Positions 1 to 53,715 of a stretch of DNA of 53,715 nt are shown piece after piece (position 1 is the first letter of the stretch; the number at the start of each line of letters is the position of its first letter). Origin of the DNA: Candidatus Bathyarchaeia archaeon (GTDB taxonomy: Archaea; Thermoproteota; Bathyarchaeia; Bathyarchaeales; Bathycorpusculaceae); the NCBI GenBank assembly GCA_049512935.1, contig JBEKWR010000024.1, positions 1 through 53,715 on the forward strand. Reading direction: 5' to 3'. A model generated the notes under the pieces. The model made no database searches. It was given only the letters and a program-made list of their open reading frames with translations, and was not told the DNA's origin. The position numbers and the translations under genes are program-made.

Positions 1-84
1 CAGCGTTTAAAGTATCTAACTCTTGATTAACGCTCATTACTATACTCGCAACACTGAATTATTGAAGGGATTTAATTTAGGTTT

Positions 85-681
85 TTAGCCGATGTCGATC
101 GGTTGTCCTTTCGGCTTGTTTTGGGCTTCATCTTTAGGCAGGACGACTTCTAAGACGCCGTTTTTGTAGCTTGACTTCGCCTCTATAACTCGCACTTTAG
201 CTGGCAATTCAACTTCCTTGTAGTACTTGTACTGGAGGGTATCCACCGAAATCGTCAACGAATCCTCGGTGCCGTGCAGTTTAATGTCGGTTTTCTCAAC
301 GCCTGGCAACTCCACAACCACATGGATTTCGCCGTCTGTTTCAACGATGTCAACCAAGGGTTCGCGTTCCTCCTTAACCTGAGGCGTGCCTTTGAGTCCC
401 TTCTTGAGGTTTCCAAACTCTTGGATTTCCGGTTTTCCATCGGGACCTATCTTCATGCTGTAACCATAAACGAATGGTCCAAGCTCTTTAACGGTGCTTC
501 CGTCGGCCAGCTTGCGTTCTTTAACGTATTCTTTCGGCACTTTTTCCGTGAAGTTTTTGAGTTCCTCATCCATCATCTTCTCCATTTCACGGAACATGTC
601 GTCTATGTCGCCGAAGAACGGGTCTTTAGCCCGCTTCCGCTTAGTCCACTCAGGGTACTCGTCATCATTATCCGAAGACAC
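85..681 (-). CDS. hsp20: Archaeal small heat shock protein Hsp20
   Basis: C-terminal alpha-crystallin domain (REPLVDIVE...VELPGVEK...YKNGVLEV) and the archaeal PFVYGYSMKIGPDGKP segment. Start moved to GTG 681, which follows a GGTGA Shine-Dalgarno. Confidence 0.92.
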   Translation of the reverse strand: MSSDNDDEYPEWTKRKRAKDPFFGDIDDMFREMEKMMDEELKNFTEKVPKEYVKERKLADGSTVKELGPFVYGYSMKIGPDGKPEIQEFGNLKKGLKGTPQVKEEREPLVDIVETDGEIHVVVELPGVEKTDIKLHGTEDSLTISVDTLQYKYYKEVELPAKVRVIEAKSSYKNGVLEVVLPKDEAQNKPKGQPIDIG

Positions 682-878
682 TATCTCACCATGCATAGGC
701 AGCGTTTCCGCTCCAATAAATTTTATGCAAACAAAAACGTCAATCGAACGTTGCGCCAAGGCGGTTTTAGGCGGTGTCTTGCCGAGTCCAAAGCAATCCG
801 CATGCGGGGTTTAAAAGTTTAAATGATGGAAAACAAACTAAATGTTTTCAGCCGCAAGAAAAAAGTGGCGAATTGCGT

Positions 879-987
879 GCCGGGGTAGCCTAGCCTGGCC
901 AGGGCGCCAGACTCATAATCTGGAGAGAACAAGGGGCAAGTGCCTTGGTCACAGAGGTCGCGTGCTCGAATCGCGCCCCCGGCACCA
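879..987 (+). tRNA. Elongator tRNA-Met(CAT) with a 31-nt intron (926-956) in the variable loop; CCA encoded
   Basis: Acceptor stem GCCGGGG/CCCCGGC followed by ACCA; anticodon arm CCAGA-CTCATAA-TCTGG; T arm GCGTG-CTCGAAT-CGCGC. Removing 926-956 gives a normal AGGTC variable loop. Confidence 0.9.
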
Positions 988-1324
988 AACCAGCCTCGGC
1001 TAGTATTTGTTGCTGGTTTTTGTCACAAAAGCCAAAGACCAACACCTATTGATACGAAAGCAAAAACCCAAAGCATCGGGTACACTTGAACTTCCGTTAA
1101 CAAGTCCAGAGTTTAGTTCTAACAATGAAGTGCTTCAAATCCAATTGCTAAAAGAAAAGCCCCAATTAATCCTCCGTAGCTTTTACAACTTCACCTGCCA
1201 CGATTTAGCTGTAGCTTGCTTCAATTACTTGGGCGTCTTCAGTTTTTTGTCTTGATTGTTGCAGGGAAGCTTGGCACTCAAAAAGAATTTTGCGGCTTCC
1301 GACCATAAGCCCACAATATACTGA

Positions 1325-1819
1325 TTATTGGGTTTTTGGCTGTACTGCCTCTTTTGGGGTTTTTGGTTTTCTTGGTCGCCATGTTAAAGCACTATAGATC
1401 GTAAACACTAAGAGAGCCACAAACACTGCTGCTTTGATGGCTGTGAAATCTATGATGGCTGAGTAGAGTGCGAATGCTGCGGGGAATCCTCCGATGTATA
1501 GTGAGAAAAATATTGCTGTGGGCAGTTTGTAGTTGTATTTGTAGTCTTTAAAGATGCGTCTGCCAAAGTACAAGGCTGCCAAGCGCCCCATGCCATGCGT
1601 GCATTTTATGCAATTGTAGCATGGACGCAGGCAACCCAGAATGTGCAGTACGCCATAAATCAAGATAAGTGTTAGGATTAAAAACACAATACCCGCTGCG
1701 AGGTCATATAGCATAAAAGCCACTGAATCAAGGACAATCCATAGGAAAAGCGCTATGTTACCAAAGAGAACCAGGTTTTCTGGGAAAAAAATTGGTCGAC
1801 CGTTTTTTGGTTCTGCCAT
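1325..1819 (-). CDS. Four-TM membrane protein with a Cys/His cluster (CLRPCYNCIKCTH)
   Basis: Four hydrophobic segments; TATA-like element upstream on the minus strand. Confidence 0.75.
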   Translation of the reverse strand: MAEPKNGRPIFFPENLVLFGNIALFLWIVLDSVAFMLYDLAAGIVFLILTLILIYGVLHILGCLRPCYNCIKCTHGMGRLAALYFGRRIFKDYKYNYKLPTAIFFSLYIGGFPAAFALYSAIIDFTAIKAAVFVALLVFTIYSALTWRPRKPKTPKEAVQPKTQ

Positions 1820-1894
1820 GCCAGCCTACTGCAAACGATAACATATAAGTTTTTTTAACACAGCAAATGGTCGAGTAGAGCAGTTTCTTCCGAG

Positions 1895-2323
1895 TTAGAC
1901 TTTAGTGATATCTACGTTTACTTTTATGCCTTGCATTACACTTTGCGTCACAGTGCAGTAGTTCTCAAAAATATCAAGACACCTCTGAACTCGAGTTTTG
2001 TCTTCTTCGTTAATGCTAAGTTGAACCTTAACCTCTATATTTGCTACTCTAAGACGACCTTCCTGGTTTCTTGCTTTATTTGCCACAACCGTTGTCTTGA
2101 GGTCATTTACTTTAATTCTTGCCTTCTGCAAGCAAAACAGTAAACTTGAACTCAAACAATGACCAACAGCAGCCGACAAAAGCAAAATAGGACTTGGACC
2201 GGCGCCTGCGCCAATAGGCACTGACTCATCAACGACCAAGCTAGGAACACCTGCTGCGCCAAAATCAACTCTAAACTTGTATCCTTCAATTAGGTTGAGC
2301 GTTGTTACCTCTGATTCAGACAT
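1895..2323 (-). CDS. OsmC/Ohr family protein
   Basis: DE...G.G.GPSP..LL.AAVGHC motif and a second Cys in ENYCTVTQS. Confidence 0.88.
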   Translation of the reverse strand: MSESEVTTLNLIEGYKFRVDFGAAGVPSLVVDESVPIGAGAGPSPILLLSAAVGHCLSSSLLFCLQKARIKVNDLKTTVVANKARNQEGRLRVANIEVKVQLSINEEDKTRVQRCLDIFENYCTVTQSVMQGIKVNVDITKV

Positions 2324-2647
2324 ATGTTTCTCCTGAAACCTCATTCCATATTATTACTTAAAAAATTTGCCGCAGAACCTTTGCTGTTAGAAATAGTGAA
2401 AACCTAACTCCCTTGCTCCAAGAACAATAAGCGCAATTCAAAGAATTGCGAATGTTGCGGCAATCGCATTTGCGGACCATGTAGGTATGCTATTGCTCTT
2501 TTGCCTTTTGCCCTGTTTCCGCTAAGCATAGGGTGACTTTTTCTTTACGCTGTACTTTATGCCCCAACTCCTTAGGCCTATTTTAGTTTTTTTGGAAACT
2601 GAAAGAAATTTAAGTCCCTTCGGTAGCTTATAGTTAGGTGTAATTTC

Positions 2648-2869
2648 TTGGTGACAAAGATTAAGGTTACAAAAGAAGGCGTTCTTGTTCCAGAGCAGCT
2701 TTTCAACGAAATGATGAGCACGTACGTTAAGCTGGAGCAGATTTTAGCGACCATTGAAGAACTTGCGGACCCTGAGGCGTTGAAAGCGATTGAAAAAAGC
2801 AGGAAGCAGGTTGCTGAAGGCGAATACGTTGAATGCTCCATAAACGACTTGGAGAAAGCCCTGAAGTAA
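2648..2869 (+). CDS. Putative antitoxin of a RelBE-type pair
   Basis: Small acidic ORF (TIEELADPEALKAIEKSR) ending 1 nt before a RelE-like gene. Confidence 0.75.
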   Translation: MVTKIKVTKEGVLVPEQLFNEMMSTYVKLEQILATIEELADPEALKAIEKSRKQVAEGEYVECSINDLEKALK

Positions 2870-2870
2870 C

Positions 2871-3125
2871 ATGCCCTACACCGCTAGACTCTCAAAAGCG
2901 TTTCTCAAAAAATACCAAAGATTACCAAGCAACATAAAGTCAAGAATAACTGAAAGTCTGAAAGAAATTCTTATCAAACCTGACAACGGTACAATGTTAG
3001 TTGGTCCGTTGAGCGGGTTATGGAAGGTTAGGGTGGGGAAATACAGAATAATTTACGAGATTGATGAGAAACAAAATACTGTTGTTTTTCACGACGTTGA
3101 GCTTAGGAAAAAAGTTTACAAGTAG
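2871..3125 (+). CDS. relE: RelE/ParE family toxin
   Basis: 84 aa, basic; L.G.LSGLWKVRVGKYRIIYEID...V..RKKVY signature. Confidence 0.9.
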   Translation: MPYTARLSKAFLKKYQRLPSNIKSRITESLKEILIKPDNGTMLVGPLSGLWKVRVGKYRIIYEIDEKQNTVVFHDVELRKKVYK

Positions 3126-3227
3126 TCTTGGGGTCACTGGGGCTTTAAAATGGCAGCAGCTAGGACTTATTTTTTTGATTTCGCTGCTTTCCCCTAAGGA
3201 AACGATGACTCCCTAACCCATTTGCCT

Positions 3228-3311
3228 TTACTTCCTTGGAGGATTATTATCGCGACCTTTCCCAGACGGGTTGCCCGTTGTACTCGGCTTTCCGCCCTTG
3301 CCTTTACCCAA
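3228..3311 (-). CDS. 27-aa Gly/Lys-rich microprotein MGKGKGGKPSTTGNPSGKGRDNNPPRK (not in ORF track)
   Basis: TTG start 5 nt after GAGGTGG; TATA-like CTTAAAA upstream; contains a PSTTGNPSG.GR.N.PP motif. Confidence 0.6.
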   Translation of the reverse strand: MGKGKGGKPSTTGNPSGKGRDNNPPRK

Positions 3312-3396
3312 GCTTTCCACCTCATGAACTGCTAAGAACCCGTACAGTTTTAAGTTTTTGCATGCGCTTTTTCTGCCATCGCTTGCTTTCTATAAT

Positions 3397-3819
3397 CTAT
3401 TGGTTGACAAATAGGCGTAGCGGGGCGTAGGGTAATACTACAAGTTGGCATTTTGAGCATCTAAAAGCTTCTTTATTTGCGATGCCAACATATAAAGAAG
3501 CAATCAACTCTTCTGAGTGTAGAACTGTATTGTCGTGTTGTTTAACGTCCCAGAAAAGCCCATGAGGTGCTTGTAAATATCCTTTTTCAAGTTCGCCACC
3601 GCATCTTGGGCACTTCATGCTTAGTATTTCTGTTCGAATTTCTCTTTCTTGGTTTAGTTTCTGTAAATCAAGAGCCCTGTTATATTCGGCAAGTTCTTTT
3701 TCAGCTTCCAAGTAACATGCACGGCACACGTACTTTCCGCATAACTCTTTGTAGACTGCTATAGAGCTCCATCTTGTACCGTCGTATGTTTTCTTATTAC
3801 ATTTTGCACAAACAGGCAT
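3397..3819 (-). CDS. Double zinc-ribbon protein (C-terminal part PF20097-like)
   Basis: CAKC...CRAC, then MKCPRCGGELEKGYL...W...AFRCSKC. Confidence 0.75.
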   Translation of the reverse strand: MPVCAKCNKKTYDGTRWSSIAVYKELCGKYVCRACYLEAEKELAEYNRALDLQKLNQEREIRTEILSMKCPRCGGELEKGYLQAPHGLFWDVKQHDNTVLHSEELIASLYVGIANKEAFRCSKCQLVVLPYAPLRLFVNQ

Positions 3820-3986
3820 TTTACGTCCCTAATTTCATCAACTTACCTTTTATTTGTTTGCAACGTTTTTTAAAACTTGCCCTTGCGCTTTTTTTCCATT
3901 GCTTGTTTTTTCTTCGCTGTGCGGTTTTAAGACTTTTTCAGGCAAATGACAAAAGAAATAAGATAGCTACAGCGTATTCATTGTGC

Positions 3987-4268
3987 ATGGATGAGAAATC
4001 AAGCGGTGCCTATTACGCGGGAACGCTCTGCTTGGTAGCTTTTGCGTTGTTAGCGTACAAAGCCGTTTTTAGTTATTTAGATTCGTCTGGTTCGATAGTT
4101 TGGGCTTATGCTGTTACTTCTGGTTTTTTCGGCGTTTTAGGTTTCGCCAGTATCGCAAAGCCAAAATCTAAAATTGGTAGACTCACAGGGTACATTTTCA
4201 GAAACACACTTAGACGTGAAGCAGACCCTGAGAAAAATCAGCAGAAGCAAGAATCACAAGAAACTTGA
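3987..4268 (+). CDS. Small two-TM membrane protein
   Basis: ATG at 3987 (MDEKSS...), two hydrophobic helices, polar tail. Confidence 0.6.
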   Translation: MDEKSSGAYYAGTLCLVAFALLAYKAVFSYLDSSGSIVWAYAVTSGFFGVLGFASIAKPKSKIGRLTGYIFRNTLRREADPEKNQQKQESQET

Positions 4269-4297
4269 GCTTTAATGATCACAATTTGCGTTTGCAA

Positions 4298-4510
4298 CTA
4301 GCCTATCAAAGAATAAGCGATGGCGCCTATTCCCAGGGCGATTAGAAAGAAGGGCATGGTTACTCTCAGAACGTAGCTTCCCCATGCCAGTTGGCCTGCA
4401 CCCCCAACTTTTTTCGGAATGTAGAGAAGCAGCAAGAAACCCAGGAGCAGGCTTCCGATCCCCAAGATAACGAAGTTTTCGATCATGCCCATCCAGTCCC
4501 GGTTTAGCAA
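4298..4510 (-). CDS. Small two-TM membrane protein
   Basis: Hydrophobic hairpin; exact start uncertain. Confidence 0.55.
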   Translation of the reverse strand: MLNRDWMGMIENFVILGIGSLLLGFLLLLYIPKKVGGAGQLAWGSYVLRVTMPFFLIALGIGAIAYSLIG

Positions 4511-4603
4511 GTAAGGATTGTCAGCTCTGAGGCTTTAAGCTTTAAGATTTTTCCCATGTGTTTTGTGCAGTCAAGCCAGAGAGGCCAATGGTTCGCTTTT
4601 TTC

Positions 4604-5191
4604 TTATGGCGTGTTTGTCCAGACGGGGGTTACGGTCCAGTTGGCGAGGACGCCTTCGTGGTAAAGGTCCAGATTAACCGTCGCGAACCTGCCTGCGGTT
4701 AGGTTTCCAAGCTGCGTCGAACCTGGGGTACATAAGGTGGCGTCGATTGTGGGGTTGGTTCCGTAGTCGTAGCCGTTGGCTAGGGTAACGGTCATGTTTA
4801 TTGCTATGTGGCCCGAGACGGCGTAGGCGACGACTTTTAATCCTGCATTGTACGCTGTGCTTCCGCCAATGTTGTATGCGGTGCCTTGGATGAAGAGTCG
4901 CCAGTAGGGATAAAACGAGTTTTCGGCATCTACTTGGCTGACGCCTAAAGACGCGAAAATGTACGGCTCGCTCAAGTTTGTCTCCTGTGAAACTTGGCTG
5001 GTTAAACTGGCTACGTCGCTGTTCTTGCCTGCGATTTCACCGTTCAAACTTGCGATTTCGCTGTCCAAGCTCGTTATTTTCGCGTTTTTACCGCCTAACA
5101 AGCCGTTGTAATATGTGATTGTTCCCGAGATTGCGCTCATAAAGAGAACCGCGACGACCACGGCAACTGCGACTTTACCTTTGGATTCTAT
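4604..5191 (-). CDS. Membrane-anchored exported protein with coiled-coil and Ig-like beta domain
   Basis: N-terminal TM, short heptad segment, beta-rich C-terminus (GTAYNIGGSTAYN). Frame extends to ATA at 5191 just after GGTGA. Confidence 0.7.
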   Translation of the reverse strand: MESKGKVAVAVVVAVLFMSAISGTITYYNGLLGGKNAKITSLDSEIASLNGEIAGKNSDVASLTSQVSQETNLSEPYIFASLGVSQVDAENSFYPYWRLFIQGTAYNIGGSTAYNAGLKVVAYAVSGHIAINMTVTLANGYDYGTNPTIDATLCTPGSTQLGNLTAGRFATVNLDLYHEGVLANWTVTPVWTNTP

Positions 5192-5430
5192 GGCTCACCA
5201 GTGAAATGGCTTTCAATAAAAGGGTGTTCGTCAAGATTTCTTGACTTATTCTTTCCCCAGTTTAGTCAAATTTTCTTGACTAAGCTGCTGCCTGTTTGAA
5301 TATGGAAATTATCCTTCGCTTTTTCCTGCAAACTACAGAAAAAAGTTCATGCTCAGATCCGCATGGAACATTCTTCCTTGCAAGATTATATAGTTTAAGC
5401 GGTTGCTAGGCTGTTAGGGGAACCACATTT

Positions 5431-5649
5431 TTGGAGCGTAAAGAAGCAGTTGCGTTGCTTAGGGAGCTGGTAAACAACAACCTGGCTGAGTCTTCACTGG
5501 TGTCTATCGAAAAAAACCCGAGCGGCGACTTTAACCTAATCATGAAGGACTACTGCGGCACCAAAGAGCTTAAGCTGTTTGTCGCTGGAAAAAACCTCAA
5601 AATCGACGTGGATGAGCAGAAAGGCTACTGCATAATCCATAAATCCTAA
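5431..5649 (+). CDS. Small hypothetical protein
   Basis: 72 aa, TATA-like TTATATA upstream, protein-like composition. Confidence 0.65.
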   Translation: MERKEAVALLRELVNNNLAESSLVSIEKNPSGDFNLIMKDYCGTKELKLFVAGKNLKIDVDEQKGYCIIHKS

Positions 5650-5807
5650 CCCTTTCTGCTCCTCCACCAAATTTTCCGTTTTATCCGCGTGCTTCTTGAT
5701 AGTCAGGGGAGAACGAAAGATTTTAAACCGACGCTTATCTCAAGCAGCTTGGTGGCTTGCCCTCCGCTGCTCTTTTACAGAAAACCATGAACAAACCCAC
5801 ATGGTGC

Positions 5808-6221
5808 CTAAGCCAGCAACGGCTGAATCCCACTCGGTTTTCTTGACTCTAAGTAAGCTTCGTAATTCTTGAGTGAGACAAGGGCACCGAGCACTATGTA
5901 GAGGACAGTTACTCCTAAAGGAAGCCCGCCGCCTACTTCAAGGCTGGGTTGAGTGCTTATCGCCACTCTTAGGATTACACCGATGGCACCCAAAATTGAC
6001 GCACCAGCAAAACTCCAGAATTTTCCTTTTCGGCAATAGTAAATAAAAATGAACGCCAAAACGATAATGGGGGTAACTGAGCCTGCGGCGAGAATCTGAA
6101 CTCCAAGTGGAACGCTGATGATTATGATTACGAGCGCAATTATGATGGCGATTACAAAAATGTAGAGCAAGCCGATCGCGGTTCTCATGTTGATGCTCAA
6201 CTCCTTCGTTTCAGTTGCCAA
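5808..6221 (-). CDS. Four-TM membrane protein
   Basis: Four hydrophobic helices. Confidence 0.7.
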   Translation of the reverse strand: MATETKELSINMRTAIGLLYIFVIAIIIALVIIIISVPLGVQILAAGSVTPIIVLAFIFIYYCRKGKFWSFAGASILGAIGVILRVAISTQPSLEVGGGLPLGVTVLYIVLGALVSLKNYEAYLESRKPSGIQPLLA

Positions 6222-6339
6222 TTCCTTCGCTTCCAGCGCGTTAACTGTATATGTTTATCCATTAAAAACAAGCGGTAAGTAAACCTTGTGAAATCTTAAT
6301 AAGCGTTCGCGACAAAACTTCACTCTCTGGGGTTAATCC

Positions 6340-6699
6340 ATGAGAGACTACGACAACTTTTTCCTGCCAAGCGGCGACTTGAAAAAGGGCAAAGAGTTCT
6401 ACCAAGACATCTTGGGGCTTCCCGTTAAGTTTGACTTTTCAGGCATGGGCATGATAGCCTTCAAAGTCGGCGACAACGAACCCGCCATCATCCTCAAAGA
6501 CACCAGCAAGTTCCCCGACGCGAAGCCGACCATTTGGTTCGTTGTGGACAGCGTGAGGGAAGAGTACAAGCGGCTGACCGCGAAAGGCCTGAAGTTCCTG
6601 TCAGAGCCGTTTGAGATTCACACGGGCATGGCGGCAGAGTTCGAAGACCCCTTCGGCAACAGACTAGGCATAACAGACTACTCTAAGACTCCGAAGTAG
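6340..6699 (+). CDS. VOC/glyoxalase family protein
   Basis: FY.DILGL, IWFVVDSV...Y..L, and FEDPFGNRLGI motifs. Confidence 0.9.
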   Translation: MRDYDNFFLPSGDLKKGKEFYQDILGLPVKFDFSGMGMIAFKVGDNEPAIILKDTSKFPDAKPTIWFVVDSVREEYKRLTAKGLKFLSEPFEIHTGMAAEFEDPFGNRLGITDYSKTPK

Positions 6700-6714
6700 C
6701 TTGGGGCGCTGAAT

Positions 6715-6903
6715 GTGAGCTTTAGGAAGACGGGCAGGTGGAAAAGGCAGCAGGCTAAGATGTTGGTGCGTTCGGCTAAGAAGCCGATTTTCAGGCACCG
6801 TGTCATGAGGGGAATGGATACCGTGCGTGGTGGACCCAGATACAACCTTGGGAACCGCAGAGACACAAGATTGATGAACAGGCACAAGAGAAAAAAACAT
6901 TGA
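6715..6903 (+). CDS. Small, extremely basic hypothetical protein (62 aa)
   Basis: Fills the gap between two genes on the same strand; Arg/Lys-rich. Confidence 0.5.
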   Translation: MSFRKTGRWKRQQAKMLVRSAKKPIFRHRVMRGMDTVRGGPRYNLGNRRDTRLMNRHKRKKH

Positions 6904-6960
6904 CGCCCCTGATAAGGATAAGTTTTTACGTTTTCCCCCGTATTTTAACGCGAACACGCC

Positions 6961-8544
6961 TTGCCAAGAAAAATTGAATATCCACAGGTTCCTCTCCAAG
7001 GAATCCTTCATGAAAGCGCTGAGAAATTTCCGCAAAAAACCGCCATAGTCTGCGGCGAACGAGAAATTACTTATGCGAGGTTGGACGCGGTTTCTAACCA
7101 GTTTGCCAATGCCCTGTCCAAGTTAGGGGTAAAGAAAGGCGACCGAGTCGCAGTTTTTCTGCCAAACGTTCCCGAGTTCATAATCGCCTACTTCGGAACC
7201 CTTAAGGCAGGCGCGGTTGTGACGGCGATTAGCCCGCTGCATCGGGAACGCGAAGTCGAGTATCAACTGCGGGATTCGGGAGCCGAAGCCATCGTTACGC
7301 TGGATTCTCTTTTTGGCGTAGTGGATCATGTTTGGGCTAAAACAAACCTGAAAAACGTCATTGTAGCCAGCCTAGACGCGTCAAAAGCAGGGCTCCCAAG
7401 CAAACCAAACGTGCGGGGTTTTCACCAGCTAACAGAGGAAGCCTCAGCGGCTGCCCTCGAAGTTGAGATTGACCCGCGGGAAGACTTGGCGGCGTTGCAG
7501 TACACGGGCGGCACCACGGGAACGCCTAAAGCTGCGATGCTGACCCACAGCAACCTGCTTTCGAACGCGCTTGCCTTCGCCGCCTGGATCGGAGGCAAAC
7601 CCGCTCAGGAAACTTTCCTGACTGCGCTTCCGCTTTTTCACATTTACGGGATGACGACCAGCATGACCGTGCCCGTCAGCCTGGCAGCGACTATGGTTTT
7701 GATGCCTAGGTTTGAGCCAGCCAAAGCCCTGGAAGCCATCCAGCGCCACGGGGTCACGGTTTTCTGCGGCGTTCCAACCATGTACCAAGCGCTCTTAGCA
7801 AGCCCTGAGCTCGGCAGGTACGATTTAACGTCGGTTCGCGTATGCATCAGCGGCGCCTCGCCCCTGCCGCCCAACGTTCAGAAACGGTTCATGCAGGTCA
7901 CGGGCGGATTCTTGGCGGAAGGCTACGGACTCACGGAGGCGTCACCCGTTACCCACTGCAACCCCGTCGATAGGTCTATGCGGACGGTGAAGGTTGGCTC
8001 AATCGGGTTGCCCCTGCCCGGCACGGAAGCGCGCATCGTCGATTTGGAAACGGGCAAGCCGCTGGCGGTGGGCGAGGTGGGCGAGTTGGCTGTGAAGGGT
8101 CCGCAGGTGATGAAGGGCTACTGGCAAAGACCTGAGGAAACCGCCGCTGTGCTCCGCGACGGGTGGCTGCTGACAGGAGACATCGCATGCGTGGACGCTG
8201 AAGGCTACTTTTTCATAACTGACCGCAAGAAAGACCTCATAAAATACAAGGATTACAGCGTGTACCCCCGCGAACTCGAAGACGTCCTCTACGAGCACCC
8301 AGCCGTCAAGCTGTGCGCGGTCATCGGCAAACCAGACTCGCAGGCGGGCGAAGTCCCCAAGGCTTACGTTGTGCTCAAAGAAGGCGCGGCTGTCTCAGCG
8401 GAGGAGTTCATGGCTTTTGTCAACGGCAAGGTGGCATCGTACAAGGCAATCCGCATGGTTGCGTTCAGGACGGAGCTGCCTGTCAGTTCAGCGGGCAAAG
8501 TTTTAAGGCGTCTACTTGAGGAAGAAGAAAGGCTAAATTCTTAA
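6961..8544 (+). CDS. Long-chain fatty acid--CoA ligase (AMP-binding family)
   Basis: YTGGTTGTPK, EGYGLTE, GWLLTGD and terminal SAGKVLRR adenylation motifs. Confidence 0.93.
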   Translation: MPRKIEYPQVPLQGILHESAEKFPQKTAIVCGEREITYARLDAVSNQFANALSKLGVKKGDRVAVFLPNVPEFIIAYFGTLKAGAVVTAISPLHREREVEYQLRDSGAEAIVTLDSLFGVVDHVWAKTNLKNVIVASLDASKAGLPSKPNVRGFHQLTEEASAAALEVEIDPREDLAALQYTGGTTGTPKAAMLTHSNLLSNALAFAAWIGGKPAQETFLTALPLFHIYGMTTSMTVPVSLAATMVLMPRFEPAKALEAIQRHGVTVFCGVPTMYQALLASPELGRYDLTSVRVCISGASPLPPNVQKRFMQVTGGFLAEGYGLTEASPVTHCNPVDRSMRTVKVGSIGLPLPGTEARIVDLETGKPLAVGEVGELAVKGPQVMKGYWQRPEETAAVLRDGWLLTGDIACVDAEGYFFITDRKKDLIKYKDYSVYPRELEDVLYEHPAVKLCAVIGKPDSQAGEVPKAYVVLKEGAAVSAEEFMAFVNGKVASYKAIRMVAFRTELPVSSAGKVLRRLLEEEERLNS

Positions 8545-8584
8545 GCGTTGACGAAATGTATAAGAGAAAACCTCTGTTTGGGTT

Positions 8585-10882
8585 ATGGCAGGTTTATCTT
8601 TGCGCGTAAAACTCAATGTTATGGGTATCGTTCAGGGCGTCGGTTTCCGCCCCTTTGTGTACCGAATTGCGGTTGCAAACGGTTTGGCAGGTTACGTTCG
8701 GAACAGGGGCGACGCGGGCGTTGAAATCCTCCTTGAGGGCGACGCGCAGGCAATCAAGGTTTTCATGCGTGACCTTACTGGGAAGAAGCCGCCGCTGGCG
8801 CAGATCGACAAGGTCCGATCAGTGGAGCTTTCAGGCGCGAGCCAGTACGGCGAGTTCACGATCTGCAAAAGTTCCGACGAGGCGGAGCTGGCTGGCTCAA
8901 TCATCCCGCCTGACATCGCCATCTGCAACGAGTGCCTCGCTGAGCTGCGTGACCCCAAAAACCCGCGGTTCGAGTACTTTTTCATCACCTGCACCAACTG
9001 CGGACCACGCTTCACAATCATCGAGCGGTTGCCATACGACCGCGAAAACACCACCATGCGCGAGTTTCCCCTCTGCGGCTTCTGCCAACGAGAGTACGAT
9101 GACCCAGCGAACAGGCGGTTCCACGCGCAAACCGTCGCGTGCCCACCCTGCGGACCTCGGGCTTACCTGGCAACGCGCGGCGGCGAACCCGTTGAGGCAA
9201 AAGACCCAGTGCGTGAAGCTGGGCGGCTGCTCAGTGAAGGCAACGTGCTTGCGGTGAAAGGCTACGGCGGATTCCACATTGCCTGCTCAACCCTGCTGGA
9301 TAAGCCGTTGAATGCGCTTCGAGCTACGAAGCACAGGCGCGAGAAACCCTTCGCCGTCATGGCAAGAAGCTTGGAGGCTGCAAAATGCTTTGCCGAAGTA
9401 GGTTCGAAGGAGCAGGAGCTGCTTCAGTCGCCCATGCGACCCATCGTGCTGCTCAACAAGAGCCAAAGCTACGGTCTTTCGCCGCTGGTTGCGCCGAGCC
9501 TGCACAACGTCGGCGTCATGCTGCCCTACACTGGTCTGCACTACATGCTCTTCGACAGGGTAGACGACCCCGCGTTCGTGATGACCAGCGCCAACCCGCC
9601 GAACCAGCCCATCGTCTACGACAACGACCAAGCCCTCAAAACACTCGGCGGCACGGTGGATTACTTCCTGTTTCACAACCGCAAAATCGCGCATCGATGC
9701 GACGACTCGGTCATGCGGGTCCACGGAACCCGCCAGGTCTTTATCCGCAGAAGCCGCGGCTACGCTCCCGCGCCCGTACGTCTTAAGGCGAAGGCGAAGC
9801 GTTGCGTCTTGGGCTTAGGCGGAGAACTGAACAACACTGCATGTGTTTTTCTTGAAGACAAAGCCTTCATCAGCCAGCACATCGGCGACGTGGAAAACGT
9901 GGAAACCCGCAGTTTCCTCCAAGAAGCGGCACGTCACCTCCAAAGCTTAACCAACTGCCACGCTGAAACCGTCGTCTGCGATCTGCACCCCAAATTCACC
10001 ACGACCTCTCTTGCCAGGGAGATGGCGGAGGCGGATGGGTTGCCGCTCATTCAGGTGCAGCATCATCACGCCCACGCAGCGGCTTTAATGGCGGAGCACA
10101 ACTTGGAAGAAGCCGTCAGCGTCGTCTGCGACGGGTACGGCTACGGCTTGGACGGCGGCGCCTGGGGAGGCGAAATCCTTTTCTGCACACGGGATTCGGC
10201 GAAGTTTAAGCGTCTAGGTCACTTGGAGCCTCAGCCGCTTCTCGGCGGCGACGTGGCTAGCCGTTACCCCTTGCGTGTGGCTGCTGGAATGCTTGCGAAG
10301 GCAGGCGTTGACGTTGAGAGCTGGCTCATGCAGAACAGCGCCCATTTGCCGTTCGGCGCAACCGAGGCGAACCTGATTCTTGACCAGCTTGGCAAAGGCT
10401 TAGGCGCGGTTGAAACGACGAGTTGCGGCAGGGTTCTGGACGCCGTCGCAGCCGTCCTCGGCGTGTCTTACGAGCGCAGCTACGAAGGGGAACCCGCCAT
10501 GAAACTGGAGTCCGCCGCTGTGAGAGGCAAGGACGTTTTGAAGCTCAAGCCCATCCTGCACGGGGAAACCTTGGAGTCAACATACCTGCTGAAGTCAATC
10601 TTCGAGAACAAAAACAAGTTCGCCACCGGAGACCTTGCCTTCTCCGCCCACGCCTACTTGGCAAAGGGTCTCGGTATCTTGGCGGTTGAGAAAGCCATGG
10701 TCCTTGATGTCAAAAACATCGGTTTTTCAGGCGGCGCCGCGTGCAACCAGATCCTCGCGAAGGTCATGCGGAAAACGGTCGAGGATGCGGGACTGCGTTT
10801 CTTGGTGCATGAGGCTGTTCCAGCGGGTGACGGCGGGGTTTCGTTCGGTCAGGCTGTTGTAGGTGGCTTTTCAAGGTTTTAG
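8585..10882 (+). CDS. hypF: Carbamoyltransferase HypF
   Basis: Acylphosphatase GIVQGVGFRPF, two CxxC...CxxC Zn fingers, QHHHAH, PAGDGGVSFGQ. Confidence 0.97.
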   Translation: MAGLSLRVKLNVMGIVQGVGFRPFVYRIAVANGLAGYVRNRGDAGVEILLEGDAQAIKVFMRDLTGKKPPLAQIDKVRSVELSGASQYGEFTICKSSDEAELAGSIIPPDIAICNECLAELRDPKNPRFEYFFITCTNCGPRFTIIERLPYDRENTTMREFPLCGFCQREYDDPANRRFHAQTVACPPCGPRAYLATRGGEPVEAKDPVREAGRLLSEGNVLAVKGYGGFHIACSTLLDKPLNALRATKHRREKPFAVMARSLEAAKCFAEVGSKEQELLQSPMRPIVLLNKSQSYGLSPLVAPSLHNVGVMLPYTGLHYMLFDRVDDPAFVMTSANPPNQPIVYDNDQALKTLGGTVDYFLFHNRKIAHRCDDSVMRVHGTRQVFIRRSRGYAPAPVRLKAKAKRCVLGLGGELNNTACVFLEDKAFISQHIGDVENVETRSFLQEAARHLQSLTNCHAETVVCDLHPKFTTTSLAREMAEADGLPLIQVQHHHAHAAALMAEHNLEEAVSVVCDGYGYGLDGGAWGGEILFCTRDSAKFKRLGHLEPQPLLGGDVASRYPLRVAAGMLAKAGVDVESWLMQNSAHLPFGATEANLILDQLGKGLGAVETTSCGRVLDAVAAVLGVSYERSYEGEPAMKLESAAVRGKDVLKLKPILHGETLESTYLLKSIFENKNKFATGDLAFSAHAYLAKGLGILAVEKAMVLDVKNIGFSGGAACNQILAKVMRKTVEDAGLRFLVHEAVPAGDGGVSFGQAVVGGFSRF

Positions 10883-10931
10883 ACCAATCTCTTTTTATCG
10901 CCCGATAAAGCGTCTTTAATAATTGATAGTT

Positions 10932-11153
10932 ATGTGTCTTGCAATTCCCGCTAAAGTGTTAAGTCTTCTAGGCGAGAAAGCCAGCGTGGATTTTGGTCAA
11001 GGCGTACTACGGGAAGTTAACGTGTCGCTTGTTGAGGCTAAAGTGGGCGATTATGTTCTGGTACACGCGGGCTACGCGATTCAAATAGTCAGCGAAGAAG
11101 ACGCGAAAGAAACCCTGAGCTTGTGGAACAGCGTTCTCGAAGCTGGCCAATAA
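10932..11153 (+). CDS. hypC: Hydrogenase assembly chaperone HypC
   Basis: MCLAIPAKV start and VGDYVLVHAGYAI. Confidence 0.97.
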   Translation: MCLAIPAKVLSLLGEKASVDFGQGVLREVNVSLVEAKVGDYVLVHAGYAIQIVSEEDAKETLSLWNSVLEAGQ

Positions 11154-11174
11154 GCGGCGGCGGAGGCGTTTGGC

Positions 11175-12263
11175 GTGGCTGAAAACCTGAAGTTTCGAAA
11201 CCCTCAGTTAGCCCAGAACATAGCCTTAAAAATCAAAAGCTTAGCGCCTAAGGCTGGAAAAGTTAAAATCTGCCACGTCTGCGGCACTCACGAGTGGACT
11301 ATCACGCATTTTGGGTTGCGCAGCCTTTTGCCTGAGAACGTTGAGGTCATCGCTGGTCCCGGCTGCCCCGTCTGCGTTGTGCCCGCGGCTGAAATTGACG
11401 AGGCGGTGCAACTCGCGAAGAAAGGCGTGGTGGTGACCTGTTTCGGCGATGTTCTTCGTGTGCCCGGCAGTCAAATGTCACTTTTGGAGGCTAAAGCCGC
11501 TGGCGCTGATGTGCGGATAGTCTACGCGGTCTCCGACGCGGTTGAAATGGCTAAGCGTGAACCGGGCAAGCAGTTCGCCTTTTTCGCGGTCGGCTTCGAA
11601 ACCACGGCTCCGTCAACCGCGGTTGAAGTGCTCCATAGGCCGCCGAAAAACCTCAGTTTTCTTGTTTCTCACCGTCTGATTCCGCCCGCAATGGAGTTGC
11701 TGCTCGGCGTTGGCGACCTGCAGATTGACGGGTTCATCGCGCCAGGGCATGTGAGCGCCATCATCGGGCTTAAGCCTTACGAGCTGTTCCCACGGGTTTA
11801 TCGGATGCCCACGGTTGTGGCTGGTTTCGAGCCGATCGACGTTTTGATGTCGATTTACATGATTGTGAAGCAGCAAGCCGAAGGAACTGCCCGGCTGGAG
11901 AATGAGTATCCCCGCGTGGTTAAGCCTGAAGGCAACCCTAAAGCGCTGGAGATGATGAAGGAAGCGTTCTCGGTTACGGCTGGGAATTGGCGTGGCATCG
12001 GCAGGCTTCCCGACTCAGCGTTGCAGCTGCGCGAGGCGCTGGCAGAGTATGACGCTCGGCTTAAGCATGATGTCCACGTTGAGCAGGGAAAAGACATACT
12101 TCTTGGCTGCGAATGCCACCTTGTAATCATCGGAAAAATTAAACCAAACGAGTGCCCCATGTTCCTGAAGGCATGCAAGCCCGAGAAACCCGTCGGCGCA
12201 TGCATGGTCAGCAACGAAGGCACATGCCGCGTCTGGGCAAAAAACGTAGCTGTTCAAGTCTGA
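11175..12263 (+). CDS. hypD: Hydrogenase formation protein HypD
   Basis: CGTHE, GPGCPVC, GFETT, PGHVS and C-terminal Fe-S cysteines. Confidence 0.97.
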   Translation: MAENLKFRNPQLAQNIALKIKSLAPKAGKVKICHVCGTHEWTITHFGLRSLLPENVEVIAGPGCPVCVVPAAEIDEAVQLAKKGVVVTCFGDVLRVPGSQMSLLEAKAAGADVRIVYAVSDAVEMAKREPGKQFAFFAVGFETTAPSTAVEVLHRPPKNLSFLVSHRLIPPAMELLLGVGDLQIDGFIAPGHVSAIIGLKPYELFPRVYRMPTVVAGFEPIDVLMSIYMIVKQQAEGTARLENEYPRVVKPEGNPKALEMMKEAFSVTAGNWRGIGRLPDSALQLREALAEYDARLKHDVHVEQGKDILLGCECHLVIIGKIKPNECPMFLKACKPEKPVGACMVSNEGTCRVWAKNVAVQV

Positions 12264-12381
12264 CTGAACCTAAGGAAGTTGGCTTTTCACAGTTTTTGTA
12301 ATTTAAGCGAGGGTTCAAAGTTTGTCACTTGGAACATTTAAATGACAAACTTTTTTAAAAAGTGTGTCAATAGAATTCTCT

Positions 12382-13674
12382 ATGAACGTAGAAGAGCTTA
12401 AAGGCATAATCACTTCACAACGTGAATCTCTTGACGGACTCTTCAAAGAAGAGAAAATCATCGAAAGGGAACTCGACAAGAACCACGTCAGAAGTTTTCT
12501 TGCAAAGCCAAACGTGTTAGCCATTCTCGGCGTGAGACGCTGCGGTAAATCAATTTATTCCTTGTTGCTGCTAAAGGGTGAAAAATTCGGGTACATAAAC
12601 TTCTTTGACGAACGATTGTTTGGGTTGACAACTGATGAGCTAGACAAAATTGTTAAAGCTTTTTACGAATTGTACGGCAACGATGTAGAGTACTTTGTTT
12701 TTGATGAAATCCAAAAGGTTCTTGGCTGGGAACGGTTCGTAAGTAGACTAAGAACATCAAACAAAATCATAATTACGGGAAGCAACTCCGACCTTCTACG
12801 TGGTGACCTTGCCTCGTTTTTAACGGGGCGACATGTTGATGTTGAACTCTTGCCATTCAGTTTCAAGGAATATTTGTTAGCTACAGGCGTTGCGCTGGAT
12901 GCGAATTGGGAATATTCGACAAAGTCTGTTGCCACTGTGAAGAAGGCACTTTCAGAATTTATGGAAAAAGGCGGCTTCCCGGAAGTTGCCAAGTTCGGAA
13001 CAATAATGCTCAGCCAAATCTACAAAGACATGATAGACAACGACATAATTAGCCATCATAAGTTGAGAAATCCCCAAAGCCTGAGGGAACTTGCAAAGTT
13101 TCTGATATCAAACACGGGGCGAGAAGTGACATTTAACAGTTTGCGAACGACTTTGGGGATAAAAAATGTGCACACCATTGCAAAGTACAGCGCCTACATC
13201 GCTGATTCGTACCTTATTTATCTGCAAGAACGTTTTTCATACAAATTGAAAGAGCAGTTTATAGCACCAAAAAAAGTCTACTGCGTAGATGTCGGCCTCG
13301 CCAACAATGTGGCTTTCAAGTTAAGCAAAGAAACTGGTAGAGTGATGGAAAACATCGTTTTTCTAGAGCTGCTGAGAAGAAAATTCTATGTCCATTCCGA
13401 CTGGGAGCTATACTATTGGAAAGACCACAGGGGTAGAGAAGTTGATTTTGTCGTGAAACACGCCGACAAAGTTGAGGAACTCATACAGGTGACCTACGCC
13501 TCGGGAAAAAACGAAATAAGCGAACGGGAAACTGTGGCATTAGAAATTGCGTGTAAGGAGTTAAAGTGTGACAACCTTCTCGTAATCACATGGGACTATG
13601 AAGGAGCTCAATCGATAGGCGGCAAAACCGTAACTTTTGTCCCGCTCTGGAAATGGCTATTGAAAACCGCCTAA
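12382..13674 (+). CDS. AAA+ ATPase (AAA_14 + DUF4143 type)
   Basis: Walker A GVRRCGKS, Walker B FDEIQ, TGS, GGFPE, KVYCVDVGL, EN.VFLEL, EVDFV. Confidence 0.92.
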   Translation: MNVEELKGIITSQRESLDGLFKEEKIIERELDKNHVRSFLAKPNVLAILGVRRCGKSIYSLLLLKGEKFGYINFFDERLFGLTTDELDKIVKAFYELYGNDVEYFVFDEIQKVLGWERFVSRLRTSNKIIITGSNSDLLRGDLASFLTGRHVDVELLPFSFKEYLLATGVALDANWEYSTKSVATVKKALSEFMEKGGFPEVAKFGTIMLSQIYKDMIDNDIISHHKLRNPQSLRELAKFLISNTGREVTFNSLRTTLGIKNVHTIAKYSAYIADSYLIYLQERFSYKLKEQFIAPKKVYCVDVGLANNVAFKLSKETGRVMENIVFLELLRRKFYVHSDWELYYWKDHRGREVDFVVKHADKVEELIQVTYASGKNEISERETVALEIACKELKCDNLLVITWDYEGAQSIGGKTVTFVPLWKWLLKTA

Positions 13675-13677
13675 TGC

Positions 13678-14745
13678 TCAGCATATTCTTGGTACTGGGT
13701 CGCCGATGGGTCTTGCGATTATTCTTTTGCCGCCGACCTCTGTTTGCATGGCGACGCCTTTGAACTGGGTTGTGGCTTCGCCGATTATCTGCGCGTTTTT
13801 AGCTTCTTCAGTCTGCCTCAAAAACCCGAGGGCTTCCTGCGCTTTCTCCTTGACGACGCCGACTATGTATTTGCCCTCGTTTCCCACTTCCAGCGGGTCA
13901 AGCCCGAGCATGTCGCACGCAGCCTGAACATCCTCGCGAATAGGCACCTTGTCCTCGTGGATCAGGATGCCGACTTTGCTTTTTTCAGCCCACTCGTTAA
14001 GCGCGTCAGCCAAGCCGCCTCGGGTCGGGTCTTTGAGGGCAACGACGCCGCCTACTTCGCCGAGCAAACGCTGCGTCATACAGTTGAGCGGTCGCACATC
14101 CGACTTTATTTCGCTGCCAAACGTCAAGCCCTGCTGAGCTGAAAGCACGGCTAACCCGTGGTCGCCGATTGTCCCCGTAAGAATGATTTTGTCGCCTTCG
14201 GCTATGTTGGAGTCCAGTGTCCAGCGTGCCGCGACGTTTCGGTACTGCCTCGCCACTTTCAGGTCGCTGTCTAAGGCTGGGGTTCTTTTGCCGATTCCCG
14301 AAACGTTCATGACTAAGCCGCCCAGCGCGCCCTTCTCCACGACCTTCGTGTCTCCCGTCACTATACCGACGCCCGCTTCAACGCATGTGTCATGCATGCT
14401 CTTCAAAATCCGTTCCAAATCTGAAATGAGTAAGCCTTCTTCCAGGATGAGCCCGCAAGCCAACGCGTACGGCATCGCGCCCATGGCTGAAATGTCATTA
14501 ACTGTGCCCGAAATAGAAAGGCGCCCGATGTCGCCGCCTGGGAAAAATATGGGTTTAACCGCGTGAGAATCGCTTTTGAAGACGATGTCGCCGATGACTG
14601 CAGCGTCATCCATAGCTTCCAAGGGCACCTCGGCAACGTTGCCTAAGCCGCCGAAATATTTCACAATGTAGTTTTTGACAAGGTTATGCATGACTGTGCC
14701 GCCAGCGCCATGCAGCATCGTTATCTTTTCTTCTTTGCCAGACAT
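13678..14745 (-). CDS. hypE: Hydrogenase maturation protein HypE
   Basis: HGAGG, PIFFPGGDIG, TGDTKV, DPTRGG and C-terminal PRIC. Confidence 0.97.
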   Translation of the reverse strand: MSGKEEKITMLHGAGGTVMHNLVKNYIVKYFGGLGNVAEVPLEAMDDAAVIGDIVFKSDSHAVKPIFFPGGDIGRLSISGTVNDISAMGAMPYALACGLILEEGLLISDLERILKSMHDTCVEAGVGIVTGDTKVVEKGALGGLVMNVSGIGKRTPALDSDLKVARQYRNVAARWTLDSNIAEGDKIILTGTIGDHGLAVLSAQQGLTFGSEIKSDVRPLNCMTQRLLGEVGGVVALKDPTRGGLADALNEWAEKSKVGILIHEDKVPIREDVQAACDMLGLDPLEVGNEGKYIVGVVKEKAQEALGFLRQTEEAKNAQIIGEATTQFKGVAMQTEVGGKRIIARPIGDPVPRIC

Positions 14746-15038
14746 TTTCAGTTGCTTCCCGATTGACAGATGCAATAGCAAATAAGTAAAACATAAACAA
14801 ATCGCAGTTTGAAAGAATTTCTATTTAAACAAAATCTTATCTTGCGATTAAAACCACTCAAGCCGAACAAGAAATAAAAGAAGGGTCAACAGTTAATTTG
14901 GAAGAATTCATAAAAGAGTTAGGATGCTGATTTTTTCTTGTTTGACGCAAAGGTCCTGATCATTTTTGCAATAAAAAGAAAATTAGTATTAGTAAATGTT
15001 TTATAGTATTTTGACTAATAATTTAGTAGGCTACCAAT

Positions 15039-15299
15039 ATGGCTTACGAAGTTAAAGTTACCCGCCAATGTCAAACCACAATTCCAAGCGCCATCAGAAA
15101 AAAATACAAGATTGACGAGGGCGATACTGTAATCTACGTTGACCTAGGGGATCACATAGCCATCGTGCCAGTCTCCAAGCAACCCCTCAAAGACCTAAAA
15201 AACCTCAAAATTGATGCAAAAGAATCCGTCTCCGAAATTCGAAAAGAAGCTCTGCAAACAGCACAGAGGCTTGTTGACAAAAAATTCAGTGGTGACTGA
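15039..15299 (+). CDS. vapB: AbrB/MazE-type antitoxin (VapB)
   Basis: VKVTRQCQTTIPSAIRKKYKIDEGD swapped-hairpin motif. Confidence 0.88.
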   Translation: MAYEVKVTRQCQTTIPSAIRKKYKIDEGDTVIYVDLGDHIAIVPVSKQPLKDLKNLKIDAKESVSEIRKEALQTAQRLVDKKFSGD

Positions 15300-15718
15300 A
15301 ATTCCTGATTGAATCAGACCTCATAATAGCTGTCATCAAAAAGGAGGACCGATTAAAACCTGCAGCTGAAAGAATCCTTGAGAAGATAAACTCAGGGGAA
15401 CTCAGAGGCGTTTACGCTTCAACCGCGGCCATTCAAGAAGTCATTTTTTGGTTATACAATAGACAATTGCTCAGCGAGTTATCCGTAGCTGTGAACTTCC
15501 TGTCGCATCTGCAGAATGTGGAGTGGATTGCAGTTACGCCTGAAATATGCTTAACAGCTTCACTTTTAATTAATGAAAACAAGCTCTCGCCGTTTGATGC
15601 ATACCATGCAGCAACAGCCATACCCCGAGACAAAACAATTCTCAGTACCGAACACGTATACGACAAAATCAAAGGCATAACAAGAATAGAACCCGTTAAG
15701 TTTGCCGAAAACCTCTAA
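15296..15718 (+). CDS. vapC: PIN-domain toxin VapC (probable CTG start)
   Basis: The frame of ORF 15467 extends upstream to CTG-KFLIESDLIIA...STAAIQE and contains LSPFDAYHAATA. The CTG overlaps the antitoxin stop. Confidence 0.85.
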   Translation: MKFLIESDLIIAVIKKEDRLKPAAERILEKINSGELRGVYASTAAIQEVIFWLYNRQLLSELSVAVNFLSHLQNVEWIAVTPEICLTASLLINENKLSPFDAYHAATAIPRDKTILSTEHVYDKIKGITRIEPVKFAENL

Positions 15719-15941
15719 GATGCAATTGACGGCGAGCGGGGTTTGAAATCTCGACCTCAGCATTTAATTCTTGAAAAGTAACTGCACAGAAAAACGGGGC
15801 TATATAGTGGTAACAGATTTTTTTGGGTAAACTATAAAAGGCGAAACCGTTATCCAAACTTGTACACCTCACAGGAACGAACCCGCCCACGTTCAAGGGC
15901 TAACTTAAGGGTCGACTCAGTCGAAACTTTTGTTTTGATAC

Positions 15942-15957
15942 GGAAAGCCATATAAAT
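15942..15957 (+). promoter_or_regulatory. BRE/TATA promoter of the ribosomal protein operon
   Basis: GGAAAGCCATATAAAT about 40 nt upstream of the rpl22 ATG. Confidence 0.55.
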
Positions 15958-15995
15958 TGCTTTTACGTGTTTGTTTGCGCATCGGAGATGTAAAA

Positions 15996-16481
15996 ATGCC
16001 AAAATGGGGATACTCAGTAATCGACGAAATGCTTAATCCAGAAAAAACAGCGAAAGCCAGCGGCAGAGAACTAAAAGTATCCCATAAAGCCTCACGAGAA
16101 ATATGCCACGCCATCAAAGGCATGATGCTTAACAATGCGAAGCAGTATCTGCGCGATGTGCAAGCAAAAAAGAAATCTATTCCCTACATGCGATACAACA
16201 AGAAGCTACCTCACAGGCACGGGCAAGTGAACAGTTTTTCTGGAAGATACCCCATCAAGGCGTGCGGAAAAATCCTTGGCGTTTTGCAGTCTGCACAGGC
16301 TAACGCGGAAAACAAGGGTTTAGACGTGGATCGTTTGCGCATAATACATGCAGCGGCGTACCAAGGCATTAAAATGAAGCGTTTCGCGGTGAGAGCCCAA
16401 GGCAGGTCCTCGCCGAAATACGACACAACAACGCATGTCGAAATCGTGCTTGATGAGAAACCCACCACAGGAGAAAAATAA
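15996..16481 (+). CDS. rpl22: 50S ribosomal protein L22 (uL22)
   Basis: MPKWGYS..., SHKASREIC, GRYPIKA, RAQGRSSP. Confidence 0.96.
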   Translation: MPKWGYSVIDEMLNPEKTAKASGRELKVSHKASREICHAIKGMMLNNAKQYLRDVQAKKKSIPYMRYNKKLPHRHGQVNSFSGRYPIKACGKILGVLQSAQANAENKGLDVDRLRIIHAAAYQGIKMKRFAVRAQGRSSPKYDTTTHVEIVLDEKPTTGEK

Positions 16482-17222
16482 ATGAGTATAGTCAAACGTT
16501 TTATCACAGAATCAATTAAAAGAACGGAAATTGATGAATTTTTACAAAAGAAGCTTGACCGAGCTGGATACGGCGGTGTAAACATTTCTAAAACGCCGCT
16601 TGGAACCCACGTGGTTATCTACGCGATGCGTCCAGGCTTGGTCATAGGCAGGGGCGGAGAGACAATAAAGGATCTTGCCTCGTCGCTTGAACAAAACTTC
16701 AAAGTTACTAACCCTCAGATTTCGGTTTCTGAAATTGAGGTTCCCGAATTCAACGCGTACGTTATTGCGTCGCGTGTTGCGTCAGCGCTTCAGCGAGGTG
16801 TTCATTTTAGGCGAGCTGGTTTTTGGGCGCTCAACCAAGTCATGGAGGCAGGTGCGCTTGGCGCTGAAATAGTTATCAGCGGAAAACTTACCACTGAACG
16901 GGCGCGTTTCGAAAAGTTCCGAGCTGGCTACTTCCCAAGATGCGGAGAACCAGCGCTTGTAGCAATGAGGAAGGCTGAGGCTCACGTTCAACTCAAGCCA
17001 GGCATCATTGGGGTGCGAGTAAAAATTATGCCGCCAGACGCTTATTTCCCTGACAGAATCAAAGTTTGCGAGGCGGCTCCACCGGAAGAAGCCGTCGCAG
17101 TTCCTGAGCAGGCTCCTGCGCAGCCGGCAGAGGCGAAAACAGCAGCGGAGATTGTGGAGGAACCTGCGGTGGAGGCAAAAGAAGTTCCAGACGTTCCGAA
17201 AAGTCAGGAGGCAAAACAGTAA
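16482..17222 (+). CDS. rps3: 30S ribosomal protein S3 (uS3)
   Basis: KH domain RPGLVIGRGG, GAEIVISGKL; acidic C-terminal tail. Confidence 0.97.
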   Translation: MSIVKRFITESIKRTEIDEFLQKKLDRAGYGGVNISKTPLGTHVVIYAMRPGLVIGRGGETIKDLASSLEQNFKVTNPQISVSEIEVPEFNAYVIASRVASALQRGVHFRRAGFWALNQVMEAGALGAEIVISGKLTTERARFEKFRAGYFPRCGEPALVAMRKAEAHVQLKPGIIGVRVKIMPPDAYFPDRIKVCEAAPPEEAVAVPEQAPAQPAEAKTAAEIVEEPAVEAKEVPDVPKSQEAKQ

Positions 17223-17530
17223 TGGCGATAATTCGGCTTAAAGAAATCCAGGGTATGTCCTCTGAGGACAGAGCGAAAAAACTTGTCGATTTGCGCGTTG
17301 AACTTGCCCGAATCAAAACGATGGTTAACGCGGGCGGCGCTGTTGAAAACCCAACCAAGGTAAGGGAACTGCGAAAAACAATCGCTCAAATACTCACGGT
17401 GGAAAACGAGAAAAAACTCGGCATCGGGAAAGGCGCCAAGGAAGAAGAGGAAAAACCGAAGAAGAAGGCTGAGAAGCCAGCGAAGGCGGCTAAGGCTAAG
17501 AAGGAAGCTGAGGAGACCGAGTCTGAATGA
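17222..17530 (+). CDS. rpl29: 50S ribosomal protein L29 (uL29)
   Basis: ENPTKVRELRKTIAQILT and operon position. Confidence 0.95.
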   Translation: MAIIRLKEIQGMSSEDRAKKLVDLRVELARIKTMVNAGGAVENPTKVRELRKTIAQILTVENEKKLGIGKGAKEEEEKPKKKAEKPAKAAKAKKEAEETESE

Positions 17531-17808
17531 AAGTGACTTCGGACGTTATCCGCTGCGAATTTATCGGCACTGAGGGTAAAGTCGCGAAAAGCCCGCATGA
17601 AGACTACGTCGGCGTGGGCGGCAAAGTGATACGCGAAACAAAAAACACCTTAACCTTCCTAAACCAAGGTCAAAGAAGAAGCATCATAAAGGAATCCGCC
17701 ATCTTCAACTTCAAATTTGACGACGGCACGATCGTTCAGATTGACGGTAAACTTTTGGTCGGCAGACCAGAAGACCGACTTAAAAAAAGCATTAAGAGGT
17801 TATGGTAA
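17527..17808 (+). CDS. rnp1: RNase P protein component 1 (Rpp29/Pop4)
   Basis: EFIG...GKVIRETKNT...GRPEDRLK; conserved position between L29 and S17. Confidence 0.93.
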   Translation: MKVTSDVIRCEFIGTEGKVAKSPHEDYVGVGGKVIRETKNTLTFLNQGQRRSIIKESAIFNFKFDDGTIVQIDGKLLVGRPEDRLKKSIKRLW

Positions 17809-18128
17809 TGTCAATGAATTTTAAGCAACCTAAGAAAACCTGTGACGACCGAAACTGCCCATTCCACGGAACTCTCGCTATAAGAGGACGAGTTCTTGAC
17901 GGCATCGTTCACACGGCAAAAATGGATAAGACAATCATAGTTGACAGGGAATTCTTGCAGTTCGCGTCGAAATTCCAAAGGTACGAGCGAAGACACGGTC
18001 ACATCCCCTCTCACAATCCCCCATGCATCGACGTCAAAGAGGGAGACCGAGTACGAATCGCCGAGTGCAGGCCAATAAGCAAAACCGTTTCGTTTGTTGT
18101 TGTTGAAAAATTAGGAGAGGAAAAGTAA
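17808..18128 (+). CDS. rps17: 30S ribosomal protein S17 (uS17)
   Basis: CDDRNCPFHG, ECRPISKT. Alternative ATG at 17802. Confidence 0.96.
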   Translation: MSMNFKQPKKTCDDRNCPFHGTLAIRGRVLDGIVHTAKMDKTIIVDREFLQFASKFQRYERRHGHIPSHNPPCIDVKEGDRVRIAECRPISKTVSFVVVEKLGEEK

Positions 18129-18129
18129 A

Positions 18130-18570
18130 ATGGCTGCGAAAGCAAAACAAAGAGCACTTGTCGCAAAAGGCATGCTTTCTCACGGAAACAAGATTAGCCG
18201 CGGTCTTCTGGCAGGTTCAGAGATGCGGTGCGCGGACAACACTGGAGCACGAGTTCTCCGTTTAATTCAGGCTATGGGCTACAAAGGCAGGCTCAGACGT
18301 TACCCCTCAGCCACCGTAGGCGACAAAGTAACAGTGTCGGTTAGGCAAGGGTCACCAGACATGAGAAAAAAGATTTTCCAAGCGGTCGTTGTTCGCCAAA
18401 GGAAAACTTTCCGCCGTGTTGACGGCGTTTGGGTTCAGTTTGAAGATAACGCGGCGGTAATCATCACTCCTGAAGGCGAAATGAAGGGTTCAGAAATTAG
18501 GGGTCCAGTGGCGCGAGAGGCAGCCGAAAGATGGCCAAGAATCGCAAGTGCCTCAAGCATTATAGTGTAG
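18130..18570 (+). CDS. rpl14: 50S ribosomal protein L14 (uL14)
   Basis: CADNTGA, FEDNAAV, GPVAREAAERWPRI. Confidence 0.97.
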   Translation: MAAKAKQRALVAKGMLSHGNKISRGLLAGSEMRCADNTGARVLRLIQAMGYKGRLRRYPSATVGDKVTVSVRQGSPDMRKKIFQAVVVRQRKTFRRVDGVWVQFEDNAAVIITPEGEMKGSEIRGPVAREAAERWPRIASASSIIV

Positions 18571-18582
18571 GAGCCAAAGGTT

Positions 18583-19413
18583 ATGCAGAAAACAAAACGA
18601 GTAAAAAGCCCACGGAAACAGCGAAAACGGTATTTTAATTCTCCCGCTCACATTAGGCACAAGCTTATGTCAGCTCCCCTATCCAAAGAGCTTGCTGCTT
18701 CAAGAGGCGTTAGGAGTCTTCCAGTAAGAAAAGGCGACACGGTTCGCATCATGCGCGGCGACAACAAGGGCTTCGAAGGAAAAGTTTCACGCGTCGCGAT
18801 GAATGAATATCGCATTTACATGGAAGGATTAACTCGAGAAAAAGTCGACGGAACAAACATTTTCCTTCCAATCCACCCGTCAAAAGTTCAGATAAGAAAC
18901 CTTAATCTGGAGGACAACTGGCGGAAAGACATTCTTGCACGCAAGAAGGCGATAGAAAAGCCAGAGATGGAAGAGAAGCCGAAGGCTGTGGCGGAAAAGA
19001 AAGCTGAAGAGGCTCCTGAGCAACCCCAGAAGAAGATTGAGGAAGTCGAAGAGGAAAAACCAGTCGAAGAAATAGCGACTGAAACTGCAAAAGAAGAAGC
19101 ACCAGCCACCGAAATGGCTCCTGAAGAAGTTGCCGTGGCACCAGAGAAAGCTCCAGCTCCAAGAAAAACAAGAGCCAAGAAGCCCGCCGCCAAAAAAGAA
19201 GCAACTCCAAAGAAAAAGGTGCCTGCAGAGAAAGAAGCCGCTCCGGTAGAAGAAGAAAAACCGCCAGCTAAAAAAACGGCAAAGCCCAAGACGACTGCGA
19301 AGAAAACAGCTAAGCCGAAAGAGGCACCTGCAAAAAAGGCGGCGACTAAGAAAACGGGGGCTAAACCGCGTGCCAAACGTAAAGCTTCTGAAGAAGCTGA
19401 AGGAGGACAATGA
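18583..19413 (+). CDS. rpl24: 50S ribosomal protein L24 (uL24) with a long low-complexity C-terminal extension
   Basis: PRKQRK, LPVRKGDTVRIMRG, PIHPSKV, then about 150 aa of E/K/A/P-rich tail. Confidence 0.95.
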   Translation: MQKTKRVKSPRKQRKRYFNSPAHIRHKLMSAPLSKELAASRGVRSLPVRKGDTVRIMRGDNKGFEGKVSRVAMNEYRIYMEGLTREKVDGTNIFLPIHPSKVQIRNLNLEDNWRKDILARKKAIEKPEMEEKPKAVAEKKAEEAPEQPQKKIEEVEEEKPVEEIATETAKEEAPATEMAPEEVAVAPEKAPAPRKTRAKKPAAKKEATPKKKVPAEKEAAPVEEEKPPAKKTAKPKTTAKKTAKPKEAPAKKAATKKTGAKPRAKRKASEEAEGGQ

Positions 19414-20180
19414 TTTTGGGTAAAAAAGGAAAAACGGCAAGATTGAAACGTAAGCCAGCTCCAAGATTCTGGCCGATTCACAGGAAAGAACTGCCTTGGA
19501 TACTGAAGCCCTCGTCGGGTTCACATTCACTTCAAGGTTGTTTACCTTTAACGCTTTGTCTACGGGACATTCTCGGCGTTGCGCAGACACGCAAAGAATC
19601 CAAAATGATCCTGTCGGAAGGCAAAGTACTGGTTGACGGAAAAATCCGGCGCAAAGACGATTTCCCAGTCGGTTTAATGGACGTCATATCACTGCCTGAC
19701 GCTGGCAAATACTATCGGGTAATGCCATCTCACAAAGGGCTCGTTTTGAACCCAATCAGCAAGGAAGAAGCAAACTTCAAGCTGCTCCGCGTCGAAGACA
19801 AACAAACCGTTAAAAACGGTGTACAAATCGCGTTGCACGACGGGTCAAACATGTTTATGAAAGTTGCGGACCCCAAGAAGCCCATCGAAGTCACCTACGA
19901 AACCTTTGACATTCTAAAGGTCACTTACCCCGACAAACAAGTTGCGTCCACCTTGAAAACCAAGGAAGGAAACTTGGCTGTGATTACTGGCGGAAAAAAC
20001 ATCGGCAAGCAAGGCAAGATAGTTGAGATTGAAAAGACCGAAGCCAAAAAAAGGCGGCAGGCGCTCGTGGTCGTCGAAGACTCAAAGGGTGCCCGTTACC
20101 AAACAATCTTGGACTTTGTCTTTTCCATAGGTGAAGCTGAACCCCTCATAGGCTTAGCGGAGGAAAACGCAGTTGTCTGA
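19410..20180 (+). CDS. rps4e: 30S ribosomal protein S4e
   Basis: LKRKPAPRFWPI, VLVDGKIR..DFPVGLMDV, ITGGKNIG. Confidence 0.96.
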   Translation: MILGKKGKTARLKRKPAPRFWPIHRKELPWILKPSSGSHSLQGCLPLTLCLRDILGVAQTRKESKMILSEGKVLVDGKIRRKDDFPVGLMDVISLPDAGKYYRVMPSHKGLVLNPISKEEANFKLLRVEDKQTVKNGVQIALHDGSNMFMKVADPKKPIEVTYETFDILKVTYPDKQVASTLKTKEGNLAVITGGKNIGKQGKIVEIEKTEAKKRRQALVVVEDSKGARYQTILDFVFSIGEAEPLIGLAEENAVV

Positions 20181-20715
20181 GGAAGAAGCATTAGTTAAGA
20201 ATTGGGAAGAGCATCCGATGCTTAAGCCACGAATCGAAAAAGTCGTGGTAAACCTTAACGTTGGCAAATCAGGCGAACCCCTCGAAAAAGCCAACAAAGT
20301 GCTAAAAGAAATTACGGGTCAGACTCCAGTCAAGAAAAAAGCCAAGAAAACCATCCGAGACTTCGGCATACGCGAAGGCGAATCAATCGCAGTCGTCGTT
20401 ACGTTGCGGAAACAGGCCGCAATTGATTTCCTAAAGAAAGTATTGCCTGTCGTTGACAACAAGGTTTCCAGGAGCGCCTTTGACGTGAGAGGCAACTTCG
20501 CCTTCGGTCTTAAAGAGCACATTGAAATTCCAGGCGTGAAATATGACCCTGAAATCGGAATCTTCGGCATGGACATCTGCGTGACGGTTAATCGCCCCGG
20601 TCAACGAATAAAGATTCGAAGAAGAGAAAACAGGTCTGTTGGCGCAAGGCACGTTTTGACTCCCGAGGAATCAATAGTTTTCGTCAGAAAAACGTTAGGA
20701 GTAGAAATCGTATAG
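20173..20715 (+). CDS. rpl5: 50S ribosomal protein L5 (uL5)
   Basis: [30 protein letters not shown]. Confidence 0.97.
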
Positions 20716-20732
20716 GGCAGAAGGATGAATGT

Positions 20733-20897
20733 ATGGGAAAACAGCAAGTTAAAAAAGTGCGAAAATACGGAAAAGGTTCAAGACCCTGCGTCAGATGCGG
20801 CTCATACGGACCGGTCATCAGGCGGTACAATTTATATTTATGTAGGCACTGTTTCAGAGAGGCAGCCCCGAAACTTGGCTTCAAAAAATACGAGTAG
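20733..20897 (+). CDS. rps14: 30S ribosomal protein S14 type Z (not in ORF track, 54 aa)
   Basis: [54 protein letters not shown]; lies between L5 and S8. Confidence 0.97.
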
Positions 20898-20909
20898 GAG
20901 CAGAAAAGC

Positions 20910-21293
20910 ATGGACACTTTAACTAATGGTTTGATAACCATCATAAACAACGAAATGCGGAACAAACGTGAATGCATAATCAGCCCTGCTTCTAAACTGC
21001 TGGGGCGGGTTCTTCGCATAATGCAGCTGAACGGGTACATAGGCGAGTTTGAGTTCATCGACGATGGGCGCTCGGGAAAATTCAAAGTTCAACTTCTTGG
21101 CAGAATAAACAAGTGCGGACCAATCAAGCCGAGATACCCAGCCAAAGTCGGCGAGTTCGAAGATTGGGAAAAGAAGTTCCTGCCATCCAGGGACGTGGGC
21201 ATAATGATTGTTTCCACTTCCAAAGGCGTAATAGCCCATAAAGATGCTGAAGAAAAGAATCTTGGAGGAAGGCTGCTGGCCTTCGTGTATTGA
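20910..21293 (+). CDS. rps8: 30S ribosomal protein S8 (uS8)
   Basis: [37 protein letters not shown]. Confidence 0.97.
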
Positions 21294-21305
21294 GAGGTGT
21301 AATTT

Positions 21306-21851
21306 ATGCGGCTTCCAGAAATATCCAAAACAATCCAAGTTCCAGACAACGTGGACGTCAGCATGGAAGGCAAGAAGATAAGCTTCAAGGGCGCTAAAGG
21401 ATCTTTAACACGCGACTTCTCCTTCGCTCCAATAGCAATAGAAGGCGAAGGCAAGAACATCCGTATTTGGGCAAAGTGGCCACGCAAGAAGGAAGCTGCT
21501 CTTGTAGGAACAATATACTCGCACATTCAAAACATGATAACTGGGGTAACAAAAGGCTACCAATACAAGCTGAAAATCGTATTCTCCCACTTTCCAATCA
21601 CAGTGAAAGTTCAAGGCAAAGAAGTTCTCATAGAAAACTTCACTGGCGAACGAAGAGAACGCAGAGTAAAAACTTTAGGCGACGTCAAAATCAAAATTGA
21701 ACCTGATGACATAATTGTTGAAGGCATCAACTTGGAAGACGTAAGCCAAACCGCAGCCAACATAGAGCAAGCCACCAGAGTAAGGCGAAAAGACCCGAGA
21801 GTTTTCCTCGACGGCATATACGTTTACGAAAGAAACGAGGGAGTAGCCTAA
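21306..21851 (+). CDS. rpl6: 50S ribosomal protein L6 (uL6)
   Basis: HIQNMITGVT, SHFPI, DPRVFLDGIYV. Confidence 0.97.
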   Translation: MRLPEISKTIQVPDNVDVSMEGKKISFKGAKGSLTRDFSFAPIAIEGEGKNIRIWAKWPRKKEAALVGTIYSHIQNMITGVTKGYQYKLKIVFSHFPITVKVQGKEVLIENFTGERRERRVKTLGDVKIKIEPDDIIVEGINLEDVSQTAANIEQATRVRRKDPRVFLDGIYVYERNEGVA

Positions 21852-22516
21852 TGGCAACTGAAAAAACCGAAAAGAAACCTAAACCTTCACGAGAAGCTCT
21901 TAGACTTAGGGCACGCACAAGAAACAAGAAACCCGCCTTCGTGAGGGCTGAAAGCTGGAAATACGACAGATTCAGTTTAAGCTGGCGAAGACCCCGAGGA
22001 TTAGACAACAAAATCCGGCGAAAAATCAAGGGTTGGCCGCCAGGCTGCAGCACTGGCTACAAGGGACCAAAAATCGCCAGAGGTCTGCATCCTTCAGGCT
22101 ACAGGGAAGTCCTAGTTTACAACGTAGCCGACTTATCCACTGTTGACCCTAACACTCAAGCAGTACGTATCGCGCACAGAGTAGGCAGAAGAAACCGCGC
22201 CTTGATCATTACAGAAGCCAAGAAACTTAACCTTAAAATATTAAACGTTAAAGTTTCAGCGGAACCCGAAAAGAAAGAGGGCGAAGAAGAAACCAAAGCT
22301 GAAGACGCAGAAAAAATCGAAGAGGAATTCGATAAGGAAGTAGCCCCTGAGAACGAAGAGGAAGCAAAAGAAGCGGAAACGAAAGCAGAAGAAGAACCAG
22401 AAGCAGCCGCAGAAGAAGAAGTAGAGGAAAAGCCGAAGAAAGGCAAGAAACCCAAAAAATCCACGTCTGAACAAGACACGGAAGAAGATGAAGAAGAAGG
22501 AGAAGAAAAACAATGA
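21851..22516 (+). CDS. rpl32e: 50S ribosomal protein L32e with an acidic C-terminal extension
   Basis: WRRPRGLDNK, RGLHPSG. Confidence 0.96.
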   Translation: MATEKTEKKPKPSREALRLRARTRNKKPAFVRAESWKYDRFSLSWRRPRGLDNKIRRKIKGWPPGCSTGYKGPKIARGLHPSGYREVLVYNVADLSTVDPNTQAVRIAHRVGRRNRALIITEAKKLNLKILNVKVSAEPEKKEGEEETKAEDAEKIEEEFDKEVAPENEEEAKEAETKAEEEPEAAAEEEVEEKPKKGKKPKKSTSEQDTEEDEEEGEEKQ

Positions 22517-22968
22517 CCGACTTAAGCAGCCAGAGACGATTAGCAGCTCAAATCTTAAAGGTTGGGCAAAACCGCGTTTGGATTAACCCTGAATTTATGG
22601 ATGATGTTGAAGGCGCAATCACACGGGAAGAAGTCAGAAAACTGATTCATGAAAAAGTCATAATTTCCGCGCCTCAGAAAGGCGTAAGCAGATCTCGGGC
22701 AAAAACTATCCGAGGCAAAAAAGCCAAAGGCAGACGCAGCGGCCCCGGCAGCATAACCGGTGCTGGTTACGCAAAAGTAACTCAGAAAGAGGCTTGGATG
22801 ATAAGAATTAGGTCTCTGAGACGTAAGCTTCGCGAGCTGAAGGCAAGTAGAACCATAACGGAAGACACGTACAGCCAATACTACAGGATGGCTGGCAGTG
22901 GCAGATTCCAATCAATAGCTGAATTGGAACGCAACCTGAAAGCTAACGATTTATGGAGGAAACGTTAA
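22513..22968 (+). CDS. rpl19e: 50S ribosomal protein L19e
   Basis: QRRLAAQILKVG.NRVWI, GRRSGPGS. Confidence 0.97.
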   Translation: MTDLSSQRRLAAQILKVGQNRVWINPEFMDDVEGAITREEVRKLIHEKVIISAPQKGVSRSRAKTIRGKKAKGRRSGPGSITGAGYAKVTQKEAWMIRIRSLRRKLRELKASRTITEDTYSQYYRMAGSGRFQSIAELERNLKANDLWRKR

Positions 22969-22969
22969 G

Positions 22970-23692
22970 TTGGCAACAAGTGGTCATTATAGGGTAAAAT
23001 TAAGGCGCAGACGGGAAGGAAAAACTGATTACCAAGCGCGTAAGGCTCTGGTTATTTCTGGAAGGCCTCGGCTTGTCACACGCGCTTCACTGAAAAACAT
23101 TACAGTGCAAATAGCCATCGCTAAACCCCACGGAGACGAGGTGTTAGCCGCAGCTAACAGCCGTGAATTAGCCAAAACCTACGGGTGGAAAGCTCCAACT
23201 GGCAACATTTCATCAGCGTACCTTACAGGTTATCTTTGCGGTCTGAAGGCGAAAGCTGAAGGGATAAAAGAAGCCATTTTAGACATCGGCTTGACCGCTC
23301 CCACTAAAGGCGCCAAAGTTTTCGCCGCATTAAGCGGAGTTGTGGATGCCGGCGTGGAGGTTCCTCACAGTGAAGAGAAAATCGTGAAGGAACGCATGAA
23401 GGGCGAACACATAGCAAAATACGCTAAAAGCTTAGGCGTGGGGTCGGAAGAGTACAACGCAAAATTCTCAAAGTACATCGCGCAGGGTGTCGCGCCTGAA
23501 AAACTGCCAGAGCACTTCACAAAAGTTAAAGGCGAAATCACCGCCGCCTTCAAAGGTGGCAAGCCTGCGGCTGAAGCTGCACCTAAAGAGGCACCCAAAG
23601 AGAAAGCGGCTAAAGCGCCAAAAGGAAAAGCTCCAAAAGCACCCAAAGCCCCGAAAGAAAAGGCAAGTAAGAAAGGTGGAAAGAAAGCATGA
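22970..23692 (+). CDS. rpl18: 50S ribosomal protein L18 (uL18)
   Basis: RRRREGKTDY, AYLTG, AILDIG; Lys/Ala/Pro tail. Confidence 0.97.
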   Translation: MATSGHYRVKLRRRREGKTDYQARKALVISGRPRLVTRASLKNITVQIAIAKPHGDEVLAAANSRELAKTYGWKAPTGNISSAYLTGYLCGLKAKAEGIKEAILDIGLTAPTKGAKVFAALSGVVDAGVEVPHSEEKIVKERMKGEHIAKYAKSLGVGSEEYNAKFSKYIAQGVAPEKLPEHFTKVKGEITAAFKGGKPAAEAAPKEAPKEKAAKAPKGKAPKAPKAPKEKASKKGGKKA

Positions 23693-24342
23693 GTCGTCAA
23701 ACGCAAAGACCAAGACAACGTGAAACTAACCTGGAAACATGGGTACCGAAAACCCGTTTGGGCAAAATGATCCAGGAAGGCAAAATAACAACGATAGAAG
23801 ACGTCTTCCTAAGCGGGATAAAAATTTCAGAGCCCCAAATCGTTGACTCCCTTATTCCCGACCTGCAGGAAGAAGTCATAAACGTCAACCTCGTACAGAA
23901 ACAAACCGACGCCGGCGAAAAATCACGTTTCAAAGCCATAGTCGCCGTTGGAAACAGAGACGGCTACATCGGCTTAGGCTCGGGAAAAGCCAGTCAAGTG
24001 CGAAACGCCATCGAAAAAGCAGCCGCGAACGCCCGCCTAAACATTATCCCGGTAAAACGTGGATGCGGAAGTTGGGAATGCGGATGCGGCAAACCCCATT
24101 CGGTTCCGTTCCAAGTTGAAGGAAAATGCGGCGGCGTCCGAGTGGTCATTGTTCCCGGACCCAGAGGTTTGGGCTTGGTTTCAAGTGAAGTGGCCAAAGT
24201 CATCTTTGGCTTAGCAGGAGTCAAAGACCTTTGGATGAGAAGTTTCGGGTCAACAAGAACCGTGCCGTCCTACGCGGGCGCAATCTTCGACGGACTAAAG
24301 AAAACATACTACCTGATTACTCAAGTGGACTGGGTGAGATAA
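23689..24342 (+). CDS. rps5: 30S ribosomal protein S5 (uS5)
   Basis: WVPKTRLG, RGCGSWECGC..PHS, PGPRGLGL. Confidence 0.97.
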   Translation: MSRQTQRPRQRETNLETWVPKTRLGKMIQEGKITTIEDVFLSGIKISEPQIVDSLIPDLQEEVINVNLVQKQTDAGEKSRFKAIVAVGNRDGYIGLGSGKASQVRNAIEKAAANARLNIIPVKRGCGSWECGCGKPHSVPFQVEGKCGGVRVVIVPGPRGLGLVSSEVAKVIFGLAGVKDLWMRSFGSTRTVPSYAGAIFDGLKKTYYLITQVDWVR

Positions 24343-24343
24343 A

Positions 24344-24832
24344 ATGGCGCAGAAAACTGAACAATGCAAATGCCTCGTAGTGGTTAAGGTTCGGGGAACC
24401 GTAAGCGCTCAGCGAGAAACAAGGGAAACCCTTGAATTGCTGCATTTAACGCACACTAACCATGCAGTGCTCATCGACAGCCGACCAGCATACCATGGAA
24501 TGCTGCAACGCGTAAACAACTACGTAACTTACGGCGAACCCACAAAAGAAACCGTGTCTATGATGCTTCAGAAGCGCGCCAGATTGGCAGGCGGCAAAAA
24601 ACTCACCGACGAGTATATACAGAAAGCAGGCTACAAAAACGTTGACGACCTAGCAGAAGCTATAGTAAACTGCAAAGTCGCATTCCAAAAGCTGCCCGAC
24701 GTTCAGCCGCTGTTCAAGCTGCATCCGCCAAGCAAAGGCTACAAGGGCAAAACCAAGAAGGGCTTCAACGCAGGCGGCGAAGCAGGCTACCGCGGAGAAG
24801 CAATAAACGACCTAGTAAAACGCATGATTTAA
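24344..24832 (+). CDS. rpl30: 50S ribosomal protein L30 (uL30)
   Basis: FKLHPPSKG, GEAGYRG..INDL..RM. Confidence 0.96.
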   Translation: MAQKTEQCKCLVVVKVRGTVSAQRETRETLELLHLTHTNHAVLIDSRPAYHGMLQRVNNYVTYGEPTKETVSMMLQKRARLAGGKKLTDEYIQKAGYKNVDDLAEAIVNCKVAFQKLPDVQPLFKLHPPSKGYKGKTKKGFNAGGEAGYRGEAINDLVKRMI

Positions 24833-24850
24833 CGTGTGCTAAAGTTTGCG

Positions 24851-24870
24851 CTTTTTCTTAGTTTTATTTA
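24851..24870 (+). terminator. Oligo-T terminator candidate after rpl30
   Basis: CTTTTTCTTAGTTTTATTTA directly downstream of the stop codon. Confidence 0.4.
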
Positions 24871-25220
24871 TCTCTCAGGGCTGTCCATTCAAGGTCTGTT
24901 TTAGCATCTCCAGCTTCGCACTCGTTTTTTCGTGACCGCCTCACAGTTGGTGGATTTACCCACTCGCAAACAACGATCCGAAAAGTCGCAAATTAAAAAA
25001 TCTGGCAAAAGGCAATCAAAAAACCCCCAAAAACCCAAGAATCCATCACAAAAGCCTCAAAAAACGAAAACTCACCCAAAACGAAACCGAGAATTTCCAC
25101 GCAATCGCCATTTTCATAGGTAAACTGCTTCAGGCAAACTGCTTGTTTATTCAGCTTTTATGTGCGATACGTTTTATAATACCTCTGAAGAAATCCGTTA
25201 GGTATTGGAGGGGGAAAGAC

Positions 25221-25679
25221 CTGAGCGCAAAATGGCGAAGAAGCGTAAAAAACCGCAAATGGCTAGACTTCAACGACCAAACAACAAAAACCAACAAGAC
25301 AAGAATGATCCAACCCGAACACGCATACCGCCTAAAATCAATGTCTGCCCCCCAAAGTTTTCGACCAAGCAAAAACTTCATCGAACACAAAATCCAAGAA
25401 CCCAAACCGTTAATCGACATATTCCAAGAAAACAACTTCATAACCGTAGTCGCGGAAATCACAGGGTTTAATAGGGATACCCTCAAAATTCATGTGAAAG
25501 ACCAAAAAATCACGCTCTCGGCAAAAAACAAAGACCGCAGATACTATAAAAGTTTAAATCTGCCGAAGTTAGTGATTCCAGACATCATGTACACCAAATA
25601 CAAGAACGGTGTACTCGAAATAAAACTAAAAAAAGCAGAAACACCAATCAACAAAGAAGCTGACCAAAATGCCGCATAA
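25221..25679 (+). CDS. Second, divergent Hsp20/alpha-crystallin family protein (probable CTG start)
   Basis: EPKPLIDIFQE...VVAEITG...YYKSLNLP...YKNGVLEIKLKK; GGAGGGGG SD precedes in-frame CTG 25221. Confidence 0.8.
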   Translation: MSAKWRRSVKNRKWLDFNDQTTKTNKTRMIQPEHAYRLKSMSAPQSFRPSKNFIEHKIQEPKPLIDIFQENNFITVVAEITGFNRDTLKIHVKDQKITLSAKNKDRRYYKSLNLPKLVIPDIMYTKYKNGVLEIKLKKAETPINKEADQNAA

Positions 25680-26094
25680 ACTAAGAAAAATACGCAAATT
25701 CAGAGGCTCAAGAACAGTAGGCTACGGAAGAATAGGCCAGCACCGAGACGCAGGCTCAAAAGGGCACAGAAAAGTCGGGCGACACAAACACTTGTGGAGC
25801 TACGTCGTAACCCATGAACCTGACTACTTCGGCAAAAGCGGCTTCACCTCGCCCAAAAGCCTCCATACACGCGTGAACCCGATCAACCTCAAGAAACTTC
25901 AAGAACTACCGCAAGTAAGCCAGCAGGAAAAACCACAAATTGACCTGGCAGCGTTAGGCTACACGAAACTCTTAGGATCAGGAAAAATCACAAAAGCCAT
26001 AACCGTACAAGTGCCGTCTTACTCGAAGTCAGCGGCTGAAAAAATCAAAAAAGCAGGCGGAGAAATCGTAGGCTCCCCAGTTAACGGAGAGTAA
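25669..26094 (+). CDS. rpl15: 50S ribosomal protein L15 (uL15)
   Basis: RKFRGSRT.GYG..GQHR, FGKSGF, KLLGSG, SAAEKIKKAGG. Confidence 0.97.
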   Translation: MPHKLRKIRKFRGSRTVGYGRIGQHRDAGSKGHRKVGRHKHLWSYVVTHEPDYFGKSGFTSPKSLHTRVNPINLKKLQELPQVSQQEKPQIDLAALGYTKLLGSGKITKAITVQVPSYSKSAAEKIKKAGGEIVGSPVNGE

Positions 26095-26103
26095 AGCTGC
26101 TAA

Positions 26104-27531
26104 ATGCCTGGAAGATTTCTCGGTCTCTTCAAGCCAATCGGAAGGGTTCTGCCTGAAATCAAGAAGCCTGAACGAAAGGTAAGTTTTAACGAGAAGATCT
26201 TCTGGACAGGGCTCGTGCTTGTCATTTTCCTTGTGATGTCTCAGATTCCGCTCTACGGGATTTCGTCGTCTGTCTCAAGTTCGTTTAGTCAACTGAGAGT
26301 TATTTTTGCCTCTAACAATGGAACGCTTATGCAACTGGGAATCGGACCCATCGTCACGGCTGGCTTGATTCTGCAGTTGCTCGCTGGTTCATCAATCATC
26401 CAATGCGACATGTCAAACCCTGAGGACAGGGGGCTGTTCACGTCCGCAAGCAAAGTCTTCAGCATCGTTTTAACAGGCATCCAAGCCGCAGCCTACATCA
26501 TAAGCGGCATGTTCGGCTCAATCCCTGGTTCCACATCGTTGATCATTTTCTTCCAGCTTCTAGCCGCAGGATTAATGGTCATGCTCATGGATGAACTCAT
26601 CCAAAAAGGCTGGGGCTTAGGCAGCGGAATCAGCCTCTTCATCATGGCAGGCGTAGCCCAGTCAGTAGTCTGGGACATGTTTTCTCCCGCAACCGGCTTG
26701 TTCGTCGGCGCACTCTCAGCCTACTTGAGTCACGGCATCACGTTGGTGCAGTGGGTGCTCGGCGAGGTTTCAGGTGTTTATCCGTCTTTACTGGGATTCT
26801 TTGCCACCGTAACGGCGTTCCTGGTAGTTATTTATCTGAACGGTGTACGAATTGAGCTTCCGATGAGTTACGCAGGGTACAAAGGCTTCAGAAGCAGGTA
26901 CCCCATTAAACTGCTGTACGTTTCTAACCTTCCAGTAATATTTGCTTCTGCCCTGTTTGCAAACGTTTACTTCTTCTCGCAACTGCTTTGGAGCCAGATG
27001 GGTAGCCCTCCACCTTCTGCGCACAGTCTCTTATTTACGATAATAGGCCAGTTTAACGTTACAAGAACCAGCAGCGGCACGACAAACGTTTCACCCGTAG
27101 GCGGCCTTGCCTACTTCGTCACCGCGCCAGCGAACATTCAGCAGGTTGCTCTTGACCCGCTAAGGGCAGCTGCCTACATGGGCATCCTTGTGGGTTTCTG
27201 CGCTGTTTTCTCGCTGATTTGGCTTGAAGTGGGCGGTTTGGGTCCGTCAAAAGTTGCGCAGCAGCTTATGGATAGCGGCATGCAGATTCCTGGGTACCGC
27301 AGGTCTGGAAGACCCATTGAAGCAGTCCTTAAACGTTACATTCCTGTCGTCACGGTTCTCGGAGGCATAATCGTTGGCCTCGTAGCGGCAAGTGCAGATT
27401 TCTTCGGCACTTTCGGCACGGGCACAGGCATACTGCTGTCCGTGGGCATCATCTACCAGTACTACGAGCTGCTGATGCAGGAACGCGCCGCTGAAATGTA
27501 CCCGGCCTTCCGAAGAATCCTGGGCGAATAG
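26104..27531 (+). CDS. secY: Preprotein translocase subunit SecY
   Basis: LGIGPIVTAG, WGLGSGISLFI, YPIKLLYVSNLPVI, GTGTGILL. Confidence 0.98.
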   Translation: MPGRFLGLFKPIGRVLPEIKKPERKVSFNEKIFWTGLVLVIFLVMSQIPLYGISSSVSSSFSQLRVIFASNNGTLMQLGIGPIVTAGLILQLLAGSSIIQCDMSNPEDRGLFTSASKVFSIVLTGIQAAAYIISGMFGSIPGSTSLIIFFQLLAAGLMVMLMDELIQKGWGLGSGISLFIMAGVAQSVVWDMFSPATGLFVGALSAYLSHGITLVQWVLGEVSGVYPSLLGFFATVTAFLVVIYLNGVRIELPMSYAGYKGFRSRYPIKLLYVSNLPVIFASALFANVYFFSQLLWSQMGSPPPSAHSLLFTIIGQFNVTRTSSGTTNVSPVGGLAYFVTAPANIQQVALDPLRAAAYMGILVGFCAVFSLIWLEVGGLGPSKVAQQLMDSGMQIPGYRRSGRPIEAVLKRYIPVVTVLGGIIVGLVAASADFFGTFGTGTGILLSVGIIYQYYELLMQERAAEMYPAFRRILGE

Positions 27532-27644
27532 CATAAACGTCCCTGACTTGGGGCGCTTGCTCCTTTTTCTGCCTTTTTTAAAAGTCATGGAATAGGCTCT
27601 CTGTGGCATGAAAATGTTTGCCAAGGTTGAAGCTTGGTTTCGGT

Positions 27645-28055
27645 TTAGGCGATTTTCCAGCCTTTCTTGCCGAGGATTTCCTGTACCGCTGGGAGTTCCT
27701 GGGCGAATTTGGTGTGTCGGCAGTTGCTGGATTGGCAGTAGTCGCAAAAGACGCTGTCGGGTTTGAAGTACACGTCTATTATTCTGCCGCCTGATGTTTT
27801 GGTGGCTAGGGTTCGGTCTAGGATTCTGACGCCTTCCTCGTCCACGTTGAAGTGCTCCAGCGGCGGCAGCTTGGGCATCGGCTGTGCGGTTTGTAGGTCT
27901 TCGAAGCGTTTGCGTATGGCTTCTTTTATGAATTCTGATCGGCTTTTGTAGCCTCTTATTCCGCGTTTGATGATTTGGTCTATTTCGTCTATGAGTTCTT
28001 TTGGGAGCCTTACGGTTGTGTAATCGTCCTGTGTGTTTTCTTCGTTTTCTGGCAT
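27645..28055 (-). CDS. Ribbon-helix-helix regulator with a C-terminal Zn-finger-like domain
   Basis: YTTVRLPKELIDEID...YKSRSEFIKEAIR, then FCDYCQSSNCRH. Confidence 0.85.
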   Translation of the reverse strand: MPENEENTQDDYTTVRLPKELIDEIDQIIKRGIRGYKSRSEFIKEAIRKRFEDLQTAQPMPKLPPLEHFNVDEEGVRILDRTLATKTSGGRIIDVYFKPDSVFCDYCQSSNCRHTKFAQELPAVQEILGKKGWKIA

Positions 28056-28179
28056 GTTACATTCATGATTCAGTGGTGACAACGTGAATTTAAGCGTATT
28101 GGTGTTTAAGGCGGTTGCTTGTTCGGTGGCGTTTGAGCGTTTGGTTTCGATAATGCCTAAATATTGCTTTTGGTATGGA

Positions 28180-28197
28180 TGTATCAACAGTGATACA
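28180..28197. promoter_or_regulatory. Palindromic operator candidate TGTATCA-N4-TGATACA
   Basis: Perfect 7-bp inverted repeat between a TATA-like CCTAAATA and the ATG of the rightward RHH gene. Confidence 0.6.
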
Positions 28198-28200
28198 GCA

Positions 28201-28356
28201 ATGACAGAATACACCACCGTCAGGCTTCCCAAAGGCCTCATAAAACAGGTCGATGACGTCGTCAAAGACAACGATTGGGGCTACACCTCGCGGGCGGAAC
28301 TCGTCAAGGAAGCCGTACGCTTCTACCTGGAAACAAAGAGGCAACCCAAAGCCTAG
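28201..28356 (+). CDS. Small ribbon-helix-helix (CopG-like) regulator, 51 aa
   Basis: MTEYTTVRLPKGLIKQVD...YTSRAELVKEAVR. Confidence 0.85.
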   Translation: MTEYTTVRLPKGLIKQVDDVVKDNDWGYTSRAELVKEAVRFYLETKRQPKA

Positions 28357-28418
28357 CCGCCGCAGCCCGCCGAGAGCGTTTTCTTCTCGCCGCCTTTGAG
28401 TGGCGTTCAGGTGATATC

Positions 28419-28652
28419 ATGCACAAGAAAAACCAGAAGAAACTTTTGGAGCGCAAAATCCGCGGCATAATCCTTCGCGGCAGCTTCTACGACCGAGCGC
28501 TGGGCGAAGCCGTCTCCCAGATGACCCGCATCGACGTCCTGGCTCGGCTTGCTGAGCCTGTTGAGGTTCATTTGGTTCCTGATGTTGAGCGGGGCGAGGT
28601 TCTGATTGATCCTCGGGGCACGGGCAGCCTGCAAGCCAGGGATTCATGTTAA
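28419..28652 (+). CDS. Hypothetical viral protein
   Basis: ATG after a GGTGA SD; 77 aa. Confidence 0.6.
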   Translation: MHKKNQKKLLERKIRGIILRGSFYDRALGEAVSQMTRIDVLARLAEPVEVHLVPDVERGEVLIDPRGTGSLQARDSC

Positions 28653-28717
28653 AAACCCATATTTGTGTTGGAATTTTGTCACTAATACTAGACCCCCTCC
28701 CCCCTCGGGTGAAAAAC

Positions 28718-29105
28718 ATGCCTCATAGATTAAGTCTTGATAGGCGAGTCAGCGGCCGCGTGACCAAGATGCGCCGCATCCTGCACGTTGACACCCAGCA
28801 CACGCGCCGCAAACTCCTCACCCAGCTGGGGCGTCGTCAAGTACGTAGTGGACGAAAAAGGCAAACAGCGCCCCCTAACAGTAGCCGAACGACAAAGCTA
28901 CACCCGCATCGCCGCCTACACCGCCCAAATCATCGCCTCCATCGCAAAAGGCCTAGACGAACGACAAATCGACAAAGACCTAGACCAGCTGGAAGCCATG
29001 CTGAAGAAGACCGGGGCGGATGCGGGCGCGTGTTTGGATGCTGGGAGCCGCCGAGAAAGCCTGGGGGCGCCTGAAAAAAGCTCCCTTGAGCGTTGCTGTG
29101 CCTGA
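28718..29105 (+). pseudogene. Frameshifted helical protein, small terminase candidate
   Basis: SD-led N-terminus (MPHRLSLD...DTQHTRRKLLTQL) and a protein-like C-terminus (GVVKYVVDEKGKQ...DKDLDQLEAML) lie in different frames, joined near 28828. It is the last virus-like gene before TerL. Confidence 0.5.
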
Positions 29106-29150
29106 GGCGCCTATTTCGCCGTTTTTGCTTTGGGCATGTTTTGCCAGGTT

Positions 29151-29270
29151 GCCCCTCAAGCAATGTGTCGGCAAGCGCGTTTGGTTCCGCTGCATCGGGA
29201 CAGGCGGCGAAAACTGTCCACCCTGCTTTTTGCGGTTCCCACGCGCTTCCCGACCTACCTTGACAGCGGC
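29151..29270. repeat. Long imperfect inverted repeat (about 120-nt hairpin)
   Basis: Nested pairs TCAAG/CTTGA, GTCGG/CCGAC, AAGCGCGT/ACGCGCTT, CCGC/GCGG, GGACAG/CTGTCC. Confidence 0.7.
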
Positions 29271-29714
29271 TCCCCAAATTCCCGTTCATGACGCCCAGAC
29301 TAAACGCAATCAAAATAATCAAAAGCTTGAAAGTGCAAAAATGATGAAGTTGAAAGTTCCCGCAGTCAAAATCTGCCTCAAAGAAAAAAGCGGTCAGGCA
29401 AAAGAAGGCTTTACCTTCGCCTGTGAATTCTTCTCAGAAACGCCGCTAAACGCCAACCATAACCAAGGCTGCGATTCCACGCAATTAGACGCTTGCACCG
29501 CTCCCATTACAACCTCGTGGAATGGCTCCTTCACACTTAAAAAACGCCAATAAAAGCTAAAGCAAACGGCTACAATGATGCCAATATGAAACGGTGAATT
29601 TAGCAAGTATATCAAGTGAAGCCGTAAACCGTCACTGTTGGTTGAGGTTTCGTTATCCAGGCTTGCTCTCGAGCCGATGTCCGAGTTGAATCAACCATTG
29701 GTTCATTCAGACAT

Positions 29715-30569
29715 TTAAACCAATGGCTTTTTGTTTTCTGAACTGGACGAATGAAATTGTTTGCTCTTCCTATGTGAAAGCACCAAGGTAACGCCCAAAA
29801 CAATGACTGCCGTGCTTAGTACTATTATAGCGATTTTCTCCCAATCAAGACCCAGAAACGCTCCTGATTGCTGGCTTGTTTCTGTTGGGTTTATTGAAGG
29901 CGAATTGGAGGGGTTTGCGGCTGTCGATGAAGGAGATGAGCTAGGACTCGGTATAGTGTAGTTACCCGCATGCTGTATTGACTGGGGATTTGTCCAACCG
30001 CTTGTTTTGCCGACAAAACCATTGTCTGCTGTGTAGTATCCTATGGCTGCTTCGACTTGGAAATCCGTTTCACTGCCGATGGGAATGTCTATTGCATTCA
30101 AACCTGCTTGGTAATTTCCCTTGAAATCAAAGGGAATAGCTGTGTATTCGCTGTCACTTTGAGTTAATCTGAAGTAGTTGGGGAGAATTATCCAAGAGTT
30201 ATTGCTAGGCTCTTTCCATCTTATGTTATAAAACAACTGTATACTGTTCCCACTTGATTCATTATAGGGAACAAAAGGTTGATTCATAATGTTCACCCAA
30301 ACTTCTTCATCTACTACAGTGTATCCTGCCTTAGTAATCACTGCTTTCCCGGTCGAGGGGTCTACTCCATAAACCGGCGGTATGTTGACAGAAAAGATTT
30401 GGTATTTTACTCCAAAGTCTGGCGCAGAGGGGGTAGTAACCCCAGTTTGCGCACATACAGTTCTGACCACCGTTAAACTTAGGCTTGAAACAAGCATAAT
30501 AAAAATCAGAATTAATGTGAAACTCTTACCAATAATTCCCATAACAATTAGGAATAAATGGTTTTTCAT
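29715..30569 (-). CDS. Cell-surface protein (signal peptide, S/P/T linker, C-terminal TM anchor)
   Basis: Hydrophobic N-terminus, beta-rich core, PSPSSSPSST linker, TM followed by a basic tail. Confidence 0.8.
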   Translation of the reverse strand: MKNHLFLIVMGIIGKSFTLILIFIMLVSSLSLTVVRTVCAQTGVTTPSAPDFGVKYQIFSVNIPPVYGVDPSTGKAVITKAGYTVVDEEVWVNIMNQPFVPYNESSGNSIQLFYNIRWKEPSNNSWIILPNYFRLTQSDSEYTAIPFDFKGNYQAGLNAIDIPIGSETDFQVEAAIGYYTADNGFVGKTSGWTNPQSIQHAGNYTIPSPSSSPSSTAANPSNSPSINPTETSQQSGAFLGLDWEKIAIIVLSTAVIVLGVTLVLSHRKSKQFHSSSSENKKPLV

Positions 30570-30652
30570 ATAAAAGTTATGATAAATTGCTTTGCAGTTT
30601 TATACGTAGAAAGTGCAAAGCAAATGTTTTCTAACGTAATCAGGGGTGACTT

Positions 30653-32023
30653 TTAGGTTGCTTCAATTCCCGCTTTGGTCCTGGGCAGTTTTGATCTGCG
30701 CCAGAAAACGACGACTGCTGCTATCAACCCGAAAATCACCGCCAGCAGGACACCGATAACAACTGAAAGGCTGGTCTGGCTGAGCGTTGAATTTCCATTT
30801 TTGCTTTGGGTTGAGGTTGACGTTGGCGGGTTCGTGGTTGTGGGTTGGCTGGGTTGGCTGGTCGTTTGGGGATTAGGCGTCGGTATGGGCGCGTTCGGGT
30901 TAGGCGCTGCCTGCGTGTTTGGCGAGGTTAAGATCGGCGTAAAGGTTACCGTGCCCACGTTGAAGTTGTCTTTATGGTCGTAGATCGTCTGGTTGATTAC
31001 TGAGAGGTCAGTTGTTCCCCACCAATTATTCGCGGCATTAACGTTAGGTGCGGTCGAGCTGTAATTGCCCTGTTGCCCCAAGTAAATGTTGTACTTGCTG
31101 TTCTGTTCAAAGTTGTTGTAGGCTATGGTGGGGACAGGGGAGCCGCTTGAGTCGTAAATGTTTATTCCGATAGTGCAGGCGGCGATAGTGTTGTTTTCGA
31201 TAACTGGGTTTGTTTCGCCGTAAATTGTTATGCCGCCATATTGAATAAGGTTGTTCTCAACACAAGGCGACCCAGCGCTCAGGACAACTAAGCCGTCGCT
31301 GATGAAATTGTTCTCAATCACAGGCGACCCTGCGCTTACCGACAAATCTCCAGTGACATGATTCCCGTAAAATAACGCAGAATTTTGACCCTCAAAATTG
31401 ACGGCAGGAAGTTCTGTTGGGTAACCTCCAGATTCAGCAGTAATTGTATTATTCGAAATGATAGGGGAGCCAGCTTCGATGTCCATTTCAGTTACGATTA
31501 CATTGTTGGAGATTATGGGCGAGCCGCCAGAAACACCAATAGTGAGCATATTGTTATTATCTATTTTCGGGGATGCGTTGTCTGTTCCAACTGCATGCTC
31601 ACCTGCAGTATATTGCAATATGGAGCCAGAGGAAGATTGAGAGTTCCATCTCTGACTTGACGACCCAAAGCCTATGTTGACGTTTCCAAATTCAATTAAA
31701 TCCTTGTCGGTTCCTTCGGCATGCAACGTGCCATTTACATTAAGTGTATGGAGACGAGAATCGTCTGGCGCAATGTATGAGTCGACACCGACAAATTGGT
31801 ACACTTCGGTGCCTGGTTCAATGGTCAATGTGACACCGCTCGCTACTGTTACATCCCCTGTGAAGTTGTAGGGGTTATTTGAGGGCGTCCAAGTTGTGTC
31901 TTGGCTAATTATGCCACTGACGTTTGTGCATTTCTGGGCATTGCCGATAGGCACATTGCCGATAAAGATGAGCCCAAGAACCACAATAGTCAGCATTAAG
32001 AGTGTGTAGGCGGGTTTTCGCAA
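30653..32023 (-). CDS. Cell-surface protein with right-handed beta-helix (NosD/pectin-lyase-like) repeats
   Basis: VSGIISQDTTWT...NPY, repeated GSP.I.NN.I units, ANNWWGT, P/T linker, C-terminal TM. Confidence 0.85.
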   Translation of the reverse strand: MRKPAYTLLMLTIVVLGLIFIGNVPIGNAQKCTNVSGIISQDTTWTPSNNPYNFTGDVTVASGVTLTIEPGTEVYQFVGVDSYIAPDDSRLHTLNVNGTLHAEGTDKDLIEFGNVNIGFGSSSQRWNSQSSSGSILQYTAGEHAVGTDNASPKIDNNNMLTIGVSGGSPIISNNVIVTEMDIEAGSPIISNNTITAESGGYPTELPAVNFEGQNSALFYGNHVTGDLSVSAGSPVIENNFISDGLVVLSAGSPCVENNLIQYGGITIYGETNPVIENNTIAACTIGINIYDSSGSPVPTIAYNNFEQNSKYNIYLGQQGNYSSTAPNVNAANNWWGTTDLSVINQTIYDHKDNFNVGTVTFTPILTSPNTQAAPNPNAPIPTPNPQTTSQPSQPTTTNPPTSTSTQSKNGNSTLSQTSLSVVIGVLLAVIFGLIAAVVVFWRRSKLPRTKAGIEAT

Positions 32024-32110
32024 TCTGTATCTCTCTTATTGGGAGTAAGCGGTTGTTTAAATAAAAGACTTGCGAATTTTTGGGGTTTTGGAAGTAGGAG
32101 GCGGTTTTAG

Positions 32111-33508
32111 GTGAAGCAGCTTCAGCGTTCGCGGTTGCGGCGGATGGTGGGGTGCTGCCAGGAAAGTCAGGAGGCACCTGAAAAAGCGTTCTCCCGCCTA
32201 ATTGTGCCTGAAGACCCGGTTCTTTTCTCCCAAGAATTTTTCGGGTTTCAGGTCTTACCTTACCAGGCTGGCCTTCTCCGGGATCGGGCAAAACGCGTCG
32301 TGGTACGGTGGAGCAGGCAAGCAGGCAAAACCACCTGCATCGCGCTGCGCGCGATTTGGTTCGCATGCGCCTACCCGAAGACGTTGACCCTGATTGTGGC
32401 TCCCACCCTCCGCCAAAGCATGATTATGAGCGACCGCATCCAAGACTTCCTCGCGGCTCTGCCACAGGAAAAACGCGCGGCGCTCGTCGGCAAGATGCAG
32501 CGCACAACCATCCGCTTCAGAAACGGCAGCAAAATCGTCGCCTTACCTAACAGCCCGCAGCTTCTTCGGGGTTATGCGGCGCATCAAATTATAACGGATG
32601 AAACTGCCTTCTTTAAGGATGACAAGTTGGTCTTCTACAACGTTCTCTACCCCATGCTGAGCACGACGGACGGCACCTTGGTTGCGAGCAGCACGCCTTG
32701 GAGCAAGGACAGCGTCTACTACCGCATGTGCCAAGCAAGCGAATTCAGCAAGCACACCATAACCTGCGAAGAAGTCGTCAAAGCCGGCTTAATCAAGCAG
32801 GGCTTCATCGACGAGATGCGGAGCCAACTGCCGATCGACCGTTTCCAACGCGAGTTCATGGCTGAGTTCGTGGAAGACATAGACGCGTGGCTAACCCAGA
32901 GCCTCATCGTCAGCTGCATTGATAGTCAGCTTGCCCCCCACGATTTCATGGCCCAACCCACGGGAGAATTCTTCGTCGGCGTCGACTTGGGAAAAGAGCA
33001 GGATTTCAGCGTCGTGCTGGTCATGGAAAAGCTGGGTTCCCAATTGCGGGTTGTTCACGTTCATCGCTTTCCCCTTCACTCGGAGTACGCCAGCGTCATC
33101 GGCTACGTCAAGAGCCTGCAGGACCGCTGGAGAACCATCCGCAGCGTCTACACGGACGTCACCGGCGTGGGAAATTATGTGACCGAGGACATGGTCCGCA
33201 GCGGCATCCAAGGCGTCACAGGCGTCACCTTCACCGTGCAGTCCAAGGAGGAGATGGCGACGATCCTTCGGGAAAAAATGCGAAACGGCGAAGTAAAAAT
33301 CCCCTACGTCCCCGCCAAAAGGCTCGACGACGTGGACTTGACGGCTGAACTCAACGTTGAAAAATTCATGCTTATGAAAACTGGGCACCTGCGGTTTAGC
33401 CACCCCGACGGAGGACACGACGACGTATTCTGGAGCATGGCACTCGCTTGCCTGAGCGCGGTGCAGTCGCCGCTGCCGGGAAAAGGAGCAGCAATGCTAC
33501 CACACTAA
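32111..33508 (+). CDS. terL: Terminase large subunit
   Basis: PYQ adenine motif, Walker A WSRQAGKTT, Walker B IITDE, coupling SSTP, nuclease GVDLG...D...HDDVFWS. Confidence 0.95.
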   Translation: MKQLQRSRLRRMVGCCQESQEAPEKAFSRLIVPEDPVLFSQEFFGFQVLPYQAGLLRDRAKRVVVRWSRQAGKTTCIALRAIWFACAYPKTLTLIVAPTLRQSMIMSDRIQDFLAALPQEKRAALVGKMQRTTIRFRNGSKIVALPNSPQLLRGYAAHQIITDETAFFKDDKLVFYNVLYPMLSTTDGTLVASSTPWSKDSVYYRMCQASEFSKHTITCEEVVKAGLIKQGFIDEMRSQLPIDRFQREFMAEFVEDIDAWLTQSLIVSCIDSQLAPHDFMAQPTGEFFVGVDLGKEQDFSVVLVMEKLGSQLRVVHVHRFPLHSEYASVIGYVKSLQDRWRTIRSVYTDVTGVGNYVTEDMVRSGIQGVTGVTFTVQSKEEMATILREKMRNGEVKIPYVPAKRLDDVDLTAELNVEKFMLMKTGHLRFSHPDGGHDDVFWSMALACLSAVQSPLPGKGAAMLPH

Positions 33509-33548
33509 GCGGATTTCAAAGTTATGGTAATTTGAGGTGCATCAAAAT

Positions 33549-34952
33549 ATGAGTTTTGTTGCTGAAAAAATCAGCGAGAGCTTCCAAAAGCTGCAGGCGC
33601 GGCTGGGCTTTAAAGCGGAGAGGCAGGTGCCGCCCAACGTTAGCAAGCGCCAGATTGAGGAGGAGGTGCCTCTTAGCTGGAAGAAGGATGAGATGCTCTA
33701 CGGGTACGTTAACCGCTATTTGCTTAAGGGTTCGGGCGCTGGCTTTGTAACTTCTCCTTATGACTCGTATTGGGATCGCATTTGGGGAGCAACGCCGATT
33801 GAGGATTTGCCCAAGTACAAGGACCTGTACACTTTCACCCCGTACATCAAGGCAGCCGTCGACGTCACCGTGAACTTGGCAATCAGCAACGGGTTCGAAC
33901 TCAACGGCGGCGACAACGCGGTCCGCGAGTGGCTCACCGACTGGCTGGACGAACAAAACATCCTGCGCATCCTGCGCATCGCAGCAACGGACATGCTTGT
34001 CTTCGGCAACGCTTATCTGGAGATTTGCCGGGACGAAACCAGCGGCGAAGTCACCTGGCTAAAACCCCTCGACCCAGTTTACATGCGCCCCAGACGCGAC
34101 GCCTACGGCAACGTCTTCGGCTACATCCAGCTTCTAACCGTGCCGCCCGTGGTTTTCACGGCTCAAGACATGGTGCATTTCATGTGGGGTGCCAAAAGCT
34201 GGTGGTACGAATGGTCTTACGGCACGAGCCTGTTGCGTCCGCTGCTCAAAACCCAGGCGCTGATCGACCAGTTCGAGGATGACATGGCGGTTATCTGCCA
34301 CACCTACAGCAAGCCGATGCTCATCGTAAAAGCGGGCACGGCGGAGCGGCCTTTCAGCGACGCGCAGATCCAGACACTTATGGAAGCCTTCCGAGACCGC
34401 AAAGCAGCCACCGACGTTTTCGTCCGCGGAGACGTCACCGTCGACGTGCTTCCAAGCCTGACTAAAGACGTCAACGTCCAATTCTGGCTTGACTACCTCT
34501 ACAAGCAGCGCGAGGCGGTTCTTGGCGTTCCGAAGATATTTTTAGGAGAAAGTCAGGGAACCAACCGTGCCACAGCCGACGTCGTAATGCAGGAGTACGT
34601 TACCCGCCTTCGGATGCTTCAGGAAATCGTGGGCGACGTTTTGGAAACGGTTCTGTTCAAGCAGCTGGTCAAGGATGAGTTCGGCGAAGGCGTCGAAATC
34701 CCCAAGGTCCAGTGGCGACCGATCTGGGAAGCAACGGTGGAGGACAAAGCCAAATTCGTCAGCGACCTGGTGCAGAACGGCATCATAACCGTGGCGGAAG
34801 CGCGCATGCAACTCGGGTACCCAGCGGAGCCGGAGGATCAGGGGCTGCCGCAACTGTTGCCCAAGCCGAAAAGCGAGGGCGAAAAAATCGTGCAGAAAAC
34901 CGTCAAAGGCGTCATGGAGCAGCTAAACGAAAAAGAGGCGAGGGGCGAGTAG
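33549..34952 (+). CDS. Portal protein
   Basis: Follows terL; DMLVFGNAYLEI, LKPLDP, YGTSLL, LGVPKIFLG, GIITVAEARMQLG. Confidence 0.93.
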   Translation: MSFVAEKISESFQKLQARLGFKAERQVPPNVSKRQIEEEVPLSWKKDEMLYGYVNRYLLKGSGAGFVTSPYDSYWDRIWGATPIEDLPKYKDLYTFTPYIKAAVDVTVNLAISNGFELNGGDNAVREWLTDWLDEQNILRILRIAATDMLVFGNAYLEICRDETSGEVTWLKPLDPVYMRPRRDAYGNVFGYIQLLTVPPVVFTAQDMVHFMWGAKSWWYEWSYGTSLLRPLLKTQALIDQFEDDMAVICHTYSKPMLIVKAGTAERPFSDAQIQTLMEAFRDRKAATDVFVRGDVTVDVLPSLTKDVNVQFWLDYLYKQREAVLGVPKIFLGESQGTNRATADVVMQEYVTRLRMLQEIVGDVLETVLFKQLVKDEFGEGVEIPKVQWRPIWEATVEDKAKFVSDLVQNGIITVAEARMQLGYPAEPEDQGLPQLLPKPKSEGEKIVQKTVKGVMEQLNEKEARGE

Positions 34953-34953
34953 C

Positions 34954-35001
34954 ATGCCGGGCTGGAGGAAGGCGCATCTGTTCGGCGTTACAACTGGCTA
35001 A
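34954..35001 (+). pseudogene. Degenerate 5' fragment resembling the gene at 36888
   Basis: ATGCCGGG-CTGGAGGAAGGCGCATCTGTTCGGCGTTAC reads MPG/LEEGASVRRY, against MPGLEEAINVWRY at 36888. Confidence 0.6.
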
Positions 35002-35113
35002 AAAATAGTGCAGAAAAATTTTGAAGGTGTGATGACCATATTGATTGGATAAAATTAGGAAAAGCTAATAAAAGCAGTTCGTTCACTTCTATTGAGACTG
35101 AGGGATCAATTTA

Positions 35114-35749
35114 ATGTCTGAAACCGAGCCTTTAGAAGCTCAACCTATTGAACTGTCTCTTAATGCTATGTGGATGTTGCAGCCCGATTATAGGGGTGTA
35201 AGGCAATCGTTGGAAGCCAAGGGTTACACCCTAGTCCAGCAGCTTCAAGGCCCCCAAATCATAATAGCCAAAAAAGGGACAATTGACATTTTTGTAAATC
35301 TTGAAAGACGAGTTCTTGGAATTGAAAGCGAAACATCATTGAAAGATATCCTTCTCGCGTTTGGTGATTTGGAAAAAACATATCAAGAAATCGGTATGGA
35401 ACCTTCTAATCTGATATTCCTTGAGTTTTTAGGTAGCTACATCCTAAATTCAAAAAACAGTCCACTCGATAAAATCAACTCTCTAAGAGTTCAGGATAAG
35501 ATGCTGGACAAAATTGGTTCAATACTGGAAAAAGAACTCGCACCTTTAAACTTGAGTTTAACTGTAAAAGGATCGAATCCAACTTCAACAAATTGGCTAA
35601 ATTTGATAATTGAACCGCTTTATCCAAGCCCAAACAAGAGCTATATAATAAAGGTTGTTTTTAGAGGAACTACTCAAGAAGTAGTGGATTTCGCCAAGAC
35701 TATTGAAAAAAGAATTCCTCGAATTATCGAACAAATTGAAGGCTCTTAA
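35114..35749 (+). CDS. Hypothetical alpha/beta protein, first gene of an AT-rich cassette
   Basis: 211-aa ORF with its own TATA-like element upstream; AT-rich. Confidence 0.75.
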   Translation: MSETEPLEAQPIELSLNAMWMLQPDYRGVRQSLEAKGYTLVQQLQGPQIIIAKKGTIDIFVNLERRVLGIESETSLKDILLAFGDLEKTYQEIGMEPSNLIFLEFLGSYILNSKNSPLDKINSLRVQDKMLDKIGSILEKELAPLNLSLTVKGSNPTSTNWLNLIIEPLYPSPNKSYIIKVVFRGTTQEVVDFAKTIEKRIPRIIEQIEGS

Positions 35750-35750
35750 T

Positions 35751-36332
35751 ATGAGTGCAACGTCACAAATGCTTTTTGATTTGAACATAGATTCTGAAGC
35801 AAATGTCCTCGTTGAGGGCACGCGCCTAAATGGAGCGACAAACCACTTTCAAAGACTTACCGAAATGTTTAAGGCGCGTGAAGAGAAAGAAATACCTAAC
35901 AACATTTTTTTTGAAACTCAAAGTACTCCAACCGGAACAGTAAAACTTCAAGGGCTTTCAATTGGCGTCGCGACAAAAGGTGACCTCATGTTACCGACAC
36001 TTTCAGATACCTTAAAATTCGAAATTACAAACACGGCAGATACCTTCATTGTCCACCAAAAGAGCGCTGTTAAATACAAAAAAGAAATATTACTTGTTGC
36101 AAAGCGTATTTCTAGTTTTCTAACAGCTAGAAAAATTCCCGCAGATGTTTGCGTGGATCTCTTCACAGATCCCGAGTATAGTGATTGGGTCGAACCAAAA
36201 GTAGAGATTAGAGTAAGCAAGGATCAAGTGTCAGAGACCTATGACTTATTTGACGAGCTATTAACATGCGCTTTTTCTGGTATAACCCAGAAAACGCTAA
36301 AACGACTATCTGTTACAATTGATAGCAGGTAA
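35751..36332 (+). CDS. Hypothetical protein, probable HEPN partner/antitoxin
   Basis: ATG 1 nt after the previous stop; C-terminal VDLFTDPEY...VEIRV segment; directly precedes the HEPN gene. Confidence 0.65.
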   Translation: MSATSQMLFDLNIDSEANVLVEGTRLNGATNHFQRLTEMFKAREEKEIPNNIFFETQSTPTGTVKLQGLSIGVATKGDLMLPTLSDTLKFEITNTADTFIVHQKSAVKYKKEILLVAKRISSFLTARKIPADVCVDLFTDPEYSDWVEPKVEIRVSKDQVSETYDLFDELLTCAFSGITQKTLKRLSVTIDSR

Positions 36333-36337
36333 GGCAT

Positions 36338-36775
36338 TTGATAACTCCTGATCGATTCCTCCTTCTCGCAAAACGGATGGTCTCAAACCCGGGAATTCCT
36401 GAAGAGGAGGCTCGCTCGGCCATAAGCAGAGCTTACTATTCCTTATATCATGAAACACTACAGTTAGTAATTAAGAAATATTCATTAGACCTGATCAGAG
36501 AAATTGAGCGACAATATGGCCGGCAACTTACCATTCAAGAAAGGGCTAAGTTAAATTCGTTGGACCCTGATTTTCTATGCCGAATAAACTTTCATCGAAT
36601 CCTTCCTGTTGTAATGCGAAATATGCAGAAACCGATTATTGCAAGTAAATTCATGAATTTTAGGGAAAAGAGGAATCAAGCCGATTATGATTTGAAATTA
36701 ACTACTGCTCAATCGGATGCAATTACAATAGTCACCAATATTGACAAATTCGTTGTTGTAGTAAAAACCATGTAA
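36338..36775 (+). CDS. HEPN-domain protein
   Basis: RSAISRAYYSLYH and REKRNQADY motifs. Confidence 0.85.
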   Translation: MITPDRFLLLAKRMVSNPGIPEEEARSAISRAYYSLYHETLQLVIKKYSLDLIREIERQYGRQLTIQERAKLNSLDPDFLCRINFHRILPVVMRNMQKPIIASKFMNFREKRNQADYDLKLTTAQSDAITIVTNIDKFVVVVKTM

Positions 36776-36887
36776 AGCATTTGTATTGCAAAGTAATTTC
36801 CTTAAGCATTCGATTTTAAAAGTTTCTCAGAATGGAAACTAAAGGTTACTATGCTTTATTAATATGAACTGATGGGAAGAAGATATT

Positions 36888-37199
36888 ATGCCTGGTTTGG
36901 AAGAAGCAATAAATGTTTGGCGTTACCGCGTGGCTGACCCTGACAAGTTTGAAAAGTTCCGCGTGAAGGAGCTGGGCAAAGGCGTCAAAATAACGCTTGG
37001 AAAAGTCAAGGGGTCGCAAAGGTGGGAAATCCAAAATTACATGTTCGAAAAAACCACTTTTAAGGATGCCCATTCCGTGCGGAAATGGCTTGACGGGCAT
37101 TTAAAAGCTGAAATCCGAACGCTTCTTGACTTCAAAGCTTGGGACGAGTGGCGCCGCAGATTTGTGAATGCGTACATGCAAATCTCAAACGTCGAATAA
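36888..37199 (+). CDS. Viral head-morphogenesis-associated protein
   Basis: RYRVADPDKF..FRVKELGKGV...QNYMFEK..F....VRKWL; sits in the slot between portal and protease. Confidence 0.7.
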   Translation: MPGLEEAINVWRYRVADPDKFEKFRVKELGKGVKITLGKVKGSQRWEIQNYMFEKTTFKDAHSVRKWLDGHLKAEIRTLLDFKAWDEWRRRFVNAYMQISNVE

Positions 37200-37237
37200 G
37201 CCGTCAAAAGTATCGAATTATCAAAGTGGTGTTTTGG

Positions 37238-37384
37238 ATGAGACAACAGAATAAACAAACCAGAAAAGCCGCCGCGAAGGCGCAGCCCAGTTTGCTTGGG
37301 GATTGGCAGAGCTTCCGCGCTTTGCAGGAAGCAGTCTACACGGCTCAGGGCAAACAAGTACCCGCGTTTGATTTCCAAAGTTGA
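37238..37384 (+). CDS. Small hypothetical protein (48 aa)
   Basis: ATG after GGTG (MRQQNKQTRK...); fills the gap before the protease gene. Confidence 0.45.
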   Translation: MRQQNKQTRKAAAKAQPSLLGDWQSFRALQEAVYTAQGKQVPAFDFQS

Positions 37385-37400
37385 AGGCAAGGTGATTTGG

Positions 37401-38513
37401 ATGGAACTTCGTTATTTTGTGCCTTTTAAGGCTCAGGACGGCGTCAACGCCCAGTACGCGCTGCGCGAGAAGCTTGTCAACATTGAAGGCGTAGCCATCG
37501 ATACGAGCGTGAACGCCAACAAATGGCAGGTTCCCCAGCAGGACCTAGAGTACGTAGCGTCCAGCCTGGCGGGGGCACAGCTCAGGGTTGACCACGCCGA
37601 AAGCGCCCTGATGGTTGTTGGCAAGGTTTCAGAGGCGAAGCGGGACGGCGACCGCGTGCTCTTCCGCGCTGAGGTCGGCGAGGAACGCTTGATTGAGAAG
37701 ATTCTTCGCGGCTACGTGACCCATGTGAGCATTCAGGTGGACAGCGACGACGTGGAGTGCAGCAAATGCAAGCGGCCAACCCGTAAGGAAGGCATGCTCG
37801 TTCACCTGTGCCCGGGCGCCTGGGAAATCATCCATCGACCCAAAGTCCGCGAGCTCAGCGTCGTGGCAAGCCCGGCGTACAAGGAAACGGCGTTTCAACC
37901 TGTCGGCTTCTTCGCCGCAATGAACCGCGACCAATGGGACGCCATCGTCAAAGCCGTCGCGGATTCACAGTTATCAGAAAATGATAACGAGGATGTGGGT
38001 TCTAGGCATAGGCCGCAAGAACCTGAAAGCAAATTGTTTGCAAGAGAGGTGAGGCACTTGTCTGAACATAACAGTCAGATGGGCGCTTCTCCACATAAGG
38101 CACAGGGCGTAGTTAACGTGGCGCCAGACGAAGAGGAGCCGAAGCAGGTAACGTACGAAGATTTCATGCAGCAGCTACAAGACCTCGAAAAGCAAATAAC
38201 CAACTCAAGCACTTCGGAAGCCGACGTTGAAGCTCTCAAAAAGAAAGTCTCTGAGCTTGAAGACGCAGTGGCGAAAAAAGCCACCAAACGCAGTTTAAGC
38301 CGCAAAATAAGCGAGCTTTCAAAGCAGCTTCAGCAACCCCAACAGGACGGCGAAGACGAGGGCGACAAGCAGGAAACCCAATCCAACTCGGCGAGACACG
38401 CAAGCGGCAAAGGCATAGTGGCAGCGGACGAGATGCAGCGCGATGCACTTGGCAATTACGACTGGTTCAAAGACCTCCTCAAAGCACACAAGAAACTCAC
38501 AGGTTTCCATTAA
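37401..38513 (+). CDS. Prohead protease fused to a coiled-coil scaffold region
   Basis: LRVDH, VSI, CSKC...HLC Zn insert and ELSVVASPAY protease-like motifs; acidic coiled-coil C-terminal third. Confidence 0.88.
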   Translation: MELRYFVPFKAQDGVNAQYALREKLVNIEGVAIDTSVNANKWQVPQQDLEYVASSLAGAQLRVDHAESALMVVGKVSEAKRDGDRVLFRAEVGEERLIEKILRGYVTHVSIQVDSDDVECSKCKRPTRKEGMLVHLCPGAWEIIHRPKVRELSVVASPAYKETAFQPVGFFAAMNRDQWDAIVKAVADSQLSENDNEDVGSRHRPQEPESKLFAREVRHLSEHNSQMGASPHKAQGVVNVAPDEEEPKQVTYEDFMQQLQDLEKQITNSSTSEADVEALKKKVSELEDAVAKKATKRSLSRKISELSKQLQQPQQDGEDEGDKQETQSNSARHASGKGIVAADEMQRDALGNYDWFKDLLKAHKKLTGFH

Positions 38514-38525
38514 AGGTGAATTTGC

Positions 38526-38975
38526 ATGTCTTTAGAAGGAACAACCGCGCTTGTAAGTGACCGCTACCTAATCAGCGCGCAAGTTGACACGGGAGCAACC
38601 GTCACAGCAGGCCAAGTTGTCTACATAAGCAACCCAGGCTTCATCCCAGCGGTAAAACCAACAGATGGCATACGCAAAGACGTCATCGGCGTGGCATTGA
38701 CAGGCGGCGCAGCAGGCAAAACAATAACGGTTATCTGCAGAGGCTTAGTGCGGGTCACGGCTTCAGGAAGCATCTCGACGGCGCAGAGGATAGCAAGCGA
38801 CGCAAGCGGGCAAGTTCAGGGTGTCGCCGCAATGGCGGCTCCCGCATCAGACACCTACACGACCGCTGCCATGCAGGCGCAGCTTGACAAAACTGAGCAA
38901 TGGATCGGCAGGGCAATAACGGCTTCGTCAACGGCTGGCACCGTCATCTACGCCTTGATCTACTGCATACCCTAA
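38526..38975 (+). CDS. Capsid decoration/cement protein (DUF2190-like)
   Basis: VTAGQVVYI, VIGVAL, RGLVRVTASGSI, IGRAIT; adjacent to the capsid gene. Confidence 0.75.
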   Translation: MSLEGTTALVSDRYLISAQVDTGATVTAGQVVYISNPGFIPAVKPTDGIRKDVIGVALTGGAAGKTITVICRGLVRVTASGSISTAQRIASDASGQVQGVAAMAAPASDTYTTAAMQAQLDKTEQWIGRAITASSTAGTVIYALIYCIP

Positions 38976-38991
38976 GCAAAGGTGACTTCAC

Positions 38992-39917
38992 ATGAGTTTC
39001 GTTAGAGACGCATTAACTTTCGTTGACACAGGAGGCGTTGCTTACCCCGCGCTTCACCGCAAAATCATCGAGCTATGCATGCCCGCACTTGTCGTCAAGA
39101 AATTGCTGGCTGAGTTTCCGCTGGTCGCTGGCAAAACAGCTACTTTCGTTAAGGAAAACGGCAGCCGCTCAGCTGCGATAAGCCAGGTTGGCGAGGGCGC
39201 TGAGATTCAGATGGACTTCACGCCTTATACCACGATCACAATTACGCCGTACAAGAAGGGTCTGCGCGAACGCATCAGCCGGGAAAACATCGAGGACCTT
39301 TACATTCCAGTGATTGAGAATCAACTGCGACGCTTAGCACGACGCATGGCTTACACCATCGACAGCGACTGCATGACCGTTCTCGACTCCGCCGCAGCGA
39401 CGTCTACTCCTGCAACGGGCAAAAGCTTAGGCGCCACGGGATCCGAGTTCACCATAACCGGTGGGCTTGGCACCAAAGACATCTTGGCTGGCAAAGCAGC
39501 GATCGAGGGCAAAAACTTCATTCCCGACAGCATCCTGCTTAACCCAATCAACGCCAGAGACGTCATGTATCTTCCCCAGTTTTCGCTGTACGCACAGTAC
39601 GGCGAGCAGCCGGGAGCAATGCAGAACGGCGTGATCGGCTCAATCTACGGCATGTCACTGTACATAAGCAACACTGTTCCAGCGGGAAACGCGTACATAT
39701 TGAGCACTGGGCCGAACCTGTCGGCGGCGTATTCACCTTTGGGCTTTTTCGTTAAGGTTGCCGCCTAAGCAGCCGCGAAGTAAAACGCCCCTTGATGAGC
39801 GACGTTGAAATAAAACAGGAGTTCGACTCTGTCGACGTGACTTTGACAACCCGCTACAGCCCCGTGGTAGTCTGTGGAGAAGCAATCTGCAAAGTGACTG
39901 GACTCAACACGAGTTAA
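38992..39917 (+). CDS. HK97-fold major capsid protein, join(38992..39754,39781..39917), 299 aa after removal of a predicted 26-nt BHB intron
   Basis: VGEGAEI, PYKKG...ISRE.IED, PDSILLNP, GSIYGM...SN.VP. The downstream frame supplies a plausible C-terminus, KRPLMSDVEIKQEFDSVDVTLTTRYSPVVVCGEAICKVTGLNTS. Confidence 0.88.
39755..39780 (+). other. Predicted bulge-helix-bulge intron AGGTTGCCGCCTAAGCAGCCGCGAAG
   Basis: Central helix UCGU/GCGA, 3-nt bulges UAA and AGU, inner helix GGUUGC/GCAGCC, outer helix GGGCUUUU/AAAA(C)GCCC. Excision restores the frame. Confidence 0.8.
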
Positions 39918-40050
39918 ACACAACTTTTGAAAAGAGCAAAAAAACTTCTTGCCCCTGTCTTTTAAGTTAGGGTCCGTAAAGCCGGCTTTCAAAATCATCT
40001 CGCAATTTTGCTTGGCCATGCGCTGGGCAGTGTGAAAGGGTGATTTAAAC

Positions 40051-40638
40051 ATGGAAAAAGCATTTGGACATGAAAAAGTGAGCGTAGCTGCACATGCAGC
40101 AGCAAGCGAGAAAGCCGCGTGGATGGCGCGTTGGACGATACAAAAGTTCGTCGGCGACTTTCCAGGGATGACTCCGCGGGAAATCATGGATTCAGGCGTT
40201 AAACCTTATGAGTCCTTGGAGTTAGAGGGCAACTGTCTGCTGAACTGCGGAATCAACAGCATCATCTGGAAGGCCGTGAACGGCGGGTTAACGTCCCCGT
40301 TGAACGCTACTTACGGCTGCATAGGCGTGGGCGACTCGACGACGGCGGCGTCGGCAAGTCAAACGGGGCTGCAGGCAAGCAGCAATTACCTCTGGGTTGT
40401 TGCGACAAGCGTCACGGTTGGTTCAAGCCAGCAGATGGTTGTCGTAGCCAACTTCAGCTCAGGCCAAGCCAACTACGTTTGGAACGAGATCTGCGCTGGT
40501 GTGGCTCCGTCTGGGCTGCCTAGTGCCTCAGCTGCTCCGCCAGGTTCAGGGACGGCTTTGAATCGTTTGGTGTCAACCATGGGCACGAAAGCAAGCGGTA
40601 CCACGTGGACTGCGACGTTGACGGTTTCGCTGCAATAG
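40051..40638 (+). CDS. Putative virion structural protein
   Basis: GNCLLNCG...IGVGDSTTAASASQTGL...ANYVWNE...NRLV..MGTKASG pattern typical of tailed-virus structural proteins. Confidence 0.7.
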   Translation: MEKAFGHEKVSVAAHAAASEKAAWMARWTIQKFVGDFPGMTPREIMDSGVKPYESLELEGNCLLNCGINSIIWKAVNGGLTSPLNATYGCIGVGDSTTAASASQTGLQASSNYLWVVATSVTVGSSQQMVVVANFSSGQANYVWNEICAGVAPSGLPSASAAPPGSGTALNRLVSTMGTKASGTTWTATLTVSLQ

Positions 40639-40642
40639 GTGT

Positions 40643-40942
40643 ATGGGCATGGTTAACGTTGGGGATACTTACACTTACAGCGCAACTATTAGCAACGGAG
40701 CAAGCCTTAGTCTTCAGCAATCAAGTACTCAATGCGTGGTAATTCACAACATCTGCTATGCAGGTGCAGTGGAGTTACACGCAACTGATGGTACGAATGA
40801 TGTGAAGGTTGATATGGATTCTTCTAACGGCGGCTGGCTGAACTTTGCTTTTCACTGCAGCGCGAGCTATTGGTACTACGTGAAGAACACGAGCGGCGGA
40901 AACCTCGTAATTACCGCTGACGGGATCTATACTCATACTTGA
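40643..40942 (+). CDS. Small beta-rich putative virion protein
   Basis: Tightly packed in the structural operon. Confidence 0.6.
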   Translation: MGMVNVGDTYTYSATISNGASLSLQQSSTQCVVIHNICYAGAVELHATDGTNDVKVDMDSSNGGWLNFAFHCSASYWYYVKNTSGGNLVITADGIYTHT

Positions 40943-40953
40943 GGTGACCGAGG

Positions 40954-41223
40954 TTGACAAACGTTGAACAGGGTAACGCATGTATCTACGCGAAAATTCA
41001 GCTTGCGCAGAACTTAGGGATTTCCGCGAGTGGCTCAGATCAGGTTAACGCAGCAGTTAATCAAACTCAGGATCCTAATGGCTTGTGGAGTGCCGTCGGC
41101 TGGTTTTATGATGAGCCGTCGGGAGTCTTGACTGTGTACTTTAATGCTGTTCCTTCTGACGATGGCGCGCAATTACTTACGAACATCCAGGGCATCTACT
41201 CAACCGCGGCGTTCGTGACCTAG
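40954..41223 (+). CDS. Hypothetical viral protein
   Basis: GAGGTGA SD, TTG start, operon packing. Confidence 0.6.
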   Translation: MTNVEQGNACIYAKIQLAQNLGISASGSDQVNAAVNQTQDPNGLWSAVGWFYDEPSGVLTVYFNAVPSDDGAQLLTNIQGIYSTAAFVT

Positions 41224-41225
41224 TA

Positions 41226-42014
41226 ATGACAAGGCTTACTCCCCGTACTTCAACGCTTCACACGTTGACCATAACAATGCAGGCTGCACAAGAAACGTTG
41301 CAAGGCACGCCGACTACGCTGCCAACTTCTGAGCCTGGCGCCGGGAGCGAGCAGGTTAGCTATACGGTGGTGTCTGGCGATTTGCCGACGTTCAGTGGTT
41401 CAGTGCCGATTGCGCAGACTTGGATTGCTGATGTTATTGCTGCTGGAAAAGCTGTAACCGCAGCAACTATTTCGTGGCGAATGAAGAAAAACGGCTCTAA
41501 TGTTGCTACGGGAACTCAGGCTGTTGCTGCTAACACATTCTACACCGTAAATGCCTACTTTGTTGGCGTAGCGGTTGGCGATGTCTTGACGATTTCTCTT
41601 TGGAGCAACCAGACAGACAGCAATTGGGATTACAATGCTTATCAAATTCACTATGATAGGTTAATTCCAGAAAACCCGAATAAGCTCTACGTGTACAACT
41701 TAACGTACACTCTTTTTACGCCTAATGCAAACCTTCCCACATTAGTTAAAGGCAATCCTGCTTCAACAGGTACGCAATATCCAAATTTCAATGTTGGAAA
41801 TTCAGGTTTTGCTGTGCCAATATCAAGTTCGCAAAACGTGGGTGCGTTGCTGGTAAGCTCGATTTATGGACTAGTCAGAATGTATTATGGCGAACAAGCT
41901 GGAGTTAACACGGCTATCGTCAACACAAGCGCAACATATCGCCCATATTACTACCAAGACTATCACTGGGTCAGCACAATAGGTTGGCGTTATTTGGATA
42001 GAGCTTTAAAGTAG
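41226..42014 (+). CDS. Putative virion fibre/decoration protein
   Basis: T/S/V/G-rich beta composition; in the structural operon. Confidence 0.6.
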   Translation: MTRLTPRTSTLHTLTITMQAAQETLQGTPTTLPTSEPGAGSEQVSYTVVSGDLPTFSGSVPIAQTWIADVIAAGKAVTAATISWRMKKNGSNVATGTQAVAANTFYTVNAYFVGVAVGDVLTISLWSNQTDSNWDYNAYQIHYDRLIPENPNKLYVYNLTYTLFTPNANLPTLVKGNPASTGTQYPNFNVGNSGFAVPISSSQNVGALLVSSIYGLVRMYYGEQAGVNTAIVNTSATYRPYYYQDYHWVSTIGWRYLDRALK

Positions 42015-42017
42015 GAG

Positions 42018-42689
42018 TTGCGAGTGTTGTCTGTCGCTGTCACCGAGTACGGTGAAATCGTTTCTAACGGGCTTACTGAGTATGGCGAAGTTGTTTTCGG
42101 CAGTAAGTTAACAGAGTTCGGCGAAATATTTTTTCAAGGAATTCATGTTATTTCAGCCTCGGAAAGTGGTGTCGGCTCAGACGTTGCAAGTTTAGCTGCT
42201 TCGGTTCCAGCAGTTGAATCTGGACAGGGCGCAGATGCTGCCGGGCTTCAAGCAGCAATTCCCGGAAGCGACGTTGGAACGGCTTTTGAGTCTTCAACAG
42301 TTCAAGCGACCGTATCCGCAGCTGAATCAGGCTTAAGCTTAGATTCAGTTACTTTGCACGCCTTGATCTCTCTTCTTGAGTCAGGTGTAGGTGCTGATTC
42401 AGCCACAGTTCATACTTTTCTTAGTCTGCTCGAAACAGCCGTAGGCTTTGATGCAGCAACTGTTCAGGCGTTAGTTAGCGCTTTAGATTCTGGCGTAGTT
42501 GTGGATTCTGCTGGGGTGTCAGCTTTCTTGAGCGTTTTTGATTCTGGTTTAGGTGTTGATAGAGCCAAGGCTGGTCAGTTGTTTGTTCGTTTGGTCAACC
42601 TTGTGGGTGACGGTGCGCCTGTAACTTTGCGGGTTGAGGGCAGCCAGGTTGTGTTGCGCGGTGACGGTGCACATGTCAAGGCAGAGTAA
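42018..42689 (+). CDS. Virion protein with eight 18-aa repeats
   Basis: Three TE(Y/F)GE units, then repeats of consensus (I/V/L)SxxESGxGxDxAxLxAx. Confidence 0.7.
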   Translation: MRVLSVAVTEYGEIVSNGLTEYGEVVFGSKLTEFGEIFFQGIHVISASESGVGSDVASLAASVPAVESGQGADAAGLQAAIPGSDVGTAFESSTVQATVSAAESGLSLDSVTLHALISLLESGVGADSATVHTFLSLLETAVGFDAATVQALVSALDSGVVVDSAGVSAFLSVFDSGLGVDRAKAGQLFVRLVNLVGDGAPVTLRVEGSQVVLRGDGAHVKAE

Positions 42690-42704
42690 TTGAGGAATGA
42701 GATT

Positions 42705-43478
42705 ATGTCAACTGTTTTCAGGATGAATACGGGTGATTTGCAGCCGAGCCTGCAGGCTACCCTTTTGAACCCAGACAACACTCCTGCAGACTTAACTGGG
42801 GCAAGCGTCGTCTTTACCATGATGCAGCAAGGTGCAGTTCTGTTCAGTAATCCAGCGACGATTGTTGACGCGGTTAACGGGGTGGTTCTTTACTGTTGGC
42901 TCCCTGGCAACACAGATTATTATGGCAGCTGCGTCGGCGTTTTCGTCGTCACGTACCCGTCTGGGTTGACGCGGACGTTCCCCGTTGGCGCCCAGTTAAA
43001 CATTGTTTTTCCCCCGCAGTACCCGCAGTTTACCACGCTTGGCGAGGTCATAAGCCGCTTGAACGTCACGGGACCAGACAGCAACGACAACTTCACCGTT
43101 TTCGGTCTTGCGATTTCTGCCGACAGCGTGCAGGCTCACGTGGACTACGCGAACAAGTACCTTTACTCTCTCGTGCCAAGTTTAACGCCCACGGATTCGC
43201 TTTATGTCAACGCGCAGTTAGCCGCATTGGACATTGCTTGCCTGGGCGTTCTAGTGACAAGCGTCGGGGGCAGCCTCGTCGGGGCGTACGACTATTTCCT
43301 CGGCGACATGCGTGTGGCACGCGCGGGGCCTTACGCTTCCGCGATCAAGGCTGCGATTGACGGCTACCGCAGCAGCGCGATAGCTAACTTGGCGAACGTG
43401 GCAGCGGTTGTTTCTGCGGCTGAGGCTTCTGCGGCTGGGAAAGTGCCAAGGTACAGGGGTGGGTTGGTTTCGCCATGA
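42705..43478 (+). CDS. BppU-like N-terminal domain fused to a head-tail adaptor-like domain
   Basis: GDLQPSLQATL...ADLTGASVVF...GVVLYCW..G.T...TFP, then FTTLGEV...V.AHVDYANKY. Confidence 0.65.
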   Translation: MSTVFRMNTGDLQPSLQATLLNPDNTPADLTGASVVFTMMQQGAVLFSNPATIVDAVNGVVLYCWLPGNTDYYGSCVGVFVVTYPSGLTRTFPVGAQLNIVFPPQYPQFTTLGEVISRLNVTGPDSNDNFTVFGLAISADSVQAHVDYANKYLYSLVPSLTPTDSLYVNAQLAALDIACLGVLVTSVGGSLVGAYDYFLGDMRVARAGPYASAIKAAIDGYRSSAIANLANVAAVVSAAEASAAGKVPRYRGGLVSP

Positions 43479-43612
43479 GTTATGGAAAAGTGCTGACAAA
43501 AGGAAATTACATCTTGGCTAAAGTGAACGGGGTCAAGATGGTTCTTTCAAGCGGTGAACTGGGGCAGCTTATCTGCGATGGGTATGATGTAGAAGTTGTA
43601 ACGTCAACTTGA
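43475..43612 (+). CDS. 45-aa hypothetical viral protein (not in ORF track)
   Basis: ATGA overlap with the upstream stop; MSYGKVLTKGNYILAKVNGVKMVLSSGELGQLICDGYDVEVVTST. Confidence 0.6.
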   Translation: MSYGKVLTKGNYILAKVNGVKMVLSSGELGQLICDGYDVEVVTST

Positions 43613-43625
43613 AGAAAACTTTTTG

Positions 43626-43748
43626 TTAGTCGACTAGGTGTGCTGTGCCGTCGGGACAGTAGACCTTCTCGCCTGTTTCAACTTTCGCGTAGCGTCTCTT
43701 GCACTCGAAGAGTTGAAGCTCGCATCCATCACAATCACGAGATAGCAT
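43626..43748 (-). CDS. 40-aa Cys-rich microprotein (not in ORF track)
   Basis: GAGGTGA SD 4 nt before ATG; MLSRDCDGCELQLFECKRRYAKVETGEKVYCPDGTAHLVD. Confidence 0.65.
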   Translation of the reverse strand: MLSRDCDGCELQLFECKRRYAKVETGEKVYCPDGTAHLVD

Positions 43749-43868
43749 CTTGTCACCTCTCTTCCTTTAACAAGTTCCGAAGTAGCGTACGGAACAGAGA
43801 AATAAGGATTTTGTTCATAGTCTATAGCCACTTCTTTGGTACACTAACAGCAGGGAGTTGTTTTTACC

Positions 43869-44336
43869 ATGTCTACACCAAGCGACACGTTCGCAGAGAA
43901 AATTAGCAACCTGTTGCAGCAGAACTGGGACAGCGACAGCACAGGCATTCAGATGACTGACGTGTTCTGGAGCCACGACAAATTCGACACTATGAGCCAG
44001 GTTGAACAGGTCAGCCAAAAAGCCATTGTTTCAACGTATAACCCTCAGAACCCAGTTGCTGTCGAGGTGCTTACCCCCCAGACCAACTTTATTCATGAAA
44101 CAATCGTGGTCGACGTTATCCTCCATGTTGCAATTCTCGGGGGAACCGACAGCTGCATTGCTCTGCGTGAATCCGTGCGACAGTTTATCCTTAAGATTTT
44201 GCATGCTCATCAAACGCTTTTGCCTGGAGCCAACCTCATGAATGTGGAAGGCGAGTATGTGCGTGGTGAGCTGCCGCAGATTCAGCGTGAGACTTTCAAG
44301 GTGGCTGTAAGCTTCTTCGACGTTTCACCGGCTTGA
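43869..44336 (+). CDS. Putative tail terminator/neck protein
   Basis: Size, position and LLQQNW N-terminus, as in archaeal virus neck proteins; assignment mainly positional. Confidence 0.55.
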   Translation: MSTPSDTFAEKISNLLQQNWDSDSTGIQMTDVFWSHDKFDTMSQVEQVSQKAIVSTYNPQNPVAVEVLTPQTNFIHETIVVDVILHVAILGGTDSCIALRESVRQFILKILHAHQTLLPGANLMNVEGEYVRGELPQIQRETFKVAVSFFDVSPA

Positions 44337-44430
44337 ATATACAAAACAAATCTGTTTTCTCCCGACAGCGTTGACTGCGCAAAAATTATATACAAAATGC
44401 TTGAAATAGAGCAAGTGGGAGAGCGATAAG

Positions 44431-44991
44431 TTGGGTTTATACAAGGTTGTTTTCAAAAAGTGTCCGCAATGCGGCGGCCGTCTTAAACAGGGAATGCCTC
44501 GGATTGGTCCAGAAAAAGTCGTGTGCGGGCACTGCCACGCAGAAATCAGTACAGGATTGAAACCCTGGTCGAGTTTCACAACTGAACAGAAGCTGTGGAA
44601 GGGGTTCTGGGAGCTCATTGCGCCGTCCTACTTCGGCAGCTACTTTTCCGTCGCGGGGTTGATTGCCCTAGTTGTGAACGCCGTGTTGGTGTTGCTGCCT
44701 TTGATTGCCATACTGGAATTAGCCTTGTCTGCTGGCTCCATTGACGCCTCGGCAATCGGTCTTGCTGTTGGGATGTTCATAGTCGGCGCGTTGTACGTCT
44801 ATTATTTACCGCTGAAGCATCTGCGGACGGAGATCGAAATTTCCGAGAGAAGCGACCCCAATAATCTTGCTGTTTGGCATGTCGGCGAAACCAGAGATTA
44901 CCTGCAAATCGTGTGGTACGGGACGATAGCAGCCATCGTTTTTGTAGCTATAATTGCGGTTGCAGCCGCGTTGCTAGGCGGATTGGGCTAA
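44431..44991 (+). CDS. Zn-ribbon membrane protein (moron-like)
   Basis: CPQC...CGHC followed by three TM helices; own TATA-like AATTATATA upstream. Confidence 0.7.
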   Translation: MGLYKVVFKKCPQCGGRLKQGMPRIGPEKVVCGHCHAEISTGLKPWSSFTTEQKLWKGFWELIAPSYFGSYFSVAGLIALVVNAVLVLLPLIAILELALSAGSIDASAIGLAVGMFIVGALYVYYLPLKHLRTEIEISERSDPNNLAVWHVGETRDYLQIVWYGTIAAIVFVAIIAVAAALLGGLG

Positions 44992-45184
44992 GAAACAATG
45001 GTTCGGTTACCCTCAGCTTCGTTGGGGAAGCCATCAAGCGACCGTCATCATTCCCGTTTACCTAATTTTCACCATTAATACGAACCCCTTTTCGTCCTTA
45101 GTTCTTTGCGGGATGTCTAGCTAGTTAGCCCAGTCGCCATTGAATTTGACGCAAGTTTAGTTCTTCAGTTTTGGGTGAAAAAGT

Positions 45185-45553
45185 GTGAGCGTAAATATTG
45201 AGGTTTCAATTCAGCAAGGGATCACGGCTGCTCTGGAAAACTATGTTGAGCAGTACCCTGAGGCTGTAGCATCCGCGATGAGGACGGTTGCTGACCGCGT
45301 GCTTGAGACAAGCAGTGTTCTTGTGCCTGTGCGGACGGGTTTCCTTAAGTCAACGCTTGGTTATCGGCAAGACAGCAGTTTCCAGGTGACTTTTTTTGCG
45401 GCAGCTTCTTACGCTTCTTATGTCGAGTTTGGGACTTCGCGCATGTCTGCTCGGCTGTTTCTTACGCGGTCGATTCAGCAGCATGAAGGGGAACTTCCGC
45501 AGGAAGTGCTGTCTGCCCTGGTTCAGTTGCGCGATAATTTCTTTATTGTCTGA
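45185..45553 (+). CDS. HK97 gp10-like tail-completion protein
   Basis: VPVRTGFLKST...YASYVEFGTSRMSARLFL. Confidence 0.88.
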   Translation: MSVNIEVSIQQGITAALENYVEQYPEAVASAMRTVADRVLETSSVLVPVRTGFLKSTLGYRQDSSFQVTFFAAASYASYVEFGTSRMSARLFLTRSIQQHEGELPQEVLSALVQLRDNFFIV

Positions 45554-45577
45554 TGGTCATGGGAGGTGAATTAAGCT

Positions 45578-45988
45578 ATGAGCAGCAATTTTCTTTCTGT
45601 TGGCATGAACGGCGTGGTCCAAGTTAACGGAGTCGCCGTGGCGAACCTGAAGAACGCTAGTTTCAGCATAAAAAACGACAGTGTCGAAGAGTACGCTTGC
45701 GGAGGAACAAACCCGAATCAACCCGTGCTTTTGGCGGCGACGAATCAGCATGCAGAAATCAAAGCGGAACAGCTCTGGACAGACAACAATGTGCTGACGC
45801 TTGCGCAGACGCCTGGAACTGCCATTACCATAATCGTCGGGCCGAAGGGCACAGCAACAGGCAACCCCAAATACACTTTCAGCAACGCAGTCATCACACA
45901 GTTGGATCTTAAGTGGGATCAGAAAAGCGCAACCAGCAACAGCTTCAGCGCCAAAGGCATCTTATCTGCGGTGGGAACGTTCTCGTAA
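45578..45988 (+). CDS. Major tail tube protein
   Basis: 136 aa, beta-rich; GGAGGTGA SD; lies between the gp10-like gene and the tail chaperone. Confidence 0.72.
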   Translation: MSSNFLSVGMNGVVQVNGVAVANLKNASFSIKNDSVEEYACGGTNPNQPVLLAATNQHAEIKAEQLWTDNNVLTLAQTPGTAITIIVGPKGTATGNPKYTFSNAVITQLDLKWDQKSATSNSFSAKGILSAVGTFS

Positions 45989-46057
45989 GGGAGCAGATTT
46001 TCCATGTTTGTTGTTTCCCCTTTTTAGGGTAATTTGCTTGTATTAGGAGGTTAAAGT

Positions 46058-46483
46058 TTGAGTGAAGAGGAATTTGATCAAGAAGGCTTTGAACGGTTAA
46101 AAAAAGACTATTTGGAATACGAAGCTCGCATGCGTGAACGCTTGGGCAAGTTTAACATCAATGAGGTTTTAAGGCAAGCAAAGGATTTGCGTTCTGTTTT
46201 CGTTGAAGGCCTCGGCGTGGTTCGTTACGTGCTCTTGTCCGAAGCCGACATCAGCGAAATTGCAAAGAAGTTCCCAGACGACGCTCGTGAACGGAACTTG
46301 CAGGCTTTGTTCAGGTCTTTGGCTGCTGTGGACCCCGAGATAACGCTTGAAAAGCTAAGAGCCCTGCCTTACGATGTCAGTCGCGTGTTGCAGGAGACGG
46401 TTTTGAACGCGAGTTTTTTGCCTCAGCGGAAGACGTCCAAGTCTGGCTCGACAGCAGCGGCGAACTTCAAAGCCTCATCCTGA
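46058..46483 (+). CDS. Tail assembly chaperone (gpG-like); -1 frameshift product predicted to end at 46596
   Basis: Position after the tube gene; slippery T-TTT-TTG at 46414-46420; open -1 frame FASAEDVQVWLDS...RQLGNP. Confidence 0.78.
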   Translation: MSEEEFDQEGFERLKKDYLEYEARMRERLGKFNINEVLRQAKDLRSVFVEGLGVVRYVLLSEADISEIAKKFPDDARERNLQALFRSLAAVDPEITLEKLRALPYDVSRVLQETVLNASFLPQRKTSKSGSTAAANFKASS

Positions 46484-46706
46484 TCTGCCACTACTACCCC
46501 GCCTACGACTTGGAGAAAGCTGGAAAACTAAGTCGTCTCCAAATTCAGGTTCTCGCGGAAGGTGTAAGGTTAATCCGTCAACTTGGCAATCCGTGAAAAA
46601 GCACAGTGGGCAGCTCGTCTCGCCTTTTTGTATGTCGCAGAAGTAATTGGCAAAACCTTAAGAGTTACCATCATCAAATCATGGCTGAAAACTGAGGTCA
46701 ATAGAG

Positions 46707-47921
46707 TTGCAGAAAGTTCGCGTTATCCTGACTTTAATTACAATAGGTTGCATTTTAGGTCCTGTTGGTGCTGTGTTAGTTATGTACCATACCAATTTGG
46801 TCCAACTGGTCATCCCTTCTCAACTTCAGAACTTGATTAGTTCCAATAACAACGGGAACAATAACAATAACAACAATAATAATAACAACAATAACAACAA
46901 CAATAATAACAATAATAATAACAACAATAACAACGGCAACGGGAACCCCAGCAACAGTAACAACCCAAATGGCAACAACAATAACAACGGAAACATCCTG
47001 AGCAATTCGGGAAACGTGATAAGCAATAGTCCCCTTGTTAACAACCCAACAAGCAGTTTCGGAGGCTCTGGGCAGTTCGACGTTACCGCTCAAATCAACG
47101 GAAACCAAGTTTCGGACGAAATGACGGCGAACATCAACTGTCCCCTCAACCAAAACGGGAACAACATCCAGATAAGTTTAGACTTGACCCCGACGAATGT
47201 CCCTAACGATCTTGAGCCGCTGTTCAGCACAAACAACGATTACACCTTTAACTTTGCTGGAACGACAAGCAGCTCATCTTCCGGCACTCAGATATCGGCG
47301 AACGATCAGGGAGGCCTCAACCCCGGATCAATCCCATTTAACATTAACCTTTCTGGATCAATTGATCAGGCTCAGGATACATTCACGTTCACATTAGCTA
47401 CTGCCTCGGGAGGAAACCCGCAGGTATTCATCACCACTCCTCAAGCGATAAGCTTGTACGTTAACAATAACAACAACGGCAACCCGAGCAACACTAGCTC
47501 TCCAAGCAGCAGCCCTAACGGAAATAACAACAATTCGAACGGAGTCAACCCAACCTTAGACACTTCAAGCAGTCAAATTAACACTGCAACAGGAAAAATA
47601 ACTCTAACTTTCACCATAACCAACAGCAACAGCCAAGCCGCAAAAATAAGCAAAATGGGCGGAACCCTGATAGATGGCAAAAACCAAGTAACCTTGGGGA
47701 CAGTAAGCCTGTCATCATCGGTGACTATCAATGCTGGTCAAAGCTCCACGGTTGTGGTGTCAGGCACTTTGACATCGCAGGGCAAAAGTGACTTATCAAA
47801 TAATTTTGCTGGTGACACATCAATCGACATTGAAATATCCGGTGGATCAATGACCATAAACGGAGTGGCACAGTCAAATTCACAGACCCAAGATCTCGGC
47901 AACATTAACTTAGTGAGTTAA
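46707..47921 (+). CDS. Membrane-anchored Asn-rich exported protein
   Basis: N-terminal TM, poly-Asn tract, two beta-rich domains. Confidence 0.75.
   Translation: MQKVRVILTLITIGCILGPVGAVLVMYHTNLVQLVIPSQLQNLISSNNNGNNNNNNNNNNNNNNNNNNNNNNNNNNGNGNPSNSNNPNGNNNNNGNILSNSGNVISNSPLVNNPTSSFGGSGQFDVTAQINGNQVSDEMTANINCPLNQNGNNIQISLDLTPTNVPNDLEPLFSTNNDYTFNFAGTTSSSSSGTQISANDQGGLNPGSIPFNINLSGSIDQAQDTFTFTLATASGGNPQVFITTPQAISLYVNNNNNGNPSNTSSPSSSPNGNNNNSNGVNPTLDTSSSQINTATGKITLTFTITNSNSQAAKISKMGGTLIDGKNQVTLGTVSLSSSVTINAGQSSTVVVSGTLTSQGKSDLSNNFAGDTSIDIEISGGSMTINGVAQSNSQTQDLGNINLVS
46857..46934 (+). repeat. (AAC/AAT)26 trinucleotide tract encoding poly-Asn
   Basis: 26 consecutive Asn codons. Confidence 0.9.
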
Positions 47922-47922
47922 G

Positions 47923-48489
47923 GTGATTATGATGGAAAACAAAATAAACTTCATCGCGTTGGCTGCTGGAATCTTAGGCTTGGTCCTGATTGCCGTATCA
48001 ATGTTTGTCCCATGGTGGCAGTTCACGGTTAGCAGCCCAGCGAACGTCCAAGTTAACTTTTCGCCAGTCAACTTTAACTTTTCACATTCCGGCACCTCAA
48101 TTTCCATACCCCTGATTTGGGCTTTGAACATCGCGTGTTTGCTGACTTTGCTGGCAGGCGCACTCATACTTACAATCTACGCGGTAAAACCAACTAAATC
48201 TTACTCAAAACAGCTGCTTGGATTCGGATACAAAAAACCCTTGTACACGGTTGTGGCTTTCGTCGTAATATTAGTTGCTTTGACCCTGATACTGCAATTC
48301 GTGGCGGGAATTAGCCTGCCAATCAACGGTTCAGCCGTAATAAGTCCTAAGGGTTCAAGCCAGAGCGCCAGCGCTTCAGCGGTCTTGGAATGGCCATTCT
48401 ATTTCGCCGTCGTCGTCGCTGGGCTAAGCGTTGCGGCAAGGGTGGTTCATGGAAGAGTAACTAAACCAGCCGTTCTTCCCGCTCCATAA
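47923..48489 (+). CDS. Four-TM membrane protein
   Basis: Hydrophobic helices, SMFVPWW motif; coupled to the upstream gene. Confidence 0.78.
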   Translation: MIMMENKINFIALAAGILGLVLIAVSMFVPWWQFTVSSPANVQVNFSPVNFNFSHSGTSISIPLIWALNIACLLTLLAGALILTIYAVKPTKSYSKQLLGFGYKKPLYTVVAFVVILVALTLILQFVAGISLPINGSAVISPKGSSQSASASAVLEWPFYFAVVVAGLSVAARVVHGRVTKPAVLPAP

Positions 48490-48733
48490 CTCGACTGGCT
48501 ATCAACCAAGCAGAGGTTTGATTGGGCGACTGCCGTAATTTTGCGGATGGCTCGTCAAATCAGATTCTTAATTGTAGCAAAAGCTTGATTATCGAGAATT
48601 GCTTGTTCAAACCCTCTTTTCTTTAGGCTCAGTCCTTCTTTATTCCAAAAAAGAGCACGTATAGCTTTTTCGGCGCTGTCTTCCAACAAAAATCAAAGTT
48701 AACCTCTTAAAAATAGAAAAAACGGGATTTTTC

Positions 48734-50182
48734 ATGAGTGCCAACGTTGAGTTTAACATTACGGCGTTTGACGAAGCGTCAAGCGTTTTCGAAGACGTAG
48801 GCAGCAGCGCTACTGAATGCTTCTCTACGATCACATCTGGAGCTTCTGAAGCCGCTGACTCTACTGAAGCTGCTGCATCTGAAGTGTCAAGTAGCATGCA
48901 GGGTGTTTCTTCGGCTTGCAGCGAGGCGGCTGAGTCTCAAGCTTCCGTGGCTTCTGCGAGTGCAACACTCGGGGACAATCAGGCTATTGCGACTGGTGGC
49001 CTGCAGAGTAACGCCATGGCTATGAATATGGCTGCTCTTTCAGCTGCCAGCTTGGTAATGGGCATCAGCAACGTTGAGAACGCGGAGGTTACGCTTGACC
49101 GGGCACATGTGACATTGGAGAAGGATCAAACGGCGGTTACATTGGCTCAGCAGGCTTACAACAAGGCAGTGAGCGACTATGGCGACGACAGTCAACAGGC
49201 ATCTGACGCAGCGTCGAAGCTTAAAGACGCGCAGGACACGTTAAGCGTCGCCCAAGAAAAAGTCAGCGAGGACCAGCGGAACCTGAACAACACGATCATG
49301 ATGAGTTCCCTGCAGATCATCCCAGGCGTCATCGGCGCGTTTACAAGTCTGAACACGTTATTTTCCACGTACCCGGCAGTTGCTTCAGCCGTTTCAGCCG
49401 CAACCGATGCGGTTGGCTCCGCCATGGATTTCTTGGCTGCTAACCCAATTATCCTGGTAATCGCTGGCGTCGCCGCTTTGGCTGTTGGGCTCTACGAGGC
49501 TTACGAGCACTGTGCACCCTTCAGGGACGCAATCAACGAGGTCGGAAGCGTTTTGGAAGGAGCTTTCAAGACTGCCTTGACGGAGGTTGAGGGCGCGCTC
49601 CTGTTCTTGTGGGACAACGTGTTCAAGCCTTTCGGCGAATTCTTGTCTTCCGTTTTTACCGGTTGCATTTCTTCCTTGGAGGCTGCTTGGAGCGGCTTGG
49701 GCGCCGTGCTAAGTTACCTGTGGAACGATGTTCTTGTACCCGTGGCTAACTTTTTCAAGGGCGCCTTCGTTGACGCTATTGATTTCGTTATGGTTCCGAT
49801 TGATGCTTTTGAGTCTGCGGTTAGCAAGGTTGCGAATGCCGTGAAGCCTCTTACCGACATTATCGGCGGCTTATCGAATGCTCTTAAGGGCTTGTGTTTT
49901 GCGCATGCAGCACCCGCTGCTGAGGAGTTCAACAAGCAGGTGTCCAGCAGCATCGAGCTTTCGAACAGTCTGACCCAGAAGCTTGAGCCTCTAAGCAAGA
50001 GTTTGATGGGTGTTTCTGGGAGCACTGGAAACGCGAACGTTAACGGGCTTGGCGGCGGCACTCAACACATCACGGTCAACCCAACCATTAACATCGGCAA
50101 GATCGACAGAAACACGGGTCTAAACGACGTGATCAACTCCGTTAATCAAGGCACAGCGCAGGCTTTGGCGAGGCGATTTTGA
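48734..50182 (+). CDS. Tape measure protein
   Basis: N-terminal FNITAFDEAS..F, Ala/Ser-rich helical body, ANPIILVIAGVAAL...LYEAY....FRD.IN, W/F periodicity. Confidence 0.88.
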   Translation: MSANVEFNITAFDEASSVFEDVGSSATECFSTITSGASEAADSTEAAASEVSSSMQGVSSACSEAAESQASVASASATLGDNQAIATGGLQSNAMAMNMAALSAASLVMGISNVENAEVTLDRAHVTLEKDQTAVTLAQQAYNKAVSDYGDDSQQASDAASKLKDAQDTLSVAQEKVSEDQRNLNNTIMMSSLQIIPGVIGAFTSLNTLFSTYPAVASAVSAATDAVGSAMDFLAANPIILVIAGVAALAVGLYEAYEHCAPFRDAINEVGSVLEGAFKTALTEVEGALLFLWDNVFKPFGEFLSSVFTGCISSLEAAWSGLGAVLSYLWNDVLVPVANFFKGAFVDAIDFVMVPIDAFESAVSKVANAVKPLTDIIGGLSNALKGLCFAHAAPAAEEFNKQVSSSIELSNSLTQKLEPLSKSLMGVSGSTGNANVNGLGGGTQHITVNPTINIGKIDRNTGLNDVINSVNQGTAQALARRF

Positions 50183-50571
50183 TGAGTTGGCAGATAAGCT
50201 CCGGGTCTACAACGGTTACTTTCCCCGTGAACCCGCAGAACATCACCGATGAAAACCCGATTGTTGAAACCGATTTCCAAGTTGACAGTCAGCAGAGCGT
50301 TGTCGTCAGCGAAGGCTTAGATGTGCGGACGCTGACGCTGAAAGGGTTCTTTTATGTTTCAGGACAAACAAAAACTAATTTGGACACTAATTTTGTGTCG
50401 CCATTGCTTAGTTTGAATCGGCAGCAGGTCACGCTTACTTGTCCGACTCCCAGGTACAATGGCGGTTGGCTTCTCATTGTGAAGAGCGTTGAGGAAAAGT
50501 CCGAGGGCAACCTGCAACGGTACACTTACACGCTTGTGCTAAAGCAAGGCGCAGCTTTCGTCGTCCTTTAG
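50182..50571 (+). CDS. Distal tail (Dit-like) protein
   Basis: TFPVNPQNI...G...RTLTLKG; directly follows the tape measure gene. Confidence 0.7.
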   Translation: MSWQISSGSTTVTFPVNPQNITDENPIVETDFQVDSQQSVVVSEGLDVRTLTLKGFFYVSGQTKTNLDTNFVSPLLSLNRQQVTLTCPTPRYNGGWLLIVKSVEEKSEGNLQRYTYTLVLKQGAAFVVL

Positions 50572-50874
50572 GGGCTTGATAGTTTATGGATTCTCTATTC
50601 ATAGTTTTCAAATACGTGAAGCAATAATACGCAAGATGTTAACGCATACAGGAAAATTGCTTTGATCTCAGGAGTTAAGAACCTTGGTGGACTTTGAAAT
50701 CTTTATTGCCATAAGTTTAACCTATGCCTTTTGCGCTTATGTAGCATTTCATTTCAAACCTTGAGTATCACATTTTTTTCTCATTCAAGCCTACAAATTC
50801 GAATTGTAGTTTAAGTTAAAACTCTTCAAGCTAAATCTAACAATTTTACGTTTTTGGATTGAGGTGATTAAGTT

Positions 50875-53715
50875 ATGGGTTGGCAATTTCAGTACTGGAA
50901 CGGTTCAGCATGGGTTAACTTTGCGAACGCACAAATAGATCATATACTGGAAGAACTCAGCAGCGTTGGGGGCCAAGAAGAGCTTGTTTTCAACTTGCCG
51001 AACACGGCTGCTAACCGAGCAATCGTGCAGTCTTTGCCTTTTGTTCAGTGCCTGTTCAACGGCGCATTGATTTTTCCGCTCTGCAACATGGGCGCGGTAA
51101 TCGGTGAACTACAGTATTCCCCCACCTTGATTCAGGTTACCGCTTACAACGCGGTTTTTGTCAAGATGAGCCAGGCTTCCCAGACAATCACCCAGGTCTA
51201 CAACGACACGGCGGCAAACACCATCCTTTCAGCCATTTGCAGCGCAGCCGGGGTATCGGCTGGTGCTTGCCCAACCTTCGCGGTCAGCATCACGTTTAAC
51301 AACGCCAACTGCTTCAAAGCTGCACAGAGCCTTGCACAGGCATGCGGCATGGATTATTGGGCTGACGCTAACGGCTTCAACATCGGCACGCGAGATAGCA
51401 CGCTTCAGACGCTGGGCTATTGTGATGACAACAGCAAAAGAGGTTTGGACTACAGCAAAACAGTGGATTACGTAGTTGTAAACGGCGTTAACTCAAGCGG
51501 GTTGGCGATTCAAGGGTCAGCGGGCACACCTGGCGGGAGCATAGCCACTTTTACGGAAAAGAAAGCCTGCGACGTTGCGACGCTAAACAATGTTGCAGCC
51601 TTCAAGCTTCAGAAACTTAACAACCCTTCTGACGGCAACAGCCTGGAATGCTTAATCACCCAGGTTGCCACGTGGCATCCGGGTCAGTACGTTTCGGCGA
51701 GCCGAGCCGATTTAGATCTGGTCGGCAGCTACATTATTCAGCGGATCACCAAAAACGTTGTAACCTGCACAGTTGAAGTCGACGCGGCTATGCCTCAGAT
51801 GGATGTTGACGCGCTTGAGCAGGACGATTACTCTGGACCCGGCGGCGACTTGTCTTCTTACCCGGCGCAGCCAAGCACGCAGACGCCTACCGCGCTGGTT
51901 TTGCAAGGCTTAATCGGGTTCTATCACCTGTGGGAGGGGCAGGGCACTTTTGCTCAGGATTCAGCGCCGAACACCGCCCCAAACAATGGTAACATAACGA
52001 ATGGAACTTGGATAGCAGGTCCTCTTAGCGACGTTTTACAGTTCAGCGGCACTGGCAACGTCGACTGTACAAATAACGCTGACGTCACCGAAGGGGGCAC
52101 GAACAGCAAGTTCGCGGTCGGCGGCTGGTTTAGCCCCTCCGCATTGGTTGATCAAGCGCCTTTAATCAGCAAGGCTAACCAATTTATTTTGGAATTGTCC
52201 GGGACAGCTGGCGCCATCCGTTTCGGAGTGTACATCGGCGGCACCTGGCATTATTTGACTTCTCCCAACGGGGTCATTTCTGTGAATGGACGCTGCTTTG
52301 CAATGGGTGTCTATGACGGCGCAAATCTCTACTTGTACGTTTCAAACCCTTCAGGTGTCAGCCAGCTTTTAACTTACACACAAGCACAAACGGGAAGCAT
52401 TGCCTCATCGACGGCAGAGCTCTATTTGGCGGGCTCCACGTATCAAGGCGTGATTGCTGAATGCATGATTTGGAGCCGTGCCTTGGGCGCTCAGGAGGTG
52501 CAGGAGCTCTTTTTTCGTCCCCTTGTGCGAGTTATCAACATAAGCCAAGTTGGGCTTTATCTCGAATATGGCTCAAGCGTTAAACCGCAATATGTGGTTG
52601 CGCCAACTTACCTTCTGGATTCTTTGATTTTATCAGGTAAAGTGGTTGTCTCCTCAGCTACTGGCACAATGAACAGTTATGAGGCTGGTTATACTATTGT
52701 TTCGCTGCTGCAATTCGGTGGTTCAACTTATTATAGCCTATGTCAGGCAATCTTGGATTTGTGGGCTTCCCTTCAGAATTCAGACGGCAGCTGGTATCAG
52801 CAATATAACCCGTATTCGCCTTATGGTGTGGTGGCTCAAACATCGGAAGGCACGGATGGCAACTTGAAAGTTGATTCTGGCGCTGCTCTTTTAGCTTGGG
52901 CAATGAGTTATTATGATCAACTGACAAGCGGCACGCGTTATAAGTCAAACGTGCAGAGCGCCTTAAGCTTCCTTCGGCAGTTGCAGTATGCGCATACGGT
53001 TGCTCACTCATCGAATTTAATAGCAAACGTCATCCTTGATGGGACGACGGACACGACCGCGTTATTGGCTGACTGCGCGGAATGCCTTCTCTCGACGAAG
53101 CATGCGATGGACGCTTACGGCGTGGCCCTTCAAACGTCTGCTGGCTACAGCGTGCAAACCTTCGCAAACAACTTGTACTACAGCATCTGCGTCGTTGGAT
53201 GGCGAGGTAGTTCAGCGCTTTACTTTGACACGTCATACCCGTACGGGCAGAACACAAACGTACCCTTCAATTACCAGGAGAAAATCAGTTACACTCAGGC
53301 GTTGTGCAGCTGGGCAGTTTACGAGTTCGCAAAAAGCGCTTACCAGAACACTGGCGACTTCAGCGGCGGCATCTGTGAACCCTGCCTCGACTTCATCATA
53401 ACGGTGACTCGCGGCTCATGGGGCGGAGAATACTACTGCCCGTACACCGCGGCTTCAGGTCAAACACAGGACGAGTTCGCCGGCTATTCAGCTTTGATGT
53501 GTATAGCGGCTCAAAAAGTGAACAGCGCAAAGTATGCTTCGCTCATTTCAGGGCTTCAGAGTTTTCTTAAGTGGCTTGCTCTTCCTGACGGGCGAGTCTG
53601 CGATGACATCGACGTGACAGGCAGGCTCTGGCGAAGCCAAATCTCTTCAGGTTCAACCATTACCGAAGGCGGCTTCTTAGTCTTGCCGATTGCAATGGCT
53701 CTGCTTGCGGGCGCA
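50875..53715 (+). CDS. Tail tip protein: hub-like domain + LamG/ConA-like lectin + (alpha/alpha)6 toroid-like domain; 3' end outside window (at least 947 codons; not in ORF track)
   Basis: GAGGTGA SD then MGWQFQYWNG..., open to the window end. LIGFYHLWEGQG..AQDS...NNG, GGWF, GVYDGANLYLYV and IWSRAL...EV are LamG-like. LWASLQNSDGSWYQQY, DSGAALLAWA and EKISYTQA fit a helical toroid. Confidence 0.85.
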   Translation, partial: MGWQFQYWNGSAWVNFANAQIDHILEELSSVGGQEELVFNLPNTAANRAIVQSLPFVQCLFNGALIFPLCNMGAVIGELQYSPTLIQVTAYNAVFVKMSQASQTITQVYNDTAANTILSAICSAAGVSAGACPTFAVSITFNNANCFKAAQSLAQACGMDYWADANGFNIGTRDSTLQTLGYCDDNSKRGLDYSKTVDYVVVNGVNSSGLAIQGSAGTPGGSIATFTEKKACDVATLNNVAAFKLQKLNNPSDGNSLECLITQVATWHPGQYVSASRADLDLVGSYIIQRITKNVVTCTVEVDAAMPQMDVDALEQDDYSGPGGDLSSYPAQPSTQTPTALVLQGLIGFYHLWEGQGTFAQDSAPNTAPNNGNITNGTWIAGPLSDVLQFSGTGNVDCTNNADVTEGGTNSKFAVGGWFSPSALVDQAPLISKANQFILELSGTAGAIRFGVYIGGTWHYLTSPNGVISVNGRCFAMGVYDGANLYLYVSNPSGVSQLLTYTQAQTGSIASSTAELYLAGSTYQGVIAECMIWSRALGAQEVQELFFRPLVRVINISQVGLYLEYGSSVKPQYVVAPTYLLDSLILSGKVVVSSATGTMNSYEAGYTIVSLLQFGGSTYYSLCQAILDLWASLQNSDGSWYQQYNPYSPYGVVAQTSEGTDGNLKVDSGAALLAWAMSYYDQLTSGTRYKSNVQSALSFLRQLQYAHTVAHSSNLIANVILDGTTDTTALLADCAECLLSTKHAMDAYGVALQTSAGYSVQTFANNLYYSICVVGWRGSSALYFDTSYPYGQNTNVPFNYQEKISYTQALCSWAVYEFAKSAYQNTGDFSGGICEPCLDFIITVTRGSWGGEYYCPYTAASGQTQDEFAGYSALMCIAAQKVNSAKYASLISGLQSFLKWLALPDGRVCDDIDVTGRLWRSQISSGSTITEGGFLVLPIAMALLAGA

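What the first reader, a model, noticed from the sequence alone, without database searches (positions are those of the whole stretch)
39741..39790. Candidate tRNA-type (bulge-helix-bulge) intron inside a viral major capsid protein gene
Seen: the capsid ORF stops at 39768 (...PLGFFVKVAA*), but a convincing capsid C-terminus continues in another frame to 39917. The junction folds into a complete hBHBh' motif: outer helix GGGCUUUU (39741-48)/AAAA-C-GCCC (39782-90); 4-bp central helix UCGU (39749-52)/GCGA (39775-78); 3-nt bulges UAA (39753-55) and AGU (39779-81); inner hairpin GGUUGC/GCAGCC. Established: archaeal EndA cuts after the second nucleotide of each bulge and RtcB ligates; mRNA introns of this type are known mainly from crenarchaeal cbf5. 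Applying that rule excises exactly 39755-39780 (26 nt), removes the TAA and gives ...GFFVIKRPLMSD..., a 900-nt, 299-aa ORF. Inference: capsid synthesis depends on the host tRNA-splicing machinery, which could act as a post-transcriptional switch, a host-range filter or a sign of domestication. I know of no described BHB intron in a viral capsid gene, but could not search.
Basis: partly seen in the sequence, partly recalled or inferred. Interest (0 to 1): 0.96.

Follow-up and report, generated by a model that had tools for sequence, protein, structure and literature searches.

The report
tRNA-type intron splitting an archaeal capsid gene
The capsid gene of a virus integrated in a Bathyarchaeia genome is interrupted by a 26-base intron of the kind normally cut out of archaeal tRNAs, and relatives of this virus carry such introns at about ten places in the same gene, which appears not to have been described for any virus.

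Summary
The HK97-type capsid ORF 38992-39768 stops four codons into a 26-nt insert (39755-39780), and the minimum-energy fold is the proposed helix / 3-nt bulge / 4-bp helix / 3-nt bulge / helix.

The motif alone is common by chance: about 180 equally strict candidates per strand of the window. What is decisive is comparison with relatives.
- Intron-less relatives (P0002, 95% identical) read exactly the junction that the cleavage rule predicts.
- 22 distinct inserts of 25-663 nt sit at this same position in relatives. All keep the central helix and the bulges, and the inner helix changes by compensation.
- 21 of the 22 carry an in-frame stop.
- The downstream exon is under purifying selection (pN/pS 0.09 in the window's clade).

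Relatives also carry such introns at about nine further positions of the same gene, up to three per gene. 25 of 28 junctions are strict BHB, against 11 of 504 in length controls and 0 of 26 in neighbouring genes. Long versions encode nuclease-like ORFs, and presence is patchy among near-identical genes. This points to mobile introns and their ORF-less relics.

The host genome has two EndA genes and RtcB. Nine literature searches found no precedent.

The parts
38992..39754 (+). Major capsid protein exon 1 (254 codons plus the first base of the Ile codon)
   Evidence: ORF 38992..39768. Pfam Phage_capsid_4 PF25209, E 3.9e-11, profile positions 27-206 of 262 only. 95% identical to residues 1-254 of intron-less P0002.
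39755..39780 (+). 26-nt BHB intron, with an in-frame TAA at 39766-39768 in its loop
   Evidence: Fold. Position and length equal the only gap relative to intron-less homologues. The junction given by the BHB rule matches P0002 at 13 of 13 residues, and only at this offset (row L006, which is the same sequence as the window).
39781..39917 (+). Major capsid protein exon 2 (last two bases of the Ile codon, 44 codons, stop)
   Evidence: tblastn match of P0002 residues 253-299 at 39774-39914. Exon 2 shows pN/pS 0.09 within the window's clade and no stops in 23 distinct carriers. It corresponds to the Pfam profile positions beyond 206 that intron-less P0002 and P0066 cover.
39741..39748 (+). Outer helix h, 5' strand (exon 1), pairing with 39782-39790
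   Evidence: Pairs are kept in 97.1% of cells in 13 short-intron sequences. Both strands are coding sequence, so conservation is confounded with protein constraint.
39749..39752 (+). Central 4-bp helix H, 5' strand UCGU (exon 1, the Phe-Val codons)
   Evidence: Paired in 22 of 22 distinct introns at this site.
39753..39755 (+). 5' bulge UAA; predicted cut between 39754 and 39755
   Evidence: The cleavage rule (between the 2nd and 3rd bulge residue) is as stated in PMC2738675 (passage read).
39756..39774 (+). Inner hairpin h' (GGUUGC / 7-nt loop / GCAGCC)
   Evidence: Across 22 distinct introns, inner pairs 1-4 are paired in 22, 22, 22 and 21 of 22, with 3 to 5 letter combinations each (3-4 standard pair types). 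Sliding the 3' partner drops pairing from 121/132 to 27-85/132.
39775..39778 (+). Central helix H, 3' strand GCGA (inside the intron)
   Evidence: GCGA in 21 and GCGG in 1 of 22 distinct introns whose sequences are otherwise unrelated, from 25 to 663 nt.
39779..39781 (+). 3' bulge AGU; predicted cut between 39780 and 39781
39782..39790 (+). Outer helix h, 3' strand (exon 2), with one unpaired C at 39786
28581..53715 (+). Head-tailed provirus that carries the gene. The left limit is approximate and the element runs off the contig end.
   Evidence: An IMG/VR record is 100% identical to window 30000-49999, and its length implies about 28581-53707 (the limits are my arithmetic). TerL 32111-33508 and portal 33537-34952. 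Cement protein 38526-38975. Host genes lie to the left: SecY 26104-27531, HypF, HypD.

Best explanation
Window 39755-39780 is a genuine archaeal bulge-helix-bulge (tRNA-type) intron inside the HK97-type major capsid gene of a head-tailed provirus of a Bathyarchaeia archaeon.

Proposed mechanism. In the pre-mRNA, exon and intron bases form helix / 3-nt bulge / 4-bp helix / 3-nt bulge / helix. The host splicing endonuclease cuts between the 2nd and 3rd base of each bulge, after 39754 and after 39780. The host has two EndA paralogues, probably forming a heterotetramer. Host RtcB then joins the exons and probably circularises the 26-mer. The result is a 299-codon mRNA. Unspliced mRNA ends four codons into the intron and gives a capsid protein that lacks its last 45 residues.

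Proposed origin. The intron is most likely an ORF-less relic of a mobile intron family that targets this capsid gene, not an evolved switch.

Shown here: the structure, the exact junction, conservation with covariation, selection on exon 2, and presence of the host enzymes.
Inferred: cleavage and ligation in vivo, the endonuclease architecture, and mobility by homing.
For: (1) Junction. Intron-less homologues read exactly the junction that the BHB rule predicts (P0002, 299 aa, 95% identical). The rule-derived offset gives 13 of 13 matching residues, and no other offset does.

(2) Same site in relatives. Of 127 unique loci, 101 have no insert at this site. 24 loci (22 distinct sequences) carry inserts of 25-663 nt at this same position. 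Central helix: 22/22. Inner pairs 1-4: 22, 22, 22 and 21 of 22, with 3-5 letter combinations each. Slide controls: 27-85 of 132 against 121 of 132. Over 13 short introns, 97.9% of cells are paired against 41-59% when slid.

(3) Stops and selection. 21 of 22 distinct introns have an in-frame stop inside the intron. Yet exon 2 has no stop in 23 distinct carriers, with pN/pS 0.09 at pS 0.53 in the window's clade and 0.23 pooled.

(4) Other sites. Breaks in the capsid genes of relatives at nine further positions also carry the motif. 25 of 28 unique junctions are strict BHB at the length fixed by the protein alignment. The controls give 11 of 504 for wrong lengths and 9 of 1400 for shuffles. Removing them gives clean 297-303-aa ORFs in all 30 intron-bearing genes tested. 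MFE folds reproduce the motif in most of 15 junctions.

(5) Negative controls. In-frame amino-acid loop inserts without stops show no BHB. None of 26 discontinuities in neighbouring genes is a strict BHB.

(6) Host machinery. Two EndA-domain ORFs of 184 and 183 aa on other contigs and RtcB. No EndA-domain or RtcB match lies on the window's contig (C24), which holds the provirus.

(7) Origin.
- The 534-, 663- and 794-nt introns hold ORFs with weak nuclease hits: DUF559 at 21.0 bits against a 20.6 cut-off; PHROG endonuclease 8.9e-7, homing endonuclease 9e-5, Holliday junction resolvase 2.4e-4.
- A 47-nt intron shares 19 of its first 23 nt and 14 of its last 15 nt with the 794-nt intron at the same site.
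- The site needs at least 15 gains or losses on a tree of 118 genes, and near-identical genes differ in presence.
Against: - No RNA evidence.
- The fold energy of the window's motif is ordinary (z = -1.42), and BHB-like motifs are frequent by chance.
- The outer helix lies wholly in coding sequence, so its conservation says little.
- 3 of 28 junctions in relatives are relaxed rather than strict. Two of the 15 MFE folds (L156 and L198, positions aa245/246) do not show the canonical motif.
- The nuclease assignments of the intron ORFs are weak and mostly below curated cut-offs. No cleavage-site or homing evidence exists.
- The tree is a FastTree with many unsupported forks.
- The host's own cbf5 has no intron, so mRNA splicing in this organism has no independent precedent here.
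- L006, L013 and L264 are identical to the window and add no independent lineage.
Confidence: 0.85

Rival explanations
1. The insert is a real, spliced BHB intron, but it is kept because it is useful. It would make capsid synthesis depend on host EndA/RtcB activity, acting as a timing switch, a lysogeny safeguard or a host-range filter. It might also protect the site from cleavage or CRISPR targeting.
For: - All five members of the window's clade keep an intron of 26-27 nt although they differ at pS 0.53.
- An in-frame stop is kept in 21 of 22 distinct introns, with the stop codon itself varying among TAA, TGA and TAG.
- BHB introns were found in the capsid gene and not in its immediate neighbours (0 of 26).
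Against: - 101 of 127 unique relatives lack the intron at this site and have intact genes.
- Near-identical genes differ in presence.
- Insertion positions, lengths and sequences vary freely.
- Long forms carry nuclease-like ORFs, as selfish homing introns do.
- Retention within a clade is also expected for a neutral relic that cannot be lost imprecisely.
Confidence: 0.15
2. The insert is not removed. The provirus is decaying or domesticated and makes only a C-terminally truncated 258-aa capsid protein, or none.
For: - The element is integrated next to host genes (SecY, Hyp genes), and no expression data exist.
- Some relatives do have 1-2-nt frameshifts in this gene (L038, L042, L179).
Against: - Exon 2 stays open and under purifying selection in all 23 distinct carriers (pN/pS 0.09-0.23).
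- The insert has exactly the geometry needed for precise removal, in 22 distinct versions.
- TerL, portal, protease/scaffold and cement genes of the window are full-length ORFs.
Confidence: 0.05
3. The two reading frames are joined by another mechanism: translational bypassing (as in T4 gene 60), a self-splicing intron, or DNA-level excision on induction.
For: A stable hairpin with a stop codon in its loop sits right after the break. This superficially resembles a bypassing element.
Against: - Inserts at the same site range from 25 to 663 nt and reach 794 nt at another site. That is far beyond known bypass distances.
- What is conserved is the BHB geometry, not take-off and landing codons.
- No Rfam family, group I or II introns included, reaches its gathering score in the window or in the three long-intron loci. 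The only match up to E = 10 in 39600-39950 is a chance-level U7 hit.
- 25-68 nt is too short for a ribozyme intron.
- I saw no flanking direct repeats in the junction sequences printed. This was by inspection only; no repeat search was run.
Confidence: 0.04
4. The 26 nt are an assembly or sequencing artefact.
For: None beyond the general possibility. Raw reads could not be inspected.
Against: - The same sequence is present in three further records of different contig lengths.
- Related but distinct introns occur at the same site in eight Bathyarchaeia MAG loci (in seven assemblies) and in many IMG/VR contigs.
Confidence: 0.01

Closest known systems
BHB introns in crenarchaeal cbf5 pre-mRNA (Watanabe et al. 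2002, recalled; Yokobori et al. 2009, PMC2738675, passages read)
   Same: A short intron in a protein-coding gene, flanked by a bulge-helix-bulge. The predicted cut lies between the 2nd and 3rd bulge residue. The intron is removed by the tRNA splicing endonuclease and shows gain and loss among relatives. Sizes are similar (tens of nt).
   Different: - Here the gene is a viral structural gene, not a cellular housekeeping gene.
- About ten insertion positions occur in one gene family, with up to three introns per gene.
- The window's motif is a strict hBHBh', whereas that paper describes most cbf5 motifs as unconventional.
- Some versions here contain ORFs, which that paper says had not been found for cbf5.
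- The host's own cbf5 is uninterrupted.
Archaeal rRNA/tRNA BHB introns that encode homing endonucleases (summarised in PMC8598171, passages read; I-DmoI-type LAGLIDADG enzymes, recalled)
   Same: BHB-bounded introns that exist both as long ORF-bearing forms and as short ORF-less forms, with patchy distribution consistent with mobility.
   Different: - The target here is an mRNA of a virus.
- The intron ORFs here are not LAGLIDADG. They show weak similarity to PD-(D/E)xK-type nucleases (DUF559/Vsr-like, Hjc-like) with zinc-finger N-termini.
- Homing has not been shown.
Group I introns and inteins in conserved genes of bacteriophages (capsid, terminase, polymerase; recalled)
   Same: Selfish intervening elements, often with homing endonucleases, that settle in conserved, highly expressed viral genes. 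They are polymorphic among close relatives.
   Different: Those elements are self-splicing RNAs or self-excising protein segments. These introns have no catalytic capacity and depend entirely on host protein enzymes.
Unconventional HAC1/XBP1 mRNA splicing in eukaryotes (mentioned in PMC4090602, passages read)
   Same: Protein-enzyme cleavage of an mRNA at paired stem-loop sites. Ligation by a tRNA ligase (RtcB in animals) changes the reading frame and creates a new C-terminus.
   Different: In those cases the nuclease is IRE1 rather than EndA/Sen, and the event is a regulated stress response. No regulation is shown here.
12-bp 'putative introns' in protein genes of an archaeal rudivirus (Peng et al., as cited in PMC2738675; original not read)
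   Same: Short insertions in protein-coding genes of an archaeal virus that were suggested to be introns.
   Different: [quoted passage not shown] Here the inserts carry stops or shift the frame, have BHB geometry, and are shown by comparison to be absent from the mature coding sequence.

Membership tests
Archaeal bulge-helix-bulge (tRNA-type) intron | Two 3-nt bulges on opposite strands, separated by a 4-bp helix and flanked by helices (hBHBh') | tested here: met
   The MFE fold equals the motif. My pair check gives central 4/4, inner 6, outer 4 plus 4 after a 1-nt bulge.
Archaeal bulge-helix-bulge (tRNA-type) intron | Cutting between the 2nd and 3rd bulge base on both sides yields the functional mature sequence | tested here: met
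   The predicted junction equals the sequence of intron-less homologues, with 13 of 13 residues matching only at this offset. The spliced length is 299 codons. The rule is taken from PMC2738675.
Archaeal bulge-helix-bulge (tRNA-type) intron | Pairing maintained in evolution by compensatory change | tested here: met
   the inner helix has 3-4 standard pair types per position over 22 distinct introns, and slide and shuffle controls are far lower. The central helix never varies on the exon side, so it is uninformative there. Its intron strand is kept in otherwise unrelated introns.
Archaeal bulge-helix-bulge (tRNA-type) intron | The host encodes the splicing endonuclease EndA and the ligase RtcB | tested here: met
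   PF01974 hits at 100 and 82 bits on contigs C25 and C10. PF01139 hit at 591 bits on C12. One EndA ORF has the ...EHAPY... stretch and the other has ...DTAPY.... This fits one catalytic plus one structural subunit, but the catalytic-residue assignment is recalled, not tested.
Archaeal bulge-helix-bulge (tRNA-type) intron | Cleavage and ligation actually occur (spliced RNA, circular intron) | not testable with these tools
Mobile (homing) BHB intron | The intron encodes a homing endonuclease | tested here: not met
   The window's 26-nt intron has no room for an ORF. Relatives' introns of 534, 663 and 794 nt do hold ORFs of 159, 202 and 255 aa with weak nuclease similarity. The window's intron is therefore filed as an ORF-less relic, not as an autonomous mobile intron.
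Mobile (homing) BHB intron | Presence or absence polymorphism among otherwise near-identical target genes | tested here: met
   At least 15 changes on the tree. Pairs such as L115 against L072/L081/L026, L187 against L092, and L039 against L111 differ by branch lengths of 0.03 or less.
HK97-fold major capsid protein (Pfam Phage_capsid_4, PF25209) | Match to the family profile above the curated cut-off | tested here: met
   44.2 bits against a cut-off of 27 for exon 1 alone; 46.6 and 53.2 bits for intron-less P0002 and P0066. The gene order TerL, portal, protease/scaffold, cement, capsid fits. The fold itself was not confirmed: the AlphaFold model had mean pLDDT 54.
Group I / group II self-splicing intron | Match to a ribozyme covariance model; size of hundreds of nt | tested here: not met
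   No Rfam family other than one tRNA reaches its gathering score in the window or in L115, L187 and L178. The only match up to E = 10 around the site is a chance-level U7 hit. The intron is 26 nt.

The most novel reading that the evidence does not exclude
The capsid gene of a widespread group of Bathyarchaeia head-tailed viruses is a hot spot for a family of mobile, protein-spliced (BHB) introns. They occupy at least ten insertion positions, with up to three introns per gene. Full-length forms carry non-LAGLIDADG (PD-(D/E)xK-like) homing endonucleases, and many ORF-less mini-derivatives of 17-68 nt exist. These viruses would then depend on the host tRNA-splicing enzymes to make their capsid. 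They would be the first viruses known to carry tRNA-type introns in protein-coding genes. They would also offer a natural system in which repeated intron gain and loss in prokaryotic mRNAs can be watched.
Probability: 0.65. Interest if true: 0.92.

Novelty: new variant of a known kind. Interest (0 to 1): 0.88.

Why it matters
Protein-spliced (BHB) introns are known almost only from archaeal tRNA and rRNA. The single classic mRNA case is cbf5.

A viral structural gene that cannot be expressed without the host's tRNA-splicing enzymes would be a new kind of virus-host dependency.

The comparative picture found here has three parts: many sites in one gene, ORF-bearing and miniature forms at the same site, and presence or absence among near-identical genes. 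Together these suggest that such introns can spread in protein-coding genes. That bears on how introns colonise genes without a spliceosome.

There is also a practical consequence. 19 of the 120 best database gene calls of this capsid family are truncated or altered by unrecognised introns. Annotation pipelines for archaeal viruses are therefore miscalling a hallmark gene.

Tried and rejected
No splicing evidence was obtained.
- Structure. An AlphaFold model of intron-less P0002 with alignment A1 had mean pLDDT 54. It was too poor to show that the last 45 residues are integral to the fold, so no fold search was run and the model is not used as evidence.
- Window-wide search for further introns. 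The strict BHB scan gives 180 + 205 candidates, and dozens pass a simple open-frame filter, which is chance level. The best-looking extra candidate (815-845, downstream of ORF 274-822) was rejected: relatives' homologues have open frames of about 120-200 aa and match only up to about query residue 170 of 182, so the ORF is complete without it.
- Other genes of the provirus.
  - I compared the window with three roughly 80%-identical proviruses (G002-G004). This found no further BHB intron polymorphism.
  - The only insert was about 600 nt with an HNH-endonuclease ORF in the terminase gene of G003, for which I found no strict BHB.
  - Genes within 3 kb of the capsid gene in about 129 loci gave 26 discontinuities, none a strict BHB.
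- Host tRNA at 879-984, which has a 32-nt insert. My strict finder sees no canonical BHB there. The finder therefore misses relaxed motifs, and the counts above are conservative.
- Alignment of short site-8 introns to the long ones. With cheap gaps the result is fragmented and meaningless. Descent of the window's 26-mer from an ORF-bearing intron is shown only by analogy with position aa247.
- ARAGORN on the window found no tRNA although Rfam finds one.
- Literature. Nine searches and passages of six papers gave no report of a BHB intron in a viral protein-coding gene. The Bathyarchaeia-virus preprint contains the word 'intron' zero times. Subscription journals and supplementary files were not searchable, so an existing report cannot be excluded.
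This report is the same text with that field added.
Full report
**What is in the window**

The window is a contig of a 2.3-Mb Bathyarchaeia assembly (93% complete). Database relatives of the capsid protein are named Bathyarchaeia or Bathyarchaeota.

Bases 1 to about 27,500 carry host genes:
- an AMP-binding enzyme, HypF, HypD and an AIR-synthase-type (HypE-like) protein;
- SecY at 26104-27531;
- a tRNA at 879-984.

From about 28.6 kb to the contig end lies a head-tailed provirus:
- terminase large subunit, 32111-33508;
- portal, 33537-34952;
- a 405-aa ORF at 37296-38513 in the protease/scaffold position;
- cement protein, 38526-38975;
- capsid ORF, 38992-39768.

The capsid ORF matches Pfam Phage_capsid_4 only over profile positions 27-206 of 262. 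Its C-terminus is therefore missing.

**The observation**

The MFE structure of 39735-39796 is exactly the proposed hBHBh'. Its energy is not unusual (z = -1.42).

A strict BHB pattern occurs about 180-205 times per strand of the window by chance. The fold alone therefore proves nothing. The weight rests on comparison with relatives.

**Comparison at the same site**

A protein search returned 236 relatives, of which the best 120 were listed.
- Most are 297-299 aa and run straight through the site. P0002, 95% identical, reads ...GFFVIKRPLMSDVEIK.... This is exactly what results from joining 39754 to 39781.
- 17 of the 120 stop a few residues after GFFV, with unrelated tails. One reads through an in-frame insert, and one is cut five codons earlier.

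I fetched DNA for 230 loci, plus the window's own region (233 in all): IMG/VR, and GTDB genomes.
- Of 127 unique sequence contexts, 101 have no insert at the site.
- 24 loci (22 distinct sequences) have inserts of 25, 26, 27, 28, 29, 30, 31, 49, 50, 68, 534 or 663 nt at this very position.
- All 22 keep UCGU paired with GCGA (GCGG once) and two 3-nt bulges.
- The first four inner-helix pairs are formed in 22, 22, 22 and 21 of 22, although the letters differ (3-5 letter combinations per position).
- Sliding the partner strand reduces inner pairing from 121/132 to 27-85/132.
- The formal count on 13 short introns gives 97.9% of cells paired against 41-59% when slid. 0 of 500 shuffles reach the observed pairing or covariation score.
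- The intron-side strand of the central helix is the only sequence shared by otherwise unrelated introns.

**Is the downstream exon used?**

21 of 22 distinct introns carry an in-frame stop inside the intron, including those whose length is a multiple of three. Unspliced mRNA therefore cannot reach exon 2.

Even so, exon 2 has no stop in 23 distinct carriers. It evolves under purifying selection: pN/pS is 0.23 pooled, and 0.09 at pS 0.53 among the five members of the window's clade, all of which carry the intron. Exon 2 must therefore be translated in frame with exon 1.

**More sites**

Aligning full-length proteins to every locus showed further breaks in the capsid gene. For each break I fixed the insert length from the protein alignment. 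I then asked whether a BHB with that length exists nearby.

It does, at residue positions of about:
- 71
- 84
- 106
- 117
- 201.3
- 201.7
- 245/246
- 247
- 28

One gene (L016) has three introns, and L014, L156, L178 and L198 have two each.

Counts and controls:
- 25 of 28 unique junctions meet strict criteria.
- Wrong-length controls give 11 of 504, and shuffles give 9 of 1400.
- The offset chosen by the BHB rule is among the best-matching protein junctions in 23 of 28. Two of the five misses were uninformative because of an index offset.
- Removing the introns gives clean 297-303-aa ORFs in all 30 intron-bearing genes. 11 of 129 loci were dropped: partial genes, 1-2-nt frameshifts, or in-frame introns found only later.
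- Independent MFE folds of 15 junctions show the motif in most. Some are relaxed, and two (L156 and L198, positions 245/246) are not canonical.

Two negative controls:
- In-frame inserts without stops, which are plain amino-acid loops, show no BHB.
- None of 26 discontinuities in genes flanking the capsid gene is a strict BHB.

In all, 33 of 129 unique loci carry at least one such intron. In the GTDB scan, 8 of 26 loci carry the site-252 intron.

**Origin**

- The 534-, 663- and 794-nt introns contain ORFs of 159, 202 and 255 aa.
- The ORFs have zinc-finger-like N-termini and weak similarity to PD-(D/E)xK-type nucleases. Hjc is below the Pfam cut-off, and DUF559 scores 21.0 against 20.6. PHROG families annotated endonuclease, homing endonuclease and Holliday junction resolvase match at E 9e-7 to 5e-3.
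- At position 247, a 47-nt intron shares 19 of its first 23 nt and 14 of its last 15 nt with the 794-nt ORF-bearing intron. It is best read as a deletion derivative.
- On a FastTree of 118 spliced capsid proteins, the window's site needs at least 15 gains or losses. Genes that are nearly identical differ in presence.

This is the pattern of homing introns and their relics. Homing itself is inferred.

**Host machinery**

- Two EndA-domain ORFs (184 and 183 aa) and one RtcB lie on other contigs. None lies on the window's contig, which holds the provirus.
- Two EndA paralogues, only one with the histidine-containing stretch, fit the heterotetrameric enzyme type known for broad substrate range. 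The architecture and its properties are recalled, not tested.
- The host has intron-bearing tRNAs: 5 of 42 by ARAGORN, plus the tRNA at 879-984 with a non-canonical 32-nt insert.
- The host cbf5 is uninterrupted.

**Verdict**

The insert is, with about 85% confidence, a real BHB intron removed by host EndA and RtcB. It is most likely an ORF-less relic of a mobile intron family.

Nine literature searches and passages of six papers gave no precedent for BHB introns in a viral protein-coding gene. The nearest cases are cbf5 and unproven 12-bp inserts in a rudivirus. Supplementary files and subscription journals could not be checked.

Noticed in passing
window 879-984 (+): A tRNA gene (anticodon CAU) of 106 nt with a 32-nt insert in the variable-loop region (about 925-956). 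Rfam finds it at 51.5 bits, but ARAGORN missed it. My strict BHB finder sees no canonical motif around the insert, so it is probably a relaxed, non-canonical intron.
   Followed up: partly
G003 contig C4, terminase gene (within L250/L251; homologue of window 32111-33508): In one related provirus the terminase large-subunit gene is interrupted after about residue 275 by an insert of about 600 nt that encodes an HNH-endonuclease-like ORF. No strict BHB was found at its borders. The kind of intervening element is undetermined.
   Followed up: partly
L115 2315-2794, L187 2304-2912, L178 2316-3083: These ORFs lie inside the long capsid-gene introns. They have zinc-finger-like N-termini plus PD-(D/E)xK-like (Hjc-like or DUF559/Vsr-like) C-termini. 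They are not LAGLIDADG, the class usual for archaeal intron endonucleases (class recalled).
   Followed up: partly
window about 16000-26000 (+): A run of short, tightly packed + strand ORFs with very high AT skew (0.24-0.38) lies directly upstream of SecY. The position suggests a ribosomal-protein operon, but this was not tested.
   Followed up: no
L061 about 1897-2018 (gene upstream of the capsid gene): Several homologues align with a 25-37-nt frame-shifting discontinuity in the protease/scaffold-position gene. There is a hairpin but no strict BHB. It could be a relaxed intron, a frameshift or an error.
   Followed up: no
L038, L042, L179 (capsid genes): These capsid genes have 1-2-nt frameshifts and no BHB. 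They are pseudogenes or sequencing errors in some relatives.
   Followed up: no
L021 (contig of a MAG titled Limnocylindrales, Chloroflexota): An intact capsid gene of this archaeal virus family sits in a bin labelled as a bacterium. The likely cause is mis-binning of a viral or archaeal contig.
   Followed up: no
window 8585-14781: A hydrogenase maturation gene cluster (HypF 8585-10882, HypD 11175-12263, AIR-synthase-type HypE-like gene 13678-14781 on the - strand), with an AAA_14/DUF4143 ATPase gene in between.
   Followed up: no
P0109 (database protein, 280 aa) and L156 2284-2313: Two site-252 inserts of 30 nt are in frame and lack a stop, so gene callers read straight through them and add 10 residues. 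L156 still has the BHB geometry. Whether these are spliced or translated is open.
   Followed up: partly
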